64,000 bases of DNA. It comes from Gammaproteobacteria bacterium. GTDB lineage: Bacteria; Pseudomonadota; Gammaproteobacteria; Eutrophobiales; Eutrophobiaceae. A model generated the notes under the pieces. The model searched no databases and had not been told where the DNA came from. It saw nothing but the letters and a program-made list of their open reading frames with translations. The stretch lies in the NCBI GenBank assembly GCA_965261775.1, contig OZ253477.1:526407-590406 (forward strand), read 5' to 3'. The position numbers and the translations under genes are program-made. Positions 1 to 64,000 of this stretch are shown one piece after another; positions within the stretch are counted from its first letter, which is position 1, and the number at the start of each line of letters is the position of its first letter.

Positions 1-1145
1 TACCGATACGTGACGCGCTCAATCGCGTATCGGCAAGCAATATCCATTCTCCCGTCAATGTGCCAGCAGGACGCAATTCGGCTATGGACGGATACGCCAT
101 CCGTGCCGAAGATTTGCCGGAAAAAGGGACGGCGACATTGGAATTGATTGGCTCCGCTTTTGCTGGTAGCCCTTTCCGGGGAAAACTGGAAAATGGCAAA
201 TGTGTACGTATTATGACCGGTGCCCTTATCCCGGCAGGCGCAGATACTGTGATTATTCAGGAGCACGTCAGGGCCGATGGCAAACATATCCACATTGACG
301 GCCCGGGCAAGGCTGGCGGGAATATCCGTCAGGCCGGTGAAGACCTTGCCACAGGCGATGTAGTATTGGAAAAGGGCATGAAACTAACACCGGCTGGCGC
401 GGGGTTGCTGGCTTCACTGGGTATTGCGGAAATCAAAGTCTATCGTCCGGTACGGGTGGCTTTCTTTTCTACGGGAGATGAATTGCGTTCACTCGGCGAG
501 CCCCTGGAGGCCGGCGCGATCTATGATAGCAATCGCTATACTTTGTATGGCATGTTGTCGCAACCGGGAGGAATTGAGATCAGCGATATGGGCATTATCA
601 GGGATGAGCGTGAATTGATCGAGCAGGCTTTTCTGGCGGTTAAGGACAGGACGGATGTCTTGCTCACTTCCGGTGGCGCTTCCGTCGGTGAAGCTGACTA
701 TATCAAAGAAGTCCTGTTAAAAAACGGGCAGATAATGTTCGAAAAGGTCGCCATAAAACCGGGGCGCCCGCTGGTATTTGGCCGATTGGGTTCAAGCCAT
801 TTTTTTGGTCTGCCCGGCAATCCGGTATCTGTTATGGTGACATTTTATCAGTTCGTACAGCCTGCCTTGAAAAGGCTTGCCGGTGAGAGGATGATAACAC
901 CCCTTGTGATACAAGCCCACTGCGTTTCCACGCTTAAAAAACGTCCCGGTCGGGTTGAATATCAGCGCGGCGTTTTGGAGCAGGGTGACAACGGAAAACT
1001 GCTGGTACGCAAAACCGGCGTGCAGGGGTCAGGCATATTGCGTTCCATGGCGGATGCCAACTGTTTTATCATATTGCCGCTTGACAGCGAAGAGGTCCGA
1101 CCTGGCGATATGGTCACTGTGCAACCCTTCTATGGGCTGACGTAA
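1..1145 (+). CDS. moeA: Molybdopterin molybdenumtransferase MoeA (5'-truncated by window edge)
   Basis: SAMDGYA, RIMTGA, FSTGDEL, DSN, SGGASVG, IKPGRP and LPGNPVS motifs; the frame is open back to the window start (PIRDALNRV...). Confidence 0.95.
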   Translation, partial: PIRDALNRVSASNIHSPVNVPAGRNSAMDGYAIRAEDLPEKGTATLELIGSAFAGSPFRGKLENGKCVRIMTGALIPAGADTVIIQEHVRADGKHIHIDGPGKAGGNIRQAGEDLATGDVVLEKGMKLTPAGAGLLASLGIAEIKVYRPVRVAFFSTGDELRSLGEPLEAGAIYDSNRYTLYGMLSQPGGIEISDMGIIRDERELIEQAFLAVKDRTDVLLTSGGASVGEADYIKEVLLKNGQIMFEKVAIKPGRPLVFGRLGSSHFFGLPGNPVSVMVTFYQFVQPALKRLAGERMITPLVIQAHCVSTLKKRPGRVEYQRGVLEQGDNGKLLVRKTGVQGSGILRSMADANCFIILPLDSEEVRPGDMVTVQPFYGLT

Positions 1146-1326
1146 ACCCGGTACGTAAATATCGCGCACCCTGAGAAAATGCATCGCAACCTGACGCGAT
1201 CACCCGCACAACCGGGCGGCTAAAGTGACATTCGTTTGTCGAGGGACTGAAAGCACCGTAATCCCCCTGCTCTGTTAATACCGTATGAGCGGGTATTTCC
1301 ATTCATTATCAATTCCCGTTGCTTCT

Positions 1327-2907
1327 TCACTCTACACTCGCGTGAAATTGAACCTCCGGCCAACGCTCCATCGTTAAATTAAGGTTAACCATTGAGGGCG
1401 CCAGATAGCTCAGGCGATCTTTACCGTCCAGCGCGATGTTATCTGCCATTTTGTTTTCGAATTTATCCAGCATTTCCCTGCTGTCGCATTCAATCCAGCG
1501 TACCGCTGTAATCGGGAGATTATCGTAGCTGCATTCCACACCGTATTCTTCTTGCAGTCGCCATGCCACGACGTCAAATTGCAGTACCCCGATTGCTCCC
1601 AATATCAGATCGTTTCTGTTGATCGGTCTGAACACCTGCGTAGCACCTTCTTCCCCGAGTTGTATCAGTCCTTTTTGCAGGGCTTTTAGTTTTAGCGGAT
1701 TATCCAGACGGATACGCCGAAACAGTTCGGGGGCAAAATGCGGGATTCCGGTAAAATTGAGTTTTTCTCCCTGAGTGAAGGTATCGCCTATCTGTATTGT
1801 GCCGTGATTGTGAAGGCCAATGACATCCCCCGGCCAGGAACATTCCGCCCGTTCACGGTTATCCGCCACAAAACTGAGGGCGTTGGAAATTTGTACATCA
1901 CGTCCCAGCCGCACATGATGTATTTTCATGCCCCGTTGATAGTTGCCGGAACATATGCGCAGAAAGGCAATGCGGTCGCGATGGGCCGGATCCATATTGG
2001 CCTGTATCTTAAATACAAAACCGCTCAAGCTGTTTTCCTCCGGCGCTACCCGACGTTCACTGGTTATTCTGCCCCGGGGCGGCGGAGCATGTTCAATGAG
2101 ACAATCCAGGAGTTCGGAAACACCAAAATTGTTCAACGCCGTGCCGAAGAATACCGGGGTTATACGACCTGCCAGAAAATCCTCTTGATTAAAATCATCA
2201 TAGACTCCCTGAATGAGTTTTATCTCTTCTTGCAGCTCTGGCAAATAGTCTCCCAGCACGGAGATTGAGGGTTCGTCATAAAGGCCTCCAACCAGGGTTT
2301 TATGCCTGTTCTTTTTATCGTAGAACCGGATGTTATCATCGATCATATTGTAAATACCCTTCAGTCCGGAACCCATACCGATTGGCCAGGTAAAGGGGAC
2401 GCATTTAATTTTCAGTTCTGTTTCAATTTCATCCAGCAAGTCAATGGGGTCTTTGCCGTCACGGTCAAGTTTGTTGATAAACGTGATAATCGGCGTGTCG
2501 CGCAGGCGACAAACTTCCATTAATTTCAGCGTCCTTTCTTCCACACCCCTGGCAACGTCAATGACCATCAGCGCCGAATCAACAGCAGTCAGAGTGCGAT
2601 AGGTGTCTTCGGAAAAATCGGCGTGACCGGGCGTATCCAACAGATTGATAATATTGCCGTTATATGCAAACTGCATGACGGAGCTGGTCACCGAAATGCC
2701 CCGCTCCTTCTCCATCTGCATCCAGTCCGATGCGACGTGGCGACCGGATTTTCGCGCCTTGACCGTCCCCGCCGTCTGAATAGCGCCACCATATAGAAGC
2801 AGTTGTTCGGTTATGGTGGTCTTGCCCGCGTCGGGATGAGAGATGATCGCGAAGGTACGACGCCTGTTTATCTGGCAAATTTGCTCTGACATCTTGCCGT
2901 GCTTCAA
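1327..2907 (-). CDS. prfC: Peptide chain release factor 3
   Basis: [36 protein letters not shown]. Confidence 0.97.
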
Positions 2908-3659
2908 TAATGATGAGGCCGCGGTTTATCCATCAATGCCTTCATTTCCCTGACGGCTTCCGTCATACCCGTCAATACGGCGCGCGCGATAATGCTGTGT
3001 CCTATATTGAGTTCCCGTATTTTCGGAATGGCGGCGATCTGCTGTACATTTTGATAGTTAAGCCCGTGTCCCGCATTGACATTGAGACCTATCCGATCGG
3101 CATATTCCACGCTTCTGATGATCCGATTCAACTCATCCAGGCCGGCTTTTTCATCAACAGCATCGGTATAGTGTCCTGTGTGTATTTCAATATAAGGTGC
3201 CCCGGCGTCCGCCGCTGCCTGAATCTGTTCTTCATCGGCATTGATGAATAAGGATACCCTGATGTCGGCTTCTCGCAATCGGGCACAACTCTCTCGCACA
3301 CGAGGTAACCGGGATATGACATCCAGCCCGCCCTCGGTGGTCAATTCTTCGCGTTTTTCCGGGACCAGACAACAGAAAGCGGGGCGGACGGTTTCGGCAA
3401 TCGCCAACATTTCTTCAGTCAGGGCCATCTCAAGATTCATCGGCGTCTGTAGAGTCTCTTTCAGTAAATTGACATCGCGTTCCTGAATATGCCGTCGGTC
3501 TTCACGCAAATGGATTGTGATTGAATCGGCGCCAGCCTGCTCGGCAAGCTGCGCCGCAAATACCGGGTCAGGATAAGTCGTTCCACGCGCCTGACGCAGT
3601 GTCGCAATGTGATCAATATTGACGCCGAGTAGCATGACTGACTTTTTTATTGTGGACAT
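2904..3659 (-). CDS. pdxJ: Pyridoxine 5'-phosphate synthase (start may be 3635)
   Basis: [42 protein letters not shown]. Confidence 0.97.
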
Positions 3660-4365
3660 AAGCTTGATACAACCGGCGACTGGACAGAGGTTTGTCTCCT
3701 AAATGTTTCGTCAGTATCGTTCTTAATAAACACTTGGTGGCGTTGATATTTTCTTCTCCACACAGGGTCTGATTGCTCATCTGCAACAGGGCGGCCCCTG
3801 ATATTCTGATTCCACCGCCCGCCGACGCAGTATCCTTCGGGACCTTGGCGGGACCGGAATCAAATCGATACAGGTAGTCGCTTTCGGTATTGACAGGGTC
3901 GCCCGTCGCGACATCATGGTCCAGTACAATACCGTATCCAATTGATTTCAAAAGCGTGTATTCATAATAACGCAGAATGATATTCGCTGATTCACCTTTC
4001 ACCAATCGCGCCAATGTAGATTCGTAGGCATCAAACAATTCCATGTGGGGTTCATGTTTGTGTAACAGCCGCATTGTGATTTCGTTGATATAAAAGCCGA
4101 CCATCATTAATTCCGGTTCCGGCCGCTGGACCTTTCCGGCATACTCAATATGGATCAGGTTCCCCAGTTCGGATTTCGCTGACCATGATAATAAGTATTT
4201 CTGATACAGGTCATAATTGTCGGCGCATCTTTTTTTATCGCGCTTTATCCCCTTCGCCACGAGATTCAGCCTCCCGTGTTCGCGCGAGAACACATCCAGT
4301 AATAAACTGCTTTCGCGATAATTACGATGGTGCAGTATAAATGCGGGCGTAAATTCAGCTTTCAT
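3613..4365 (-). CDS. recO: DNA repair protein RecO
   Basis: [26 protein letters not shown]-terminus; position after era. Confidence 0.93.
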
Positions 4366-5258
4366 GCTTGTATATAACCGAGCTGCCGTAAGGCCTGTTC
4401 GGAATCCGCCCAGTTTGCCTTAACCCTGACCCAGGTTTTCAAATTGACTTTTTTTTCCAGCAGTTTCTCCATATCTTTTCGGGCTGCTATGCCAACGGCC
4501 TTAAGCAAAGTACCTCCTTTGCCAATGACGATGTTCTTCTGCCCTTTTTTTTCAACCCATATCACGGCATGGATATGAATGACATTTTTATTTTCCCTGA
4601 AAAGCTCAATGGTGGTAGACAAACGGTAAGGCAATTCATCACCGAGGCGAAAGAACAGTTTTTCCCGTATGAATTCTGCGACCAGAAAACGGGGGTCCTT
4701 ATTGGTAATCCGATCAGCAGGATACAACGGTGGTGCTATGGGCAATCTATTGATTAGCATTGGTCTCAGCTTGTCCAGCCCATCTCCTCTACTTGCGGAA
4801 ACAGGCAAAATTTCCGTTAAACCCGTTTCTTTGGCAATGCTACCAATGAACGATAGCAATTTGTTTTTTTCTTTCAATTTATCCAGCTTATTCAGCAAGA
4901 TGATGATGTTATCACGCGGAACATGTTTAAGCGCCGTCAGAACATTTTGGTCAAGCAGGTTCCATTTCATACACTCAACCATAAAGAGAACAACGTCAAT
5001 ATGATGCAGGGCATTCATCACTTCCCGGTTCATGTATCGATTCAACGCCACTCCGGGACGTTGTTGCAGGCCGGGAGTATCAATAAAAATGATCTGCGCC
5101 CGGTCGATCGTCTCTATTCCTTGAATATTCCAGCGAGTCGTCTGGGGTTTTCTGGAAACGATACTGAGTTTTGTCTCAAACAGGCGATTTAATAACGTCG
5201 ATTTACCAACATTAGGACGGCCTACAATACTGACATAACCTGTTCGAAAGTTATCCAT
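4362..5258 (-). CDS. era: GTPase Era
   Basis: GRPNVGKST, PQTTR, DTPG, NKLD; KH domain VIGKGG. Confidence 0.97.
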   Translation of the reverse strand: MDNFRTGYVSIVGRPNVGKSTLLNRLFETKLSIVSRKPQTTRWNIQGIETIDRAQIIFIDTPGLQQRPGVALNRYMNREVMNALHHIDVVLFMVECMKWNLLDQNVLTALKHVPRDNIIILLNKLDKLKEKNKLLSFIGSIAKETGLTEILPVSASRGDGLDKLRPMLINRLPIAPPLYPADRITNKDPRFLVAEFIREKLFFRLGDELPYRLSTTIELFRENKNVIHIHAVIWVEKKGQKNIVIGKGGTLLKAVGIAARKDMEKLLEKKVNLKTWVRVKANWADSEQALRQLGYIQA

Positions 5259-5268
5259 CGTGCGTTGG

Positions 5269-5922
5269 TTATTGTCGCGATTCTAAAAGCGCCAGCACCT
5301 TTTCAGCGGCGGATTGTTCGGCCTTGCGTTTGCTGCTTCCGCTGGCGGATACGGCGTTATCTAATATATTGACTTTGCAAGACACCGTGAACTCGGGTTG
5401 ATGGGAAAAACCCGTTTCTTCAATAACAGTGTAGACCGGAACCGCTTCTTTCCTGGACTGAAGGTATTCCTGTAGACGTGATTTCGGGTCTTTTTCCGTG
5501 TCGGACGCGTCAATCTTTTCAAGATGAGACTGATATAATTGCACGATGACATTGCGACAGGTCTCCAGATTGGAATCCAGATAGACAGAAGCAATGAATG
5601 CTTCCAGAGTGCCTGCCAGAATAGAATGCCGCCGCCAGCCGCCGCTTTTTCTTTCACCCGGACCGAGTTTCAACTTGTCGGACAGATCTATTTCCTTCGC
5701 GATTTCGGCCAGCTTTTCTTTTCTTACCAGAGCGGCCCTGAGTCTTGTCAATTCGCCCTCGGACGCTTGCGGAAATTTTTTATACAGGATATCCGAAATA
5801 ATAAAACCCAGTATCGCGTCCCCCAGATATTCAAGCCTTTCGTTATTATGACTGCCGATACTGCGGTGGCTCAAGGCCCGCACCAGCAGATCAGCATTAT
5901 TGAATTTGTAATTGATCAGCAC
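5269..5922 (-). CDS. rnc: Ribonuclease III
   Basis: NNERLEYLGDA signature; dsRBD DPKSRLQEYLQ...AEQSAA; GTG start. Confidence 0.96.
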   Translation of the reverse strand: MLINYKFNNADLLVRALSHRSIGSHNNERLEYLGDAILGFIISDILYKKFPQASEGELTRLRAALVRKEKLAEIAKEIDLSDKLKLGPGERKSGGWRRHSILAGTLEAFIASVYLDSNLETCRNVIVQLYQSHLEKIDASDTEKDPKSRLQEYLQSRKEAVPVYTVIEETGFSHQPEFTVSCKVNILDNAVSASGSSKRKAEQSAAEKVLALLESRQ

Positions 5923-5927
5923 ATTAT

Positions 5928-6350
5928 CTATTGTGATGTAACCCCCAATTCAACCGTTTCATCAACATCCATCATCAGAAAAACGTCTTTAAAGAGCCTG
6001 TTTTCAGCTCTGTATTTTACATTAAGAAATCGCCTGTTCCCGTCTTTCGATTTGGTTACGGTGACCAATTCCTTTACTTTATTCTCGCTAAACCTTTCCA
6101 GGTTGTTAATCCCGGCTTTTGTCACAAACCGTTTGCGAATATCTCTAGTCGTTTTATTTTTCATGCTGTGTTCACTGGCCATTGATTCCATGACGCCTGT
6201 TACAGCAAAGTATTCACTATAGAGCGGAAAGAGCCTGAGCGCAAAGATAACAAAACACCCTACTACTACCAGGATTAAAAAAATACCGGTAAAAGTTATT
6301 CCTCGCTGATACTGCGCCACCTGCTTCATCTTCTGATTACCTCCTAACAA
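5928..6350 (-). CDS. DUF4845-like membrane-anchored protein
   Basis: Q-RG-T + hydrophobic helix + P-Y; typical position between lepB and rnc. Confidence 0.75.
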   Translation of the reverse strand: MLGGNQKMKQVAQYQRGITFTGIFLILVVVGCFVIFALRLFPLYSEYFAVTGVMESMASEHSMKNKTTRDIRKRFVTKAGINNLERFSENKVKELVTVTKSKDGNRRFLNVKYRAENRLFKDVFLMMDVDETVELGVTSQ

Positions 6351-6378
6351 TTAAATCTTTAATTTTTATTCTATTCTT

Positions 6379-7185
6379 TCACAAATGCATGAATTTACCA
6401 AACCGGCTGAAATCCGCGCTCTCATCATTTTCAATGTTCCAGTTCATCCATACTATAATAGCCCGACCGACGAGATTTTCATCAGGGACAAACCCCCACA
6501 CACGACTGTCCCTGCTGTTATCACGATTATCACCCAATACAAAATAATGCCCTTCCGGAACGATTTTTTCCAGTTTTGCCGATGCCCGATCAGGACGAAG
6601 CAATGTTTCATAACGAATGCCATTATGCAACGTTTCAACTCGTGTTGATACGAAACGCTTTTCCCCATTATAGTCCTTTTTCAAGGATTGTGTTACAGGC
6701 ATACCATTGACATATAGAGTTTTATTGCGATAGGCAATTTTGTCCCCAGGTAATCCGACAACACGTTTTATAAACAGGATATCCGGGTTTTGTGGAAAAC
6801 GAAACACAATGACATCACCTCTTTCTGGCATGCCGCCCCCAAAAATCTCCCAGTGTGAAACCGGAAAACGCAGGCCATAGGCATATTTATTCACCAGAAT
6901 AAAGTCGCCGATCAACAGTGTCGGCATCATTGAAGCCGAAGGAATCCTGAACGGTTCAAACAAAAATGAACGCAATACAAAAACTGCCAGGAAAACAGGG
7001 AAAAATGATCTCGAAAATTCAGTGATCCACGGCCGTTTCAAAGTTTTTGTCTTTTCTGCTTTATCTTTGAATCCGTCAGGCGCGAGCGCTTCCTTTCGAG
7101 CGCGGGCAAAAAAAAGGTCAATCAGGCAGATTAAACCGGTGACAGACGTCAGCAGGAGCAATATTGCGGAAAAATCAAATTTCAT
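6379..7185 (-). CDS. lepB: Signal peptidase I
   Basis: [14 protein letters not shown] (Ser), FIKRVVG (Lys), [11 protein letters not shown]. Confidence 0.97.
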
Positions 7186-8978
7186 TTGTTTTTGCCGATA
7201 TGCAGGATCGCCATAAAGGCCGCTTGTGGTATTTCAACCGAACCAAATTGTTTCATACGTTTTTTACCTGCCTTCTGTTTTTCCAGTAATTTGCGTTTAC
7301 GCGTGATATCCCCACCGTAGCACTTGGCGGTCACATTTTTTCGCATCGCCCGGACAGTCTGTCTCGCCAGAATTTTGGAGCCAATAGCTGCCTGAATGGC
7401 TACTTCATACATCTGACGAGGAATGAGTTCCTTTATCTTTTCTGTGAGCTCCCGACCGTGGCGCCGGGATAAATCCCGATGTACGATGCAGGACAACGCG
7501 TCAACGCGCTCACTATTTATCAAAATATCCAGTTTCACCAAATTCGCTGCCTCAAAACGATTGAAATGATAATCAAACGAGGCGAAACCCCTGCTCATTG
7601 ATTTAAGACGGCTGAAAAAATCCAGCACGACTTCACTCAAGGGCATTTCAAATGAGAGCGATACCTGCTTACCAAGATAGCGCAGGTTTTTTTGTACCCC
7701 TCTCTTCTCCATACAAAGCCCGATCACATTCCCTAGATACTCGTTCGGCGTCAGTATATCGGCGGTAATGACCGGTTCCCGGATTTCAAGCACGTTCTCT
7801 GCTGGAGGAAGTTTGACGGGATTATCAATACTGATTATACCATTATTTTTCGTCAGTACCTGATAAACCACCGTCGGGGCAGTGGTGATCAGTACCAGGT
7901 TATATTCACGCTCCAGGCGCTCCTGGATGATCTCCATATGCAACAGGCCAAGAAAACCGCAGCGAAAACCGCAACCCAACGCATGTGAGGTTTCCGGCTC
8001 ATAGTGCAAAGCGGCGTCATTCAGCTTTAATTTTGCCAACGCTTCCCTTAATGCCTCGTAATTGCCGGAATCCACCGGGAACAGCCCTGAAAAAACCCGA
8101 GGGTTAACTGTCTGGAATCCAGCCAGTGCTTCCGTCGCCGGTTGATTGGCAAACGTGAGCGTATCGCCGACTGGCGCACCGTCAATATCCTTTATCCCGG
8201 CAACGACATAACCGACCTGACCCGCGCCTAAACAATCTTTGGGGCATTGTTTTGGCGTAAAAATACCTATCTGGTCCACCGGAAAATCGCGTCCAGTGGA
8301 CATAACCCGGATTTTATCTCCCCGTCGTAACTGACCTTCGTTTATTCTTACCAGCGAAACCACACCCAGATAATTATCAAACCAGGAATCAATGATCAAT
8401 GCCCTCAACGTGGCATTCGGTGTGCCGTGCGGGGGCGGAATCTTGCGGATCAACTGTTCAAGCAGTGCTTCTACACCGGTACCGAATTTGGCGCTGATAC
8501 GCAGGGACTGCTGCGCATCAATTCCGATGATTTCCTCAATCTCGTGAATGATTTTGTCCGGTTCCGCTGACGGCAGATCAACCTTGTTTATCACCGGCAG
8601 CACTTCAAGGTTATTGTCAACAGCCATCAGACAAGTAGCGACGCTTTGTGCTTCCACTCCCTGAGCCGCATCCACCACTAGTAAGGCGCCCTCGCACGCC
8701 GCTAGTGAACGCGACACCTCATAACTGAAGTCAACATGACCCGGTGTATCAATGATGTTTAACTGATAGGTCTTGCCGTCTCCAGCCTTGTATTCAAGCG
8801 TGACACTTTGCGCCTTGATAGTAATACCGCGTTCCCGCTCGATATCCATAGAGTCCAGTATCTGGTCTGCCATTTCACGCTGGCTCAATCCGCCGCAAAT
8901 CTGGATAAATCGATCCGCTAGCGTCGATTTACCATGGTCAATATGCGCGATGATGGAAAAGTTACGGATATTCTGCAT
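7182..8978 (-). CDS. lepA: Elongation factor 4 / LepA
   Basis: [20 protein letters not shown]; C-terminal [18 protein letters not shown]. Confidence 0.98.
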
Positions 8979-8984
8979 ATCTCA

Positions 8985-9052
8985 TTATCCGCATGCACAG
9001 ACGATGGCCGAGTACAAAACGCTCAGTCGCCGTCTGCGTAATCTACGGATAA
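8985..9052 (-). promoter_or_regulatory. Long imperfect stem-loop in lepA 5' leader
   Basis: Minus-strand arms ttatccgta/tgcggataa, cgcagacg/cgtctgtg, gactgag/ctcggcc; ends 6 nt before the lepA ATG. Confidence 0.5.
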
Positions 9053-9125
9053 AAAATTAAAGACACCGTCGCAACCTTGCGCTGGCGTACCTGCCTGCCG
9101 CAGGCACGGAAACGGAGGAGGAAAA

Positions 9126-10568
9126 CTATTCATCCTCTATCATGAGCGCAAGGAATATTGGTCCGCCGCGACGCTGTATCAATACTGGTACGGAACGATT
9201 TCTAGACAATCCATCAAGCAGTTGATTGAAATGCTCAATATCCCTTATCTTTACATTATTCATAAGCAGTATTATATCTCCATCGCGTATGCCCGCTTTC
9301 TGCGCCGGGCCCTCATCAACCCGTTCCACTAGAATACCATGCTCACTTTGCAGTTCTTTTTTCTGTTTCTCAGACAGATCCTTGACGACGATGTTTAACA
9401 GGTTGTAGCGTGACTTTTTGCCCGAACCGTTATTGCCTGCGATGATGTCATCTCCTGGCAGCTCAGACACTGTAAGCCACAGTGTCTTATGCCTTGAACG
9501 ACGAAGGATTTCAATGGAAACGGTGTCGCCGACAGGGGTATTCCCGACCAGAGGAGGCAACTCAGAGGAAAAATCAATTTTCTCGCCGTTGAATTTAACG
9601 ATAACATCACCGACTTCAATACCGGCTTTTTCAGCCGGACTGCCTTTAATCACTTTGCTGATCAGAGCACCATGCGGATATTCCATGTCAAAGGATTCCG
9701 CCAGGTTTCTCGTGATATCCTGTATCAGTACTCCTAGCCAGCCCCTTGATACTCGCCCCTTGTCACGTAGCTGTTTATAGACATTTTCTACAACATCGGC
9801 TGGCACGGAAAACGACAGCCCCATAAAGACACCGGTCGGACTGTAAATCTGTGAGTTGACGCCGATTACCTCACCAGCAAGATTAAACAACGGTCCACCG
9901 GAATTGCCCGGGTTGATCACCACGTCGGTCTGAATGAAGGGGACATAATTTTCTCTGGGCAGACTCCGTCCGATAGCGCTGATGATCCCGGCGGTGGCCG
10001 AGTAGTCAAAACCAAACGGCGACCCGATGGCCAGTACCCATTGCCCCACTTTCAGTTTCGATGTGTCACCAAAGCGCAAGATGGGCAAATTTTCCTTGGC
10101 GTTCACCTTCAGCAAGGCGATATCGCTACGTGCATCAGAGCCGACAAGCTCAGCCGTGTATTCACGCTGATTATTCAAGCTGACAATAATTTCAGTCGCG
10201 CCTTTAACAACATGATGATTGGTAATGACATAGCCGTCTTTCGAAATGATAAATCCTGACCCCAGCGAGGAACGTTCCCCGAACGGAGATGATTGCTCCG
10301 GCATTTCCCCGAAATACTTTTTAAAAAATTCATAAAAAGGGCTTTTTTCAGGCATATCGGGAAAACCGGGCATCTGATAAGGGAGCACGCCAGATAAATT
10401 GGAACTAGTGCTGATATTAACCACTGCCGCCGACTTGTCATCAATCAACCCGGTAAAATCTGGTAATGCCTGTGCATTGGCCAGGCTGGCGGTGAATATC
10501 AAAAAACCCGCCAGACTGGCAGTAATGAGATAATTTTTCACGGATTGCATGATTATTGATGTTGTCAA
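9126..10568 (-). CDS. mucD: DegP/DegQ/MucD periplasmic serine protease with two PDZ domains
   Basis: Signal peptide, GSGFII, TNHHV, INPGNSGG, two PDZ; downstream of rseB. Confidence 0.9.
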   Translation of the reverse strand: MTTSIIMQSVKNYLITASLAGFLIFTASLANAQALPDFTGLIDDKSAAVVNISTSSNLSGVLPYQMPGFPDMPEKSPFYEFFKKYFGEMPEQSSPFGERSSLGSGFIISKDGYVITNHHVVKGATEIIVSLNNQREYTAELVGSDARSDIALLKVNAKENLPILRFGDTSKLKVGQWVLAIGSPFGFDYSATAGIISAIGRSLPRENYVPFIQTDVVINPGNSGGPLFNLAGEVIGVNSQIYSPTGVFMGLSFSVPADVVENVYKQLRDKGRVSRGWLGVLIQDITRNLAESFDMEYPHGALISKVIKGSPAEKAGIEVGDVIVKFNGEKIDFSSELPPLVGNTPVGDTVSIEILRRSRHKTLWLTVSELPGDDIIAGNNGSGKKSRYNLLNIVVKDLSEKQKKELQSEHGILVERVDEGPAQKAGIRDGDIILLMNNVKIRDIEHFNQLLDGLSRNRSVPVLIQRRGGPIFLALMIEDE

Positions 10569-10591
10569 CGCTTATCGCTGTCTAGAAAGAT

Positions 10592-11578
10592 TCATTGGTG
10601 AATAAATTCTACATGATCCGCCATTTTTCTGACAGTCTCTCCCGGAACTTCGCCGATAACAGTCACCCGATGATCATCTATATAGAACGCATAGGCGTTG
10701 ACGCTCCCAACCCTGGAAATATTCGTATCTGGTTCTTCCAGGTGTCGCCCTTGTACTTTCTCAACAAAAATGGAAACCACCGCCAAGCCGTCCGTATAGA
10801 CAAGCTGTTCTACCAGCGACGCACCAGCGCCCATGGCCTGTCTGCCATACTTGCTCATCATGAATCCAGCCGGTTTCCAAGTTGTCCGCCAGCGTTTCAT
10901 ACCGGACTTTGATGAGATCGGCACCGGTTTCAAATTATCGTGAAGGGTATAGCCCTCGGTCGCAAATGACGATTTCAACAATGAACCGTCAATATCATCA
11001 AGCACATCAAGACGGGTAAATATAATCTGCTCAAGTATCACGCCCGGCTGATTCTTCAATTCTGACTTGAGCAATAATTTTGATTGTTTATCAACCCAGA
11101 CTTGATAACCATAACGATATTTATCCTTCGGACTTATATTGACAATCCACGCATCCCGTCCAGCAATCCGGTCCTGTCCAACGATTTCAAAATTATAGAA
11201 GTCGGATATCGGCTGCGTCGGTCTCGGCAAATAAGTCGATATCAGTTCCTCCACCCTGCTTTTTTCAACCAGCACAGACTTTTTTTCGGGGAAATAGTAT
11301 TTTACCTTTCCACGGCTGCGTATCACTTCCCGCGCCTCACCGGTCAGTGAAACGAGACGTTCATAAACGGCATTCTTGTCGGCCTTATGAATGATACGCA
11401 TGGTATCAATACGCTCGTCATGACAGTGGATGAACACGCCATCATAATTGAGGGAACGGCCTGCCTCCGACATTTCATTCAGCAGTATCTTCGGCTCGGG
11501 CGTTTTCGGTTCGGAGTAAACCGACAACATCGCCACGGAGAGTAAAACAAAAACCAGGACTGCTATTGGGTTTTTCAA
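10592..11578 (-). CDS. rseB: Sigma-E regulatory protein RseB/MucB (probable TTG start 11578)
   Basis: LNYDGVF, ERLVSLTGEAREVIR, DRIAGR, YTDGLAVVSIFVE, GEVP. Confidence 0.9.
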   Translation of the reverse strand: MKNPIAVLVFVLLSVAMLSVYSEPKTPEPKILLNEMSEAGRSLNYDGVFIHCHDERIDTMRIIHKADKNAVYERLVSLTGEAREVIRSRGKVKYYFPEKKSVLVEKSRVEELISTYLPRPTQPISDFYNFEIVGQDRIAGRDAWIVNISPKDKYRYGYQVWVDKQSKLLLKSELKNQPGVILEQIIFTRLDVLDDIDGSLLKSSFATEGYTLHDNLKPVPISSKSGMKRWRTTWKPAGFMMSKYGRQAMGAGASLVEQLVYTDGLAVVSIFVEKVQGRHLEEPDTNISRVGSVNAYAFYIDDHRVTVIGEVPGETVRKMADHVEFIHQ

Positions 11579-11588
11579 CGACAGGCTA

Positions 11589-12185
11589 CTATTCTGTTTC
11601 AATGGAGACTGTTCTGACGTAAGATGAAATACCGTGAATACCACCATTACTCCGGTGTTCATTGTAATTCACCAAATAATGGTTAGGCGGCTGTTTCAAT
11701 ATTGAAGGCGGTGCGTTCAACCGTACGGGCGTAGAGACTAGCAAGGTATCGGACGAACTGGAAACTGTCGGAAAATCGGCAACCTCAGATTGGACAGGTT
11801 CAAACACCTTCTCAACATCACCTGTGGCAACAACAGGATCAGGAGTGGTGTTTACGGGGATGTTTTCTTTTTGTATGCCAAGTACGGCGAACATCACCAC
11901 GGAAGCAGCGATAGCAAAACCCGCGAGCGGTTTCAGCCAGACAGCTTTTTGCTTTCGAGGCATAAACGGGACAGGTTCATTTTGCAACCTGTCACGTACC
12001 GCCACGGAGATATCGCCCACCCTGCTGTCGGGCGTATACCCCCGCAAACAGTCTCCGATAAGATGATAACGCGACCAAATATTACGCAGGGACGCATCTT
12101 CCAGGAGTTCATCAATAATAATCTCATTAGCAACGACTTCCTCGCCGTCCATTAACATGGAAATTTTTTCACGTCTATTATTCAT
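11589..12185 (-). CDS. rseA: Anti-sigma-E factor RseA/MucA
   Basis: EKISMLMDGE, WSRYHLIGDCLRG, TM helix AIAASV. Confidence 0.92.
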   Translation of the reverse strand: MNNRREKISMLMDGEEVVANEIIIDELLEDASLRNIWSRYHLIGDCLRGYTPDSRVGDISVAVRDRLQNEPVPFMPRKQKAVWLKPLAGFAIAASVVMFAVLGIQKENIPVNTTPDPVVATGDVEKVFEPVQSEVADFPTVSSSSDTLLVSTPVRLNAPPSILKQPPNHYLVNYNEHRSNGGIHGISSYVRTVSIETE

Positions 12186-12199
12186 AGTGTTTTATTGTT

Positions 12200-12778
12200 T
12201 CATTTCTCCAATAAAAATTTTATTTCAACATCAATTGCTTCACGGGCACGAAAAATCCTTGATCTCACAGTGCCAATAGGACATTCCATTACTGTTGCAA
12301 TCTCTTCATAACTCAAACCTTCCACTTCCCGTAACATGATTGCCGAATACAGTTCATCAGGCAGATTTTTAATTGTCTTTAATATGATATCCTGCAACTC
12401 GTCTTTCATTAACAGGTTTTCGGGGGTGGCCTGCTCCCTTAGAGCACTACTTCTGTTGATTTGTTCAACTTCAGACACATCAAGTTCACTTCCCGCCGAC
12501 CGTCTTGCCTGGGACACCAGATAATTTTTCGCCGTGTTCACCGCGATCCGGTACAGCCAGGTATAGAACGCGCTCTCACCTCGAAAATTGGGCAGGGCAC
12601 GATACGCCTTGATAAAGGTGTCCTGCGCGACATCCTGTGCATCGCTGTGATTCTTAACAAAACGAAATACCAGATTAATAATACGCTGCTGGTATTTCAG
12701 AACAAGCAAATCATAAGCCATTTTGTTTCCGTTCTTAACCTGTTCAATCAACACCTTGTCCGTAATATTATCGGCCAT
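12200..12778 (-). CDS. rpoE: ECF sigma factor RpoE/AlgU
   Basis: FRGESAFYTWLYRIAVNTAKN; CPIGTVRSRIFRAR. Confidence 0.97.
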   Translation of the reverse strand: MADNITDKVLIEQVKNGNKMAYDLLVLKYQQRIINLVFRFVKNHSDAQDVAQDTFIKAYRALPNFRGESAFYTWLYRIAVNTAKNYLVSQARRSAGSELDVSEVEQINRSSALREQATPENLLMKDELQDIILKTIKNLPDELYSAIMLREVEGLSYEEIATVMECPIGTVRSRIFRAREAIDVEIKFLLEK

Positions 12779-13121
12779 ATCGTCCGTTGTTCCTGCGCGT
12801 TATTGTTTTTTCTGCCGAAATCTGAAAATGGTCCGAATTTTCCCGCCTATTGCAGTATGTCGCTATCCTAAATCAGGATTATAAAGGCGGATTCAATTTA
12901 AATTTATTTTTAATTTTAAATATATAGTTATAGAATGGGGATTGCCGTCAAAATACGGTCTGTCCCGTTTTAGTTGCCAACCGCCCTTCTTGCAACGCCA
13001 TCCCCTGCTCACAGCACCGACATCTTTCATGGTGATCATGCACAATTGCGAATAACAAACCCAAAATCCTTCCCTTCATGAAATATTCGGGATAAGAAGT
13101 GGATATACTACTTGAAACAAG

Positions 13122-14756
13122 ATGTATCACCAAACAGAATATGACGTATTAATTATTGGTAGCGGTGCGGCGGGTCTCAGTCTGGCGCTTAAACTGGCCG
13201 ACCATGGCCGCGTGGCTGTTTTATCCAAAGAACGCTTGACTGAAAGTGCCACGTTTTATGCCCAGGGTGGCGTCTCGGTGGTGCTGGATGAGCGGGACTC
13301 AATTGAATCGCATGTTGAAGACACTTTGGTGGCCGGTGCCGGTCTGTGCAACCCTGCCATCGTTCAACTTGTCGTGGAACATGCCCATGAAAGCATTGAA
13401 TGGCTGGTCGCCCAGGGCGTTAATTTCACACGTTTGGACGATGACAGAAAAAACGGCTTCCATCTCCATCGGGAAGGGGGGCATAGCCATCGGCGCATTA
13501 TTCACGCTGCCGACGCGACCGGCATGGTCATTGAAACCACTTTGGAGACATGCGTCCGACAACATCCGAACATTGATTTATTTGAATACCATATCGCTAT
13601 TGATTTGATCACATCACGCCACTTGTCGGAAGCGGATAATCGTTGTTACGGCGCTTACGCCCTGGATCTCAATAATAAAAAGGTCACCGTTTTCAAGGCG
13701 AGCAAAACGGTATTGGCGACAGGTGGCGCCGGCAAGGTCTATCTCTATACCAGCAACCCGGATGCCTGTACCGGCGATGGGATTGCCATGGCTTGGCGCG
13801 CGGGCTGTCGTATCGCCAATATGGAGTTTATTCAGTTTCATCCCACCTGCCTGTATCACCCCGAGGCAAAATCGTTTCTCATCTCTGAATCCCTGCGTGG
13901 AGAAGGGGCACGATTAATCCTGAACAACGGCGAGGAATTTATGCAACGCCATGATGCACGCGCCGAACTGGCGCCCAGAGACATTGTCGCAAGAGCCATT
14001 GATCAGGAAATGAAACAACACGGGCATGACTGTGTTTATTTGGATATTTCCCATAAAAAAAAGGCGTTTATCGCACACCATTTCCCTACAATAAATCGGC
14101 GCTGTCTCGACCTCGGCATTGATATTTCCAAAGAGCCCATCCCGGTCGTGCCCGCCGCACACTATATTTGTGGCGGAGTGGTTATCAATCGGAAAGGCCG
14201 GACAGATATTGCCGGGCTGTACGCGATTGGCGAAGTGAGCTGTTCCGGTCTGCATGGCGCCAATCGAATGGCCAGCAATTCCCTGCTGGAATGTATCGTT
14301 TTCGCCCACGCCGCCTATCAAGATATACGACAAACCCTGACTGCCGATGAAAAACCTAAAACCCTGCCCGACTGGGATGAGAGTCGCGTGACGGATTCCG
14401 ATGAAGAAGTCATGGTAAGCCATAACTGGGACGAAATCCGCCGCTTCATGTGGAATTATGTCGGGATTGTACGCACGGACAAAAGATTGCAACGCGCCCA
14501 AAACCGCGTTGAATTATTACAATCGGAAATTACCGACTACTACAGAAACTTCAGAGTCAGCAAGGATCTGATAGAGCTTCGTAATCTGGCTATCGTGGCA
14601 GAACTGATTGTCACATCGGCGTTGCGTCGCAAGGAAAGTCGCGGTCTGCATTACACGACCGACTATCCCGCGCAGGATAAAAGTGGGCATATACGTAATA
14701 CTGTTTTAAAACCTGAATTATCCAGCGGCAATCATATCAAGGAGCGTAAACCATAA
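13122..14756 (+). CDS. nadB: L-aspartate oxidase
   Basis: [42 protein letters not shown]; divergent from rpoE. Confidence 0.97.
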
Positions 14757-14797
14757 TAATATATCTGCATATGGCGAAAATTCAGGGAATTATATAC

Positions 14798-15541
14798 TTA
14801 AGTACGCAAGCCTTTGCTACAGATATCCGTTACCGTTCGGCTCCGGCGGCTTTGATTAACATATTCCACTGCGTCGGCCTGGCCTTCAATTGCCGCTTTC
14901 ATTAACGCTGTTTCAGCAGTCTTCTTCTTTGCTTCAGTTTTATAATAATCAATAGAGATCTGAACGTTAATTAGTATCCATTTCAGTCCGCGACGTGCTA
15001 ACTGAATCTGAAGTTCTTCTTCTGGTGATTCTCCATAAGACACATATATAGAGAATCGGCTATCTGAATCAAAGCTAAAGTTGGTTGCTTCTAATGAATC
15101 CAGGTTCTTGACACTATTATTGGCACCGTTTACTAATTCATCCTTATAATCTTCATCTAACAGCTTACTTGATTCTTCTTCCAATGGTTGATCCGACGTC
15201 AACTTAATCAGACCTGGTGGAGTAATATAACTGTCTATCAAATGATTCATAATTTCTGATATGAAGTTTACTGCCAGAGACTCAAATCCTTCTGCTAATA
15301 AATCATTATTAGAATCTGCAGAATCAGAGAAATGGATTTCTATCAACTCTCGGGACTGGCTCTTAAGATTCTCTCGCAGAATAGGAAAGTCTATATTTCG
15401 GGATAATTTTTCCGTATCTTTTTGTTCTATACCGGATTTAATCGCATACATTGTTATAAAAGGGCCGCTTACTAAATAGCCTAATAATAATGCTAAACAA
15501 ATTGCTACAAAAGCATAAGCCGTTTTGTTAGTCGTCTTCAT
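14798..15541 (-). CDS. DUF2939-like exported protein, AT-rich, with a C-terminal ankyrin-like fragment
   Basis: TM helix then GPFIT...KDTEKLSRNIDFPILRENLKSQ; ATGA overlap with orf5 stop. Confidence 0.65.
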   Translation of the reverse strand: MKTTNKTAYAFVAICLALLLGYLVSGPFITMYAIKSGIEQKDTEKLSRNIDFPILRENLKSQSRELIEIHFSDSADSNNDLLAEGFESLAVNFISEIMNHLIDSYITPPGLIKLTSDQPLEEESSKLLDEDYKDELVNGANNSVKNLDSLEATNFSFDSDSRFSIYVSYGESPEEELQIQLARRGLKWILINVQISIDYYKTEAKKKTAETALMKAAIEGQADAVEYVNQSRRSRTVTDICSKGLRT

Positions 15542-16458
15542 CTTTTTTGCCCTCTTTTTTCGGATATGTGTTTCAGAAAGGAATCTACCAGCAACGCGGC
15601 GATATTGAAATCAACAACCTGTTGCAGGCCATACCAGGCGGGGATACTGTTGACCTCAATAATGTAATATTGTTTTTCCTTATCCCGTATCAGATCGACG
15701 CCAGCATAATCAATCTTCAATATCCGACAGGCAGTTTCAGCCAGGAGGACAATTTCATCATCCAGTTTAAATAACCTGCATTCTGCGCCCTGTGCCCGGT
15801 TGGTCAACCAATTGCTGCTGTGCCTTTGCATGGCGGCCACTGCTGTGCCGTCAATGACAAGGATACGAATATCAGTGTAAGGTTTATCTTCTCTTTCGAT
15901 AAATCGCTGCAGATAGTAGACACCGGCGAATTTTCCATCGTGGATCAGGCCGCTACCGTCATCCAGCAAATGCATACCCACCCCCTGTGAACCGAACAAA
16001 GGCTTTAATACTGTCTTGTGTCCCTTGGCGGATTCGGATAACACAATATCATTTGCCTGCTCCATAGATTCGCAGATCCAGGTGAGTGGCGTCGGCAAAC
16101 CAGCACGCTTCAACAACAGGCTAGTCAGCGGCTTGTCAACAGTGCGTTCAATCGCACGTGATGAGTTATAAACGACAACCCCCATATCGTGTAGAGCATG
16201 CAGGATATCCAGGCGAAAGATAAGCTGTTCAAGTGTGCCACCGGAAAACCCCCTGACAAAAACGCCCGGCGGCGGCTGTTCAAATCCGGGGATTATCAGG
16301 TCATTACCAGCCCCGTTTACAGCGATCATACAGTCCGACAGTGATACACAGATGCCGGTGATTCCATGCCTTGCAAACGCCTCACTCAACTGATGCCCAT
16401 GCCAACCCGGATCATCGGTAATAATGGCAAGCTGTCGCGGCATTCCCGGCACAGTCAT
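15538..16458 (-). CDS. RimK-family ATP-grasp glutamate ligase (Orf5 of H4MPT/methanofuran clusters)
   Basis: GGTLEQLIFRLDILHAL, AIERTVDK, KPLFGSQG, YAGVD, EVNSIPAW; follows mch. Confidence 0.88.
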   Translation of the reverse strand: MTVPGMPRQLAIITDDPGWHGHQLSEAFARHGITGICVSLSDCMIAVNGAGNDLIIPGFEQPPPGVFVRGFSGGTLEQLIFRLDILHALHDMGVVVYNSSRAIERTVDKPLTSLLLKRAGLPTPLTWICESMEQANDIVLSESAKGHKTVLKPLFGSQGVGMHLLDDGSGLIHDGKFAGVYYLQRFIEREDKPYTDIRILVIDGTAVAAMQRHSSNWLTNRAQGAECRLFKLDDEIVLLAETACRILKIDYAGVDLIRDKEKQYYIIEVNSIPAWYGLQQVVDFNIAALLVDSFLKHISEKRGQKR

Positions 16459-16528
16459 GGCGTCCTCCGACTATATCGAAAGGACGGCAATTTAATTTTC
16501 GCAAAGAAACCACATAATGGTAACCAGA

Positions 16529-17503
16529 TTAACTGAACGATTGCTTCAATAAATCAAGAGCGATTTTACCGGCGTAAAAGGTATGCCCCGTGTCCAATGA
16601 GGTCACGGCAACTTTGGCCGGGCTGAATAACATGGGATCAATTTTATAAAAATCATAATCGACTTCTTTAAATATCTGCGCGAAAGGCTTACCATAATCC
16701 GCCGAAGCGCTGCTAGGCAGTTTGTTTGCCAGTTCTTCCGCTTCATCATCGTTTCCGTTGATAAACAGTTGTACCTTCCCGGCAAACAGAATCGCGTCGT
16801 TGCTACGACCCATCGCCGTCAGAAAGTCTGCAGACGGTGGGCATATCGGCGCCGTTCCCGCGCCGTCAATGATTTTTTCCAGTGGAAAATGCAGGGCATG
16901 CGCCTTGTGCAGGGCAGTTTCAAGTACGCGCGCGACCACCTGCACCGAACCGGCCAGACTTGATATCGGGGTCAGGATAATAGTCAATGCCGAGGGGGGA
17001 ATGCCACATTTCCCTGAGATCTTGTCGCTTATCTCAACCGGCGGAAATTTATCGACCTCAATCACAATACATGCTGACCCTGCCTTGTCCCGGTAACCCA
17101 GATCCTCGTAAAGCGTTTCACTGCTGCCCATCGCCCTCGCCGGACCTGAACCCAATGCATTAAAAGCGCCCTTGCCTTCCCCAGCCTGTAGATGCCAACC
17201 GGCATATTGGCTGCCGAGACAGGACAGTACTGGATTGCTGCTGTGCACATCCAGATGCCACAGGCAGGGGGGGAAATCGCCTTCAGCGCGCAGATTGGCC
17301 CGCCCAAGCCCGCCCATACAAATCTCGGCGATCAGACGCCCGGCTTCCAGCCCCCCGGGTACGTTGATTCCGGCGTCGATCACGCGGCAACCGTTATCCA
17401 GTTCCGAAACTGCTAATCTCAAGGGCACCGCCTGTTCAACTAGCCGCTCAAGCAGTGGTTTGACAAGTTGATTGATTCCGGGTAATGCTGTTTTTTTATC
17501 CAT
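16529..17503 (-). CDS. mch: Methenyl-tetrahydromethanopterin cyclohydrolase
   Basis: [49 protein letters not shown]. Confidence 0.97.
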
Positions 17504-17551
17504 TCATTATTTACTCCGCTTTTATTGTTATCTGGTGTGGTGAGGCGGAGA

Positions 17552-18667
17552 TCATTTTAACATTAATATCGCCGACTTGATTTCGCGCAGACGCTCATGC
17601 AATACCATTTTAGTCATATCTACCGTATCTGCCGCCACAAACACGGAGCAGACCGGCTGACCGGCCGGTATTTCCTGTCCGGCTTCCGGTCTGTCCCGCA
17701 CCCACGCCGGCCAGATAATATCAGCGTGAATGTAGATATCTTCCCGCAAATATAAAATCGCGTAACCTTGATGAAACGATGCTCTGTTTTGCGTAAAGCC
17801 CGCCCCACCTGTTTCAAAACAAGCGATATGTTCGGCAAACAAAGATCCGCCATGTTCGTGCAGTTCAAAACCGGCCGGCGGCCTCGGGTTGATTTCCAAT
17901 ACGACGATCTCATCCGCCCCGGTTTTAATAAAGTCCACGCCAAACAACCCACGTAAACCCGTATCGGCGGCAATGGTCTTCACGATCCTTTTTACTTCAT
18001 CAAAGATCGGTGTACTGATATCGAATGTCCCAATGGCACCCTGGTAAAGAAACGGAGATTTGCTGAATTGATCGGTATGCAACTGATGATTGAATCCAAT
18101 AATGTCAGTCCCCTTGCTGTCGGCAAGCGCAACCGCGCTCATGGCTTCGCCTTCAACATATTCCTGATAATAGTAATCCAGCCCGGCTTTACCACCCGCC
18201 TGCTCCAACCATCGCACGTGTCCTCCGCCCTCTCCCCCTATCCGTTTGATCAGAAAATGCTCATTGCATTTATCCGACGATAAAAAAGTAGCCGGATAAG
18301 GAATGTGATTATCCGACAATAACTCTTGTAGCCGCCCAGGATCTTTAAGACGCCGGATCGTGTCGGGGTGATTTGAAATCAGCGACATTGATTGTGCCAG
18401 TTTTTCCAGCTGATTCGGATTCGCTTCAAAACCGGAGCCAATCACAACGCCCGTATCAGGACACTCAACGGTCATCCGTCCGACAGCTTCCAGTAATTCA
18501 GCTTCGTCAAAACCACCGTAGTGATATGTCAACTTACAAGATAAAAGGACATCGCGTTGCGTATCAAGATCGGCAAAACAATCAATACTGCAAATCTGGT
18601 ATCCCGCCCGTTTTGCAGAGGCCGCCAAAGCTCTGGCAGAAAGGGAAACCACAATGTAATGCGGCAT
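17552..18667 (-). CDS. ATP-grasp protein (OrfY of H4MPT clusters)
   Basis: SARALAASAKRAG, DCFADLD, GLFGVDF, LEINPRP; lies between mtdB and mch. Confidence 0.82.
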   Translation of the reverse strand: MPHYIVVSLSARALAASAKRAGYQICSIDCFADLDTQRDVLLSCKLTYHYGGFDEAELLEAVGRMTVECPDTGVVIGSGFEANPNQLEKLAQSMSLISNHPDTIRRLKDPGRLQELLSDNHIPYPATFLSSDKCNEHFLIKRIGGEGGGHVRWLEQAGGKAGLDYYYQEYVEGEAMSAVALADSKGTDIIGFNHQLHTDQFSKSPFLYQGAIGTFDISTPIFDEVKRIVKTIAADTGLRGLFGVDFIKTGADEIVVLEINPRPPAGFELHEHGGSLFAEHIACFETGGAGFTQNRASFHQGYAILYLREDIYIHADIIWPAWVRDRPEAGQEIPAGQPVCSVFVAADTVDMTKMVLHERLREIKSAILMLK

Positions 18668-18718
18668 AAATCACGCCAATCCAATAGAACAACAATCGGA
18701 CAACAAGGGTGGCTGACT

Positions 18719-19630
18719 CTATCCCTCCGCGGAAATAAATTGCTTTGCTACCTCAAAGGCTTGCAAATGGTCAAGATATACCGGCGTATCGGAGTTTTTC
18801 ATCATTTCAAACATCCTGAAATGTACTTTGTATTTAATATCGCCGATGGCAAGTGCGCCGATACCCAGCACTTTTTTTGGGGTACCACTCAATTCAACCC
18901 CCATATCACCGACCCCGACACCTTCAATACCGGCCGGTGGCACCGCATTACAATCGGCGACAACCAGCAACCTCGCCGCCTGTTCTAGCTGTTTTCGGGA
19001 TACAGTTTGAATGCCGGCCTTTGCCGCGTTAATAACAACCTGAGATTCGCCTAAAAACGCCATGACTTTGTCAGATGTACTGCTGTCCTCTCCACGCATT
19101 TCAACATTGAAACGGGTATTATATTCAGCAGCATATTCCGCCGCGACCATGGCCCCGCGACGACTGCTTAAATAAACCTCGGCACCGGAACCGGCCGCTA
19201 GAATACCGGCACAGACACCGACTGGACCGGTGCCGCCAATAATATCCACGCGTTTTCCCGACAGGGTTTCACCCGTTTTTTCTTTTAATTGGGCCTCTAT
19301 ACAGGCTATTAGAGCCGCCGCTGTCGTAATGGCACCGCTTGGATCGGCAAACACCGAAACTTCAAACGGGGGCACCATCGCAGACCTGGCACGCTTTAAC
19401 ATATCAATTGCTAATCCGAATTCCCGTCCGCCTATAAAAATGCCGGTGCGCTTAACACCTTTTTTACCGCGTGAGAAGATTGTATCCTGGGTTAAAGCAT
19501 GGATATCATCCAACGTTACTTCCGAGTAAGGAATGACGCCGTCAAACTCCGCCTCATAGGCCATATTCACATCAAACGGGCTGATATTTTTGGTTGGGTT
19601 AAACATATGTAACAAATAAGGATCTTTCAT
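18719..19630 (-). CDS. mtdB: NAD(P)-dependent methylene-H4MPT dehydrogenase, MtdB type
   Basis: LHMF..SPFDVNMA, QDTIFSR, MVPPFEVSVFADPSGA, GGTGPVG, D.NAVPP. Confidence 0.92.
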   Translation of the reverse strand: MKDPYLLHMFNPTKNISPFDVNMAYEAEFDGVIPYSEVTLDDIHALTQDTIFSRGKKGVKRTGIFIGGREFGLAIDMLKRARSAMVPPFEVSVFADPSGAITTAAALIACIEAQLKEKTGETLSGKRVDIIGGTGPVGVCAGILAAGSGAEVYLSSRRGAMVAAEYAAEYNTRFNVEMRGEDSSTSDKVMAFLGESQVVINAAKAGIQTVSRKQLEQAARLLVVADCNAVPPAGIEGVGVGDMGVELSGTPKKVLGIGALAIGDIKYKVHFRMFEMMKNSDTPVYLDHLQAFEVAKQFISAEG

Positions 19631-19648
19631 AATGATTATTTTTCCGCT

Positions 19649-20680
19649 TTAGTTTAAAGGTTTGATTTTCAGATTTTCATCCTGCGTTTCCGCCCCGATA
19701 TCACTCGCCGATATCCGCGCAGCAGTATTACACCCGCGGCCTACCACGAAACGCAATGCCTGTCGGGAACGCCACGTATGTCGCACTTTTCTCAACGCCG
19801 CCGAGGCTACTTTCTCATCGGCAAAGATGGCGAAACCAGTCGGTCCCCAAGAACTTTGCCCCACGCCCGTCGCCCCTGTATCGGTTAATTCGTCCAGTAT
19901 GGATTTCAAATGGGCGGAAGCATAACTCTGTTTTTGTATCGGCGAAAAGTAATCGCCCATAATATTCTGTATTTCGGTGATTGCCATGCCAAAACGTTCA
20001 CAATCATTTTCACATATGGCCGGTAAAACCTGCATCAGGGTTAACCGGCTCAGTAAACCCGACATTGATTCTGACATAGGCGCCAGAGTATCAAAGGCAT
20101 GTTGCTCCGGTGCACCGTTGATGCCTTCCGTTTCATCATCCAGAATCAGAATCATTCGCCAATTTTCGGGAAAAGGCAAACGGCTGATAATGGGGGGGAT
20201 CTCGGTGCGCTCTCCCCTGCCCCCGTCAATGACAAACCCGCCCCACATAAAAGTACCGATACCGACACCCGAACGCGCACCCCGATGCAAAATGACCGCT
20301 AACCGCACGGGGTTTTGCTCGCTCAAACCATAAAGTCTGGCAATGGCAACGGCGATAGACAGGGAAAGCCGGGTGCCCGAACCGAGGCCGATATGTTCAG
20401 GAACGGCTGAATGGATCGACACCTTCACGCCGCCCTCAATACCAAAATGCGACAGTATCCGTTCAGCATAACGGCGTCCCCGCTCAGCGGACGGGCCGCT
20501 GACTTCAATATCAGCGGCACGCTCAGCGGACAATACTGTTTCAATAGGCGAAATGGACAGACCCAGACTCCCGAATTTTCTGCCAAACCCACCGTGCATA
20601 TCCAGAAACCCCAGATGCAATCGCGCTGGCACGCTCACACTGATGCAGCGGGGATTGTTCATTGGCTGATTAGTTTTCAT
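19649..20680 (-). CDS. mptG: Beta-ribofuranosylaminobenzene 5'-phosphate synthase (GHMP family)
   Basis: PARLHLGFLD, PEHIGLGSGT, RGARSGVG, GGFVIDGG, GQSSWGPT. Confidence 0.92.
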   Translation of the reverse strand: MKTNQPMNNPRCISVSVPARLHLGFLDMHGGFGRKFGSLGLSISPIETVLSAERAADIEVSGPSAERGRRYAERILSHFGIEGGVKVSIHSAVPEHIGLGSGTRLSLSIAVAIARLYGLSEQNPVRLAVILHRGARSGVGIGTFMWGGFVIDGGRGERTEIPPIISRLPFPENWRMILILDDETEGINGAPEQHAFDTLAPMSESMSGLLSRLTLMQVLPAICENDCERFGMAITEIQNIMGDYFSPIQKQSYASAHLKSILDELTDTGATGVGQSSWGPTGFAIFADEKVASAALRKVRHTWRSRQALRFVVGRGCNTAARISASDIGAETQDENLKIKPLN

Positions 20681-20821
20681 TTATTCGGAGGGTATCATCG
20701 GCACTGCTTTTACAGGGAATGACGGATCATACTTTACATTGGCACCCGAAGATAGTCGGAAGTGGCAACTGCCTAAAATTATTTGTTTCCGTAATAGTCG
20801 CCGCTATAATAAACAACCATT

Positions 20822-21187
20822 ATGATTGCAAAATCCAAACAAAACGCTGTAGAAAGAATGATCCTTATCCCCGGACGTTCAAGTAAACAGGGAACATCTC
20901 TCAATAAGGGCAAACTGAAAGAAGAATATATCCGGGTAACGTCAACCTTGGAAATGAATATGGATGACATGAAAAGGCTTAAACTGTCTGATGGCGATGA
21001 GGTACGATTAAAGAATGGTATTGGGAGCACTGTGGTCCGCTGCCTCGGCAAAAAACCGGAAGATCTCCCGGCCGGCACCCTTTTCATCGCTTACGGACCA
21101 CCCTCCAGTGAACTGATGGCAAGCGATACTGCGGGAAGCGGTATGCCATTATCAAAACATATTGAAGTTGAAATTGAGAAACTCTGA
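20822..21187 (+). CDS. fwdD: Formylmethanofuran dehydrogenase subunit D-like (molybdopterin dinucleotide-binding domain); start may be 20858
   Basis: LIPGRSSKQG, MNMDDMKRL, FIAYGP, T.GSGMP..K; directly upstream of subunit B. Confidence 0.85.
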   Translation: MIAKSKQNAVERMILIPGRSSKQGTSLNKGKLKEEYIRVTSTLEMNMDDMKRLKLSDGDEVRLKNGIGSTVVRCLGKKPEDLPAGTLFIAYGPPSSELMASDTAGSGMPLSKHIEVEIEKL

Positions 21188-21235
21188 AAAAAACCACATA
21201 CTGAACAGTCTTGTTCATAAGGGAGGAATTCTGTA

Positions 21236-22576
21236 ATGGGCGAAAATACCAAAATAGTTGAAAACGCGACATGCACCTTTTGCGGCTGTGTTTGCGACGA
21301 TATGGAACTACATGTCGATCTTGATGAAAAACGCATCACGCGAGCCAAAAACGCCTGTGTATTAGGCCGCGCCTGGTTTGCGGAGCATACCATTGAAGAG
21401 GCGCCGGTAGCGAAGATTGCGGGCAAGGCGGTTGAACTTGAAGAAGCAATTGAGGTGGCGGCACAAGTACTGGTCAAGGCAAAATTTCCGATTACCTATG
21501 GCTTGAGTGACACCACTTGCGAGGCACAACGTCAGGCGGTTGCCATCACGGATATCATTCGGGGCAATATTGATACGACCACTTCCGTTTGTCATGGACC
21601 ATCCGGACTGGCGTTTCAGGGGGTGGGCGAAAGCACTAGTACTCTGGGTGAAGTGAAAAATCGTGCCGATCTGGTCATCTACTGGGGGGGCAATCCGGCT
21701 GAATCGCATCCGCGTCATTTTGGGCGCTACGCTGTCACCCCGAAAGGGATGTTCACGCCAGGTGGAAAAAAAGACCGTACTATAGTGCTGGTTGATGTAC
21801 GTAAAACGAAAAGTACGCCAGTAGCCGATATTTTTATTCAACCCAAGCCCGGCAAAGATTTTGAAGTTCTGTGGGCATTGCGCATACTGGTCAAAGGTAA
21901 AAAGCCATCCCCGGATATTGAAGACGTCACCGGCGTCTCTTTGGAAGTCCTGTCAGATTTGGCGGAACGCATGAAAAACTGCCGTTTCGGTGTACTCTTT
22001 TTCGGGATGGGTCTGACCATGACGCGGGGACGTCATTTTAATTCAGGCGCATTGCTGGCGCTGGCAACCGACCTGAACGAATTTACCCATTTTGTCGCCA
22101 AACCGGTACGTGGTCACGGCAATGTCACTGGAGCCGACAATGTCGTTTCCTGGCAAACCGGGTACCCCTTCGGGGTCAATTTCAGTCGCGGCTATCCGCG
22201 CTTCAATCCGGGCGAATTCACTGCCGTTGATGTCCTCTCAAACAGCGATGCTGATGCCGCGTTGATTATCGCCAGTGACCCGGCCTCAAATTTCCCCAAA
22301 CAGGCTATCGAACATCTGAAGAGCATCCCCGTGATCTCGCTGGATACCAAAGAGACCGAAACTACCAAAGGTGCCTATGTTTCCTTTCGAACCGCGACTT
22401 ACGGCATCAATACCGGTGGGACAGTTTATCGCATGGATGATGTCCCCATTACCCTGCGGCCGGCCTTTGAATCACCTTTTCCAGATGACGAGACCATCCT
22501 GAGCGCGATAAAAGAACGGGTACGCGAGTTGATGTTCGCCCGATACAAAACCGATCGGACCACCGAGGCGGCATAG
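21236..22576 (+). CDS. fwdB: Formylmethanofuran dehydrogenase subunit B with intact 4Fe-4S and Mo/W-ligand motifs
   Basis: CTFCGCVCDD...NAC, SVCHGPS, TLGEVKNRAD, HPRH, RGHGNV, GTVYRMD. Confidence 0.93.
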   Translation: MGENTKIVENATCTFCGCVCDDMELHVDLDEKRITRAKNACVLGRAWFAEHTIEEAPVAKIAGKAVELEEAIEVAAQVLVKAKFPITYGLSDTTCEAQRQAVAITDIIRGNIDTTTSVCHGPSGLAFQGVGESTSTLGEVKNRADLVIYWGGNPAESHPRHFGRYAVTPKGMFTPGGKKDRTIVLVDVRKTKSTPVADIFIQPKPGKDFEVLWALRILVKGKKPSPDIEDVTGVSLEVLSDLAERMKNCRFGVLFFGMGLTMTRGRHFNSGALLALATDLNEFTHFVAKPVRGHGNVTGADNVVSWQTGYPFGVNFSRGYPRFNPGEFTAVDVLSNSDADAALIIASDPASNFPKQAIEHLKSIPVISLDTKETETTKGAYVSFRTATYGINTGGTVYRMDDVPITLRPAFESPFPDDETILSAIKERVRELMFARYKTDRTTEAA

Positions 22577-22655
22577 CATTATCCCAAAAAATAATTCAAT
22601 GGCTCAAACCATTGATTGAACAAACAATAAAACCAGCCTTTTTCAGAACAATTTG

Positions 22656-24293
22656 ATGTCGACTTCCATACGTATAATCAATGGTCGGGTATTTGATCCG
22701 ACAAACGGTATCAACGGCAAAATAAAAACGCTCTGTATCCAGGACGGTAAAATTGTTGCTTCAATCACCGAAGAAGACGCAACCGTCATTGACGCGCAAG
22801 GGATGGTCATTATGCCGGGTGGCGTGGATATCCATTGTCATATTGCCGGTCCCAAGGTCAATGCTGCCAGAAAACTGCAACCTGAAGACCATCGCCATGA
22901 CGTGCACCCCTCAACACCGTTCACCCGTTCCGGTGTCGGCGGCACGGTACCTTCGACCTTTACCACCGGCTACCGCTACGCGACGATGGGATACACCACA
23001 GCGATGGAGGCGGCCGTCACCCCTATTGGCGCCCGCCACACTCTGGAAGAATTTCATGACACTCCGGTCATTGATAAAGGATTTTATGTCCTGCTCGGTA
23101 ATAATATCCTTCTGCAGCAACTGTTGCGCGAAAAGCGTATGGAAGAATTTGAACAGGCTACTGCCTGGTGGATCAGTTCCACCAAAGCCTATACGGTAAA
23201 ACTGGTGAATCCCGGTGGAGATGAACCCTGGAAGGGCAAAAAAAATTCCAATGTATCGGACATTGATGAAAAAACCGGAGGCGATTTAACACCGAGGCAA
23301 ATCATAGAAGCGTTCATCAAGTTCGTCAATAAGCGCAAGTTTCCGCATCCGGTCCACATCCACTGCAACAATCTTGGGCATAGCGGGAATTACAAGACCA
23401 CGCTTGAAACGATGAAAACAGCAGGCGACCTGAAAGCGCATCTGGCGCATATTCAATTCCACAGCTACGGTGGTGAAATAGGAAAAAACCCGCTGTCAAA
23501 GGCAACAGAAATCATTGAATATATCAATGAGCACCCCAACATCACCTGTGATGTCGGTCAAGTTATGTTCGGCAAATCCACGATCATGACTGCCGATGCC
23601 CCTATGGCTTATGTCCTGAAAGGACACAGCAAGAGTAAGTGGGTGAATGCAGATACTGAATGCGAAAGCGGTTGCGGTATTGTGCCTTTTACCTATCAAG
23701 AGCACAGCTATACGCACACCCTGCAATGGGCCATCGGCCTTGAACTTTTTCTGATGTCAAAAGACCCCTGGCGCGTTGTGCTCTCTACCGACCACCCGAA
23801 CGGCGGTTCGTTTATGAATTATCCGAAATTGATCAAACTGCTGATGGATAAAGCATTCCGCCATGAAGAAATGAAACGCGTTAACCAAAAGGCCCTGGAT
23901 AAATGCACCCTGCGCGACCTGGAACGGGAATATACCCTGAATGAAATTGCGATCATTACTCGCGCTGGTCCGGCGCGGGCACTGGGTCTTGAGATGAAGG
24001 GGCACCTCGGACCGGGCGCCGACGCAGATATCACTATTTACGACGATATGGAAGACAAGGAAGCAATGTTTAGCGCGCCCCGTTATGTCATCAAGGCCGG
24101 CGTTCCTGTGATCGCGGACCACGAATTCAGGCATGATATCAGCGGCAAACTGTTTCATATTGAGCCGGAATATGATCGGAAAATCGAGAACATCGTGCGG
24201 TCCTTTTTTGAAAATTATTATTCGATTGAATTTTCAAACTATGCCGTGGATGATTGCTACCTGCACAGCCACCAAATCATCGCCACCAAATAA
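22656..24293 (+). CDS. fwdA: Formylmethanofuran dehydrogenase subunit A / FhcA (binuclear amidohydrolase)
   Basis: PGGVDIHCH, VKLVNPGG, HIHCNNLG, HIQFHSY, QWAIGLE, TDHPNGG. Confidence 0.95.
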   Translation: MSTSIRIINGRVFDPTNGINGKIKTLCIQDGKIVASITEEDATVIDAQGMVIMPGGVDIHCHIAGPKVNAARKLQPEDHRHDVHPSTPFTRSGVGGTVPSTFTTGYRYATMGYTTAMEAAVTPIGARHTLEEFHDTPVIDKGFYVLLGNNILLQQLLREKRMEEFEQATAWWISSTKAYTVKLVNPGGDEPWKGKKNSNVSDIDEKTGGDLTPRQIIEAFIKFVNKRKFPHPVHIHCNNLGHSGNYKTTLETMKTAGDLKAHLAHIQFHSYGGEIGKNPLSKATEIIEYINEHPNITCDVGQVMFGKSTIMTADAPMAYVLKGHSKSKWVNADTECESGCGIVPFTYQEHSYTHTLQWAIGLELFLMSKDPWRVVLSTDHPNGGSFMNYPKLIKLLMDKAFRHEEMKRVNQKALDKCTLRDLEREYTLNEIAIITRAGPARALGLEMKGHLGPGADADITIYDDMEDKEAMFSAPRYVIKAGVPVIADHEFRHDISGKLFHIEPEYDRKIENIVRSFFENYYSIEFSNYAVDDCYLHSHQIIATK

Positions 24294-24301
24294 CCCCCGA
24301 C

Positions 24302-25210
24302 ATGAAGATTAAATCAACCGAAATTGATAACACCTTTGCCGAAGCGTTCAAGATGTACGCCGCCCGCATCGTCATCACGGCGGCGACAAAAGAATGGGCC
24401 ATGGCAGCGGCGCAGTCCGTTACCGGCTTTGCCACCTCCGTCATCGGTTGCAAATGCGAGGCAGGGATTGAACGCGAAATATTCCCCGAGGATTCACCTG
24501 ATCTCAGACCCGGTGTCACCGTTTTGCTCTTTGCGATGGATGCGGAAAATCTTGGTAAACGCCTGGTGGAACGTATCGGTCAGTGCGTGATGACCTGCCC
24601 ATCAACCGCTTGCTACAACGGTCTGGACGAGGGCAACCGCATCGGGGTCGGCGATCGGTTACGTTATTTTGGTGATGGTTATCAGATGAGCAAAATGATT
24701 GCCCATAAACGACTCTGGCGTATCCCTGTAATGGATGGTGAATTTTTGATAGAAGATCAATTCAGGACAGTTCAGTCTGTTGGCGGAGGCAATCTAATCA
24801 TCCTGGGCAAAAGTCAGCATGCCACACTTAAAGCCGCCACCGCTGCCGCTAAAATAATGCGAAAAATGCCAGAGGTGATATTACCCTTTCCCAACGGCGT
24901 AGTACGTAGCGGCAGCAAAGTCGGTTCTCGTTATAAGTCCCTCATTGCCTCCACCAATGACGCTTATTGTCCGAGCCTGCAAGCTGTTGTTGAACATTCC
25001 GCGCTTGAAACTGGTATAAACAGCGCACTTGAAATCGTGGTCAATGGTTTAAATCCAGAGGCCGTGGAGCAAGCCATGTGCGCGGGGATGGAGGCCGCCG
25101 CAAAGCCCGGTATCAAAAAAATCAGCGCAGGCAATTACGGAGGCAAACTGGGTCAATATCAAATTCACCTGCATAAACTGCTGCAACGGAAAAGCGAGCA
25201 TGGCGCTTAG
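24302..25210 (+). CDS. ftr: Formylmethanofuran:H4MPT N-formyltransferase (Ftr/FhcD)
   Basis: TFAEAF, GFATSVIGC..EAG, RIGQCVMTCP, RSGSKVGS, SAGNYGGKLG. Confidence 0.96.
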   Translation: MKIKSTEIDNTFAEAFKMYAARIVITAATKEWAMAAAQSVTGFATSVIGCKCEAGIEREIFPEDSPDLRPGVTVLLFAMDAENLGKRLVERIGQCVMTCPSTACYNGLDEGNRIGVGDRLRYFGDGYQMSKMIAHKRLWRIPVMDGEFLIEDQFRTVQSVGGGNLIILGKSQHATLKAATAAAKIMRKMPEVILPFPNGVVRSGSKVGSRYKSLIASTNDAYCPSLQAVVEHSALETGINSALEIVVNGLNPEAVEQAMCAGMEAAAKPGIKKISAGNYGGKLGQYQIHLHKLLQRKSEHGA

Positions 25211-26012
25211 ACTGAAATTACATACCCGACCGGAAGTCCCACTGGAGGCGGATTGCATCTGTCCGGACAAATTAAAGGGGCTTACCCACAAGGAAATTTC
25301 GAGACTGACCCTGTTTCACGGTAACCGCCAGGCCTGTCTGGGCGAATTCTTTGATTGCGGTGGCGAATTTGACGGTCATATTCATATCACCGGCGAGATG
25401 GATAATATCAGACACTTTGGGGCCGCGATGTCATCCGGCAGCATTCATATTGACGGGAATGTCGGCATGCATACCGGCGCCGCAATGCGCGGCGGTGAGA
25501 TATGCATTGAAGGCAATGCTTCGGACTGGCTGGGAGCCGAGATGACGGGTGGTAGAATAACCGTTCGCGGCAATGCCGGACACATGGTCGGTTGCGGCTA
25601 TCGCGGTAGTTCTGTCGGGATGCAGGGTGGCGAAATCATCATTCACGGCAATGTCAAAAACGAAACCGGCCATGTCATGCGCCGCGGCCTGATTGCGATC
25701 GGCGGCGACAGCGGCGACTTCACCGGGGTCAATATGCTGGCAGGGACAATCATTGTGCTGGGACGGATGGGGATCCGCTCCGGCGCGGGAATGAAACGCG
25801 GTTCTATCATTTGCATGGGGAAAACGGATATATTACCGACATTCACATACAGTTGCCGTTATCATCCCGTGTTCATGCGATATTATTATCGATATTTGAA
25901 GGCAACGGGATTAATCGTTCCCGATGTTTTTCTGGACGGACTTTTCGATAGATGGTGCGGTGATGCCGTGGAATTTAATCGAGGAGAAATATTACTCTAC
26001 AAGGGAAAATAA
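25200..26012 (+). CDS. fwdC: Formylmethanofuran dehydrogenase subunit C / FhcC
   Basis: Repeated G..M.GG.I.I.GN beta-helix units; GAGMKRG. Confidence 0.94.
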   Translation: MALRLKLHTRPEVPLEADCICPDKLKGLTHKEISRLTLFHGNRQACLGEFFDCGGEFDGHIHITGEMDNIRHFGAAMSSGSIHIDGNVGMHTGAAMRGGEICIEGNASDWLGAEMTGGRITVRGNAGHMVGCGYRGSSVGMQGGEIIIHGNVKNETGHVMRRGLIAIGGDSGDFTGVNMLAGTIIVLGRMGIRSGAGMKRGSIICMGKTDILPTFTYSCRYHPVFMRYYYRYLKATGLIVPDVFLDGLFDRWCGDAVEFNRGEILLYKGK

Positions 26013-26043
26013 ACTTAAACCAAGCAAAACTGGAGAGATGCTC

Positions 26044-26349
26044 ATGACAACAATCGTAACCGATAATTGTAAAGACTGCCGTTTTACCGACTGTGTAACC
26101 GTATGTCCTGTTGACTGTTTCCACTATGACGACACAATGCTCTACATTGACCCCGAGGTCTGCATTGACTGTAGTGCCTGTATTCCCGAATGTCCCGTCG
26201 AAGCGATTCTCGAGGATGATGATATCCCCGAAGACAAGCAACACTGGATAGAAATCAATGCCGAAAAAGCGCCCAATCTACCCGTCTGTAACGAAAAAAT
26301 GGAACCTCTTTCGGGGGCAGAAGAAAAGAGAACAGCACTTGGTTTTTAG
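26044..26349 (+). CDS. fdxA: 7Fe (3Fe-4S + 4Fe-4S) ferredoxin, FdxA/Azotobacter FdI type
   Basis: VTDNCKDCRFTDCVTVCPVDCF...CIDCSACIPECPVEAI; GGAGAG RBS upstream. Confidence 0.9.
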   Translation: MTTIVTDNCKDCRFTDCVTVCPVDCFHYDDTMLYIDPEVCIDCSACIPECPVEAILEDDDIPEDKQHWIEINAEKAPNLPVCNEKMEPLSGAEEKRTALGF

Positions 26350-26380
26350 TGCCTTTTAACACCACAGACAGGGACAAACT

Positions 26381-27754
26381 ATGTCAGACAATAAAGAGAA
26401 ACCTTTGCTCGTTGCCGTCGTTGGCAGCGGACCGAGTGGTTTTTACGCTGCAGAGGCACTCATCAAATCCGATACCAATGTCAGGATTGACATGTTTGAA
26501 CGTCTCCCCTCCCCCTACGGACTGGTACGCAGCGGCGTCGCCCCGGACCATCAGAAATTAAAACAGGTCATTCGGATCTATCAGAAGATCGCGGCAATGC
26601 CGGATTTTAAGCTGATTGCCAATGTCACCGTCGGCAGGGACATCTCCGTAGATGAACTTCGCCGCTTGTATCATGCCGTTATCTTCTGCTACGGAGCCGA
26701 GACCGACAGGAAACTCGGGGTCCCCGGTGAAGACCTGAACGGCAGTCATACCGCAACCGAGTTCGTCGGCTGGTATAATGGGCATCCCGATTATCAGGAC
26801 CGCCATTTTGACCTGTCCAGCGAAGTGGCTGTAATTATCGGCCAGGGTAATGTTGCCGCTGATGTCAGCCGCATTCTTGCTAAAACGGTGGACGAATTAA
26901 AACACACCGATATCGCTCAACATGCTCTGGACGCACTGGCGGAAAGCCGGGTCAGGGAAATTCATGTTATCGGACGCCGCGGCCCGGCTCAGGCAAAATT
27001 CACCACCAGAGAACTGCGTGAATTTGGCGAACTGGGGGATTGCGCCCCGGTCGTACTCGCGGAAGACCTGGAGCTTAATGCGGAAAGCCAAACGGAGCTT
27101 GAAGACAAAGGTCATGCCACCAACAAAAAAATTTACGGGCTGTTCCGTGATTTTTCTGAACTTCCACCTTCGCCGCAAAAATCAAAAAAGTGCTTTTTTA
27201 AATTTTTGCTTGGTCCTAAAATCCTGGAAGGTTCCGGGAAACTGGAAAGAGTGGTCCTTGAGCGCAACAAACTGAGCGGCGCGCCATTTAAACAATCAGC
27301 CGCCGGTACCGGCGAGACAATCGAACTGGAAACCGGTCTGTTATTCCGCAGCATTGGTTATCACGGTTTACCGATGGTCGGTGTTCCCTTTGATGAAAAA
27401 CGGGGCATTATCCCCAATGAAAAAGGACGAGTAAGGGATAACCCGCAACTGTACGCAGCCGGCTGGATCAAACGTGGTCCCAGCGGGATTATCGGAAATA
27501 ATCGCGCCTGTAGTGTTGAAACCGTTGCTTGTTTGCTGGAAGATAAGAAGAAACTGGCAGATGGCACTGAAAAAACAGGAGCAGATGGCGTATATGCCCT
27601 GCTGAAAGAGAGAAATATCCGTCCCCTGGGTTATGATGATTGGCGGAAAATTGATACTGCCGAAATAAGCTCTGGCAAGACCAGAGGCAAACCGCGCGAA
27701 AAATATGTTGTCGTCAGTGAAATGCTTGCACTCATTGATAATTTAGGAAAATAA
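26381..27754 (+). CDS. Ferredoxin-NADP+ reductase, adrenodoxin-reductase/FprA family
   Basis: GSGPSG, PYGLVRSGVAPDH, FVGWYNGHP, GQGNVAAD, GRRGPAQAKF, GWIKRGPSGIIG. Confidence 0.92.
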   Translation: MSDNKEKPLLVAVVGSGPSGFYAAEALIKSDTNVRIDMFERLPSPYGLVRSGVAPDHQKLKQVIRIYQKIAAMPDFKLIANVTVGRDISVDELRRLYHAVIFCYGAETDRKLGVPGEDLNGSHTATEFVGWYNGHPDYQDRHFDLSSEVAVIIGQGNVAADVSRILAKTVDELKHTDIAQHALDALAESRVREIHVIGRRGPAQAKFTTRELREFGELGDCAPVVLAEDLELNAESQTELEDKGHATNKKIYGLFRDFSELPPSPQKSKKCFFKFLLGPKILEGSGKLERVVLERNKLSGAPFKQSAAGTGETIELETGLLFRSIGYHGLPMVGVPFDEKRGIIPNEKGRVRDNPQLYAAGWIKRGPSGIIGNNRACSVETVACLLEDKKKLADGTEKTGADGVYALLKERNIRPLGYDDWRKIDTAEISSGKTRGKPREKYVVVSEMLALIDNLGK

Positions 27755-27786
27755 TGGATAATTGATGATTATCGGTTTTTGATCAA

Positions 27787-27846
27787 GGCGCCCCCCGGCG
27801 GGTTTTTTCCTCGTGTGTCTTACCGCCGAACGGGGCGCCGCTTTTT
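27787..27846 (+). terminator. GC-rich interrupted hairpin followed by a T-run between convergent genes
   Basis: ggcgcccc/ggggcgcc and cggcgg/ccgccg arms, then TTTTT. Confidence 0.4.
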
Positions 27847-27986
27847 AAGTATGCGGTTTTGTCCGCAAAAACCGATAAAATTGCATCCCTCCCAAAATTA
27901 AACCGGTTTATTTCTTCATAGGGGAATAGGAAATACCGTCATTTTACTGCTTTAATTTTTCGGATTTGCATAAGATGCGCTATTGG

Positions 27987-29078
27987 TTACTTTCCAGATT
28001 TTCTCCGGTTATCGTCTTTACACAAAATCTGACAATTTTCTGCGTTAGTTTTACCGCCCTCGTGCCAAGGGGTAATGTGATCGGCTTCCATTTCGGGAAG
28101 ATCAAATTTTTCTTTGCAGAATGGACAAACGCCCTTTTGTCTTTCGTATGCCTCTCGCTTCATGTTGTCGGTAAATGAACGGATATTTAAGCATCGTTCG
28201 TCCCGAGTCAAAACATAAGGATAAATCCCCGGTTTTTTCGTCACATCTTCATCTTGCATCAATTTTGCAATTTCTGATTCTAGTTTTTTGGGATTGAGTT
28301 GTTTATCTTTAAATGCGTTATATAGCTCACCCCAATTCACGCTCGCCATTTCTTTTCGGTAGTTTGGAAAAGTGTTACGCACCCATGCGATTACATTTTG
28401 GAAGTACTCCCACAATTCATTGGCATTGTTATCGTGCTGATGCTTCGCCATGTAATCTGCCACTTCGCCATTATTTATCCACGAGAGCGCAGTTTCCAGG
28501 TACTCCTGCCTAATCGGTGAACCTTTCAAGAGCGATCCGCCGTCATTTGCCAAAAGGTACGCGGCGCAGTTTGTTTTGCTGAATTTCAGCTTTGCGTCAG
28601 AAAGCCATGGGCCGGTATAAACGGCGTTGCGTAATTCTTGATCCGTTAATTTTTCACCGGCAATGTTGATAGTTTTGAACCAATCCAATCGTTCCTTATC
28701 AGTGCCTTCGCAGAAATAAACCATCAATTCGTAATCCAAAATCTGGTCTTGTTCTTCTTTGGTCAGATTATGGAAAAAATAATCATTGAGTGAAAAATCT
28801 CCGTCTACATATTGTCCGATGCTAATAGTGCGCTGCTGTCCGTCCAGCATTTCATAACCGCCATTGTCACGCACCATCCAGTACATCACGTTGAGCGGAA
28901 AATTTTGTTTGATGGTTTCAATCACCGCATCCCGCTGGTGGCCTTTATAGACAAACTCGCGCTGATACTTCGGGCGAATATCAAGCTCGCCACCGTAAGC
29001 AACAACACCTTCCTCGGCGCTGTCTTTGTAGCCTTCAATTACTTTGTGTATCGGAATTTGGCGTAGTTTAATTTTCAT
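27987..29078 (-). CDS. DUF262 (GmrS-like) + C-terminal HNH endonuclease
   Basis: RPKYQREFVY, DGQQR, WF.TIN.AG; CPFC...EADHITPW..GG.T..ENCQILC..DNR.KS. Confidence 0.9.
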   Translation of the reverse strand: MKIKLRQIPIHKVIEGYKDSAEEGVVAYGGELDIRPKYQREFVYKGHQRDAVIETIKQNFPLNVMYWMVRDNGGYEMLDGQQRTISIGQYVDGDFSLNDYFFHNLTKEEQDQILDYELMVYFCEGTDKERLDWFKTINIAGEKLTDQELRNAVYTGPWLSDAKLKFSKTNCAAYLLANDGGSLLKGSPIRQEYLETALSWINNGEVADYMAKHQHDNNANELWEYFQNVIAWVRNTFPNYRKEMASVNWGELYNAFKDKQLNPKKLESEIAKLMQDEDVTKKPGIYPYVLTRDERCLNIRSFTDNMKREAYERQKGVCPFCKEKFDLPEMEADHITPWHEGGKTNAENCQILCKDDNRRKSGK

Positions 29079-29079
29079 A

Positions 29080-30138
29080 TTATTTCTTTATCCTTTTATT
29101 TCTTATAAATAACCGCTTGAATGTTTCTTTGCCATTCAAATATGACCCTCTACCATAAACACCGTTTGAGTCTTGGTCTACACCGCGGTTTGAGCCAACA
29201 ATTTCAAACTGATCTGGGTTGTATTTATCAAGAAAAGTAATAGGTACTCCCATTATTCCTTCATATTCCATCGGAATATTGAGATATTTTGATACTTCAA
29301 TCGCATCGTAGTTGTCATACTTCGGATATTCTTTGAGGCTATATTTTTTATACAAAGTCAGTTCCTCATGGCGCTTTGTTGTATCAAGATTCGTAAACCA
29401 CACAATACTGCCCATGCTGAAATATTTTACGCCATTTTCAACCTTTTTCCTTGATTTGGTTTTTATGTCGTAATCGTCGGGGACTTCAAACCATTTTGTG
29501 CCACCATTGTCATATCCGAGCCATAATTTATTGGCTTTAATGAACACAAAAACTTCCTTATAGATTATGGCACTTTGACTACCAAGAATTAAAAACTTTT
29601 TTTTGTGTTCCATCAATTGCTCAACGTATTCACGGAAAAGTGAGAACGGTGGATTTGTTACAACTATATCTGCTTCTTTCAATAACTCTATACACTCTTG
29701 GCTACGGAAATCGCCATTGCCCTTGAGTGGGGTTGCCGTATTTTTGTCGTGCTTGAGTAAATATTCCACATCATCAAGATTTATTGCACCATCACCGTCC
29801 ATATCTGGCACTTCTTTGAACTCCATTTTGAATGGCTCTTTACCTTTTGGTTTAAGTCCCTCAACTTCAAACAGCGGCAATTGTCCACCGACAATTGGCG
29901 ATTTGGTATAGCTCGTAGTGATGAGCTTTTTTAATCCAAACGCATTGAAGTTAGCGGCAAAATATTTAAAAAAATTACTCTCAAAAGGATCATCGCAATT
30001 ACAGTACACAACTTTGCCACGAAATTGATCCTTGTAGTGCTTCAATTCTTTTTCAATATCATCAAGCTGGGTATAAAACTCATCTCTCTTTGCTTTCGCT
30101 GCTCGATTGAGTCGTGTATTTAAAGGTTTAGTACTCAT
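29080..30138 (-). CDS. Adenine-specific DNA methyltransferase, M.EcoRI family
   Basis: DEFYT, VVYCNCDDP..SNF, GDFRS.EC, DIVVTNPPFSLFREY, MGVPITFLDKYNP. Confidence 0.92.
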   Translation of the reverse strand: MSTKPLNTRLNRAAKAKRDEFYTQLDDIEKELKHYKDQFRGKVVYCNCDDPFESNFFKYFAANFNAFGLKKLITTSYTKSPIVGGQLPLFEVEGLKPKGKEPFKMEFKEVPDMDGDGAINLDDVEYLLKHDKNTATPLKGNGDFRSQECIELLKEADIVVTNPPFSLFREYVEQLMEHKKKFLILGSQSAIIYKEVFVFIKANKLWLGYDNGGTKWFEVPDDYDIKTKSRKKVENGVKYFSMGSIVWFTNLDTTKRHEELTLYKKYSLKEYPKYDNYDAIEVSKYLNIPMEYEGIMGVPITFLDKYNPDQFEIVGSNRGVDQDSNGVYGRGSYLNGKETFKRLFIRNKRIKK

Positions 30139-30140
30139 AA

Positions 30141-30334
30141 CTATTTTTGTATTAAATCATCAACATCAACTTCAAGCGCCCTGGCTATTTTAGAAATGTT
30201 TCGATGGTTAGATTCTTACTTGATGCCGCTCTCAATTTTTACGACTGTAGCGACAAATTGGCAAGACGGGTAACCTTTTCGAGAAAGTAGCCCTTTTCCG
30301 CTCTTATCTTTTTAAGGTTATCCGCAATTTTCAT
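30141..30334 (-). pseudogene. XRE-family HTH regulator (controller-like) with three frameshifts
   Basis: Segments MKIADNLKKIRAEKGYFLEKVTRLANLSL / TVVKIESGI / KNLTIET / SKIARALEVDVDDLIQK* in shifting frames; stop lies 2 nt before the MTase ATG. Confidence 0.8.
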
Positions 30335-30443
30335 GGTCAGTTTCGGAACAAACCCTATGGTTCGTGACAAATTCCCGCCCTTCGCGAGGGGTTTTCTTCC
30401 TTTTCGGCGTATCCGCCCTCCTTTCAAAAGCGCAAGTTACTGT

Positions 30444-30533
30444 TGGCGGAGAGGGTGGGATTTGAACCCACGAGGCCCGCGAAGGCCTGCCGGTTTTCAA
30501 GACCGGTACATTCAACCGCTCTGCCACCTCTCC
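30444..30533 (-). tRNA. serT: tRNA-Ser (anticodon TGA), 90 nt, CCA encoded
   Basis: GGAGAGG acceptor, CCGGT-CTTGAAA-ACCGG anticodon arm, long variable arm, GGTTCAAATCC T-arm; divergent from yccA as in E. coli. Confidence 0.97.
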
Positions 30534-30654
30534 TATATTACCGCTATCTTAAAAAGCAGCGACAGTATACCTGAACGGCGCCTTGAGAGAAAATCGTGAC
30601 AGGTTCCCAGGATATCTGAATGCGTTTGAGCTGAAAAAAGCAATTGAACAAGAC

Positions 30655-30683
30655 TTGATTTTTTTACCAAAAAGGGTTATGTT
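30655..30683 (+). promoter_or_regulatory. Putative sigma70 promoter of yccA
   Basis: TTGATT-17 nt-TATGTT upstream of a GAGGA RBS. Confidence 0.35.
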
Positions 30684-30719
30684 AATTCAAACTACATTTT
30701 TTAATGAGGACTAAACTAA

Positions 30720-31388
30720 ATGAGTCAAACTATCTCTGTTGCACGTCCGAGCAGTTCGGTACTGGCAACTAACAAGCTAATACGCAATACCTATATCCTG
30801 CTGTCAATGACATTGCTATTCAGCGCGTTCACGGCGGGTTTATCTGTAATGTTTAATCTTCCGTACCCCGGCTTGCTAATCACACTAATAGGTTTTTTTG
30901 GCCTGCTTTTTGTGACCAGCGCATTGCGCAATAGCGCTTGGGGGTTGGCCTCAATATTTGCCCTGACCGGCTTTATGGGACTGACGTTGGGTCCCATGAT
31001 CAGCGCCTATACCACCATGTTTTCAAACGGTTCCCAGTTGATTATGACCGCATTTGGTGGGACCGGCGTTATTTTCCTAGGGCTTTCCGGCTATGCCTTG
31101 ACCACGCGCAAGGATTTCAGCTTTATGGGCGGCTTTCTCATGGTAGGCATACTGGTCGGGTTTTTCGCAGGTATCGGCGCTGCTGTCTTCAGCATCCCGG
31201 CGCTTGCATTGGCGGTTTCCGCAGTATTTATCCTGCTGATGTCGGGTTTCATACTCTATCAGACCAGTGCGATGGTACATGGGGCCGAGACCAATTATAT
31301 TATGGCGACGATCGGTTTATATCTCGCGATATATAATCTTTTTACCAGCCTGTTGCATCTTTTGGCGGCATTTGCTGGCGAAAGATAA
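30720..31388 (+). CDS. yccA: Bax inhibitor-1/YccA family membrane protein
   Basis: NKLIRNTYILLSMTL, seven hydrophobic segments, ETNYIMAT..LY..IYNLF. Confidence 0.93.
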   Translation: MSQTISVARPSSSVLATNKLIRNTYILLSMTLLFSAFTAGLSVMFNLPYPGLLITLIGFFGLLFVTSALRNSAWGLASIFALTGFMGLTLGPMISAYTTMFSNGSQLIMTAFGGTGVIFLGLSGYALTTRKDFSFMGGFLMVGILVGFFAGIGAAVFSIPALALAVSAVFILLMSGFILYQTSAMVHGAETNYIMATIGLYLAIYNLFTSLLHLLAAFAGER

Positions 31389-31408
31389 AGGTTTCGTCAT
31401 CATTTAAT

Positions 31409-31436
31409 AAACCCGGCTCCTTGCCGGGTTTGTTTT
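31409..31436 (+). terminator. Rho-independent terminator of yccA
   Basis: aaacccggc-tcctt-gccgggttt then gtttt. Confidence 0.75.
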
Positions 31437-31565
31437 ATCTGTCTGTTGGAAGCGATTAAGGTAACACAAGGGGGACACTGATAGCGGCTACGGTTTTCCG
31501 GATATTATGATGTTCTTTTCGAAAATCCTTTTAATTCATTAACTTAATAAAGGCGGACTGCAAAA

Positions 31566-33113
31566 ATGAAGATCGGCATACCCAAAGAAACATATTCAGG
31601 GGAAAAACGTGTGGCGACAACCCCCGATGTTATCGGTTGGCTGAAAAAATCAGGTTACGAGGTGGCCGTTGAGGCCGGTGCCGGCACGGCGGCCAATTTT
31701 TCAGATGACGCCTATCGTGAGGCCGGTGCTGAAATAATGATGGATACCCGACAGTTATGGGAATCGGCTGATATTCTCTTGAAGGTCAGAGCCCCAGAAG
31801 AGGCAGAAACGGATTATCTACATGAAGGGCAAACCCTGATCAGTTTTATCTGGCCGGCACAGAATGAAGCCTTGATGCAGAAACTCTCCGCCAAAGCGAT
31901 CAATGTGCTGGCGATGGACAGTGTTCCGCGTATTTCCCGCGCACAGAAAATGGATGCGCTCAGTTCCATGGCTAATATCGCCGGATACCGGGCAGTTATT
32001 GAAGCTTCACACAATTTCGGACGTTTCTTTACCGGTCAGATTACCGCTGCTGGCAAAGTCCTTCCGGCAAAAGTGCTGGTGATCGGAGCGGGCGTGGCCG
32101 GTCTGGCCGCCATCGGTACGGCCAACAGCCTGGGAGCGGTGGTGCGCGCCTTTGATACACGCCCGGCGGTCAAAGAGCAGATTGAGAGCATGGGCGCCGA
32201 GTTCCTGATGCTGGATTTTGAAGAAGACGGTAGCGGCGAAGGGGGTTATGCGAAAGTCATGAGCGATGAGTTCATCGCCGCAGAAATGGCGCTTTTTACC
32301 AAACAGGCCAAAGAGGTCGATATTATTATCACGACGGCGCTTATCCCCGGTAAACCCGCACCAAAGCTGATCAACGCCGAGATGGTGAAGTCTATGAAAA
32401 ACGGCAGTGTGATTGTCGATTTAGCGGCGGAACAGGGTGGCAACTGTGCGTTAACCCGAAAAGACGATATTTTCGTCAGTGATAACGGCGTTACGATTAT
32501 CGGCTATACCGATTTGCCCAGTCGTCTGCCGACACAATCCAGTCAACTCTATGCCACCAATCTGCGACATTTACTGACAGACATGACCCCTGAGAAAGAC
32601 GGGCAGATCACCATTGATTTTGAAGATGAAGTCGTTCGCGGCGCGACCGTGATAAAAGCCGGGGAGATTACCTGGCCGCCCCCGCCGGTAAAACTTTCAG
32701 CCGCACCGCCCCCGAAATCTGCCGGGGCATCGCTGGCGCCAGCGCTAAAAGAAGAGACAAAATCAAAACCGGGGGGATTTCGGCAGATGTTGCCGGTATT
32801 GCTCGGCGCCGTTGCGCTCGGCTTTCTTGGGACGGTAGCGCCGCCCTCTTTTATGGCACATTTTACCGTCTTCGTACTGGCCTGCTTTATCGGTTACATG
32901 GTGATCTGGAATGTAACCCCTTCCCTGCATACGCCGTTGATGAGTGTAACCAATGCGGTAAGCAGCATCATCATCATCGGGGCCCTGATACAGATATCTT
33001 CTTCGGATACGCTGCTGGTTGCGCTGGCCGCGCTTGGCGTTTTGATCACCAGTATTAACATTACCGGCGGGTTCGCCATCACCCAGCGCATGCTGCGGAT
33101 GTTCAGAAAATAA
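31566..33113 (+). CDS. pntA: NAD(P) transhydrogenase alpha subunit (unsplit)
   Basis: [30 protein letters not shown]. Confidence 0.97.
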
Positions 33114-33127
33114 CGGGAGTAGGTACC

Positions 33128-34531
33128 ATGTCAGAAGGTCTAGTAACCGCGGCTTATATTGGCGCGACGATTCTGTTTATCCTGACCCTGAGGGGCTTGA
33201 GCCACCAGGAAACCTCACGGAGGGGTAACATCTACGGCATCATCGGCATGACCATCGCCATACTGGCAACGGTGTTCGGCGAGGTTAGCAGTAATTTTCA
33301 CCTGATCATCATCACCATGCTGATCGGCGGAAGCATCGGTCTCATTGTTGCCAGAAAGGTGGAAATGACGCAGATGCCAGAACTGGTCGCCATCCTGCAC
33401 AGTCTGGTGGGCCTGGCGGCGGTATTGGTAGGTTATGTCAATTTTATGGACCCCACGATATCCTTTCCCACTGCTGCCGAGGAACTGATCCATACCATTG
33501 AAATCTATATCGGCGTTTTGATTGGCGCGGTAACCTTTTCAGGTTCCGTCGTGGCATTCGGCAAGCTGAGCGGCAAATTGAGCAGTAACCCATGGTTGCT
33601 GCCCGCCCGCCATTACCTGAATTTAGCCCTGCTCATCATCGTGATTTATCTGGGTTTTTTGTTCGCGCAGCAAACCGAAGCGGGCGCCGGGATGTGGCCG
33701 CTAGTTGCGATGACGGCCATCGCTCTTTTCTTCGGAATACACATGGTTATGGCGATTGGCGGTGCTGATATGCCGGTAGTCATCTCCATGCTGAACAGTT
33801 ATTCCGGCTGGGCTGCCTCGGCGACCGGTTTCATGTTGTCCAACGATTTGTTAATTGTGGTCGGTGCGCTGGTGGGTAGTAGCGGCGCGATACTGAGCTA
33901 TATCATGTGCCGCGCCATGAACCGCAAATTCCTGTCCGTAATTGCCGGTGGCTTTGGAACGGATTCGGGCGGCGGTACCCGCGATACAGGCGAGGAGCAG
34001 GGAGAGGTCAACTCAATTACAAAGGCAGATGTTGTGGAACTCCTGACCAATGCCAAAGAAGTCATGTTCATCCCCGGTTATGGCATGGCGGTAGCGCAGG
34101 CACAGCATACCGTGAACGAAATCACCAAGGTACTGCAAGGCAGAGGCATCAATGTCCGCTTTGGCATTCATCCGGTGGCAGGGCGTATGCCGGGGCACAT
34201 GAACGTGCTCCTGGCCGAAGCAAGGGTACCTTATGATATTGTGTTTGAAATGGATGAGATTAACGCGGATTTTCCGAACATTGATGTCAGCATTATCATT
34301 GGCGCGAACGATATCGTCAATCCTTCCGCACAGGAAGACCCCGACAGCCCTATTGCCGGTATGCCGGTACTGGAATGCTGGAAAAGTAAAACGAGCATCG
34401 TCCTGAAACGGAGCATGGCGACAGGCTATGCCGGTATTCAGAACCCGCTTTTCTTCAAGGAAAATACGTGTATGTATTTCGGGGATGCAAAAGAAAATCT
34501 GGACTCAGTGTTAAAAGGCTTGTCTGAATAA
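33128..34531 (+). CDS. pntB: NAD(P) transhydrogenase beta subunit
   Basis: [51 protein letters not shown]. Confidence 0.97.
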
Positions 34532-34732
34532 TATAACAGACATTATCCTTTTTCACTCATCACACCTGTAATCAGTAACTTATATTTGTGGCCTTTCTCA
34601 GGTGTTAAGTTGAGGGTCTGAATTACGCAAAATGGGAGAGATTATCAATAGTAGAACGTCAACGTGTCTTGACAAATCCTTCACTGCCCCAGGCACTATC
34701 AAATTAGTAAAAAACAGGAGAACGGCCTAAAG

Positions 34733-35272
34733 TTAACGCACTGCCTTTATAAAGGGATGTCTGATCTTGTCGTTTCGCTTGAGGGCAATCCTGTCAGCGA
34801 GACCTGCATTGATTTCCAGAACGTAGCGCACCGGTTCACTTGAAGTAATAGTCTTTTCCGAATGCGGTCGGGCATTTTTATGGATATTTGCCACGCTGCC
34901 ATCATCCCGGATGAAGACCATATCAAGCGGGATAAGGGTATTTTTCATCCACATTCTCGCTGTAATCACTTTATCAAAGACAAACAGCATCCCGGCGTTT
35001 TCGTCCATGGAGGGACGATGCATCAACCCCTTTCTTTGGTCCGGCCCTTTCAGGGCCAGTTCTACCTTAAAACGGTGTTCACCGGTATCAGTAATGATGA
35101 TGAGCTGATTGACATCGGTTTCGGTACAGCTGGAATAAACAGGGTAAAACAAAAAAAGGCCTGCCAAAACGGCAGTCCGTGAACGCAGTAACACAAAAGA
35201 TGCCAAACGGTATGTTTGAAGGCTCATGGATATAGTATCCTTCAGAATAGACAGTAGCGCAAATGAAGTCAT
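34733..35272 (-). CDS. DUF192 family protein (start uncertain)
   Basis: VELA...RKGLMHR, GMLFVF, MWMKNTLIPLDMVFI, YVLEINAG. Confidence 0.88.
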   Translation of the reverse strand: MTSFALLSILKDTISMSLQTYRLASFVLLRSRTAVLAGLFLFYPVYSSCTETDVNQLIIITDTGEHRFKVELALKGPDQRKGLMHRPSMDENAGMLFVFDKVITARMWMKNTLIPLDMVFIRDDGSVANIHKNARPHSEKTITSSEPVRYVLEINAGLADRIALKRNDKIRHPFIKAVR

Positions 35273-35405
35273 AAATACGCGATAGCCTCACCTTGTTGAC
35301 ACAACGGCAGGAACTATTGTTTAGTACCCGTTAGATAGCCGATAGAAAAGGTTTATCATACTTGTCATTATTATTTTCCTCACTACATTCAGGAGGGGCG
35401 CGTGA

Positions 35406-36542
35406 ATGGATATTGACGAACTGATCAAAAAAGAGTTTCAACTGGATGATGGACTTATTTATCTGAATCATGCCGCTGTCGCTCCGTGGCCAAAACGGAC
35501 CATGGAGGCTGTTCAGCGCTTTGGTGAGGAAAATTGCCGTACAGGGGCAATGCATTATGCTCGCTGGACGCAGACTGAAAATAAATTGCGGAAACAACTG
35601 CAATGGTTAATCAACGCCCCTTCCGTGGAGGATATCGCCTTGCTAAAAAATACGTCCGAGGCGCTGTCTGTTGTCGCGGAAGGCATTGATTGGCAACCGG
35701 GCGATAATATCGTCACGTCCTCTGAGGAGTTTCCTTCCAACCGCATTCCCTGGCAAGCTCAGGAGGACAAGGGAACCAGGCTTCGTGAAGTGGATATTTC
35801 AACGGATTCGCCAGAGCAGCAACTGATTAACGCCTGCGACAAAAAAACGCGCCTGCTCACAATCAGTTCCATCCAGTATAGTTCTGGCAGACGCCTGAAT
35901 TTAGAAATTTTAGGCCGCTTTTGTCATGAAAACCGGATATTGTTCTGCATTGACGCCATTCAAAGTCTGGGGGTTATCCCGTTTGATGCACAGGCGATCA
36001 AGGCTGATTTTGTCATGGCGGACGCGCATAAATGGATGTTGGGGCCGGAGGGTATCGCACTCTTTTATTGCGCTCCTTCCGTCCGCCCACTTTTAAAACT
36101 GCACCAGTTCGGGTGGCATATGGTTGAGGATATGGGAAATTATGATCGCAAGGACTGGCAGGCTGCCAGTTCCGCCCGGCGTTTTGAGTGCGGTAGTCCC
36201 AATATGCTGGGAATACATGCCTTGTCCGCAAGTCTGTCGCTTTTTGAAGCGATTGGGATGGACGAAATATCTAAAATAATAATGAATAATACACGATATA
36301 TCTTTGATTATATTAAAGATAATAATAGTATTTCTTTACTGACACCTGATTGTGAATCACAGTTTGGCGGGATTGTCAGTTTTAGGATAATTGACCAGGA
36401 TAATGGCGAATTCCATCACAAGCTCTTGAATAATAAGGTTATTTGTGCACACCGTGCAGGAGGGATACGACTTTCTCCACATTTTTATACGCCCCTCGAA
36501 AAAATTAATAAAGCACTTGATATAATCAGATCAAGTCTTTGA
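35406..36542 (+). CDS. Class V PLP aminotransferase (cysteine desulfurase/selenocysteine lyase-like)
   Basis: YLNHAAVAP, EFPSN, DAIQ, ADAHKW (PLP Lys), RLSPHFY. Confidence 0.88.
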   Translation: MDIDELIKKEFQLDDGLIYLNHAAVAPWPKRTMEAVQRFGEENCRTGAMHYARWTQTENKLRKQLQWLINAPSVEDIALLKNTSEALSVVAEGIDWQPGDNIVTSSEEFPSNRIPWQAQEDKGTRLREVDISTDSPEQQLINACDKKTRLLTISSIQYSSGRRLNLEILGRFCHENRILFCIDAIQSLGVIPFDAQAIKADFVMADAHKWMLGPEGIALFYCAPSVRPLLKLHQFGWHMVEDMGNYDRKDWQAASSARRFECGSPNMLGIHALSASLSLFEAIGMDEISKIIMNNTRYIFDYIKDNNSISLLTPDCESQFGGIVSFRIIDQDNGEFHHKLLNNKVICAHRAGGIRLSPHFYTPLEKINKALDIIRSSL

Positions 36543-36543
36543 T

Positions 36544-37308
36544 TTATGAAAATAAATTATAGTAATTTTTTGTGGTTTGTTCAGCAACAAACTCGTGGTC
36601 CAGTTGCTTTAATGCAGCGATACTTTCAGCTACATAGCGCACATAGGCCGGTTGATTGGTCTTGCCTCTGAAAGGCGTTGGGGCCAAGTAGGGTGAATCG
36701 GTCTCGATTAACATCGATTCCAGCGGGACAAGACTTGCTGTTTCCTTCTGTTTTGTGGCGTTTTTAAATGTGATAATCCCGGAAAAAGAGATCAGAAAAT
36801 TCAGATCCATCGCGGCCTTTGCCGTCTCCCAGTCTTCCACAAAACAGTGCATTACGCCGCCGACTTCATCGGCGCCCTCTTCTCTCAATATTCGAATCAC
36901 GTCGTCTTTCGCTTCACGAGTATGGATAATCAACGGCTTTTTGATAGTTTTGGCAGCCGCGATGTGAGTACGAAAACGATCTTGTTGCCAAGTCAGATCG
37001 CCCGAACTGCGAAAATAATCCAACCCGGTTTCACCAATGGCGACAACTTCATCAGACTGCGCCAGTTCAAGCAGGTCTTCCACTGAAACTTCATCATTAA
37101 GTTCCGTATTGGGATGTACGCCAACCGAGGCCGATATGGCATCATGCGCCCTGGCCAGCTGGATAATCTCGGGTGAACCTTCTAGATCAATGGCGACGCA
37201 GAGCATATGCTCCACGCCATTTTGCGCGGCGTTATGCAGAATATCCTGAACATGTATCGATTCTTTCAGCAGAGGGATATGGCAGTGCGAATCTACCAGC
37301 GATGGCAT
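36544..37308 (-). CDS. tatD: TatD family hydrolase (YcfH)
   Basis: DSHCH, GVHP, GETGLD, IHTR, HCF, ETDSPY. Confidence 0.93.
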   Translation of the reverse strand: MPSLVDSHCHIPLLKESIHVQDILHNAAQNGVEHMLCVAIDLEGSPEIIQLARAHDAISASVGVHPNTELNDEVSVEDLLELAQSDEVVAIGETGLDYFRSSGDLTWQQDRFRTHIAAAKTIKKPLIIHTREAKDDVIRILREEGADEVGGVMHCFVEDWETAKAAMDLNFLISFSGIITFKNATKQKETASLVPLESMLIETDSPYLAPTPFRGKTNQPAYVRYVAESIAALKQLDHEFVAEQTTKNYYNLFS

Positions 37309-37326
37309 ACAATTTACGAGACCGAT

Positions 37327-37680
37327 TTATATCGTGTGCGTTGGGCGGCCGGATTGTAACGCCCCGACAAGTTGATTTTCAATCTTGCTCTTGGTTGCTC
37401 CATTATCTAATTCACTGAATTGGAGACCAATGCCCGCTGTCTTATTCCCTTGGGAGCCTTTCGGAGTGATCCAAACAACCTTACCCGCTACCGGCAACTT
37501 GGCTTTGTTATCAACCAGCGTTAAAAGCATGAATACTTCTTCTCCCAACTGGTAGGATTTTGTCGTCGGAATAAATAATCCACCATTCTTTATAAAAGGC
37601 ATATAGGCGGTATACAGCGCGTTTTTATCCCGAATAGCCAAAGATAATATACCCTGCTTTAACTCATCTGCTTTTTCCAC
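37327..37680 (-). CDS. pilZ: Type IV pilus PilZ (probable GTG start 37680)
   Basis: GILSLAI...LYTAYMPFIKNGGLFIPT, VVWITP, RPTHT. Confidence 0.93.
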   Translation of the reverse strand: MEKADELKQGILSLAIRDKNALYTAYMPFIKNGGLFIPTTKSYQLGEEVFMLLTLVDNKAKLPVAGKVVWITPKGSQGNKTAGIGLQFSELDNGATKSKIENQLVGALQSGRPTHTI

Positions 37681-37693
37681 TGAAATTTCCTCT

Positions 37694-38683
37694 CTATTTA
37701 ATTTTTCGGTATTCAAGCAAAACCTGCTCAAGAATATGTAAGGGATTATAATTCATCGGCCCCACAAGTTCCTCATATTTTGCCTGTATAAAATCATAAT
37801 AATGTATCAATACAGATAGATCTAGCGCTTTTATAAGGTTCTGCAAATTCTCTTGAGCATCAAAATCTGATAGATTTTCCCGTCTACCAAACAATTTTAC
37901 CCGAATCATATCCCGCATCAACTGCAATAGACAAACTAACACGTTTTCGCAACCGTGTCCCTGCCAGGCGGCGGCGATCTGAACGACATCCACTCCCTTC
38001 TTTCGGCGTGCCTGTGTTAAATCCTCTAGTAATTGCCGCCGTAGCGTAAAATACCCGTCCTCCAGAAGTGATAACGCCCGCAAAGGCAGGCCTTGACTCA
38101 GACGAAGCAACAGATCGGCGGAAATATCCGATTTTTCCGGCAGTTTTTCTTCAAGCCAGTTCAGGACAGCTGGATCATAGCTCGGGCGAAAATCGATGCG
38201 CTGGCAACGACTGCGAATCGTGACGGGCAAGCGCAAAGGATGATACGTCAATAACAGCAGGATAGATTGACCGGGGGGCTCTTCCAGCGTTTTCAACAGC
38301 GTATTGGCCGCCGCCCGATTCATCGCGTCTGCCGGTTCAAGCAATACAATCTTGAAATGGCTCAGAAAGCTTTTCAGGCTGACATAATGAATTAATTCCC
38401 GAATCTGCGCGATCTTGATCTGTTTTCCCGGCCCATCAGGCTCCACTAAACTTAAATCGGGATGGTTACCCGCCTGAAAAAGCCGACAACTGTTACAATT
38501 GCCGCAGGCTTCCTTATTGTCATTCGAGAGGCAGAGAATCTGCATGGCCAGGCTCAATGCAAACTGCCTAAGCCCGATGCCTTCCGATCCGCGCAGTAAC
38601 AATGCATGAGGCAGACGTTGCTGCCGTTGCATTTGCAATACACGTTGCCACTCGTTATTTTGCCATGGGTAAATATTCAACAT
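37694..38683 (-). CDS. holB: DNA polymerase III delta' subunit
   Basis: YPWQ, CGNCNSC, HPDL, AANTLLKTLEEP, TIRSRC. Confidence 0.94.
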   Translation of the reverse strand: MLNIYPWQNNEWQRVLQMQRQQRLPHALLLRGSEGIGLRQFALSLAMQILCLSNDNKEACGNCNSCRLFQAGNHPDLSLVEPDGPGKQIKIAQIRELIHYVSLKSFLSHFKIVLLEPADAMNRAAANTLLKTLEEPPGQSILLLLTYHPLRLPVTIRSRCQRIDFRPSYDPAVLNWLEEKLPEKSDISADLLLRLSQGLPLRALSLLEDGYFTLRRQLLEDLTQARRKKGVDVVQIAAAWQGHGCENVLVCLLQLMRDMIRVKLFGRRENLSDFDAQENLQNLIKALDLSVLIHYYDFIQAKYEELVGPMNYNPLHILEQVLLEYRKIK

Positions 38684-39327
38684 AGTTTTTTATCTTTCAG
38701 GATATCCGCTATCTGCTGTTTGACCACTTCAACCGGTTTTGCGGCATCAATAATGACAAAGCGTTCAGGTTCGTTATGTGCCCTTTCCAGATAACATGCA
38801 CGCACCCGTTTGAAAAAAGCAGGCGTTTCCTGCTCGAAACGGTCGGCGTGACCGCCGCGCCTGTCTATCCGACGAAGTCCCGCTTCAACATCCAGATCAA
38901 ATAACAGGGTCAGGTCTGGTTTCCGTCTCCATTCCATCCAGTTTTCCAACTGCCGGATTCGCTCTGCTGTAATGCCCCTGCCCCCACCCTGATAAGCATA
39001 ACTGGAGTCGGTGAAGCGATCACACACTACCGCTTTGCCTGCGCTCAGGGCAGGCGCTATTATTTCTTTGATATGTTGGGATCGGGCAGAGAAGAGCAAC
39101 AATAATTCAGTCTCGTCGCTTAAACCGGTATAGCGGCCACCCAGCAATATTTTGCGTATCTGGTCTCCGCTTTCAGTACCACCCGGTTCACGCGTCAATA
39201 CCACATCCCATGCCGCCTCGGTCAGAACCTCGTCAATATAGCTACTCAGGGTACTCTTTCCTGCGCCTTCACCGCCTTCAAGCGTGATAAATAATCCTTT
39301 TTTTGATCTGGGCTTCTTCAAGCTCAT
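38677..39327 (-). CDS. tmk: Thymidylate kinase
   Basis: EGGEGAGKST, TREPGGT, DRFTDSSYAYQG. Confidence 0.96.
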   Translation of the reverse strand: MSLKKPRSKKGLFITLEGGEGAGKSTLSSYIDEVLTEAAWDVVLTREPGGTESGDQIRKILLGGRYTGLSDETELLLLFSARSQHIKEIIAPALSAGKAVVCDRFTDSSYAYQGGGRGITAERIRQLENWMEWRRKPDLTLLFDLDVEAGLRRIDRRGGHADRFEQETPAFFKRVRACYLERAHNEPERFVIIDAAKPVEVVKQQIADILKDKKLC

Positions 39328-40343
39328 CGTTTTAGTTGATATTTGGCAACCGCCTGCTGATGTTCGCGCAGTGTTTCTGAAAAATAATGTGAACCGTCCC
39401 CTTTTGAAACAAAGTAAAGATACTTGCCCTTTATCGGATTTAGTGCAGCATGAATGGCCTCGCGCCCGACCAGAGCGATAGGTCCCGGCGGCAACCCTGT
39501 GTAGCGGTAAGTGTTATAGGGCGAGTCAATATCCAAGTCCCTTTTTCGTATATTACCGTCAAATTGCTTTCCCATGGCATAGATCACAGTCGGATCAGTC
39601 TGCAATTTCATATTTTTTTCCAGTCGTCGTACAAATACACCCGCAATAATTTTGCGTTCACCGGCAAATCCGGTCTCTTTTTCAATAATGGATGCCATTG
39701 TCAAAGCCTGATACGGATTCTGATAAGGGAGGTCTTCTGTACGGTTTTGCCATTCTTCCCGTAAAACTGATCGTAGATGTTGGCGGGCTTTTTCCAGAAG
39801 TTCCCGATCTGTTATTCCCCTGTGAAAGTGGTAAGTCTCTGATAAAAAAAGACCTTCCGCATTTGTTTCAGGATAAGCCAGCGCTTTTGCCAATTCCACT
39901 GCATTATCACTGTTCAGAGTATTCTCAATGAACTCGTTTCGATGCATTGCTCGCAACATCTCGCGCACATTCCAGCCCTCGATCAAAGTGAAGGCATACT
40001 GGATGGCCTTTCCAGAAACAAACAACTCCAACAGTTCGGCGGGTTTCAGTCCGGGGAGAATCTCGTATTCGCCACTCCTGATCTGCCTTGTGCTGCCGGA
40101 GAATCTCGCCAAAAACTCAAAATATAGACTGTTACCAACAAGATTAGCTGATATGAGTCTTTTGTTGACCTCAGCAAATGACATCCCTTTTTTTATCGTG
40201 AAAATGAGGGGCTTTTGCAAATTAACCGGTGTTTGCAAAAAACGCCGGTAATCCTGATACAATAGTAGCAGGGTAACGCTGAGCATCGCTCCCGTGAGGA
40301 ATAGAAGCCTACCCACCCGCTTTGTCATAAACCCGCGATACAA
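39324..40343 (-). CDS. mltG: Endolytic transglycosylase MltG
   Basis: ASIIEKE, LQTDPTV, SPYNTY..GLPPGPI, YLYFV. Confidence 0.95.
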   Translation of the reverse strand: MYRGFMTKRVGRLLFLTGAMLSVTLLLLYQDYRRFLQTPVNLQKPLIFTIKKGMSFAEVNKRLISANLVGNSLYFEFLARFSGSTRQIRSGEYEILPGLKPAELLELFVSGKAIQYAFTLIEGWNVREMLRAMHRNEFIENTLNSDNAVELAKALAYPETNAEGLFLSETYHFHRGITDRELLEKARQHLRSVLREEWQNRTEDLPYQNPYQALTMASIIEKETGFAGERKIIAGVFVRRLEKNMKLQTDPTVIYAMGKQFDGNIRKRDLDIDSPYNTYRYTGLPPGPIALVGREAIHAALNPIKGKYLYFVSKGDGSHYFSETLREHQQAVAKYQLKR

Positions 40344-41158
40344 TGCTCCGCCTCCAGCATCTGTTGAACCCGCCGCGTCACTGGCCCCGGTGACAACACT
40401 TGATTTTCAATCCTCCTGACAGGCCAGACCCCGATCAGGCTGTTACAGATAAATATTTCACTGGCCTGCAACAACTGCTCTCCAGATATTTTATTTTGCG
40501 ATACCTTTAAGTTTAACGTAGACGAAAGCGCTATGATTTTTTCCCTGACAATACCGGCAATTCCACATTCAGTAATGGCAGGAGTAATCAGATCATTGCC
40601 TTCCGTAATAAAAAGATTGCTCATCGTGCCCCCGATGATATTACCGTTGATATCCATTACAAGGCCTTCGGTCACCGCAGGATTATGCCATTCCGCGCGC
40701 GCCATAATCTGCTCCAGTCGATTCAGATGCTTAATTCCTGCCAGCGCGGGGTTGATGCCATAACGATATCGGCAAAGGCGGACACAGATGCCGTTTTTCG
40801 AATTGTCCGCCAGATATTCTGGCCATGGGTAAAGCGCGACGATTCTGCACGGCACGGTATGTTCGGGGAAGGCGTAACCCCGTCCGCTCTGCCCTCGCGT
40901 CAGGATAATTTTAATCACGGCCTTTTGGTTGGAGTCTAGCAGAAACGCTATCTCCTCGCGGAGCTTTTCAACATCCGGCATGGGCAGATTTAGCCTTTCG
41001 CAACCCAGACGCAATCTCGCAAAATGTTCTCCTAGACAGAGTGGTTTGTTTTCAGCCACCGCTATCGTTTCAAAAAGGCCGTCGCCATAATGTAAGCCGC
41101 GATCATGAAATGAAACCGTATCCTGCATTTCACCGTTGATGAGTATCTTGACGGCCAT
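40325..41158 (-). CDS. pabC: Aminodeoxychorismate lyase
   Basis: DRGLHYGDGLFET, GIKHLNRLEQ, CNSLIG. Confidence 0.94.
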   Translation of the reverse strand: MAVKILINGEMQDTVSFHDRGLHYGDGLFETIAVAENKPLCLGEHFARLRLGCERLNLPMPDVEKLREEIAFLLDSNQKAVIKIILTRGQSGRGYAFPEHTVPCRIVALYPWPEYLADNSKNGICVRLCRYRYGINPALAGIKHLNRLEQIMARAEWHNPAVTEGLVMDINGNIIGGTMSNLFITEGNDLITPAITECGIAGIVREKIIALSSTLNLKVSQNKISGEQLLQASEIFICNSLIGVWPVRRIENQVLSPGPVTRRVQQMLEAEHCIAGL

Positions 41159-41179
41159 ACTAGAGCAATGGCTATGCCC

Positions 41180-42421
41180 TTATATTTTTTTGAAGATCAG
41201 GGTGCCGTTGGTTCCTCCGAAACCGAACGAATTGGTCAATGCGACATCAATTTTCATCTCACGCGCGGTATGTGGAATATAATCCAGGTCGCATTCCGGT
41301 CCAGGTTCATCCAGATTGATCGTCGGTGGAGCAACTTGATCCTGTATCGACAACACTGAAAATATAGCCTCAACACCGCCAGCAGCACCCAGTAAATGAC
41401 CAATCATAGATTTGGTGGAACTTATCGCCAGAGCATCGGCGTGTTTTTTGAATGTGTGTTTAATCGCTACCGTTTCGGCTATATCACCTGCCGGTGTGGA
41501 AGTGCCGTGTGCATTGATGTAATCTACCTGTTCTGGATTGAGCCCCGCGTTATTCAAAGCATTGTTCATGCACCGGGTAGCACCTTCGCCATCTTTTGAT
41601 GGCGCGGTTATATGGTAAGCGTCGGCACTCATACCATACCCTACCAGTTCGGCATAGATCCTGGCACCGCGTTCTTGAGCAAATTTATAATTTTCCAGCA
41701 CTATTGCGCCCGCTCCGGCACCCAGGACGAAACCGTCCCGGGCTTTGTCCCAGGGACGACTAGCGCATTCCGGTGCTTCATTTCTAGTGGATAACGCTCT
41801 GGCCGAGGTAAAACCCGCCACACCGGTTTCGCTTATTGCCATCTCGGCCCCGCCAGCGATCATGACATCCGCATCGCCGTATTCAATCAATCTGGCCGCT
41901 TCGCCGATATTATGCGTACCCGTGGTACAGGCTGTCACAATCGAAAAATTGGGACCTTTCAGCCCACACATAATGGATAAATGACCAGATATCATATTGA
42001 TAATATTGCTCGGAATATAAAACGGCGATATTTTTCTGGGCCCGCTTTCGGCAAAGAGCCGGGTGGCCTTTTCTATGCCCGGCAGACCGCCGATGCCAGA
42101 ACCGATAGCCACTCCTATTCTCGGAGCATTCTCATCGCTCACCTTAAGACCTGAATCTCTGAACGCCTGAATCCCGGCGACCAGGCCGTAGTGCAGAAAC
42201 GGGTTCATTTTCTTCTGTTCTTTTTTGGGGATGTATTCATCCAGCATCAGATTACGAACGCAACCTGCTATTCGCACCTTAAAATCTGTGGTATCAAAGT
42301 GGTCGATCAGGGTAATACCGCTAGTTCCCGCCAGGATATTCGCCCATGTCTCATCAACGCTGTTACCCACCGGCGTGACCATACCCAAACCAGTAACAAC
42401 TACTCTACAGCCTTTGCTCAT
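41180..42421 (-). CDS. fabF: Beta-ketoacyl-ACP synthase II
   Basis: [28 protein letters not shown]. Confidence 0.97.
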
Positions 42422-42458
42422 ATAATTGATATATCTGCCAATTCTTATAATTCAAAAC

Positions 42459-42496
42459 AAAGAAAAAGCCACGTCCGAGAACTCACAACGCGGCTT
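42459..42496 (-). terminator. Probable terminator/attenuator after acpP
   Basis: Minus strand aagccgcgt...acgtggctt (one G-U) followed by TTTCTTT. Confidence 0.6.
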
Positions 42497-42513
42497 CTCA
42501 ATGAAGATTTCAC

Positions 42514-42753
42514 CTATTCAAGGTGCTTGTTGATGTATTCAATAGCCCGCTTGACCGTGGTGATCTTTTCAGCTTGCTCGTCCGGGATATTAATCGAGAA
42601 CTCCTCTTCCAGGGCCATTATCAGCTCGACAGCATCCAGAGAATCAGCACCCAGATCATCCACAAAAGAGGTTTCGGGCATCACGTCTTCTTCCTTGACA
42701 TTGATTTGTTCCATAACAACTTTTTTTATGCGTGCTTCAACATTACTATTCAT
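42514..42753 (-). CDS. acpP: Acyl carrier protein
   Basis: [20 protein letters not shown]; AGGAGAG RBS before ATG 42753. Confidence 0.97.
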
Positions 42754-42800
42754 GATTATTTCTCTCCTCCGAGGCATTATTACCTGATTTGCGAGAAACA

Positions 42801-42875
42801 AGTCTAGTGAAATCAGGCATTCTTGCAATTAGAATTTAAAAAATTAAATATCAAAAACTTAAAAATATTTAAGTG
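42801..42875 (-). promoter_or_regulatory. Putative acpP promoter with AT-rich UP element
   Basis: Minus strand TTGCAA-16 nt-TAGACT preceded by a nearly pure A/T tract. Confidence 0.35.
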
Positions 42876-43625
42876 TTATCCCATATACATTCCTCCGTTA
42901 ACGTTGAGCGTTTGACCTGTGATGTAAGCTGCTTCTCTAGAAGCCAAAAAAGCAACCGCATTGGCAACATCATCCACATTTCCCAAACGACCCAGTGTGA
43001 TTTTTTCCAGTAATGACATCCGGTGCTCATCGCTAAGCCCGGCAGTCATGTCAGTTTCAATAAACCCCGGTGCCACCACATTGACCGTAATGCCTCTTGA
43101 CCCTGTTTCCCTGGCCAGAGAACGACTGAAACCAATTATCCCCGCCTTGGCAGTAGCATAATTGACCTGGCCAGCATTGCCAGTAAGGCCAACCACAGAG
43201 CCGATATTAATAATTCTGCCACGACGCGCTTTCATCATCGGGCGCAGACACAGCTTGCATAATTGATACAGGCCACCCAAATTGGTATTGATAACCGTAT
43301 CCCATTCTTCATCTTTCATTCGGAGCAGAAGATTATCACGGGTAATGCCAGCATTATTCACCAATATGCCCGGGAAGTCAGCATTATTATTCAGCTGCTC
43401 GGAAAACATCCGTATCGAGTTTTTATCCGAGATATCCAATACCAGCCCTGTCCCGCATCCGCCAATCTTTTTCAGCCGTGCAGTTATATCATCCACGGCT
43501 CCTCCAGTCGTCGCCGTACCGATGACACAGGCGCCTTCAGAGGCGAATTTATCCGCTATCGCCTTGCCGATACCGCGACTAGCGCCCGTCACCAATACTA
43601 CTTCCTCTTCAAACCTGTTTGCCAT
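42876..43625 (-). CDS. fabG: 3-oxoacyl-ACP reductase
   Basis: TGASRGIG, NNAGITRD, YATAK, PGFIETDM. Confidence 0.96.
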   Translation of the reverse strand: MANRFEEEVVLVTGASRGIGKAIADKFASEGACVIGTATTGGAVDDITARLKKIGGCGTGLVLDISDKNSIRMFSEQLNNNADFPGILVNNAGITRDNLLLRMKDEEWDTVINTNLGGLYQLCKLCLRPMMKARRGRIINIGSVVGLTGNAGQVNYATAKAGIIGFSRSLARETGSRGITVNVVAPGFIETDMTAGLSDEHRMSLLEKITLGRLGNVDDVANAVAFLASREAAYITGQTLNVNGGMYMG

Positions 43626-43637
43626 TTGATTTTCTGT

Positions 43638-44585
43638 TTATGACACAAGGTTGATCGCTTTCTCTAGCGACGCCCGGTTGTGGATATTATAAATTTTCAG
43701 AGAACGTTCTATACGTTTAACAAGCCCCGCCAATACCTTGCCGGGACCACATTCAATGATACGTTTAATATTCTGCTTCCGCATTATCCGAATACTGTTG
43801 ACCCATTGTACCGGTTTATAAAGCTGTTTCACCAAGGCGGCCTTAATCTCTTTGGCGTCGGTTCTCAACCCGGCGTCCACATTCTGAATCACGGGTATTT
43901 TAGCATCACTAAATTTAATTTTATCCAGTGCAGTGGAAAACCTGTCCGCCGCATCGCACATCAAGGAACAATGTGACGGCACGCTGACTGGCAAAATTAC
44001 GCTCATCCTGGCACCCGCCACCTTAGCTTCCAGGATGGCCTTCTCCACGGCCTGTTTATGCCCGGCAATCACAACCTGACCGGGTGAATTATAATTCGCA
44101 ACGGCCACAGTCGCATCACCGCTTGCTGTCTGACAGATATGATGCACCTGTTCATCCTCCAAGCCCAGAACGGCAGCCATCGCACCGACACCGGACGGCA
44201 TCGCCTCTTGCATACAACGACCACGTTCGGCAACAAGAGTAAGTGCGTCTTCAAACGCCAGCACATCGGCGCAAACGAGCGCGGTATATTCGCCCAAGCT
44301 GTGTCCCGCCAGAACGGCTGGCGATATCGTTGTTCTTGAAGACCATACTTCCCAGGTCGCATAGGCGGCAGTCAACAATGCAGGTTGGGTAATTTCCGTA
44401 CTGTCCAGCTCCACCTGCGGTCCCTCCGTGATAATCTGCCAGAGGTCATAACCCAGTATCGATGAAGCATTGGCAAAGGTCTGTTTAATGGCAGGTTCGG
44501 TTATTGACAGCGTATCCATCATGCCGACTGATTGCGAACCTTGACCAGGAAAAACAATTGCGAGTTCTGTATCTGTACTCATCAT
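43638..44585 (-). CDS. fabD: Malonyl-CoA:ACP transacylase
   Basis: FPGQGSQ, GHSLGEY, VPSH, ECGPG. Confidence 0.96.
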   Translation of the reverse strand: MMSTDTELAIVFPGQGSQSVGMMDTLSITEPAIKQTFANASSILGYDLWQIITEGPQVELDSTEITQPALLTAAYATWEVWSSRTTISPAVLAGHSLGEYTALVCADVLAFEDALTLVAERGRCMQEAMPSGVGAMAAVLGLEDEQVHHICQTASGDATVAVANYNSPGQVVIAGHKQAVEKAILEAKVAGARMSVILPVSVPSHCSLMCDAADRFSTALDKIKFSDAKIPVIQNVDAGLRTDAKEIKAALVKQLYKPVQWVNSIRIMRKQNIKRIIECGPGKVLAGLVKRIERSLKIYNIHNRASLEKAINLVS

Positions 44586-44604
44586 TATTATTTAAAATAA
44601 TACT

Positions 44605-45570
44605 TCAATAACGCAATAAGGCGGAACCCCAGGTAAACCCCCCGCCGAAGGCTTCAAGCAACAGTATTTCGCCCCGTTTTATACGCCCGTCGCTGACTGC
44701 CATATCCAACGCCAACGGAACCGAGGCGGCAGAGGTATTACCATGCTGATCTACAGTAACCACCACCCTTTCCATCGGTATATCCAGTTTTTTTGCTATC
44801 GCGGAAATAATTCTGATATTTGCCTGATGCGGCACTAGCCAGTCTATCTCCTTCTTCTCCATGGCATTGGCCGCCAGAGTTTCATCAACCATGCGCCCCA
44901 GGGTATTGACCGCCAGTTTGAATACTTCACTACCCTGCATCCTGATAAATGCTTCGCCCGATTTTACCACATCGTAATTTGAGGAGATGCCGGCCGGTAC
45001 CATCAGCAAAGACTGATAAGCGCCATCAGCGTGAATATGCGTGGATAAAATCCCCGGCGTATCGCCGGCCTCGACAATTACTGCCCCAGCACCGTCGCCG
45101 AAAAGTATGCAGGTACTTCTATCCTGCCAGTCCAGGATGCGTGTCATGGTTTCCGTGCCAACCACCAATGCACATTTCGCATTACCGTTTCTGATAAATT
45201 GATCGGCGATGCTGAGAGCATAGATAAAACCTGTACAGACCGCTTGCACATCAAACGCCGGACAGCCCTTGATGCCCAGACGATGTTGTAAGAGACAGGC
45301 CGTGCTCGGAAAGATAACATCGGGGGTCGTTGTAGCAACAATGATTAAATCAATATCGTTAGCTGTTTTTGATGATGCTGCTATTGCGGCCCGCGCCGCC
45401 TGCTCCGCCAGACTGCATGCGCTCTCATCTTCTGCTGCGACATGTCTTTTCTCAATCCCTGTACGAGCGCGTATCCACTCGTCGCTTGTGTCAATCATCC
45501 GCTCTAGATCAGAATTGCTGAGAATGCGCTCAGGAAGGTAGGAACCCGTCCCGCTTATTTTTGAATACAC
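44605..45570 (-). CDS. fabH: Beta-ketoacyl-ACP synthase III
   Basis: AVCTGF, FGDGAGA, PHQAN, GNTSAAS, GGGFTWG. Confidence 0.97.
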
Positions 45571-46620
45571 TCAAATTTCCTGCTGAACATTAAGAAATTG
45601 TTCCAGTTTCAGACCAATTCTTTCCGCCACGTTTTTTTCGACTTCAACAATGGCTTCTTCAATGGCCGTCGCAAAAGAAACCCTTTTGGCTCCGCCATGG
45701 CTCTTTATTACGATGTCTCTCAAACCCAGCAGAGAAGCGCCGTTATAATGCCGTGGATCAATTTTGTACTTTAATTCTTTTAATAAGGGCATACCTACCA
45801 TCGCAACAAATCTAGCGTAGAGACTGCGCCTGAATTGCGCGGAGACATGATAGCGGATAAAATCCGCTAGTCCTTCGCAAGCTTTCAGGGCGATATTCCC
45901 CACTAAACCGTCGCAGACAATGACGTCAATTTCACCTGTGTAGAGATCTGTGCCTTCGACATAACCAATATAGTTCAAAGGACTGTCGGCCAACAGTATC
46001 GCCGCCTGTTTAATGCGATCATTGCCCTTGATATCTTCTTCGCCGATATTCAATAAGGCAATCGTCGGGTCTTCCTTGCCGTCAACGGCACTAGTCAGTT
46101 GTGCACCCATGATGGCAAATTGAAACAGCTGTTCCGAACTTGAATCGACATTGGCACCCAGATCCAGCACATGCGTACAGCCTTTTTTTCCGGGAAATAT
46201 CGTGCAAATGGCGGGGCGGTCTATACCGGGGAGCATCTTCAGGACAAAGCGTGCGGTCGCCATCAAAGCTCCCGTATTGCCAGCACTGACACAGGCGGCA
46301 GCATGTCTATCCCGCACTTGCTCAATAGCAATTCTCATGGAAGATTTTTTCTTTTGTCTCAAAGTGCGGGCAGGTGATTCGTGCATTTCAATCACTTCAT
46401 CGGCATGCACAACCTGAATACGTTCATATCCCAAGGCATGGTGTTTTGCAAGCTCCGCGTTGATAATCGACTCTTTCCCGACCAGGATGAGATTCAACGT
46501 CTCGTGCTTATTCAGACAAAATAATGCAGCGGGGACTATCTCCGACGGACCATGATCGCCGCCCATCGCATCTAGTGCGATAGTTATCGTTTTCAAAGGC
46601 AGAGATATCTCGGAGAACAA
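45571..46620 (-). CDS. plsX: Phosphate acyltransferase PlsX
   Basis: DAMGGDHGP, SAGNTGAL, DLGAN, KSHG. Confidence 0.96.
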   Translation of the reverse strand: MFSEISLPLKTITIALDAMGGDHGPSEIVPAALFCLNKHETLNLILVGKESIINAELAKHHALGYERIQVVHADEVIEMHESPARTLRQKKKSSMRIAIEQVRDRHAAACVSAGNTGALMATARFVLKMLPGIDRPAICTIFPGKKGCTHVLDLGANVDSSSEQLFQFAIMGAQLTSAVDGKEDPTIALLNIGEEDIKGNDRIKQAAILLADSPLNYIGYVEGTDLYTGEIDVIVCDGLVGNIALKACEGLADFIRYHVSAQFRRSLYARFVAMVGMPLLKELKYKIDPRHYNGASLLGLRDIVIKSHGGAKRVSFATAIEEAIVEVEKNVAERIGLKLEQFLNVQQEI

Positions 46621-46665
46621 CGTCTCTTATTTATCAGCGTTTTTATCAGCCTTGTCGGTCTTAAA

Positions 46666-46851
46666 TTATTCACGATCCTGTCTGACCTGAAGAACCTGAC
46701 GCCCGCGGTAATAACCATCCGCACTGATATTATGCCGCAGGTGAAGTTCTCCCGACCCCGAATCAATGGATAGTGTAGCGGCGGTCAGGGCATCATGCGA
46801 ACGACGCATGCCTCGTTTTGAACGGGATCGCTTTACTTTTTGAACAGCCAT
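46666..46851 (-). CDS. rpmF: 50S ribosomal protein L32 (Cys-free form)
   Basis: MAVQK...[12 protein letters not shown]...GELHLRH..DGYYRG. Confidence 0.96.
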
Positions 46852-47044
46852 GGTCAAATTGCTCCTAACGATAAATCGAAATCTATTTTCATTTTAATTT
46901 TGAGATTATACACTATTCAAAACCCCTCCCTGTTCTAAATCTAATAATTCCAAAGATCGAATGGTCTTTTTTGCTTTTCATTCCGCTTTGTACCCAGATA
47001 GACTTTCTAACCGGAAAACTCATAACAACTACCTTCTACCAATT

Positions 47045-47596
47045 TTATCGCATATTCTGTTTCAATGCCGCCAGTGACGCAAACGGTTTCAAACTGACAC
47101 CGGCGTTTACGCTGTCCAAATACGCTTTTGCTGGACATTCCTCTTCCGGATGCAATACTGAAAACGAAATGGCAAGCAGTAATTCATCTTCAAGCAATCT
47201 ACTGAGCGATAATGTCTCATCATCCGACAGGGATAAAGGTTCGTAATTTTTATCCAGCGCCTGCAAGGTGTCGGTATTTGAAACGACACCAAGCAAGGTC
47301 TTTTTATGGACATGCATATCAAGTGGTTGCAGACAACGTTGACATTGCAGGGTCACATCGGCATCAATTTCCAGATCAACCACACAACTACCTGATCCAT
47401 CTTTATAAAACAGTAGCCTGTATATCAATTCAGCCTCATTATTAGACGTCGTCTCGACCAACCACTCAAGCGAAGCCAGTTTGATACACCCCTCAAGCCG
47501 CTCACCGGTCTCAGCCAGATGCAATGGTTTAATCAATGGAGAATTTTGAACGACATTCACGGTGGTTAATATATCGGCAGCACAGGATAGTGTCAA
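47045..47596 (-). CDS. yceD: YceD/DUF177 family protein (start uncertain)
   Basis: CQRCL, LLEDELLL, PFA.LA.LK; upstream of rpmF. Confidence 0.9.
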   Translation of the reverse strand: MTLSCAADILTTVNVVQNSPLIKPLHLAETGERLEGCIKLASLEWLVETTSNNEAELIYRLLFYKDGSGSCVVDLEIDADVTLQCQRCLQPLDMHVHKKTLLGVVSNTDTLQALDKNYEPLSLSDDETLSLSRLLEDELLLAISFSVLHPEEECPAKAYLDSVNAGVSLKPFASLAALKQNMR

Positions 47597-47674
47597 AGAT
47601 TTTCAGCGCCATTGGCTGAGTGAACGGAAGCCTGTTAGAATAGGTCACTCCGACCATCAGAAAACGATACTGTT

Positions 47675-48253
47675 TTGTACAAAATTATATTAGCCTCGTC
47701 CTCCGTCAACAGAAAAGCCCTGCTACAACGGCTGTCACTTGATTTCGTCTGTATCTCGCCTGATGTTGATGAAACGCCAAAAGGTAATGAGAAAGTGGAA
47801 GATATGGTAAAACGATTGGCTGCGGAAAAGGCGACGTGCGTTGCTTGTTCATATCGGGAGGGACTAATTATCGGTTCAGATCAGGCGGCGGAAGGACCTT
47901 CCGGTATACTGGGCAAACCTGAAAATCTGGAAGACGCCAAACGTCAGCTCAAGGAAATGAGCGGGAAGACAGTTAATTTCCATACCGCCCTGTGTCTGCT
48001 TAACGCAGAAGACCACTCGCTTGAAGTGGACAGCTGTCTCTATCGCGTTACCTTTCGTGCACTGTCGGCACAGGAAATTGATGATTATCTATACAAAGAG
48101 CGACCCTTGCAATGCGCGGCCAGCTTCAGATCGGAAAAGCTTGGCGTCGCGCTTGTAGAAAAAATGGAAGGTGACGATCCGACTGCATTGATAGGACTGC
48201 CGCTGATCCGCCTGTGCCAAATGTTACGCAATCAGGGCATCAAACTCCCTTGA
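47675..48253 (+). CDS. Maf-family nucleotide pyrophosphatase (YceF type)
   Basis: ILASSS, PDVDET, IGSDQ, LGKP, GDDPTALIGLP. Confidence 0.92.
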   Translation: MYKIILASSSVNRKALLQRLSLDFVCISPDVDETPKGNEKVEDMVKRLAAEKATCVACSYREGLIIGSDQAAEGPSGILGKPENLEDAKRQLKEMSGKTVNFHTALCLLNAEDHSLEVDSCLYRVTFRALSAQEIDDYLYKERPLQCAASFRSEKLGVALVEKMEGDDPTALIGLPLIRLCQMLRNQGIKLP

Positions 48254-48274
48254 CTGATTTATTTACCTTCCCGG

Positions 48275-49216
48275 CTATCTCAACCCAAATGAATCGTTGA
48301 AGCGTTGATAAATGCTTGCGCCGATATTTTTGGCAAAACGGTCCAGATAGGTTTCACGTTGCGTAAAGTCAACAATATCCTCGGCACCGATAATATCGCG
48401 AGCCACCTCACCAGTGCTTGCCAGACCATCCACCAACCCGAGTTCCACGGACTTTTCACCCGACCATACCAGACCGGAGAACAACTGTTCATCATCTTTT
48501 AACCTATCCCCACGACCCCGTTTGACAACATCAATAAATTGCTGATGTATCTCGTCTAACAACTCCTGCATATGTTTCTCTTCGTCATACTTTAAAGGCT
48601 GAAAAGGATCCAGCAGGCCTTTGTTTTCACCGGCATGTAGCAGGCGTCGTTCAATACCCAGCTTTTCAATCGCATTAACGAATCCAAATCCGGAGATAAT
48701 TACGCCGATTGAACCTACAATACTAGCCTTGTTGGCATAAATTTCATCGGATGCCACCGCAATATAGTAGCCGCCAGAAGCGCAGATATCGCTGATAACA
48801 GAATAAACGGGAATGTGTGGATATTTGGCACGAAGACGTCTTATTTCATCATTAATGTAACTGGCCTGCACCGGGCTACCGCCGGGACTGTTGATGCGTA
48901 TGATTACGCCCTGCGTATTATCATCTTCAAAAGCATCCCTCAAACTGCCCACGATATCATTGGTACGCGCATTTTGACCAGTTGAGATGATCCCCTCAAT
49001 ATCAACCAACGCCGTATGTTTCCTTTCGGAAAAACGGTTTATCTCAATATCCTTGTTCAGATAAATGGCCAGGAAGATAAGGACATACAAGGCTAGTAGC
49101 AGCTTGAAAAAAATGCCCCAAATTCGCTTGAGACGTTGTTCTTTTACAATCTCTCGGGCTACATTATTGACCAGTGATTGATTGAATTCTTCAGAATCTT
49201 TATTTTCTAGTCCCAT
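48275..49216 (-). CDS. S49 family peptidase (SppA-like)
   Basis: INSPGGSP, ASGGYY, VGSIGV, LGLVDG. Confidence 0.92.
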   Translation of the reverse strand: MGLENKDSEEFNQSLVNNVAREIVKEQRLKRIWGIFFKLLLALYVLIFLAIYLNKDIEINRFSERKHTALVDIEGIISTGQNARTNDIVGSLRDAFEDDNTQGVIIRINSPGGSPVQASYINDEIRRLRAKYPHIPVYSVISDICASGGYYIAVASDEIYANKASIVGSIGVIISGFGFVNAIEKLGIERRLLHAGENKGLLDPFQPLKYDEEKHMQELLDEIHQQFIDVVKRGRGDRLKDDEQLFSGLVWSGEKSVELGLVDGLASTGEVARDIIGAEDIVDFTQRETYLDRFAKNIGASIYQRFNDSFGLR

Positions 49217-49317
49217 AAAAAAACAACCTCAACGATTAAAAAACGAGAAAGCCACATTTTAACAATGCGGTTAAATCAAGTATAGCCTGAATGATCATTA
49301 TTACTATTGACCTCAAT

Positions 49318-50280
49318 TTATGAAACACACTGTAACTGGTCGAGTACTTTCTGCAATTCGGGAGGTAGTGGCACTTCCAGCGTGATCTTTTTCCCATCCG
49401 CAGGCGAACTCAGCTCCAGAGAACGAGCATGTAAAAACAAACGTTTCAGACCGTACTGTCTGAATTCTTGATTAAGATGACAATCGCCGTATTTTGTATC
49501 ACCTGCTATCGAGTGTCCCAGTGAGGCACTGTGTACCCGAATTTGATGGGTGCGACCGGTGACAAGCTCCACGTTTGCCAGAGTGCAGTTTGTATATAAT
49601 TTTTCTCGGAAAAACCGGGTTGTGGCGCATTTACCCGCTTTATCGACTGTCACAACCCGCTCCCCCGAACGCACGACATTTTTTTTCAATGGACTGTCCA
49701 CTACCCATTTCCACTCGAATATCCGCCCGACCAACAACACATAATAGGATTTTTTGATACCGGCTTTTGTCTTATGTAATTGTCTCAGCGCGGGCATTGT
49801 CTTTGCTAGCAGGAGACAGCCCGAGGTCTCCCTATCAAGCCGGTGAACCAGTTCCAGTTTGCGATATTGAGGTGCCGCTACACGAATGGTCTCAATAATA
49901 CCGTTTGCCTGCCCTGCCCCACCATGAACGACGATACCAGCAGGCTTGTCCAGAACAACCAAGGACGCATCCTCATAAATAATCCTATCCAGGACTTTTT
50001 GCTGCAGCGCTTTTGAGGGAGACGGTCTTTCGAAATTGTTTTGGTAAACCGGCGGTATGCGGACAATATCACTGGCAACAAGCCGATAAGTCTGCTTGAC
50101 GCGCCCCTTATTGACCCGAATCTCGCCGCGCCGTAACATCTGATAAATTCTTGATCTTGGTATTTTCCCGAAATATCGAATGAGATAGTTATCAATTCGG
50201 CGACCAGCATTCTCTTCTGTGATAGTGACCTGTTTGACGTCTTCTTTTTTTACAGTATTTCGCTTCATGTCCAATGCCAT
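49318..50280 (-). CDS. rluC: 23S rRNA pseudouridine synthase C
   Basis: S4 domain, HRLDRETSG, TGRTHQIRVH, RLFLHA; divergent from rne. Confidence 0.93.
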   Translation of the reverse strand: MALDMKRNTVKKEDVKQVTITEENAGRRIDNYLIRYFGKIPRSRIYQMLRRGEIRVNKGRVKQTYRLVASDIVRIPPVYQNNFERPSPSKALQQKVLDRIIYEDASLVVLDKPAGIVVHGGAGQANGIIETIRVAAPQYRKLELVHRLDRETSGCLLLAKTMPALRQLHKTKAGIKKSYYVLLVGRIFEWKWVVDSPLKKNVVRSGERVVTVDKAGKCATTRFFREKLYTNCTLANVELVTGRTHQIRVHSASLGHSIAGDTKYGDCHLNQEFRQYGLKRLFLHARSLELSSPADGKKITLEVPLPPELQKVLDQLQCVS

Positions 50281-50626
50281 ATGTCATCAAAATTGGTATA
50301 ATTGTTCACACTAATCCAACCTGCCTGTTATTTCTGATTGATATTTCACAATAAATCAGGTCATAATACATCCGGGTGCTGGATAAAATGCCGGCATGAA
50401 ACAAAAATAGAAAAAAAATTGAACCTATTGTTCAGATATTCACGATAGGATTTTAATAACTGCAATGTTATCAGTCTTCTGATACTTCACATCAAAGCAG
50501 AGAAAGACACATATGATATTGCTTAACAGAAATTAACCAAATTACGCTCCCGTACGCACGAGGTATTCACGCAAGGTAATACCCGAGAGAAATATGTCGT
50601 ATAGGTTAGAGCGAAGGACAATTAAA

Positions 50627-52660
50627 ATGAAACGTATGCTGATTAACGCGACCCAGCCAGAAGAAGTGAGAGTCGCACTGATTGATGGGCAACGGCTGTA
50701 TGATCTTGATATTGAATCAGCAGCCCGGGAACAAAAAAAATCAAATATCTACAAAGCAAAGATAGTCCGGGTTGAACCGAGTCTGGAAGCCACTTTCGTT
50801 GATTATGGCGGACAACGACACGGTTTTCTACCGTTCAAGGAAATCGCTCATTCCCCGCTTAAATCGGCCTCACACGAAAATGGCGACAAGCCCAATATTA
50901 AAGATACCGTAGAAGAAGGTCAGGAGTTTATCACTCAGATTGAAAAAGAGGGCCGTGGTAATAAAGGGGCGGCCATGACAACTTTCGTCACTCTCGCTGG
51001 ACGCTATCTTGTGCTCATGCCGAATAATCCCCGTGCAGGCGGTGTCTCGCGTCAGATTGAAGGGAGTGACAGGAGCAATGCCCGGGATGCGATGAAAGAC
51101 TTAAAGATCCCCAACGGGATGGGATTGATACTGAGAACGGCGGGCGTCGGCAAATCTTCCGAGGAATTACAGTGGGACCTGGACTACTTGCTACAGATAT
51201 GGCAAGCCATCGCCAACGCTGCCGAAGAAAAATCAGCCCCGTTTCTGATTTACCAAGAAAGTGAAATCATTATTCGAGCGTTGCGTGATTATCTGCACAA
51301 GGACATTAATGAGATATGGGTGGATGATCCAGACCTGTACAAACGCAGTTATGACTTCATGTCACAGTTCATGCCACACAGCCTGGAAAAATTAAAACTC
51401 TATAAGGGCGAGACGCCGCTTTTTACGCATTATCAGATCGAAAACCAGATTGAATCCGCCTTTTCCAGACAGGTGCTTTTACCCTCTGGCGGCGCCGTCA
51501 TCATTGATCACACTGAAGCATTAATATCAATTGATATTAATTCCGCCCGCGCAACGAAAGGCAGCGATATTGAAGAAACGGCACTTAATACCAATCTGGA
51601 AGCCGCCGAGGAAATCGCCCGGCAACTGCGTCTGCGCGACATCGGCGGACTCATCGTGGTTGATTTCATTGACATGCTCAGCACGCAAAATCAGCACAGG
51701 GTCGAAAATGCCATGCGCGAATTCTCGCGCATGGACCGCGCCCGCGTACAGATAGGACGAATATCGCGCTTCGGCTTGCTGGAAATGTCGCGGCAACGCC
51801 TACGACCGTCGTTGGGTGAATCCAGCCATATCCCCTGCCCGCAGTGTGACGGGCAAGGCTCTATCAGGGACGTTGAATCCCTGTCTTTATCCATATTGCG
51901 TCTTATTGAAGAAAAAGCGATACAAGAAAAAACAGCCAAAATCATTGTCAGAGTGCCTATTGACGTCTCCACCTTTCTGCTCAATGAAAAGCGGGGCACT
52001 TTAAACGAAGTACAATATCGTCTCGACGTGGAAATCGTGGTCATCCCCGATACGAACATGGTGACGCCACAATATCATCTGCAACGTGTACGCCTTTCCG
52101 ACGCTGAACAAAATGAATATCAGAAGGCAAGTTACAAACTTGAGGCAAAACCAAAAAAAGAATCAAGAACCGCTTCCACGCCACAAAGACAAATAGCGGA
52201 ATCCCCGATGGTAAAACAATTTACACCGCCTGATCCCACACTAATCGGTCAGAAAAATCTGATCGCAAGAATTTTTACCTATTTATTTAGTTTCTTAAAC
52301 AAATCCACTAAACCGGAAAAAACCGAACAACGCGATAAAAACAGCACGTTCGACAGAAACAGGGAGGGCGGTCCCCGACGACGCCGGGGAGGCAGAAGCA
52401 AAAATCAGCAACGGCGCCGAAGCAACCAGCATAATGGTCGTAATGGAAACGCTTTGGAAGAAGTGGAAGGCAAAAATCACCAGGACAGAGCCGATTCGGT
52501 CAAAAAGAGTTCAAGCTCAAAACGTGGTTATCGCGGAGGACGCCGCCGCAGACGGGAAAATAACAGTACAGAAAACGAAACTGTCAAAATGAACGAAACT
52601 GCCAAAATAAGTGAAACTGCCAAAATAAGCGAAACTGTCAAAATGAACGAACAAGAATAA
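50627..52660 (+). CDS. rne: Ribonuclease E with short C-terminal scaffold
   Basis: MKRMLINATQPEEVRVA, IDINS, DFIDM, CPQC Zn-link, amphipathic segment, Arg-rich tract. Confidence 0.96.
   Translation: MKRMLINATQPEEVRVALIDGQRLYDLDIESAAREQKKSNIYKAKIVRVEPSLEATFVDYGGQRHGFLPFKEIAHSPLKSASHENGDKPNIKDTVEEGQEFITQIEKEGRGNKGAAMTTFVTLAGRYLVLMPNNPRAGGVSRQIEGSDRSNARDAMKDLKIPNGMGLILRTAGVGKSSEELQWDLDYLLQIWQAIANAAEEKSAPFLIYQESEIIIRALRDYLHKDINEIWVDDPDLYKRSYDFMSQFMPHSLEKLKLYKGETPLFTHYQIENQIESAFSRQVLLPSGGAVIIDHTEALISIDINSARATKGSDIEETALNTNLEAAEEIARQLRLRDIGGLIVVDFIDMLSTQNQHRVENAMREFSRMDRARVQIGRISRFGLLEMSRQRLRPSLGESSHIPCPQCDGQGSIRDVESLSLSILRLIEEKAIQEKTAKIIVRVPIDVSTFLLNEKRGTLNEVQYRLDVEIVVIPDTNMVTPQYHLQRVRLSDAEQNEYQKASYKLEAKPKKESRTASTPQRQIAESPMVKQFTPPDPTLIGQKNLIARIFTYLFSFLNKSTKPEKTEQRDKNSTFDRNREGGPRRRRGGRSKNQQRRRSNQHNGRNGNALEEVEGKNHQDRADSVKKSSSSKRGYRGGRRRRRENNSTENETVKMNETAKISETAKISETVKMNEQE
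52574..52651 (+). repeat. 18-bp tandem repeat x4.3 encoding (N/S)ET(V/A)K(M/I) at the RNase E C-terminus
   Basis: aacgaaactgtcaaaatg / aacgaaactgccaaaata / agtgaaactgccaaaata / agcgaaactgtcaaaatg / aacgaa. Confidence 0.92.
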
Positions 52661-52852
52661 AAATTCCGCTTAATGACCCAGCTCTTTTTGCAAGAGGTCT
52701 GTCTGTGTTGATAAAAGCATTGTTCGGAGCTTTTTCACACTTTCCAGCAGACAAATCCACTTTCCACCGGGCAAAAGAAAGCGGGCGCAATTGCATTGTG
52801 AATGATACCAACGCCTGAACCCTATATTATCCGAAGCTAAAAAGTATTGCGG

Positions 52853-54961
<2,109 letters not shown>

Positions 54962-57900
54962 TTAAGCCGTCGCCGCCATCCCCACAACCTTGTCAACATC
55001 CACCGAAACCAGACGTGACACACCAGCTTCGTGCATTGTGACACCCAGTAGCTGTTGCGCAATCTCCATTGTGATTTTGTTATGCGTTACAAAAATGAAC
55101 TGGGTTTCAGCGGACATCAATGTCAGTAATTCCCCAAAGCGTTCCACATTTTCATCATCAAGCGGGGCATCCACTTCATCAAGGAGGCAAAACGGCGCCG
55201 GATTGAGCTTGAATATCGAAAATATCAGCGCAACTGCCGTCAATGCCTTTTCTCCTCCAGATAATAGATGGATATTGCTGTTCTTCTTCCCCGGCGGACG
55301 CGCCATGACGGCGACACCTGTCTGTAATAAATCGCTGTCCGTCAGTTCCAGACTAGCGTGCCCACCGCCGAAGAGTTTTGGAAACAGGCCTTTTATGCCG
55401 TCGTTCAACGCATCAAAGGTCGTCTTAAAGCGTGTTCGCGTTTCCCGGTCAATCTTGCGTATTGCATCTTCAAGAGTCGTCAACGCACCAAGCAGATCAT
55501 TATATTGATTATCCAAATAAAGCTTTCGAGTGACGCCCTGCTCATACTCGTCAATCGCCGCCAGATTAATAGGTCCCAAGCGCTGAATCTTGCGTGCAAC
55601 AGACTCTACTTTATCGGCCCACCCCTCCTGTCCGGCCACCGCATCCAGCGCCGCCAGCATTTCCTCCGGGTTTCTGTCAAACGCACTTGACTGCTCTTCC
55701 AGGCTCTTAAGTTTAACCTGACAACCATTCACCTCCAGTCGCGACTTTTCAAGCCCGACGCGAAGACCTTCAAGCGATTGTTCAAGTTTATGTCTGTACT
55801 GCTCCAAATCGCGTATCACCGTTTCAATATTCTGGACCCGGGTTTTCGCCTCGGTCAGTTTCTGCTCTACCGCTACCTTGTCCTGTAAAAAGGTTTGTTG
55901 TTCTTTTTCCATCTTTTCAATCGGCGCCCGATTTTCGGCAAGGTTCTTTTCCAAAACTGACCGGCGCGTTTGCAATTCCGAAAGTTGTACGTCACTTCGC
56001 TTGATCGCCTGTTCACAAATGGCGAGACGGGAATTGTATGATTCCAGTGTCAAACTAATTTCATGGCTGCTCTCATGTGCACTTTTCCAGTTCAACCTGG
56101 ACGAATTCAGCGATTCACGATGCTTCTCTTTTCCCCGCGACAACTCTTCGCGTTGTTGTTCCAGACCGAGCCTTTCTTTTTCCATTCTGTCAAGACGTTC
56201 CCGAACGAGCTTGATTTCATGTCTATCCTCCTCTTCCTGTTCCCAGTTTGATTCCAGTTCTTCAAGCTGTTGCTGGTGCCGAATGGAAGATTGCTGCAAC
56301 TCCGCCTGTGTGGCCCCCATATCTGCACGTATATCCGAAATGGTACGTAATTGCTTATTAACCTCCGCCTGATGTCTATGCAGGGATGTTTCGCTCTGTT
56401 CAAGGTCTTCCTCAGCCAGCTTAGACGCATCCTCATATTCCCTGATCTGTCCGTTGTATTTCTTGATATCCGCAGTCAATACACTGATTTCATGTTCATG
56501 GCTTAATATGCTGTCGCCATCGTCCGTATTATTGACGATGATCCAGTTGCGATTTAACCAAATACCCTGCCGAGTCACGACGCTTTCATCCGACGACAGA
56601 TCGGAAAGAATAGCCGTCGCTTCAACCAACGATTCGGCCAGATAGACGGTCTCCAGTAAAAACGGCACACGGATGTCGGTTGTGATTTCGTCAACCAGGC
56701 GCGGATAATTTTTAATGTCAGTCAGAACAGGCTGATTTGCTTTGCTGACCAGGCCGAATTTTCCAGGTGCTTTATCAAGCACGTCCAGATAATGACACGG
56801 ATTATCCACACACAGATGATGTAACTGTGATTGAATCACCGTTTCCAGCGCATGTGTCCATTTCGGATTGATCTTCAAGACCTGGACCAGACGCGGTTTT
56901 TCATCAAGCGCATTCTCATCCAGCCAAACCTTTAATTCCCGATTGTCTAGCATGAATGATTGTTGCAGGGTTTGCAGGGAGACCAGACGACCTTTTGCGG
57001 ACTGAAACGCCTGTTTGGCCTCATCCATATCCGCAGACAGTCCTTTCAACTTTTGCCGGCAATTAACGACCGTGTATTGCGCCCTTGTACAGTCATTGGC
57101 AAGTGCGGCATGTTTCTTTTCTTCCCCGTCAAGGCGATGCGTTAACATTGCCACCCTGCTCTCCAGATCCGAAGATTCAAACTCCGCTATCTTTTTCTGT
57201 AACCTTTCCCGCTTGCCAAGCAACCCTTCCAAATCAAATTCCAGATGTTCCAGGTGGGTTTTATCCACCTCAATCTGTTGGTCAAACTCGGCCAGGGTAT
57301 TATTTAATTTATCCCATTCGGCCTGCCAGCCCTGCATTGTTTCTTCCGCACGATGTAATGACACATCCGCCTTTTCATTCTTGATGCGGGAATCGCGCAG
57401 AAGCATCTCCAGCTTCTCAAGTTCCTGCCGCAATTCCCGATATGTGACTTTATCCTGTTTCTGCTGTTCCAGAGTGTCTGCATGATTGCGGTTCTGCTGC
57501 TCGATTTCGCGCTCAATTCCCCCGATTGTTTCCCGGATATGCTGCAATTTTTGCTCATAACGGGAAATATCGCCACCTACTTTGTAATAATCGGACTGCA
57601 CGTCGTTGAAATGTCGATTTGCTTCGACGAGTTCCCCACGCCGTTTTTCAATATCTGCTTCCGTTGCGCGGAATTTCGCCATGGCGGCTTCAACCGCATT
57701 CTCCCGTTCCCCTGCCGTTCTTTCCAAACCCGTCATCTCCTCACGCAGATCGCGCCATTGCAAGGCAAGTAATTCCGATTGCAAGCGGCGTTCTTCCTCT
57801 TTCAATGTCTTGTAGCGTTTTGCCGCTTCAGCCTGGCCCCGCAGATGGTTAAGCTGTTTTTCCAATTCGCCGCGGATGTCGGTCAAACGCTCAATGTTTT

Positions 57901-58465
57901 CGCGGGCGTGTTTAATCCGGTTTTCCGTCTCTCTTCGACGCTCGCGATATTTTGATATCCCTGCCGCTTCCTCAATGAAGACACGAAGTTCCTCCGGTTT
58001 AGCTTCAATCAGGCGGGAGATCATACCCTGTTCAATGATGGCGTAACTTCTAGGGCCGATCCCGGTGCCCAGAAAAACAGAAACGATATCGCGACGACGA
58101 CAGCGCACGCCATTTAAATAATAGGTGGAAATACTGTCACGGTTAATCTCGCGCTTGATTGATAATTCATTATAGCTGGCATATTGACCACCTAGTTTTT
58201 TCTCTGCGTTGTCAAATACCAGTTCCACTGAGGCTTGGGCAACGGGTTGGCGGGCACTTGAACCGTTGAAAATCACATCGGTCATGGACTCTCCTCGTAG
58301 ATGTTTGGCTGAACTTTCGCCCATAACCCAAGTGACGGCGTCAATAATATTGGACTTGCCACATCCGTTCGGCCCGACAATCCCGACAAGATCACCAGAG
58401 AAGGCTAAATTGCTCGGGTCAACAAATGACTTAAACCCTGAAAGTTTTATATTGCATAACCGCAT
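54962..58465 (-). CDS. smc: Chromosome segregation protein SMC (start 58465)
   Basis: GFKSF, GPNGCGKSN, long coiled coils, LSGGEK, LLDEVDAPLD. Confidence 0.97.
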   Translation of the reverse strand: MRLCNIKLSGFKSFVDPSNLAFSGDLVGIVGPNGCGKSNIIDAVTWVMGESSAKHLRGESMTDVIFNGSSARQPVAQASVELVFDNAEKKLGGQYASYNELSIKREINRDSISTYYLNGVRCRRRDIVSVFLGTGIGPRSYAIIEQGMISRLIEAKPEELRVFIEEAAGISKYRERRRETENRIKHARENIERLTDIRGELEKQLNHLRGQAEAAKRYKTLKEEERRLQSELLALQWRDLREEMTGLERTAGERENAVEAAMAKFRATEADIEKRRGELVEANRHFNDVQSDYYKVGGDISRYEQKLQHIRETIGGIEREIEQQNRNHADTLEQQKQDKVTYRELRQELEKLEMLLRDSRIKNEKADVSLHRAEETMQGWQAEWDKLNNTLAEFDQQIEVDKTHLEHLEFDLEGLLGKRERLQKKIAEFESSDLESRVAMLTHRLDGEEKKHAALANDCTRAQYTVVNCRQKLKGLSADMDEAKQAFQSAKGRLVSLQTLQQSFMLDNRELKVWLDENALDEKPRLVQVLKINPKWTHALETVIQSQLHHLCVDNPCHYLDVLDKAPGKFGLVSKANQPVLTDIKNYPRLVDEITTDIRVPFLLETVYLAESLVEATAILSDLSSDESVVTRQGIWLNRNWIIVNNTDDGDSILSHEHEISVLTADIKKYNGQIREYEDASKLAEEDLEQSETSLHRHQAEVNKQLRTISDIRADMGATQAELQQSSIRHQQQLEELESNWEQEEEDRHEIKLVRERLDRMEKERLGLEQQREELSRGKEKHRESLNSSRLNWKSAHESSHEISLTLESYNSRLAICEQAIKRSDVQLSELQTRRSVLEKNLAENRAPIEKMEKEQQTFLQDKVAVEQKLTEAKTRVQNIETVIRDLEQYRHKLEQSLEGLRVGLEKSRLEVNGCQVKLKSLEEQSSAFDRNPEEMLAALDAVAGQEGWADKVESVARKIQRLGPINLAAIDEYEQGVTRKLYLDNQYNDLLGALTTLEDAIRKIDRETRTRFKTTFDALNDGIKGLFPKLFGGGHASLELTDSDLLQTGVAVMARPPGKKNSNIHLLSGGEKALTAVALIFSIFKLNPAPFCLLDEVDAPLDDENVERFGELLTLMSAETQFIFVTHNKITMEIAQQLLGVTMHEAGVSRLVSVDVDKVVGMAATA

Positions 58466-58645
58466 GGCACTGTACGATACCTGATAAGTCGTCTGTGACA
58501 CAAGTGACGATCACCTGTACTCAGGTGACCTTTGACTTGTCTATTTGATTTATTTTGTTATACGCGTTTATGGCCTGCCATATTCCGTTGAAAACATTGG
58601 CAGTGCAATGTGTTATTGTTATATCTATTTTAATTTCGAGAAAAA

Positions 58646-59053
58646 ATGAAAGCCCCGACTATAAAGACCCTTGCAACATTTCCGAACCCAAATCCCGAAC
58701 GGGATTTTACAGTACATATCAATATCCCTGAGTTCACCTGTTTATGCCCCAAAACGGGCCAACCGGACTTCGCCACATTGGAACTTGATTATGTCCCCGA
58801 TGAGATCTGCGTGGAATTAAAATCATTGAAATTGTACATCTGGTCATACCGGGATCAAGGGGTTTTCCATGAAGCGGTAACGAACCGGATTCTAGACGAT
58901 CTAGTCACAGTGACGCAACCGCGATTCATGCGACTGCGGTCAATATTCAATGTCCGTGGCGGACTTTATACTCAAGTAACCACTGAACACAGCAAAGCTG
59001 GATGGCGTCCGCAAGAACCAGTCATGCTTAACCCGAACATTACGACTTCGTAA
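58646..59053 (+). CDS. queF: NADPH-dependent preQ0 reductase QueF (single-domain type)
   Basis: [31 protein letters not shown]. Confidence 0.95.
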
Positions 59054-59130
59054 ATTAAACGGGCACCTTGAAGGTGCCGAATTCACGGTGGGCAAATTTC
59101 AACTGCTGCTGAAACTCGACATCTGCCTTT

Positions 59131-59242
59131 CAGGTGTTTTTTTTTTCAGGTAATAACAACGCAGACCAGCCTCAAAACGGAAAATTGTATTGGGTTTCGG
59201 GGCCGGTGTGATGCTCATGACATCACGATGCCGGTGGCGGTA
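59131..59242 (+). pseudogene. Possible ZIP/ZupT metal transporter remnant
   Basis: In-frame LGFGAGVMLMTS at 59190-59225 flanked by stop codons. Confidence 0.4.
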
Positions 59243-59356
59243 ATCGGTGCCACAAAAATGTATTTGTCGCATTTCAAAATGAACGCCCCAAATCTTGAAC
59301 ATTAAGAATTGTACAGTGTACATCTTTCGGGTATAAAGGCGTATTATTTTACCGGT

Positions 59357-60082
59357 ATGAGTGCTATGCCAATTGAAATGAAAACGAAAAAGAAAACCGT
59401 CGCCAAAAAGAAAGCGTCCGTGACAACGAAAAAGAAAACCGCTGCCAAAAAGAAAGCGTCCGTGACAGCGAAAAAGAAAACCGCTGCCAAAAAGAAAGCG
59501 TCCGTGGCAACAAAAAAGAAAAGGACCCTAAGGAAAAAGACCGGAAAAGCGGCCATCCAGAAAAAAGCTGCCCCGGCAATGAAAAAGAAAACTGCTGTCG
59601 GGAAGAAGGCCAACGTGAAACAAACAGCGAAAAAGGCAGTCCGACGCAAGATCGTCAAGAAAAAACCGCTACCCTATCAAAGGGAGAAGAACGAAGAATA
59701 TATGAATTCAGCTCAACTTGAGCATTTTCGACAGATCCTGCTAGATTGGAAGAGAGAACTGATAGAAGGCGTTGAGCAAACTGTTATGCATATGAAGGAA
59801 GAAGCTTCTAATTTTGCCGATCCTGCTGATCGAGCGACACAGGAAGAGGAATTTGGTCTAGAACTCAGAACGCGTGATCGTGAACGCAAATTGTTGAAAA
59901 AAATTAATGCCGCTTTATTACGTATTGAAGATGGCAGCTATGGTTATTGTGAGGAAACAGGCGAAGAGATCGGTATTCGCAGGCTTGAGGCGAGACCAGT
60001 CGCAACATTATGCCTTGAAGCACAACAACGTCGTGAAATGGCAAAAAAGCAATTTCGCGATCTGGAAGATCACGATCGGTAA
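59357..60082 (+). CDS. dksA: DksA with Lys/Ala-rich N-terminal extension and 2-Cys (CxxT...CxxA) motif; start uncertain (59357-59378)
   Basis: EEYMN..QL.HF, DPADRATQEEE, RDRERKL, YGYCEETGEEIG..RLEARP.ATLCLEAQ. Confidence 0.93.
   Translation: MSAMPIEMKTKKKTVAKKKASVTTKKKTAAKKKASVTAKKKTAAKKKASVATKKKRTLRKKTGKAAIQKKAAPAMKKKTAVGKKANVKQTAKKAVRRKIVKKKPLPYQREKNEEYMNSAQLEHFRQILLDWKRELIEGVEQTVMHMKEEASNFADPADRATQEEEFGLELRTRDRERKLLKKINAALLRIEDGSYGYCEETGEEIGIRRLEARPVATLCLEAQQRREMAKKQFRDLEDHDR
59387..59521 (+). repeat. 42-bp tandem repeat x3.2 encoding KKKT(V/A)AKKKASV(T/A)(T/A)
   Basis: Near-identical units start at 59387, 59429 and 59471. Confidence 0.93.
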
Positions 60083-60094
60083 TACTGGAAATAG

Positions 60095-61207
60095 TTAATT
60101 GAGGCGTGAATAGAGTTTGCATCTTTGCAGATAGGCTTCTCTCGCGATCCGCATGTCTTCAATAAAGGCTTCCAGTTTATCCATTGTCAATGCCTGTGGC
60201 CCGTCAACCAGTGCCTTTGCGGGATTCGGGTGAAAATCAACCAATACCATATTAGCACCGACAATCACGCCTTGGGCCGCGGCATGTATTACATCCAGTA
60301 TGCCCTCAGGTCCGGATTCGTGAGATCCCACTGAGTGGGACGGGTCAATACAGACCGGCATGTGCGTCAGACGTTTCACGACCGGTACATGGGCAAAATC
60401 GACAAGATTACGATGCGGGTCGCCCATATTCGTTTTCATTCCCCGCAAACAGAATATGACATCATGATTACCTTCACTTGCCAGATATTCGGCAGCGTTC
60501 AGAGATTCTTCAAGCGTGATGCCAAATCCCCGTTTAATTAGTACCGGAAACTGACACTGCCGACCGACTCCCTTCAGCAATTCAAAATTCTGCGTATTGC
60601 GTGTTCCAATCTGTAGCATGATACCAGTGGGATTGCCAGCTTCTTCCAACGCCTGGCTAATTTCGCTGATATGGGCATCGTGCGTAATTTCCATTGCGAT
60701 CACCTTGATACCGTATTTACCCGCCGACTCAAACACATACGGCAAACACGATTTTCCATGACCCTGAAACGAGTAAGGATTTGTGCGCGGTTTGTAAGCC
60801 CCCATGCGGGTGCAATTCAGGCCAAGTTCACTGACTCCCCGCATCATGGTTTCAACATGTTCGGGCGTATCCACCGCACAAAGCCCCGCAAAAATATGAA
60901 ATTCATCCTGGCTGAAACGCACACCATTATAATCAAAATAATTATCCCGTGTATCCTCTTTATGCCGACCAAGTACTCGATACTCACGCGACACCCGAAA
61001 TACATGCTCAACAATAGGAAAGGTGCTTATATAAGCGGCATCCAGCGACAGCGTATTACCAATAAGATACAATTCAGTCAGGCGTTGCTGGATACCGGTT
61101 TCATCGTGCGTCCGTATCGTAATATTTGGTAAACTGCTCAGATATTTGAACAGATCTTTAAATTCAGTACTGTTTTTATCTGCATTTGGCCTTAAAATTA
61201 TGATCAT
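60095..61207 (-). CDS. aroF: DAHP synthase type I-beta with N-terminal regulatory domain
   Basis: AGLCAV, GAYKPRTNPYSFQG, QIGTRN, KRG, DPSH. Confidence 0.9.
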   Translation of the reverse strand: MIIILRPNADKNSTEFKDLFKYLSSLPNITIRTHDETGIQQRLTELYLIGNTLSLDAAYISTFPIVEHVFRVSREYRVLGRHKEDTRDNYFDYNGVRFSQDEFHIFAGLCAVDTPEHVETMMRGVSELGLNCTRMGAYKPRTNPYSFQGHGKSCLPYVFESAGKYGIKVIAMEITHDAHISEISQALEEAGNPTGIMLQIGTRNTQNFELLKGVGRQCQFPVLIKRGFGITLEESLNAAEYLASEGNHDVIFCLRGMKTNMGDPHRNLVDFAHVPVVKRLTHMPVCIDPSHSVGSHESGPEGILDVIHAAAQGVIVGANMVLVDFHPNPAKALVDGPQALTMDKLEAFIEDMRIAREAYLQRCKLYSRLN

Positions 61208-61244
61208 CGTAAAAATCTTCTTTTATAGTTGACGGAACAATATT

Positions 61245-61910
61245 ATGAATACGGTTGATAAGCATAAACTATTCCTGCTCTGTTTTTTAGTCTCCATTAT
61301 CATAAATCCCTCTATCTACGCTCTTGAAAAAATAAAGGTCAACGGATTATTCAAGGACATGGCCGTTGTAACCGTTGACGGAAAACAACACGTATTGAAA
61401 AAAGGCGTGCGCGGTGTCAAGGGGATATTATTAATTGAAGGAAACAGCAAAGAAGCTATCTTTGAGATAGACGGTCAACAAAAAACCTATACTCTGGACA
61501 CCGGGATAGGCAACAATTTTGCGAAACCTGAAACAGGGGAAAAACTGACTATCACTCAGGACCCCCGCGGCATGTTTAATATCAACGGCTCCATCAACGG
61601 CTTCTCCGTTCCCTTCCTCGTGGATACGGGCGCGACATTCGTCTCCATGAACGGCATCACAGCTAAACGACTCGGCATTGACTATAAACTTGAGGGGCAA
61701 AAAAGCTCTGCCTACACGGCTTCCGGTATCAGTGACGTTTATCTTGTCAATCTCAAGCGGGTTAGAATCGGCGATATTGAACTGCATAATGTGCAAGGCT
61801 CTGTCCATGACGGCAGTTTTCCGGTAGAGACATTGCTTGGCATGTCCTTTCTGAAAAGGCTCCAAATGAAGCGGGAAGGACGTGTACTGAATCTTGAAAA
61901 AAAATACTGA
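61245..61910 (+). CDS. Clan AA aspartic protease (TIGR02281-like), exported
   Basis: Signal peptide, FLVDTGAT, LLGMSFL. Confidence 0.9.
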   Translation: MNTVDKHKLFLLCFLVSIIINPSIYALEKIKVNGLFKDMAVVTVDGKQHVLKKGVRGVKGILLIEGNSKEAIFEIDGQQKTYTLDTGIGNNFAKPETGEKLTITQDPRGMFNINGSINGFSVPFLVDTGATFVSMNGITAKRLGIDYKLEGQKSSAYTASGISDVYLVNLKRVRIGDIELHNVQGSVHDGSFPVETLLGMSFLKRLQMKREGRVLNLEKKY

Positions 61911-61932
61911 GCCCCGTTCAGACAAAGTGCTT

Positions 61933-62478
61933 TTACCGTTTATTATCCCAAAGGATATCCCGACCGCCCTGCTCCCGGTTCAGATACCGCGCTATCACAA
62001 AGAGCAAATCCGATAGCCGATTGATATAACACCGGGTCTGCAGATTGATGTCTTCGTTACGCCCCAGTAATACCAGAGTGCGCTCCATCCTACGGCAAAC
62101 ACTCCTGGCCAGGTGGCAGAGAGCGGCAGAACTGGACCCACCGGGCAATATAAATTCTCTCAGCGCAGGTAAGGTACTGTTATAACCGTCAATCAATGCT
62201 TCAAGCTGCTCCACACAACCCGGGTCAATGATGACGCTGCCCGGCATCGCTAGTTCACTGCCAATATCAAGCAAACGATGTTGTATATCAAGCAAACAAC
62301 GCGAAATATCTTCGGGTACGCCATTTGCCTCAAGCACACCGATCAGGCTGTTCAACTCATCAATACTGCCGAGCACTTCAATACGTCGACTTGATTTCTC
62401 AATACGTCCGCCGGTGGCAAGCGCAGTCGTACCCTTATCACCAGTGCGTGTGTATAAACGGCTCGGTCCGCTGCCCAT
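61933..62478 (-). CDS. Cob(I)alamin adenosyltransferase, PduO type
   Basis: YTRTGDKGTT, GSIDELNS, FILPGG, ARSVCRR.ER, NRLSDLLF. Confidence 0.95.
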   Translation of the reverse strand: MGSGPSRLYTRTGDKGTTALATGGRIEKSSRRIEVLGSIDELNSLIGVLEANGVPEDISRCLLDIQHRLLDIGSELAMPGSVIIDPGCVEQLEALIDGYNSTLPALREFILPGGSSSAALCHLARSVCRRMERTLVLLGRNEDINLQTRCYINRLSDLLFVIARYLNREQGGRDILWDNKR

Positions 62479-62479
62479 C

Positions 62480-63406
62480 TCAATCAGACCCGTAATTTAT
62501 AACAGGTACCGACCTGTCTGGCAAATGATGAACATCGGGACAAAAGACATGCGCCATCATTTCCAATCCATCGATCAACCTTGGCCCGGGGCGACTGAAA
62601 TACGCGTTGCCATCCATCACATATACTTTCTCCTTTCTAACGGCATTCAATTCAACCCAGCCTTCTTTGGCGGCAAGTATCGGCATATCAACAAGTGTTC
62701 TTTTCAAGTCATAACCACAACAGGCGATAAACAGAACATCTGGATCAACACCAACAACAGCATCCCAACTCAACGTCGTTGACGGTTCACGTTTATGGCC
62801 TAATAAACTGACACCGCCAGCATATTCTATCAACTCGGGGGTCCAGTGCCCGGCATTAAACAGCGGGTCAATCCATTCCAGAAACACCACGCCCGGACGT
62901 GCTTCGACCGCACTGTATTTCTCTGTTCGTTCAATCACTTTATCGGCACGTACTTTTAATTGTTGCATGGCCTCCGTCGCCTGCGTTTCAAACCCTGTTG
63001 CCTCACCGATAAGCAGGAAGGTATCAAACACATCCTGCAGACTCATCGGTTGCAGATTAATGATCTGCACATTTCCGGGAAGATAGCGAATTGCCTCCAC
63101 CACTTCATCCTCTGCCACGGCGCAGACCTCGCAAAGCGACTGCGTGATAATAAAATCCGGTTCCAATGCTTTCAACACATCCATATCCAGATGATAAATC
63201 GCCTGCGCCGTGACGAGTTGTTGACGAACGGCCTCATCAATTTGAATACTATCGGCATTTTTGGGGATTAAACTTTTGGTAACGTCAGGCAGGTTTCTGA
63301 CAAATAAGGGATAGTCACACCCATGGCTGACACCGACCAGATATTTTCCCAATCCCGTCTGACAAACAATCTCGGTCGCGCTGGGTAACAGAGACACAAT
63401 TCTCAT
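62480..63406 (-). CDS. Cobalamin/Fe-siderophore-type binding protein (BtuF-like, no signal peptide)
   Basis: MRIVSLLPSATEI, TQSLCEVCAV, EWIDP..AGHW.PE, FSRPGPRL. Confidence 0.82.
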   Translation of the reverse strand: MRIVSLLPSATEIVCQTGLGKYLVGVSHGCDYPLFVRNLPDVTKSLIPKNADSIQIDEAVRQQLVTAQAIYHLDMDVLKALEPDFIITQSLCEVCAVAEDEVVEAIRYLPGNVQIINLQPMSLQDVFDTFLLIGEATGFETQATEAMQQLKVRADKVIERTEKYSAVEARPGVVFLEWIDPLFNAGHWTPELIEYAGGVSLLGHKREPSTTLSWDAVVGVDPDVLFIACCGYDLKRTLVDMPILAAKEGWVELNAVRKEKVYVMDGNAYFSRPGPRLIDGLEMMAHVFCPDVHHLPDRSVPVINYGSD

Positions 63407-63460
63407 ACCAAATCCTTATACAATGGACCCCCTTCCCTCCGCCACGGTCATGTCGGAGCC

Positions 63461-64000
63461 TCAAGCAGGTTGTGTTTCCCCGTCCCGTTTCAGCCAGTAT
63501 CTTCCGGCGTATTCCCAGGAACCGAACAGAATGCCGGCATAAAATAAATCCCCCGCCAGTGTATTGCCGTAGAAAGGTATCGCCCGGACAAAACAAAATA
63601 TCAGACCATCCATCGTCAAAGGATAATACAAGCCCGTGGCCCACAAAGTGAAATTCGACAGCACAAACAGGATCGTTGCCGAGGCAGTAGCGGAGATCCC
63701 TATTCTGATAACAGTGCGTCTTTTGGACAGCGTACAGCGTCCGACAAACGCGCTCAATGCGAAACTGAGATAGACAGACAGCATGATAAAGATATTGTAG
63801 AAGCCAATAAAGAAATCACTGATGAATAAGGCCAGGACAGGGACCAGCCAGGATCGACGGTCGGACAGGTAGGCACCGGCAAAAAGCCCCAGAGCACCAA
63901 TCGGCGCAAAATTCATCGGGTGCGGCAACAGGCGCAAGACAACCGCCAGAATGATCAGGAAATAAAAAAATATCTGTTTTTCAATCAATGATCTGTTCAT
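63461..64000 (-). CDS. DUF6580-like putative membrane transport protein
   Basis: RLLPHPMNFAPIGALGLFAGA, LSNF..W, AIPF..NTL.GD; about six TM helices; start at window edge. Confidence 0.75.
   Translation of the reverse strand: MNRSLIEKQIFFYFLIILAVVLRLLPHPMNFAPIGALGLFAGAYLSDRRSWLVPVLALFISDFFIGFYNIFIMLSVYLSFALSAFVGRCTLSKRRTVIRIGISATASATILFVLSNFTLWATGLYYPLTMDGLIFCFVRAIPFYGNTLAGDLFYAGILFGSWEYAGRYWLKRDGETQPA

What the first reader, a model, noticed from the sequence alone, without database searches (positions are those of the whole stretch)
20822..22576. Apparently catalytic Mo/W formylmethanofuran dehydrogenase (FwdD + intact FwdB) inside a bacterial fhcBADC-type operon
Seen: a FwdD-like gene precedes subunit B. 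B keeps CxxCxxxC...C (from residue 13), the Cys-His pair SVCHG (Cys119, TGT at 21590) and the active-site Arg in RGHGNV (residue 292). Known: methanogen FwdB/D bind a Mo/W-bis-PGD through this Cys, whereas Methylorubrum extorquens FhcB has lost the pterin and Fe-S sites, has no D subunit and releases formate. Inference: this gammaproteobacterial complex joins the bacterial B-A-ftr-C order to an archaeal-like redox site, so it could oxidise formyl-methanofuran to CO2 (or run in reverse). moeA in the window is consistent with Mo/W cofactor synthesis. Similar fwdD-bearing clusters may exist in other bacteria such as planctomycetes, so novelty must be checked.
Basis: partly seen in the sequence, partly recalled or inferred. 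Interest (0 to 1): 0.85.

Follow-up and report, generated by a model that had tools for sequence, protein, structure and literature searches.

The report
Bacterial redox-type formylmethanofuran dehydrogenase operon
A small methanol-oxidising gammaproteobacterium carries, beside the usual bacterial formate-releasing complex, a second seven-gene operon that looks like a working archaeal-style metal enzyme able to burn the formyl group straight to CO2 and pass the electrons through its own ferredoxin to NADP.

Summary
Window 20822-27754 (+) is one tight operon: fwdD, fwdB, fwdA, ftr, fwdC, a 7Fe ferredoxin and an FprA/adrenodoxin-reductase-type NADPH:ferredoxin reductase. FwdB matches five solved archaeal FwdB/FmdB chains over its full length (E 1e-102 to 1e-112) and M. 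extorquens FhcB only weakly. It keeps Cys119-His120, Arg292 and 70 of 73 columns conserved in archaeal-type catalytic FwdB; the genome's own second copy, a classical FhcB beside NAD-formate dehydrogenase, keeps 36 of 73 and has lost Cys, His and Arg. FwdC is chimeric, with an archaeal-like beta-helix and a C-terminus found only in bacterial FhcC, where Ftr docks. The operon recurs in 80 uncultured species, nearly all labelled gammaproteobacterial, and all 81 FwdB keep the site. Their FwdB clade is sister to a planctomycete clade, not nested among methanogens. Planctomycete-type loci also carry fwdD but no ferredoxin or reductase. Best reading: a Mo/W formyl-methanofuran dehydrogenase with built-in Ftr, oxidising formyl groups to CO2 and yielding NADPH. 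fmdDBAC operons in planctomycetes and NC10 were already noted in print. No metal, activity or expression data exist. Verdict: new variant of a known kind.

The parts
20822..21187 (+). fwdD: the small 'domain IV' cap subunit of the pterin site (121 aa from the ATG at 20822; an alternative ATG lies at 20858)
   Evidence: Pfam PF01568 E 3.5e-10 and NCBIfam NF042908 E 1.1e-18. Full-length alignment to 5t5i_D, 8rja_D and 2ki8_A. Present within 1.2 kb upstream of fwdB in 68 of 69 related gamma loci with enough upstream DNA.
21236..22576 (+). fwdB: catalytic Mo/W-bisPGD subunit with an N-terminal 4-Cys [4Fe-4S] motif, Cys119-His120 and Arg292
   Evidence: TIGR03129 510.7 bits. E 1e-102 to 1e-112 over the full length to five archaeal FwdB/FmdB chains, against 5.8e-13 (partial) to M. 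extorquens FhcB 6s6y_B. Site invariant in 81 of 81 sequences. 70 of 73 catalytic-lineage columns kept.
22653..24293 (+). fwdA: amidohydrolase subunit (formyl-methanofuran hydrolysis/synthesis). The ORF starts at TTG 22653; an ATG follows at 22656.
   Evidence: TIGR03121 704 bits. 478.6 bits to 8rja_A and 471.8 to 5t5i_A, against 353.8 to M. extorquens FhcA 6s6y_A. The HxH, K, H, H and D motifs are identical to archaeal FwdA in the printed alignments.
24302..25210 (+). ftr (fhcD-type): formylmethanofuran:H4MPT formyltransferase, placed inside the operon as in bacterial fhcBADC
   Evidence: Pfam FTR and FTR_C, E about 1e-58 each, from residue 17 of the listed ORF. TIGR03119 414.6 bits. Downstream of fwdB in 55 of 55 gamma loci with enough DNA.
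25200..26012 (+). fwdC: beta-helix scaffold subunit. The core is archaeal-like; the C-terminal ~50 residues are of bacterial FhcC type (the Ftr docking part).
   Evidence: TIGR03122 262.7 bits. Residues 9-216 align best with 9sw6_K and 5t5i_C. Residues 217-265 align only with M. extorquens FhcC 6s6y_C. [quoted passage not shown]
26044..26349 (+). 7Fe-type ferredoxin (101 aa), the proposed electron acceptor of FwdB
   Evidence: E 4e-29 to Azotobacter-type '7-Fe ferredoxin I' chains, with Cys columns aligned. NF045490 FdxA 113.7 bits. Nine Cys invariant in 38 of 38 orthologues. Present in 53 of 55 gamma loci and 0 of 25 planctomycete-type loci.
26381..27754 (+). FprA/adrenodoxin-reductase-type NADPH:ferredoxin oxidoreductase (457 aa)
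   Evidence: E 1.2e-106 over the full length to M. tuberculosis FprA 1lqt_A and 9.4e-98 to adrenodoxin reductase 1cjc_A. Present in 53 of 55 gamma loci and 0 of 25 planctomycete-type loci.
15538..20680 (-). Divergent H4MPT/methanofuran module: RFAP synthase 19649-20680, methylene-H4MPT dehydrogenase-like 18719-19630, MfnD-like ATP-grasp 17552-18667, mch 16529-17503, MptN-like glutamate ligase 15538-16458
   Evidence: NCBIfam and Pfam hits. mch and RFAP synthase are found upstream in most related loci.
60..1145 (+). moeA (5' end cut by the window). It is the last gene of an fdhD-mobA-moeA row and is not specific to this operon.
   Evidence: NF007960 510.6 bits. fdhD lies at G000:C1:524280-524990 and mobA at 525133-525684, just before the window.

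Best explanation
Window 20822-27754 encodes a hybrid complex. It combines an archaeal-type, Mo- or W-bis-pyranopterin formyl-methanofuran dehydrogenase (FwdA, FwdB, FwdC, FwdD) with a built-in bacterial-style formyltransferase (Ftr, docked on an FhcC-type C-terminus of FwdC). It is followed by its own electron chain, a 7Fe ferredoxin and an FprA-type ferredoxin:NADP reductase. Proposed mechanism, inferred from homology. Ftr moves the formyl group from formyl-H4MPT to methanofuran/methylofuran. FwdA hydrolyses it at its binuclear metal site. The formate is oxidised to CO2 at the Cys119-ligated Mo/W centre of FwdB, capped by FwdD. Electrons leave through the FwdB [4Fe-4S] cluster to the ferredoxin and then to NADP+, giving NADPH. 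It works beside the classical, non-redox FhcBADC plus NAD-formate dehydrogenase route of the same methanol-oxidising cell. That route releases free formate. Shown here: gene content, intact catalytic and cofactor-site residues, operon conservation, and phylogenetic placement. Inferred: cofactor content, direction, substrate channelling, and the ferredoxin/NADP link.
For: (1) FwdB matches five solved archaeal FwdB/FmdB chains end to end (345-377 bits), but M. extorquens FhcB only over residues 239-409 (51 bits). (2) PMC6926001 (passages) names Cys118, His119 and Arg288 as catalytic, the N-terminal Fe-S domain, and the FwdD cap as what Fhc lacks. All are present here and invariant in 81 of 81 sequences. 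(3) Of 73 columns conserved in at least 10 of 11 archaeal-type catalytic representatives, this FwdB keeps 70. The genome's own FhcB keeps 36, and 105 other representatives have a median of 45, range 37-60. (4) FwdB is the best conserved protein of the operon, at 77-88% identity across 80 species loci. (5) The ferredoxin and FprA-like genes follow fwdC in 53 of 55 gamma loci with enough DNA, with gaps of about 30 nt in the window. Their closest solved relatives are 7Fe ferredoxin I and NADPH-ferredoxin reductase FprA. (6) Thermodynamics favour oxidation. The formyl-MFR/CO2 couple is about -0.53 V (PMC11656701 passage), against about -0.32 V for NADP (textbook value, recalled). (7) The FwdC C-terminus is of FhcC type and ftr sits between A and C. 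(8) The cell has the upstream pathway: a PQQ methanol dehydrogenase, fae, an mtd-like gene and mch. It also has fdhD, mobA and moeA for bis-PGD enzymes. (9) The genome has a separate complete fhcB-A-ftr-C cluster beside NuoEF-like/Fdh-alpha genes, and its B subunit has lost Cys, His and Arg. The window operon is therefore not the cell's only Fhc.
Against: No biochemical, metal or expression evidence exists for any member. No FwdF/FwdG polyferredoxin is encoded in the operon, so the electron exit differs from every solved Fwd. Archaeal Fwd enzymes are oxygen-sensitive (recalled), whereas this organism carries a cytochrome bd oxidase gene (cydB, subunit II) and a PQQ methanol dehydrogenase. No ModA was found, and the only TupA-like binding protein is an orphan below its family cut-off (220 of 400 bits), so metal supply is unclear. 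The operon is dispensable: 4 of 24 genomes of other genera in the same family lack the FwdB type. Neither the Fe-S motif nor a D domain alone proves activity: 98 of 121 representatives keep the four Cys without the site, and one D-B fusion representative (P0127) has Gly in place of Cys. Pterin-contact residues were judged by conservation, not mapped on a structure with the cofactor.
Confidence: 0.62

Rival explanations
1. The FwdBD module is redox-active but works mainly as a ferredoxin-linked formate dehydrogenase on free formate. That formate would include what the neighbouring classical Fhc complex releases, rather than formate channelled from FwdA. The operon would then be a second formate dehydrogenase with an NADPH output.
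For: In 44 of 52 related loci the operon is directly followed by the classical fhcB-fhcA genes, and in 4 of 52 by NAD-FDH genes. The two systems are therefore probably co-expressed and share a formate pool. FwdB is a member of the formate dehydrogenase lineage.
Against: The operon carries its own complete fwdA, ftr and fwdC, conserved at 53-85% identity (one weak 36% fwdC hit aside), with ftr in 55 of 55 loci. FwdA keeps all the metal-site motifs. A plain formate dehydrogenase would not need these.
Confidence: 0.15
2. The complex runs in reverse. It would reduce CO2 to formyl-methanofuran and on to methylene-H4MPT for carbon assimilation, as in methanogens.
For: The archaeal homologues work in this direction. 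No RuBisCO match and no hexulose-phosphate synthase above cut-off were found in the 98%-complete genome, so the assimilation route is open.
Against: The only linked electron donors are a 7Fe ferredoxin and an NADPH reductase. NADPH (about -0.32 V, recalled) cannot drive a -0.53 V couple without bifurcation or ion-gradient coupling, and none is encoded in the operon. The cell has methanol dehydrogenase and fae, which feed the pathway oxidatively.
Confidence: 0.07
3. The site residues are a conserved relic. The complex would bind no pterin and act as a second formyltransferase/hydrolase that releases formate, with B and D as scaffolds only.
For: M. extorquens shows that the fold can serve as a pure scaffold (PMC6926001). 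Most family representatives have lost the site (106 of 121).
Against: Cys119, His120 and Arg292 are invariant, and 180 of 446 columns are invariant across 81 sequences that differ by up to 23%. 70 of 73 catalytic-lineage columns are kept. FwdD is retained and a redox partner pair is co-conserved. The cell already has a scaffold-type Fhc.
Confidence: 0.06

Closest known systems
Archaeal tungsten/molybdenum formylmethanofuran dehydrogenase FwdABCD(FG) / FmdABCD (PDB 5T5I, 7BKB, 8RJA, 9SFI, 9SW6)
   Same: It has the same four core subunits. FwdB keeps the 4-Cys motif, the Cys-His pair and the Arg. FwdD is a separate cap. FwdA keeps identical metal-site motifs. The FwdC beta-helix is present. Full-length matches of E 1e-102 to 1e-142 for B and A.
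   Different: It is bacterial. Its B clade is sister to a planctomycete clade, not nested inside the archaeal-type clade. It has no FwdF/G polyferredoxin and instead a 7Fe ferredoxin plus an FprA-type NADPH reductase. ftr lies inside the operon and FwdC has an FhcC-type C-terminus. The expected direction is oxidative.
Formyltransferase/hydrolase complex FhcABCD of Methylorubrum extorquens (PDB 6S6Y; PMC6926001)
   Same: The gene order is B-A-ftr-C. The C-terminal part of subunit C aligns only with FhcC. The host is a methylotroph that uses the H4MPT pathway.
   Different: FhcB has Ser for the Cys, lacks His and Arg, lacks the N-terminal Fe-S domain and has no D subunit (passages). Here all of these are present. 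FhcB matches the window's FwdB only at 51 bits over residues 239-409. The true Fhc counterpart of this genome is the other cluster at G000:C1:272280-276960.
fmdD-fmdB-fmdA-fmdC operons of a Rhodopirellula-like planctomycete, a Lake Washington fosmid bacterium and Ca. Methylomirabilis oxyfera (PMC4807772, section 'Selenoproteins in P1 and P2' read)
   Same: These are bacterial D-B-A-C operons with a Sec or Cys at the active site. The planctomycete-labelled FwdB clade is the sister of the gamma clade. fwdD lies upstream of fwdB in 51 of 60 planctomycete-type metagenome loci.
   Different: Among planctomycete-type loci with enough DNA, ftr follows in only 5 of 25 and the ferredoxin or FprA-like gene in 0 of 25. 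The gamma operon is compact, NADPH-linked, and usually fused in tandem to a classical fhc cluster. That paper treated the gene as a selenoprotein and proposed no pathway role.
Fmd of Ca. Ethanoperedens thermophilum coupled to an F420 reductase (PDB 8RJA; PMC11656701 passage)
   Same: It is a precedent for an Fmd that works oxidatively (formyl-MFR to CO2) and has swapped its electron-output module.
   Different: It is archaeal and anaerobic, and its output is F420 rather than ferredoxin/NADPH.

Membership tests
Mo/W formylmethanofuran dehydrogenase (Fwd/Fmd) | B subunit with a Cys or Sec metal ligand followed by His, and the active-site Arg | tested here: met
   Cys119-His120 and Arg292 align with the same residues of 5t5i_B, 8rja_B and 9sfi_Q. 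They are invariant in 81 of 81 sequences. The residue roles come from PMC6926001 passages.
Mo/W formylmethanofuran dehydrogenase (Fwd/Fmd) | N-terminal [4Fe-4S] Cys motif in B | tested here: met
   C13, C16, C20 and C41 are present and invariant. The motif is not discriminating: 98 of 121 representatives have it without the catalytic site.
Mo/W formylmethanofuran dehydrogenase (Fwd/Fmd) | Separate or fused D subunit (domain IV cap of the pterin) | tested here: met
   fwdD lies at 20822-21187. PF01568 E 3.5e-10; 5t5i_D E 4.3e-12 over residues 12-118.
Mo/W formylmethanofuran dehydrogenase (Fwd/Fmd) | Overall retention of pterin-site and catalytic-lineage residues | tested here: met
   70 of 73 columns conserved in archaeal-type catalytic representatives are kept, against 36 of 73 in the genome's own FhcB. 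The columns were chosen by conservation, not by contact with the cofactor in a structure.
Mo/W formylmethanofuran dehydrogenase (Fwd/Fmd) | A subunit amidohydrolase with binuclear metal ligands, and C subunit beta-helix | tested here: met
   The HxH, K, H, H and D motifs are identical to five archaeal FwdA chains in the printed alignments. The FwdC core scores 158-165 bits to 5t5i_C and 9sw6_K. Which residues are ligands rests on the FhcA list in PMC6926001 and on recall.
Mo/W formylmethanofuran dehydrogenase (Fwd/Fmd) | Polyferredoxin (FwdF/FwdG) electron module | tested here: not met
   No such gene is in the operon. The only Fe-S protein is a 101-aa 7Fe ferredoxin that matches FwdF chains only as a generic 4Fe-4S motif.
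Mo/W formylmethanofuran dehydrogenase (Fwd/Fmd) | Bound Mo or W bis-PGD and formyl-methanofuran:acceptor oxidoreductase activity | not testable with these tools
   This needs purification, metal analysis and assays.
Bacterial formyltransferase/hydrolase complex (Fhc) | B subunit without pterin-site residues, and no D subunit | tested here: not met
   The site residues and fwdD are present. The genome's other cluster does meet this feature.
Bacterial formyltransferase/hydrolase complex (Fhc) | [quoted passage not shown] | tested here: met
   ftr lies at 24302-25210, between fwdA and fwdC. FwdC residues 217-265 align only with 6s6y_C. Docking itself is inferred.
FprA / adrenodoxin reductase family (NADPH:ferredoxin reductase) | Full-length similarity to FprA/AdR | tested here: met
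   1lqt_A E 1.2e-106, residues 7-450 of 457; 1cjc_A E 9.4e-98. Nucleotide preference was not tested.
7Fe ([3Fe-4S][4Fe-4S]) ferredoxin I | Cys spacing of Azotobacter-type FdI | tested here: met
   E 4e-29 to 7Fe ferredoxin I chains, with all Cys aligned. Nine Cys are invariant in 38 orthologues. Cluster types are inferred from the homologues.

The most novel reading that the evidence does not exclude
A large, uncultured, methanol-oxidising gammaproteobacterial family (and, with a different electron output, many planctomycetes) runs a true bacterial formyl-methanofuran dehydrogenase. This would be a hybrid Ftr-FwdABCD machine that oxidises formyl-H4MPT-derived carbon to CO2 without releasing formate. 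It would capture the very low-potential electrons in a dedicated 7Fe ferredoxin and convert them to NADPH. It would do so in cells that respire oxygen, possibly with tungsten, since only a TupA-like binding protein and no ModA was found. That would overturn the textbook split 'archaea: redox Fwd; bacteria: hydrolytic Fhc' and provide an oxygen-exposed all-in-one CO2/formyl enzyme.
Probability: 0.45. Interest if true: 0.75.

Novelty: new variant of a known kind. Interest (0 to 1): 0.6.

Why it matters
The accepted picture, based on M. extorquens, is that bacterial methylotrophs turned the archaeal CO2-fixing Fwd machine into a non-redox formate-releasing complex. PMC5020050 (part 1 of 3 of the text read) states that the fwdD homologue is not present in Proteobacteria or Planctomycetes. 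This operon shows an intact redox version in a widespread proteobacterial lineage, standing side by side with the classical complex in the same cell and often in the same gene row. If it is active, three things follow. Formaldehyde oxidation in these organisms has a formate-free branch that yields NADPH or reduced ferredoxin. The evolutionary path from Fwd to Fhc gains a living intermediate: the redox site is kept while Ftr docking has already been acquired. Enzymologists gain a compact Fwd with a simple soluble electron chain, from oxygen-respiring bacteria, for CO2/formyl chemistry. The limits are that this rests on sequence evidence only, that related D-B-A-C operons in planctomycetes and NC10 were already noted, and that databases already name these genes 'formylmethanofuran dehydrogenase'.

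Tried and rejected
Expression: the look-up of sequencing runs listed no RNA holder. Three RNA runs carrying the same species label were laid on window 14800-34500. 8 reads in one run fell in one bin of the fprA-like gene, and 0 reads in the other two. No conclusion on expression can be drawn.

Binding of the ferredoxin to FwdB: complex prediction with alignments A2 and A1 gave 'no answer' (scores 0.14 and 0.10, mark 0.32). This is not evidence either way.

The 50%-identity representatives therefore carry no names. 'Archaeal-type' rests on P0150 matching M. hungatei 7bkb_H at 586 bits and on P0131. 'Planctomycete' rests on source names of eight proteins and on the Atlas listing.

Promoter/terminator scan of 20500-28200: 11 promoter-like and 15 terminator-like sites, against 9.3 and 10.3 expected from shuffles. 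Not informative.

Rejected idea, recent transfer from methanogens: the gamma clade (100) groups with planctomycete-labelled sequences (98) and apart from the archaeal-type clade. That tree is a quick IQ-TREE with SH-aLRT only and no inferred root.

Rejected idea, the operon is the genome's only Fhc: a second complete cluster exists.

Rejected as evidence: moeA as specific support and the 4-Cys motif.

Metal choice: no ModA was found. One orphan TupA-like protein scores below its cut-off, and the single SBP_bac_11 protein looks phosphonate/thiamine-like. Mo versus W is left open.

None returned a paper describing this gammaproteobacterial operon, its ferredoxin/FprA link, or an assay of a bacterial Fwd. 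Subscription journals, including Chistoserdova 2013 and Vorholt 2005 (the latter not held), were not searchable. Supplements were not opened. SI Fig. S6 of PMC6926001, S9 Table of PMC4807772 and the trees of PMC10100899 may bear on residue roles and on which bacteria were already listed.

Structure prediction and fold search were not run. Full-length E of about 1e-110 to solved chains made them unnecessary.
Full report
WHAT IS THERE.

The window is G000:C1:526407-590406 of a single-contig 2.21-Mb genome that is 98.4% complete. Between 20822 and 27754 on the + strand lie seven tightly spaced genes:
- fwdD, 20822-21187
- fwdB, 21236-22576
- fwdA, 22653-24293
- ftr, 24302-25210. The Pfam FTR domain starts at residue 17 of the listed ORF.
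- fwdC, 25200-26012
- a 101-aa ferredoxin, 26044-26349. The listed ORF starts earlier, but all 38 orthologues begin at this Met.
- a 457-aa flavoprotein, 26381-27754

Diverging upstream on the - strand are H4MPT and methanofuran genes: RFAP synthase, a methylene-H4MPT dehydrogenase-like gene, an MfnD-like ATP-grasp, mch and an MptN-like ligase.

FwdB scores 510.7 bits on TIGR03129. It aligns over its whole length with five solved archaeal FwdB/FmdB chains: 9sfi_Q 1.1e-111, 8rja_B 1.8e-111, 5t5i_B 1.5e-109, 9sw6_J 5.4e-107 and 7bkb_H 3.6e-102. M. extorquens FhcB (6s6y_B) matches only residues 239-409, at 5.8e-13.

The printed alignments place the window's S-V-C-H-G-P-S and R-G-H-G-N-V-T-G on the same columns as in the archaeal chains. 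The Cys codon is TGT at 21590.

PMC6926001 (passages read) names what FhcB lacks relative to FwdB: catalytic Cys118 (Ser62 in FhcB), His119, Arg288, the N-terminal [4Fe-4S] domain, and the FwdD 'fourth domain' that caps the tungstopterin. All five are present here.

A SECOND, CLASSICAL CLUSTER IN THE SAME GENOME.

A genome search with TIGR03129 found a second B gene at C1:275690-276922 (330.9 bits). It heads a complete fhcB-fhcA-ftr-fhcC row, which is followed by NuoEF-like and Fdh-alpha genes (NAD-type formate dehydrogenase). A PQQ methanol dehydrogenase lies nearby.

That FhcB keeps the four N-terminal Cys. It has ...D-H-M-H-G-D-S... where the Cys-His should be, and Asp where the Arg should be. 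The window operon is therefore an extra system, not the cell's Fhc.

HOW INTACT IS THE SITE?

I searched 1.84 billion 50%-identity representatives with FwdB. This gave 2640 hits at E up to 0.001, of which the best 150 were listed. I dropped the 29 shorter than 395 aa. Of the remaining 121:
- 15 have the four Cys plus Cys-His plus Arg;
- 98 have the four Cys only;
- 8 have neither.

I took 11 catalytic representatives of the archaeal-type clade. One of them, P0150, matches M. hungatei FmdB at 586 bits. These gave 73 columns conserved in at least 10 of 11. The window's FwdB keeps 70. Its own FhcB keeps 36. The other 105 representatives have a median of 45, range 37-60.

The columns were chosen by conservation, not by cofactor contact in a structure.

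THE OTHER SUBUNITS.

FwdA is closer to archaeal FwdA (478.6 bits to 8rja_A, 471.8 to 5t5i_A) than to M. extorquens FhcA (353.8). It shares the HxH, Lys, His, His and Asp motifs with the five archaeal chains printed.

FwdC is chimeric. Residues 9-216 align best with archaeal FwdC. Residues 217-265 align only with M. extorquens FhcC. Per PMC6926001, that part forms a helix-loop-helix instead of the archaeal hairpin and holds FhcD/Ftr.

Together with ftr sitting between A and C, this points to an Ftr-FwdABCD assembly.

THE ELECTRON CHAIN.

The ferredoxin matches Azotobacter-type 7Fe ferredoxin I at 4e-29, with all Cys aligned. Nine Cys are invariant in 38 orthologues.

The flavoprotein matches M. 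tuberculosis NADPH-ferredoxin reductase FprA at 1.2e-106 and adrenodoxin reductase at 9.4e-98, over its full length.

No FwdF/G-like polyferredoxin is present.

CONSERVATION ELSEWHERE.

A scan of one genome per species found 392 relatives, of which the best 80 were returned. All 80 are uncultured. Most are labelled Gammaproteobacteria, with some Thiotrichaceae, Legionellales, Chromatiales, 'Ca. Oxydemutatoraceae' and Enterobacteriaceae-labelled bins. Two are labelled Proteobacteria, and there is one each of Planctomycetota and Gemmatimonadota.

All 81 FwdB sequences, the window included, keep C13, C16, C20, C41, C119, H120 and R292. 180 of 446 columns are invariant.

Among loci with enough flanking DNA:
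- fwdD lies within 1.2 kb upstream in 68 of 69;
- ftr follows in 55 of 55;
- the ferredoxin follows in 53 of 55;
- the FprA-like gene follows in 53 of 55.

FwdB is the most conserved protein of the row at 77-88% identity. FwdA is 65-85%, Ftr 58-76% and FwdD 54-82%.

In 44 of 52 loci the FprA-like gene is directly followed, on the same strand, by a classical fhcB. In 4 of 52 it is followed by NAD-FDH genes, and in 4 by neither. The two systems therefore usually form one gene row. In the window's genome they are about 270 kb apart. A low-GC restriction-modification pair sits where the fhc genes would be.

In the same family, 20 of 24 genomes of other genera carry the FwdB type, and 19 of those also carry an FhcB type. 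3 carry only FhcB and 1 neither. In 16 other families of the class, 3 carry it.

ORIGIN.

A FastTree of 123 rows places the window's FwdB in a 98-supported clade of 22 that holds 13 of the 16 rows with Cys-His plus Arg. Its own FhcB falls in a distant clade.

A quick IQ-TREE of 52 rows (LG+C20 PMSF, SH-aLRT only, root not inferred) gives a gamma clade (100) sister to seven planctomycete-labelled sequences (96). The joint support is 98, apart from the archaeal-type clade.

The nearest 50% representative, P0126 (52-53% identity), is a D-B fusion. Its close relatives are labelled Pirellulales. All 121 sequences in that alignment (P0126, its 119 listed relatives and the window's FwdB) have Cys-His and Arg. 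The ESM Atlas also lists planctomycete-dominated clusters as nearest.

Planctomycete-type metagenome loci (80 fetched) have fwdD upstream in 51 of 60. ftr follows in only 5 of 25, and the ferredoxin or FprA-like gene in 0 of 25.

The redox B/D pair is therefore a shared bacterial lineage. The compact NADPH-linked operon is special to the gamma clade.

PHYSIOLOGY.

The genome has a PQQ methanol dehydrogenase (633 bits), fae (247 bits), mch and an mtd-like gene. It has no RuBisCO match and no hexulose-phosphate synthase above cut-off.

fdhD, mobA and moeA form a row that ends at the start of the window. They are needed by the NAD-FDH as well, so they are consistent with this reading but not specific to it.

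No ModA was found. One orphan TupA-like protein scores 220 bits against a cut-off of 400.

MECHANISM PROPOSED.

Formyl-H4MPT passes its formyl group via Ftr to methanofuran/methylofuran. FwdA hydrolyses it. The formate is oxidised at the Cys-ligated Mo/W centre of FwdB, capped by FwdD. Electrons go through the FwdB cluster to the 7Fe ferredoxin and then, via the FprA-like reductase, to NADP+.

The direction follows from the couple at about -0.53 V (PMC11656701 passage) against about -0.32 V for NADP (recalled).

Gene content, residues, conservation and phylogeny are shown here. Cofactor content, activity, channelling, ferredoxin docking and direction are inferred.

WHAT IS KNOWN.

- PMC5020050 (part 1 of 3 of the text read) states that the fwdD homologue is kept in Archaea, Synergistetes, Firmicutes and NC10 but is not present in Planctomycetes or Proteobacteria.
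- PMC4807772 (one section read) reports an fmdD-fmdB-fmdA-fmdC operon with a Sec-type fmdB in a planctomycete, in a Lake Washington fosmid bacterium and in M. oxyfera. It treats the gene as a selenoprotein.
- PMC10100899 (passages) counts 149 bacterial FwdB hits and infers transfer from Archaea.
- PMC13322032 (passages) is an example of metagenomic papers that list 'fwdABCDE' in a bacterial methanotroph without comment.

None of my ten searches returned a description of the gammaproteobacterial operon, of the ferredoxin/FprA link, of the tandem Fwd-plus-Fhc arrangement, or of an assay of a bacterial Fwd. Subscription journals and supplements were not seen.

VERDICT.

This is a new variant of a known kind: a bacterial, Ftr-integrated, ferredoxin/NADPH-linked formyl-methanofuran dehydrogenase that coexists with the classical Fhc.

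Interest is moderate to high for C1 biochemists. It is tempered by the planctomycete and NC10 precedents and by the lack of any functional data.

Noticed in passing
G000:C1:272280-276960 (L007 10280-14962, - strand) and L007 1304-10024: This is a second, classical fhcB-fhcA-ftr-fhcC cluster, followed by NuoEF-like and Fdh-alpha (NAD-formate dehydrogenase) genes and lying near a PQQ methanol dehydrogenase. Its FhcB has lost Cys-His and Arg but keeps the four N-terminal Cys.
   Followed up: yes
50%-identity representatives of the FwdB/FhcB family: 98 of 121 full-length representatives keep the four-Cys [4Fe-4S] motif although they lack the Cys-His/Arg site. M. extorquens FhcB, which lacks the whole N-terminal domain, may therefore be atypical. 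Many 'scaffold' FhcB proteins may still bind an Fe-S cluster of unknown use.
   Followed up: partly
window 27987-30138 (- strand): A low-GC stretch (0.40) holds a GmrSD_N + HNH endonuclease-like ORF and an EcoRI-type adenine methyltransferase. It sits directly after the FprA-like gene, where 44 of 52 relatives have the classical fhc cluster. This looks like an insertion or rearrangement breakpoint.
   Followed up: partly
window 31566-34531 (+): pntA and pntB (the membrane NAD(P) transhydrogenase) lie 4 kb downstream of the NADPH-producing end of the operon. The adjacency is particular to this genome and may be a coincidence.
   Followed up: no
G000:C1:524280-525684 and window 60-1145: An fdhD-mobA-moeA row (sulfurtransferase/chaperone, guanylyltransferase and Mo/W insertase for bis-PGD enzymes) straddles the window start.
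   Followed up: partly
L088:1432-2268 (-), i.e. G000:C1 about 1542667-1543503: The only oxoanion-binding protein recognised is an orphan TupA-like (tungstate-type) protein at 220 bits, cut-off 400, with no adjacent permease or ATPase. No ModA match was found in the 98%-complete genome. This is a weak hint that tungsten rather than molybdenum is used.
   Followed up: partly
P0126, P0127, P0131, P0133, P0145, P0156, P0201, P0246 (570-640 aa): Eight fused D-B proteins exist among the representatives. P0126 and its relatives are labelled Pirellulales. One fusion (P0127) has Gly in place of the catalytic Cys, so the D domain can outlive the active site.
   Followed up: partly
window 35406-36542 (+): A class-V aminotransferase (378 aa) is encoded here. 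In a methylotroph without RuMP or RuBisCO hits it could be a serine-glyoxylate aminotransferase of a serine cycle. This was not tested.
   Followed up: no
L035 and L052: Two loci whose records are labelled Planctomycetota and Gemmatimonadota carry a gamma-clade FwdB (80% identity) and group inside the gamma clade. This is probably a binning or labelling error rather than a transfer.
   Followed up: partly

What the first reader, a model, noticed from the sequence alone, without database searches (positions are those of the whole stretch)
25200..27754. 7Fe ferredoxin + FprA-type reductase in place of FwdF/G as the electron exit
Seen: fwdC is followed, on the same strand with gaps of about 30 nt, by an FdxA-type 7Fe ferredoxin and an adrenodoxin-reductase-family FNR. 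No polyferredoxin FwdF/FwdG is in the window. Known: methanogens use FwdF/G; mycobacterial FprB is a fusion of this kind of ferredoxin with an FprA-type reductase. Inference: electrons flow FwdB 4Fe-4S -> ferredoxin -> FNR -> NADPH, a compact 'Fwd-Fd-FNR' module turning C1 oxidation into NADPH. This is the best candidate for an undescribed system in the window.
Basis: partly seen in the sequence, partly recalled or inferred. Interest (0 to 1): 0.8.

Follow-up and report, generated by a model that had tools for sequence, protein, structure and literature searches.

The report
Bacterial formyl-methanofuran dehydrogenase with ferredoxin–NADP reductase exit
An uncultured marine-type gammaproteobacterium carries a seven-gene operon for an archaeal-style, redox-competent formyl-methanofuran dehydrogenase that ends in its own small ferredoxin and NADPH-ferredoxin reductase, a conserved arrangement that probably turns the last step of one-carbon oxidation directly into NADPH and seems not to have been described.

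Summary
On the + strand fwdC (25200-26012) is followed after 31 nt by a 101-aa 7Fe FdxA-type ferredoxin (26044-26349) and after another 31 nt by a 457-aa FprA/adrenodoxin-reductase-type flavoprotein (26381-27754). They close a seven-gene operon, fwdD-fwdB-fwdA-ftr-fwdC-fdxA-fpr (20822-27754). FwdB is not the dead scaffold FhcB of methylotrophs. It keeps the four [4Fe-4S] cysteines and the catalytic Cys/His/Arg of archaeal FwdB, and FwdD is present. The same genome holds a separate Fhc-type set (catalytic residues lost) followed by an NAD-type formate dehydrogenase. In 80 loci fetched with Fpr, 48 have fdxA next to fpr, and 38 of those 48 sit on a redox-type Fwd set, in two different gene orders. 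In a sample of 401 genomes of the class, 20 of 21 with this FwdB also have Fpr. There are exceptions: the pair occurs without Fwd, it survives loss of Fwd, and one genome has lost fpr. Electron flow Fwd -> FdxA -> Fpr -> NADP+ is inferred, not shown. RNA reads and complex prediction gave nothing usable. My literature searches found no description. Verdict: a real, conserved, probably new variant of Fwd; interest 0.68.

The parts
20822..21187 (+). fwdD: molybdopterin-dinucleotide-binding 'fourth domain' subunit (121 aa)
   Evidence: Pfam PF01568, 40.3 bits against a cut-off of 26.8. Best PDB relatives are all FwdD chains: 2ki8_A E 1.8e-13, 5t5i_D E 4.3e-12.
21236..22576 (+). fwdB: redox-type formylmethanofuran dehydrogenase subunit B (446 aa), with a [4Fe-4S] motif and the catalytic Cys
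   Evidence: TIGR03129, 510.7 bits against a cut-off of 327.8. Scores 370-377 bits to archaeal FwdB (9sfi_Q, 8rja_B, 5t5i_B) but only 51 bits to M. extorquens FhcB 6s6y_B. C13/C16/C20/C41, and C119/H120/R292, which align with M. wolfei C118/H119/R288. All seven are kept in 32 of 32 orthologues.
22653..24293 (+). fwdA: amidohydrolase subunit (formyl-MFR forming/cleaving); the start codon is uncertain
   Evidence: TIGR03121, 704 bits against a cut-off of 392.75. Scores 472-479 bits to archaeal FwdA and 354 bits to FhcA 6s6y_A.
24254..25210 (+). ftr (fhcD-like): formylmethanofuran:H4MPT formyltransferase; the start codon is uncertain (the family match begins at residue 17)
   Evidence: Pfam FTR plus FTR_C. 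NF002554, 430.5 bits against a cut-off of 297; TIGR03119, 414.6 against 292.6.
25200..26012 (+). fwdC: beta-helix subunit (270 aa) with an Fhc-like C-terminal part
   Evidence: TIGR03122, 262.7 bits. phmmer covers residues 9-265 against FhcC 6s6y_C but stops near residue 216 against archaeal FwdC. The model (pLDDT 95.6) has a helix at 224-235. TM 0.91 and rmsd 1.9 to 6s6y_C, against 0.89 and 2.7 to 5t5i_C.
26044..26349 (+). fdxA: dedicated 7Fe ([3Fe-4S]+[4Fe-4S]) ferredoxin paralogue (101 aa)
   Evidence: Matches Azotobacter FdI entries at E 4e-29. Scores 115 bits on NF045490, below its cut-off of 135. A second genomic copy at G000:C1:610039-610359 scores 166.8. The cysteines are invariant in 41 of 41.
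26381..27754 (+). fpr: FprA/adrenodoxin-reductase-type NADPH:ferredoxin oxidoreductase (457 aa)
   Evidence: 1lqt_A E 1.2e-106 over residues 7-450; 1cjc_A E 9.4e-98. GSGPSG at 15-20 and GRRGP at 198-202 are read from the translation and the alignment.

Best explanation
The operon fwdD-fwdB-fwdA-ftr-fwdC-fdxA-fpr encodes a bacterial, redox-active formyltransferase/formyl-methanofuran dehydrogenase.

Proposed pathway:
1. Formyl-H4MPT, made by the neighbouring Mch and MtdB genes, hands its formyl group to methanofuran/methylofuran on Ftr.
2. FwdA hydrolyses it to formate inside the complex.
3. FwdB/FwdD (Mo- or W-pterin, Cys ligand) oxidises the formate to CO2.
4. The two electrons leave through the FwdB [4Fe-4S] cluster to the dedicated 7Fe ferredoxin FdxA. 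FdxA takes the place of the archaeal FwdG/FwdF polyferredoxins.
5. The FprA-type flavoprotein passes the electrons to NADP+.

The net reaction is formyl-H4MPT + NADP+ -> CO2 + H4MPT + NADPH. It runs beside the conventional Fhc plus NAD-type formate dehydrogenase route encoded elsewhere in the genome.

Shown here: gene content, intact catalytic and cluster residues, conserved linkage and co-occurrence.

Inferred: binding of FdxA to Fwd, direction of electron flow, NADP specificity, the metal, and whether Ftr is physically part of the complex.
For: 1. Redox competence. FwdB keeps all four Fe-S cysteines and the residues equivalent to Cys118/His119/Arg288. These are kept in 32 of 32 orthologues, and the three catalytic residues in 0 of 27 of the paralogous FhcB-like proteins. 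FwdD is present. Passages of Hemmann et al. 2019 (PMC6926001) name exactly these features as what Fhc has lost.

2. Linkage. Of 80 loci fetched with Fpr, 48 have fdxA within 700 nt upstream. Of these 48, 35 have set-1 fwdC directly upstream of fdxA, and 3 (L099, L102, L108) have fdxA-fpr directly upstream of fwdD-fwdB. G383 shows the second order too.

3. Co-occurrence. In 401 sampled genomes of the class, 21 have this FwdB (E <= 1e-100) and 25 have Fpr. 20 have both; the one with FwdB only is 75% complete. In 15 of the 20 the two genes lie within 6 kb on one contig. Without the four unpublished genomes G063, G165, G319 and G331 the figures are 16 of 17 and 13 of 16.

4. Within the family, 18 of 20 genomes with this FwdB have Fpr. 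G001, G010 and G020 have only the Fhc-type paralogue and no Fpr orthologue.

5. The operon ferredoxin is a diverged extra copy beside a canonical FdxA.

6. Parallel layout. The genome's Fhc-type set is followed by a NuoF-like protein and a formate dehydrogenase alpha subunit, its own electron exit.

7. Thermodynamics. The formyl-MFR/CO2 couple is about -0.53 V (passage in PMC11656701), so reduction of NADP+ (about -0.32 V, recalled) is downhill.

8. Precedent. The Fwd of Ca. Ethanoperedens replaces ferredoxin coupling by an attached F420 reductase (passage in PMC11656701; 8rja).
Against: No direct evidence exists for binding, electron transfer or co-transcription.

The coupling is not obligate:
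- G423 (locus L089) has fdxA-fpr next to the Fhc-type set and no redox FwdB anywhere in the genome. It is a clean deletion of fwdD-B-A-ftr-C relative to L077.
- G403 and G227 likewise have fpr beside the FhcB-like gene and no redox FwdB. G143 has Fpr and only an FhcB-like gene 27 kb away.
- G004 (95% complete) keeps fwdB and fdxA but has no fpr.
- G016 and G424-G427 have fdxA-fpr and no Fwd or Fhc at all.

In L108, L117 and G006 the Fpr match is split into two pieces. This is either a frameshift or an assembly error.

Adrenodoxin-reductase-type enzymes are known to work from NADPH towards ferredoxin; the reverse direction is assumed here.

The sampled genomes are related to each other, so the counts overstate independence.
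Confidence: 0.55

Rival explanations
1. FdxA-Fpr is a general-purpose NADPH-to-ferredoxin supply pair, as in mycobacteria. It feeds other ferredoxin-dependent enzymes (for example radical-SAM or cofactor-biosynthesis steps of the methanopterin, methanofuran or pterin pathways) and merely travels with the C1 island.
For: The same pair occurs without any Fwd or Fhc gene nearby in 7 of the 48 loci that have fdxA-fpr (L088, L092, L114, L116, L122 Bradyrhizobium, L133, L134 Rhizobium). Four of those genomes have no FwdB-like gene at all, and neither does G016. The pair survives deletion of the Fwd genes in L089/G423. H4MPT-biosynthesis genes flank the operon (RFAP synthase, ATP-grasp proteins).
Against: Three family members with the Fhc-type paralogue and therefore the same cofactors (G001, G010, G020) lack Fpr. 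The pair stays attached to the redox-type set in two different gene orders. A canonical FdxA exists elsewhere in the genome, so the operon copy is an extra, diverged one.
Confidence: 0.2
2. The pair works in the opposite direction, NADPH -> Fpr -> FdxA -> Fwd. It would keep the oxygen-sensitive pterin and Fe-S centres reduced or reactivated in an aerobic host, or drive CO2 reduction.
For: The known direction of FprA/adrenodoxin-reductase enzymes is NADPH to ferredoxin (M. tuberculosis FprA serving P450s; passages in PMC6208970). The host looks like a methylotroph: PQQ methanol/ethanol dehydrogenase and Fae are present. Whether it respires oxygen was not checked here.
Against: Net CO2 reduction to formyl-MFR at -0.53 V by NADPH is strongly uphill. 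A repair role would not explain why the pair is retained next to the catalytically dead Fhc-type set after loss of Fwd.
Confidence: 0.12
3. FdxA is the true acceptor of Fwd, but NADP+ is not the main sink. Reduced FdxA feeds other acceptors and Fpr only balances the ferredoxin pool.
For: G004 keeps fwdB and fdxA (74% identity) directly before the FhcB-like gene but has no fpr. FdxA is more conserved than Fpr: 66-85% against 59-70% identity in the linked loci.
Against: fpr is adjacent in 38 of the 38 loci where fdxA sits on a redox Fwd set. This holds by construction, since those loci were fetched with Fpr. In the family, 18 of 20 genomes with FwdB have Fpr.
Confidence: 0.1

Closest known systems
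Archaeal tungsten/molybdenum formylmethanofuran dehydrogenase FwdABCDFG (M. wolfei, PDB 5T5I)
   Same: FwdA, B, C and D homologues are present. FwdB has the [4Fe-4S] motif and the catalytic Cys/His/Arg. The scores are 370 bits to FwdB, 472 to FwdA, 158 to FwdC and 49 to FwdD.
   Different: There is no FwdF or FwdG polyferredoxin in the window or the genome. A formyltransferase gene lies inside the operon. A 7Fe ferredoxin and an FprA-type reductase follow fwdC. The host is bacterial, and the likely direction is oxidative.
Formyltransferase/hydrolase complex FhcABCD of Methylorubrum extorquens (PDB 6S6Y; PMC6926001)
   Same: It is bacterial. Ftr (FhcD) is encoded with the A, B and C subunits in the order B-A-D-C. 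The C-terminal part of the C subunit looks Fhc-like.
   Different: FhcB lacks the Fe-S domain, the catalytic Cys/His/Arg and any FwdD (passages). Here all of these are present. Fhc releases formate and moves no electrons. This genome has a separate Fhc-type set elsewhere.
F420-reducing formylmethanofuran dehydrogenase of Ca. Ethanoperedens thermophilum (PDB 8RJA; PMC11493965 seen in search listings and abstract; passage in PMC11656701)
   Same: It is an oxidative Fwd whose polyferredoxin exit is replaced by a dedicated reductase module. Its FwdB and FwdA are among the closest solved relatives: 376 and 479 bits.
   Different: It is archaeal. Its acceptor is F420, through an attached F420 reductase. 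Here a soluble-type ferredoxin plus an NADPH flavoprotein are encoded as separate genes.
Mycobacterial FprA with 7Fe ferredoxin FdxA, and the fusion FprB
   Same: The same two protein families are involved: 1lqt at E 1e-106, and M. smegmatis FdxA 2v2k at E 1e-16. FprB shows that the two families work together.
   Different: They are not fused here. In mycobacteria they serve P450s or unknown partners, from NADPH towards ferredoxin. No link to C1 enzymes turned up in my searches.

Membership tests
Redox-active formylmethanofuran dehydrogenase (Fwd/Fmd) | FwdB N-terminal [4Fe-4S] cysteine motif | tested here: met
   C13, C16, C20 and C41 align with the archaeal motif and are invariant in 33 of 33 sequences.
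Redox-active formylmethanofuran dehydrogenase (Fwd/Fmd) | Catalytic Cys (or Sec), His and Arg of FwdB (M. wolfei C118, H119, R288) | tested here: met
   C119, H120 and R292; kept in 32 of 32 orthologues.
Redox-active formylmethanofuran dehydrogenase (Fwd/Fmd) | FwdD, the pterin-capping fourth domain | tested here: met
   ORF 20822-21187: PF01568 above its cut-off, and its PDB relatives are all FwdD.
Redox-active formylmethanofuran dehydrogenase (Fwd/Fmd) | Polyferredoxin partners FwdF/FwdG | tested here: not met
   No ORF in the genome has more than two CxxCxxCxxxC motifs, and none but fdxA in the window has one.
Redox-active formylmethanofuran dehydrogenase (Fwd/Fmd) | Bound Mo/W-bis-pterin and formyl-MFR dehydrogenase activity | not testable with these tools
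   Needs purified protein, metal analysis and an assay.
Formyltransferase/hydrolase complex (Fhc) | B subunit without catalytic residues, Fe-S domain or FwdD | tested here: not met
   All are present in the window's set. The genome's other set has Met at the Cys position.
Formyltransferase/hydrolase complex (Fhc) | Formyltransferase encoded with, and docked on, the C subunit through a C-terminal helix-loop-helix | tested here: inconclusive
   ftr lies between fwdA and fwdC. The FwdC model has a helix at 224-235 and fits FhcC slightly better than archaeal FwdC. Docking was not tested.
7Fe ferredoxin FdxA (Azotobacter FdI type) | Cysteine pattern Cx2Cx4Cx3CPx3C ... Cx2Cx2Cx3CP; which cysteine binds which cluster is recalled from the Azotobacter protein | tested here: met
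   Pattern read; invariant in 41 of 41.
7Fe ferredoxin FdxA (Azotobacter FdI type) | Score above the NCBIfam equivalog cut-off (NF045490, 135 bits) | tested here: not met
   115 bits. The second genomic copy scores 166.8, so the operon copy is a diverged paralogue.
FprA / adrenodoxin reductase family | Full-length similarity, the FAD and NADP Rossmann motifs, and the Arg-Arg pair for the 2'-phosphate (the role of the Arg pair is recalled) | tested here: met
   1lqt E 1e-106 over residues 7-450. GSGPSG, GQGNVA and GRRGP (R199, R200) are aligned.
FprB-type ferredoxin-reductase fusion | Ferredoxin and reductase in one polypeptide | tested here: not met
   They are separate ORFs with a stop codon and a 31-nt gap. 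No fusion was seen in the 48 loci that have both.

The most novel reading that the evidence does not exclude
This is a new enzyme system: a bacterial NADP+-reducing formyl-H4MPT (formyl-methanofuran) dehydrogenase supercomplex. In it an archaeal-type Mo/W FwdBD core, an Fhc-style docked formyltransferase and a private 7Fe ferredoxin plus FprA reductase work as one unit. It would be a living intermediate between archaeal Fwd and the bacterial Fhc complex, and a CO2/formyl-level redox enzyme in a bacterium that looks like a methanol-using methylotroph.
Probability: 0.45. Interest if true: 0.8.

Novelty: new variant of a known kind. Interest (0 to 1): 0.68.

Why it matters
Textbook bacterial C1 oxidation ends with the non-redox Fhc complex plus a separate formate dehydrogenase, and genome papers routinely label all such genes fhcABCD (for example the passage seen).

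If this reading holds, a widespread group of uncultured Gammaproteobacteria runs a second route, as do single MAGs labelled Gemmatimonadales and beta proteobacterium. That route oxidises the formyl group to CO2 without releasing formate and yields NADPH.

It would give a testable intermediate for the proposed evolution of Fhc from Fwd (PMC6926001, Discussion passage). It would add a third kind of electron exit to Fwd enzymes. It would also offer a compact, NADP-linked CO2/formyl catalyst from a bacterial host.

Tried and rejected
- RNA evidence. No RNA holder was listed for the stretch. Three RNA runs that share the species label of a DNA holder were laid on 20300-28300. Only 8 reads lay on it, all in one run and all inside fpr, 5 of them at 95-99% identity. 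This is no test of expression or co-transcription.
- Complex prediction of FwdB (33-row alignment) with FdxA (41-row alignment): no verdict, scores 0.15, 0.34 and 0.21 against a mark of 0.32. It is not used either way.
- Promoter and terminator scan of 20300-28200: 11 promoter-like and 15 terminator-like sites, against 9.1 and 10.3 expected. It is uninformative.
- Earlier notes of this scan: nothing relevant.
- Literature: searches found no paper that links a bacterial Fwd to a ferredoxin/FprA-type reductase. 'FprA' in methanogen papers seemed from the titles to be a different protein, by my recollection the F420H2 oxidase; those papers were not opened. Most subscription-journal papers are not in the library and supplements are closed, so absence from print is not proven.
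- Considered and dropped: that the window's set is an ordinary Fhc (refuted), and that the family is a named methylotroph family (the nearest LepA relatives are unnamed MAGs at 79% identity or less).
- One search repeated by mistake a search already done.


Full report
**What is there**

Seven genes lie head to tail on the + strand between 20822 and 27754:

| Gene | Coordinates | Size | Note |
|---|---|---|---|
| fwdD | 20822-21187 | 121 aa | |
| fwdB | 21236-22576 | 446 aa | |
| fwdA | 22653-24293 | | start codon uncertain |
| ftr | 24254-25210 | | start codon uncertain |
| fwdC | 25200-26012 | 270 aa | |
| fdxA | 26044-26349 | 101 aa | |
| fpr | 26381-27754 | 457 aa | |

Upstream, on the other strand, lie H4MPT-pathway genes: RFAP synthase at 19649-20680, an MtdB-like dehydrogenase at 18719-19630, ATP-grasp proteins, and Mch at 16529-17503. 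Downstream, on the - strand, is a low-GC restriction-modification pair at 27987-30138.

The window lies in a single 2.21 Mb contig, 98.4% complete. By LepA, the nearest named records are all uncultured Gammaproteobacteria MAGs at 79% identity or less.

**The dehydrogenase is not an Fhc**

In methylotrophs the homologous complex Fhc is hydrolytic. Passages of Hemmann et al. 2019 (PMC6926001) state that FhcB lacks the N-terminal [4Fe-4S] domain, Cys118, His119 and Arg288, and that no FwdD exists.

Here FwdB scores 370-377 bits against archaeal FwdB chains and 51 bits against M. extorquens FhcB. C13/C16/C20/C41 and C119/H120/R292 align with the archaeal cluster ligands and with C118/H119/R288. 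FwdD is present. All seven residues are kept in 32 of 32 orthologues taken from related loci.

FwdA is also closer to the archaeal subunits than to FhcA. FwdC is a partial exception:
- Its sequence match to FhcC runs over residues 9-265, while its matches to archaeal FwdC stop near residue 216.
- A confident model (pLDDT 95.6) has a helix at 224-235.
- The model superposes slightly better on FhcC (TM 0.91, rmsd 1.9) than on M. wolfei FwdC (0.89, 2.7).

In Fhc this C-terminal part is where the formyltransferase docks. Since ftr lies between fwdA and fwdC, the set looks like a hybrid: an archaeal-type redox core with an Fhc-style formyltransferase attachment. That last point leans one way but is not settled.

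**A second, conventional route in the same genome**

At G000:C1:272300-276973 (- strand) lies a second B-A-D-C set, 33-49% identical to the first. Its B subunit keeps the Fe-S cysteines but has Met at the catalytic Cys position. Across relatives the paralogue keeps the Fe-S cysteines in 27 of 27 and the catalytic Cys, His and Arg in 0 of 27.

In this genome that set is followed on the same strand by a NuoF-like protein and a formate dehydrogenase alpha subunit. A PQQ methanol/ethanol-family dehydrogenase lies nearby. Fae is present, and no pmoA-family match was found, although that control search rang in none of the control genomes. Each set therefore has its own downstream redox genes: NAD-type formate dehydrogenase for the dead set, and FdxA plus Fpr for the live one.

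**The ferredoxin and the reductase**

FdxA has the exact cysteine spacing of Azotobacter ferredoxin I and matches those entries at E 4e-29. Which cysteine binds which cluster is recalled, not tested.

It scores 115 bits on the proteobacterial FdxA equivalog model, below the cut-off of 135. A second copy elsewhere in the genome (54% identical) scores 166.8. The operon copy is thus an extra, diverged paralogue. It is 66-85% identical among 40 orthologues.

Fpr matches M. tuberculosis FprA at E 1e-106 end to end. The FAD and NADP glycine motifs and the GRRGP stretch are aligned.

No polyferredoxin exists in the window or the genome by a motif scan.

**Is the link conserved?**

*Family sample.* In the 24 other genomes of the family:
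- 20 have the redox FwdB (71-87% identity), and 18 of these have an Fpr orthologue.
- The two without Fpr are G004 (95% complete) and G023 (83% complete).
- G001, G010 and G020 have only the Fhc-type paralogue and no Fpr orthologue.
- G016 has fdxA-fpr but no FwdB-type gene.

In every one of the 22 loci L005-L026, which were fetched with Fpr, fpr adjoins another gene of the cluster. The usual order is ftr-fwdC-fdxA-fpr, and in many loci the FhcB-like gene comes next. L019 has fdxA only, and L012 and L025 end just upstream of fpr.

*80 loci fetched with Fpr from species-representative genomes:*

| Group | Loci |
|---|---|
| fdxA within 700 nt upstream of fpr | 48 of 80 |
| ... with set-1 fwdC directly before fdxA | 35 of 48 |
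| ... with the order fdxA-fpr-fwdD-fwdB (L099 labelled Gemmatimonadales, L102, L108 labelled beta proteobacterium) | 3 of 48 |
| ... cut too close to fpr to tell (L067, L103) | 2 of 48 |
| ... with only the Fhc-type set (L089) | 1 of 48 |
| ... with no Fwd or Fhc gene in the locus | 7 of 48 |
| Fhc-type set starting within 800 nt after fpr | 27 of 80 |

*Fpr tree.* I built a quick maximum-likelihood tree of 74 Fpr rows. Seven loci were dropped: L076, L123 and L136 for a stop inside the match, and L116, L117, L119 and L125 for matches under 400 residues. The careful search did not finish. All fdxA-adjacent rows except the two rhizobial ones fall in one group of 43, with 86% support. The 29 Fprs that stand alone form a separate group with 99% support. 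Of the 43, 36 are Fwd-linked.

*Class sample.* In an even sample of 401 genomes of the class:
- 21 have the redox FwdB and 25 have Fpr at E <= 1e-100. Both are present in 20.
- The one genome with FwdB only is 75% complete.
- 15 of the 20 have the two genes within 6 kb on one contig. The other 5 have them on different contigs of fragmented assemblies.
- Four of these genomes (G063, G165, G319, G331) are unpublished. Without them the figures are 16 of 17 and 13 of 16.

Related genomes are not independent, so these numbers show a long-lived association, not a probability.

**Exceptions**

- L089 (genome G423) is a clean deletion of fwdD-B-A-ftr-C relative to its near relative L077. It keeps fdxA-fpr in front of the Fhc-type set, and the genome has no redox FwdB.
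- G403 and G227 also have fpr next to the FhcB-like gene and no redox FwdB. G143 has Fpr with only an FhcB-like gene 27 kb away.
- G004 has fwdB, then fdxA, then 554 nt before the FhcB-like gene. It has no fpr anywhere in the genome.
- G016 and the genomes of L088, L092, L114 and L133 have the pair but no Fwd or Fhc.
- In L108, L117 and G006 the Fpr match is in two pieces.

The pair is therefore an older, self-sufficient two-gene module that was recruited to the Fwd operon. Neither partner is strictly dependent on the other.

**Most likely mechanism**

Formyl-H4MPT enters at Ftr. The formyl group passes on methanofuran/methylofuran to FwdA. The formate is oxidised at FwdBD. The electrons go from the FwdB cluster to FdxA, then to Fpr, then to NADP+.

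The step is downhill. The formyl-MFR/CO2 couple is about -0.53 V (passage in PMC11656701), and NADP+/NADPH is about -0.32 V (recalled). The [3Fe-4S] cluster of the Azotobacter protein is near -0.42 V and its [4Fe-4S] cluster near -0.65 V (both recalled).

The closest precedent is the Fwd of Ca. Ethanoperedens, which is coupled to F420 through an attached reductase. Its subunits are among the nearest solved relatives of the window's proteins.

I put 0.55 on this mechanism. The rivals are:
- a general NADPH-to-ferredoxin supply pair that merely travels with the island (0.2);
- reverse flow, for reductive maintenance or CO2 reduction (0.12);
- FdxA as the true acceptor, with NADP+ not the main sink (0.1).

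**Novelty**

Bacterial FwdB homologues with the catalytic Cys are known from surveys. Wells et al. 2023 (PMC10100899, passages seen) count 149 bacterial representatives and ascribe them to transfer from Archaea.

Seven full-text searches found no paper describing a bacterial Fwd with a formyltransferase in the operon and a 7Fe-ferredoxin/FprA-type exit. A symbiont paper I opened labels the pathway simply fhcABCD. Most subscription-journal papers are outside the library and supplements were closed, so prior mention cannot be excluded.

I rate it a new variant of a known kind.

Noticed in passing
G000:C1:272300-276973 (- strand; L146:10280-14962) and L146:5614-10024: A second, Fhc-type B-A-D-C set with the catalytic Cys replaced by Met. 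It is followed on the same strand by a NuoF-like protein and a formate dehydrogenase alpha subunit. A PQQ methanol/ethanol-family dehydrogenase lies at L146:1304-3241.
   Followed up: partly
Related loci L065-L136, FhcB-like genes directly after fpr: The catalytically dead FhcB-like paralogues keep all four [4Fe-4S] cysteines (27 of 27), although Cys/His/Arg are lost (0 of 27). M. extorquens FhcB, by contrast, lacks the whole Fe-S domain. The role of that cluster is unexplained.
   Followed up: partly
window 27987-30138 (- strand): A GmrSD/HNH nuclease (27987-29078) and an EcoRI-type adenine methyltransferase (29080-30138) lie in a 40% GC stretch. They occupy the place where many relatives carry the Fhc-type set directly after fpr, which suggests an insertion or rearrangement.
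   Followed up: no
window 31566-34531 (+): pntA/pntB proton-translocating NAD(P) transhydrogenase lies 3.8 kb downstream of fpr. Whether this relates to NADPH balance from the proposed route was not examined.
   Followed up: no
G000:C1:610039-610359: A canonical FdxA (107 aa, 166.8 bits on NF045490), 54% identical to the operon ferredoxin. It is probably the housekeeping copy.
   Followed up: yes
G004:C84:3859-10823: A family member with fwdB, fdxA (74% identity) and the FhcB-like gene, but no fpr between them and none elsewhere in the genome (95% complete).
   Followed up: partly
window 4362-14756: An ordinary gammaproteobacterial housekeeping block: era, rnc, lepB, lepA, degP-like protease, rseB, rseA, rpoE, and a NadB-like flavoprotein (13122-14756).
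   Followed up: no
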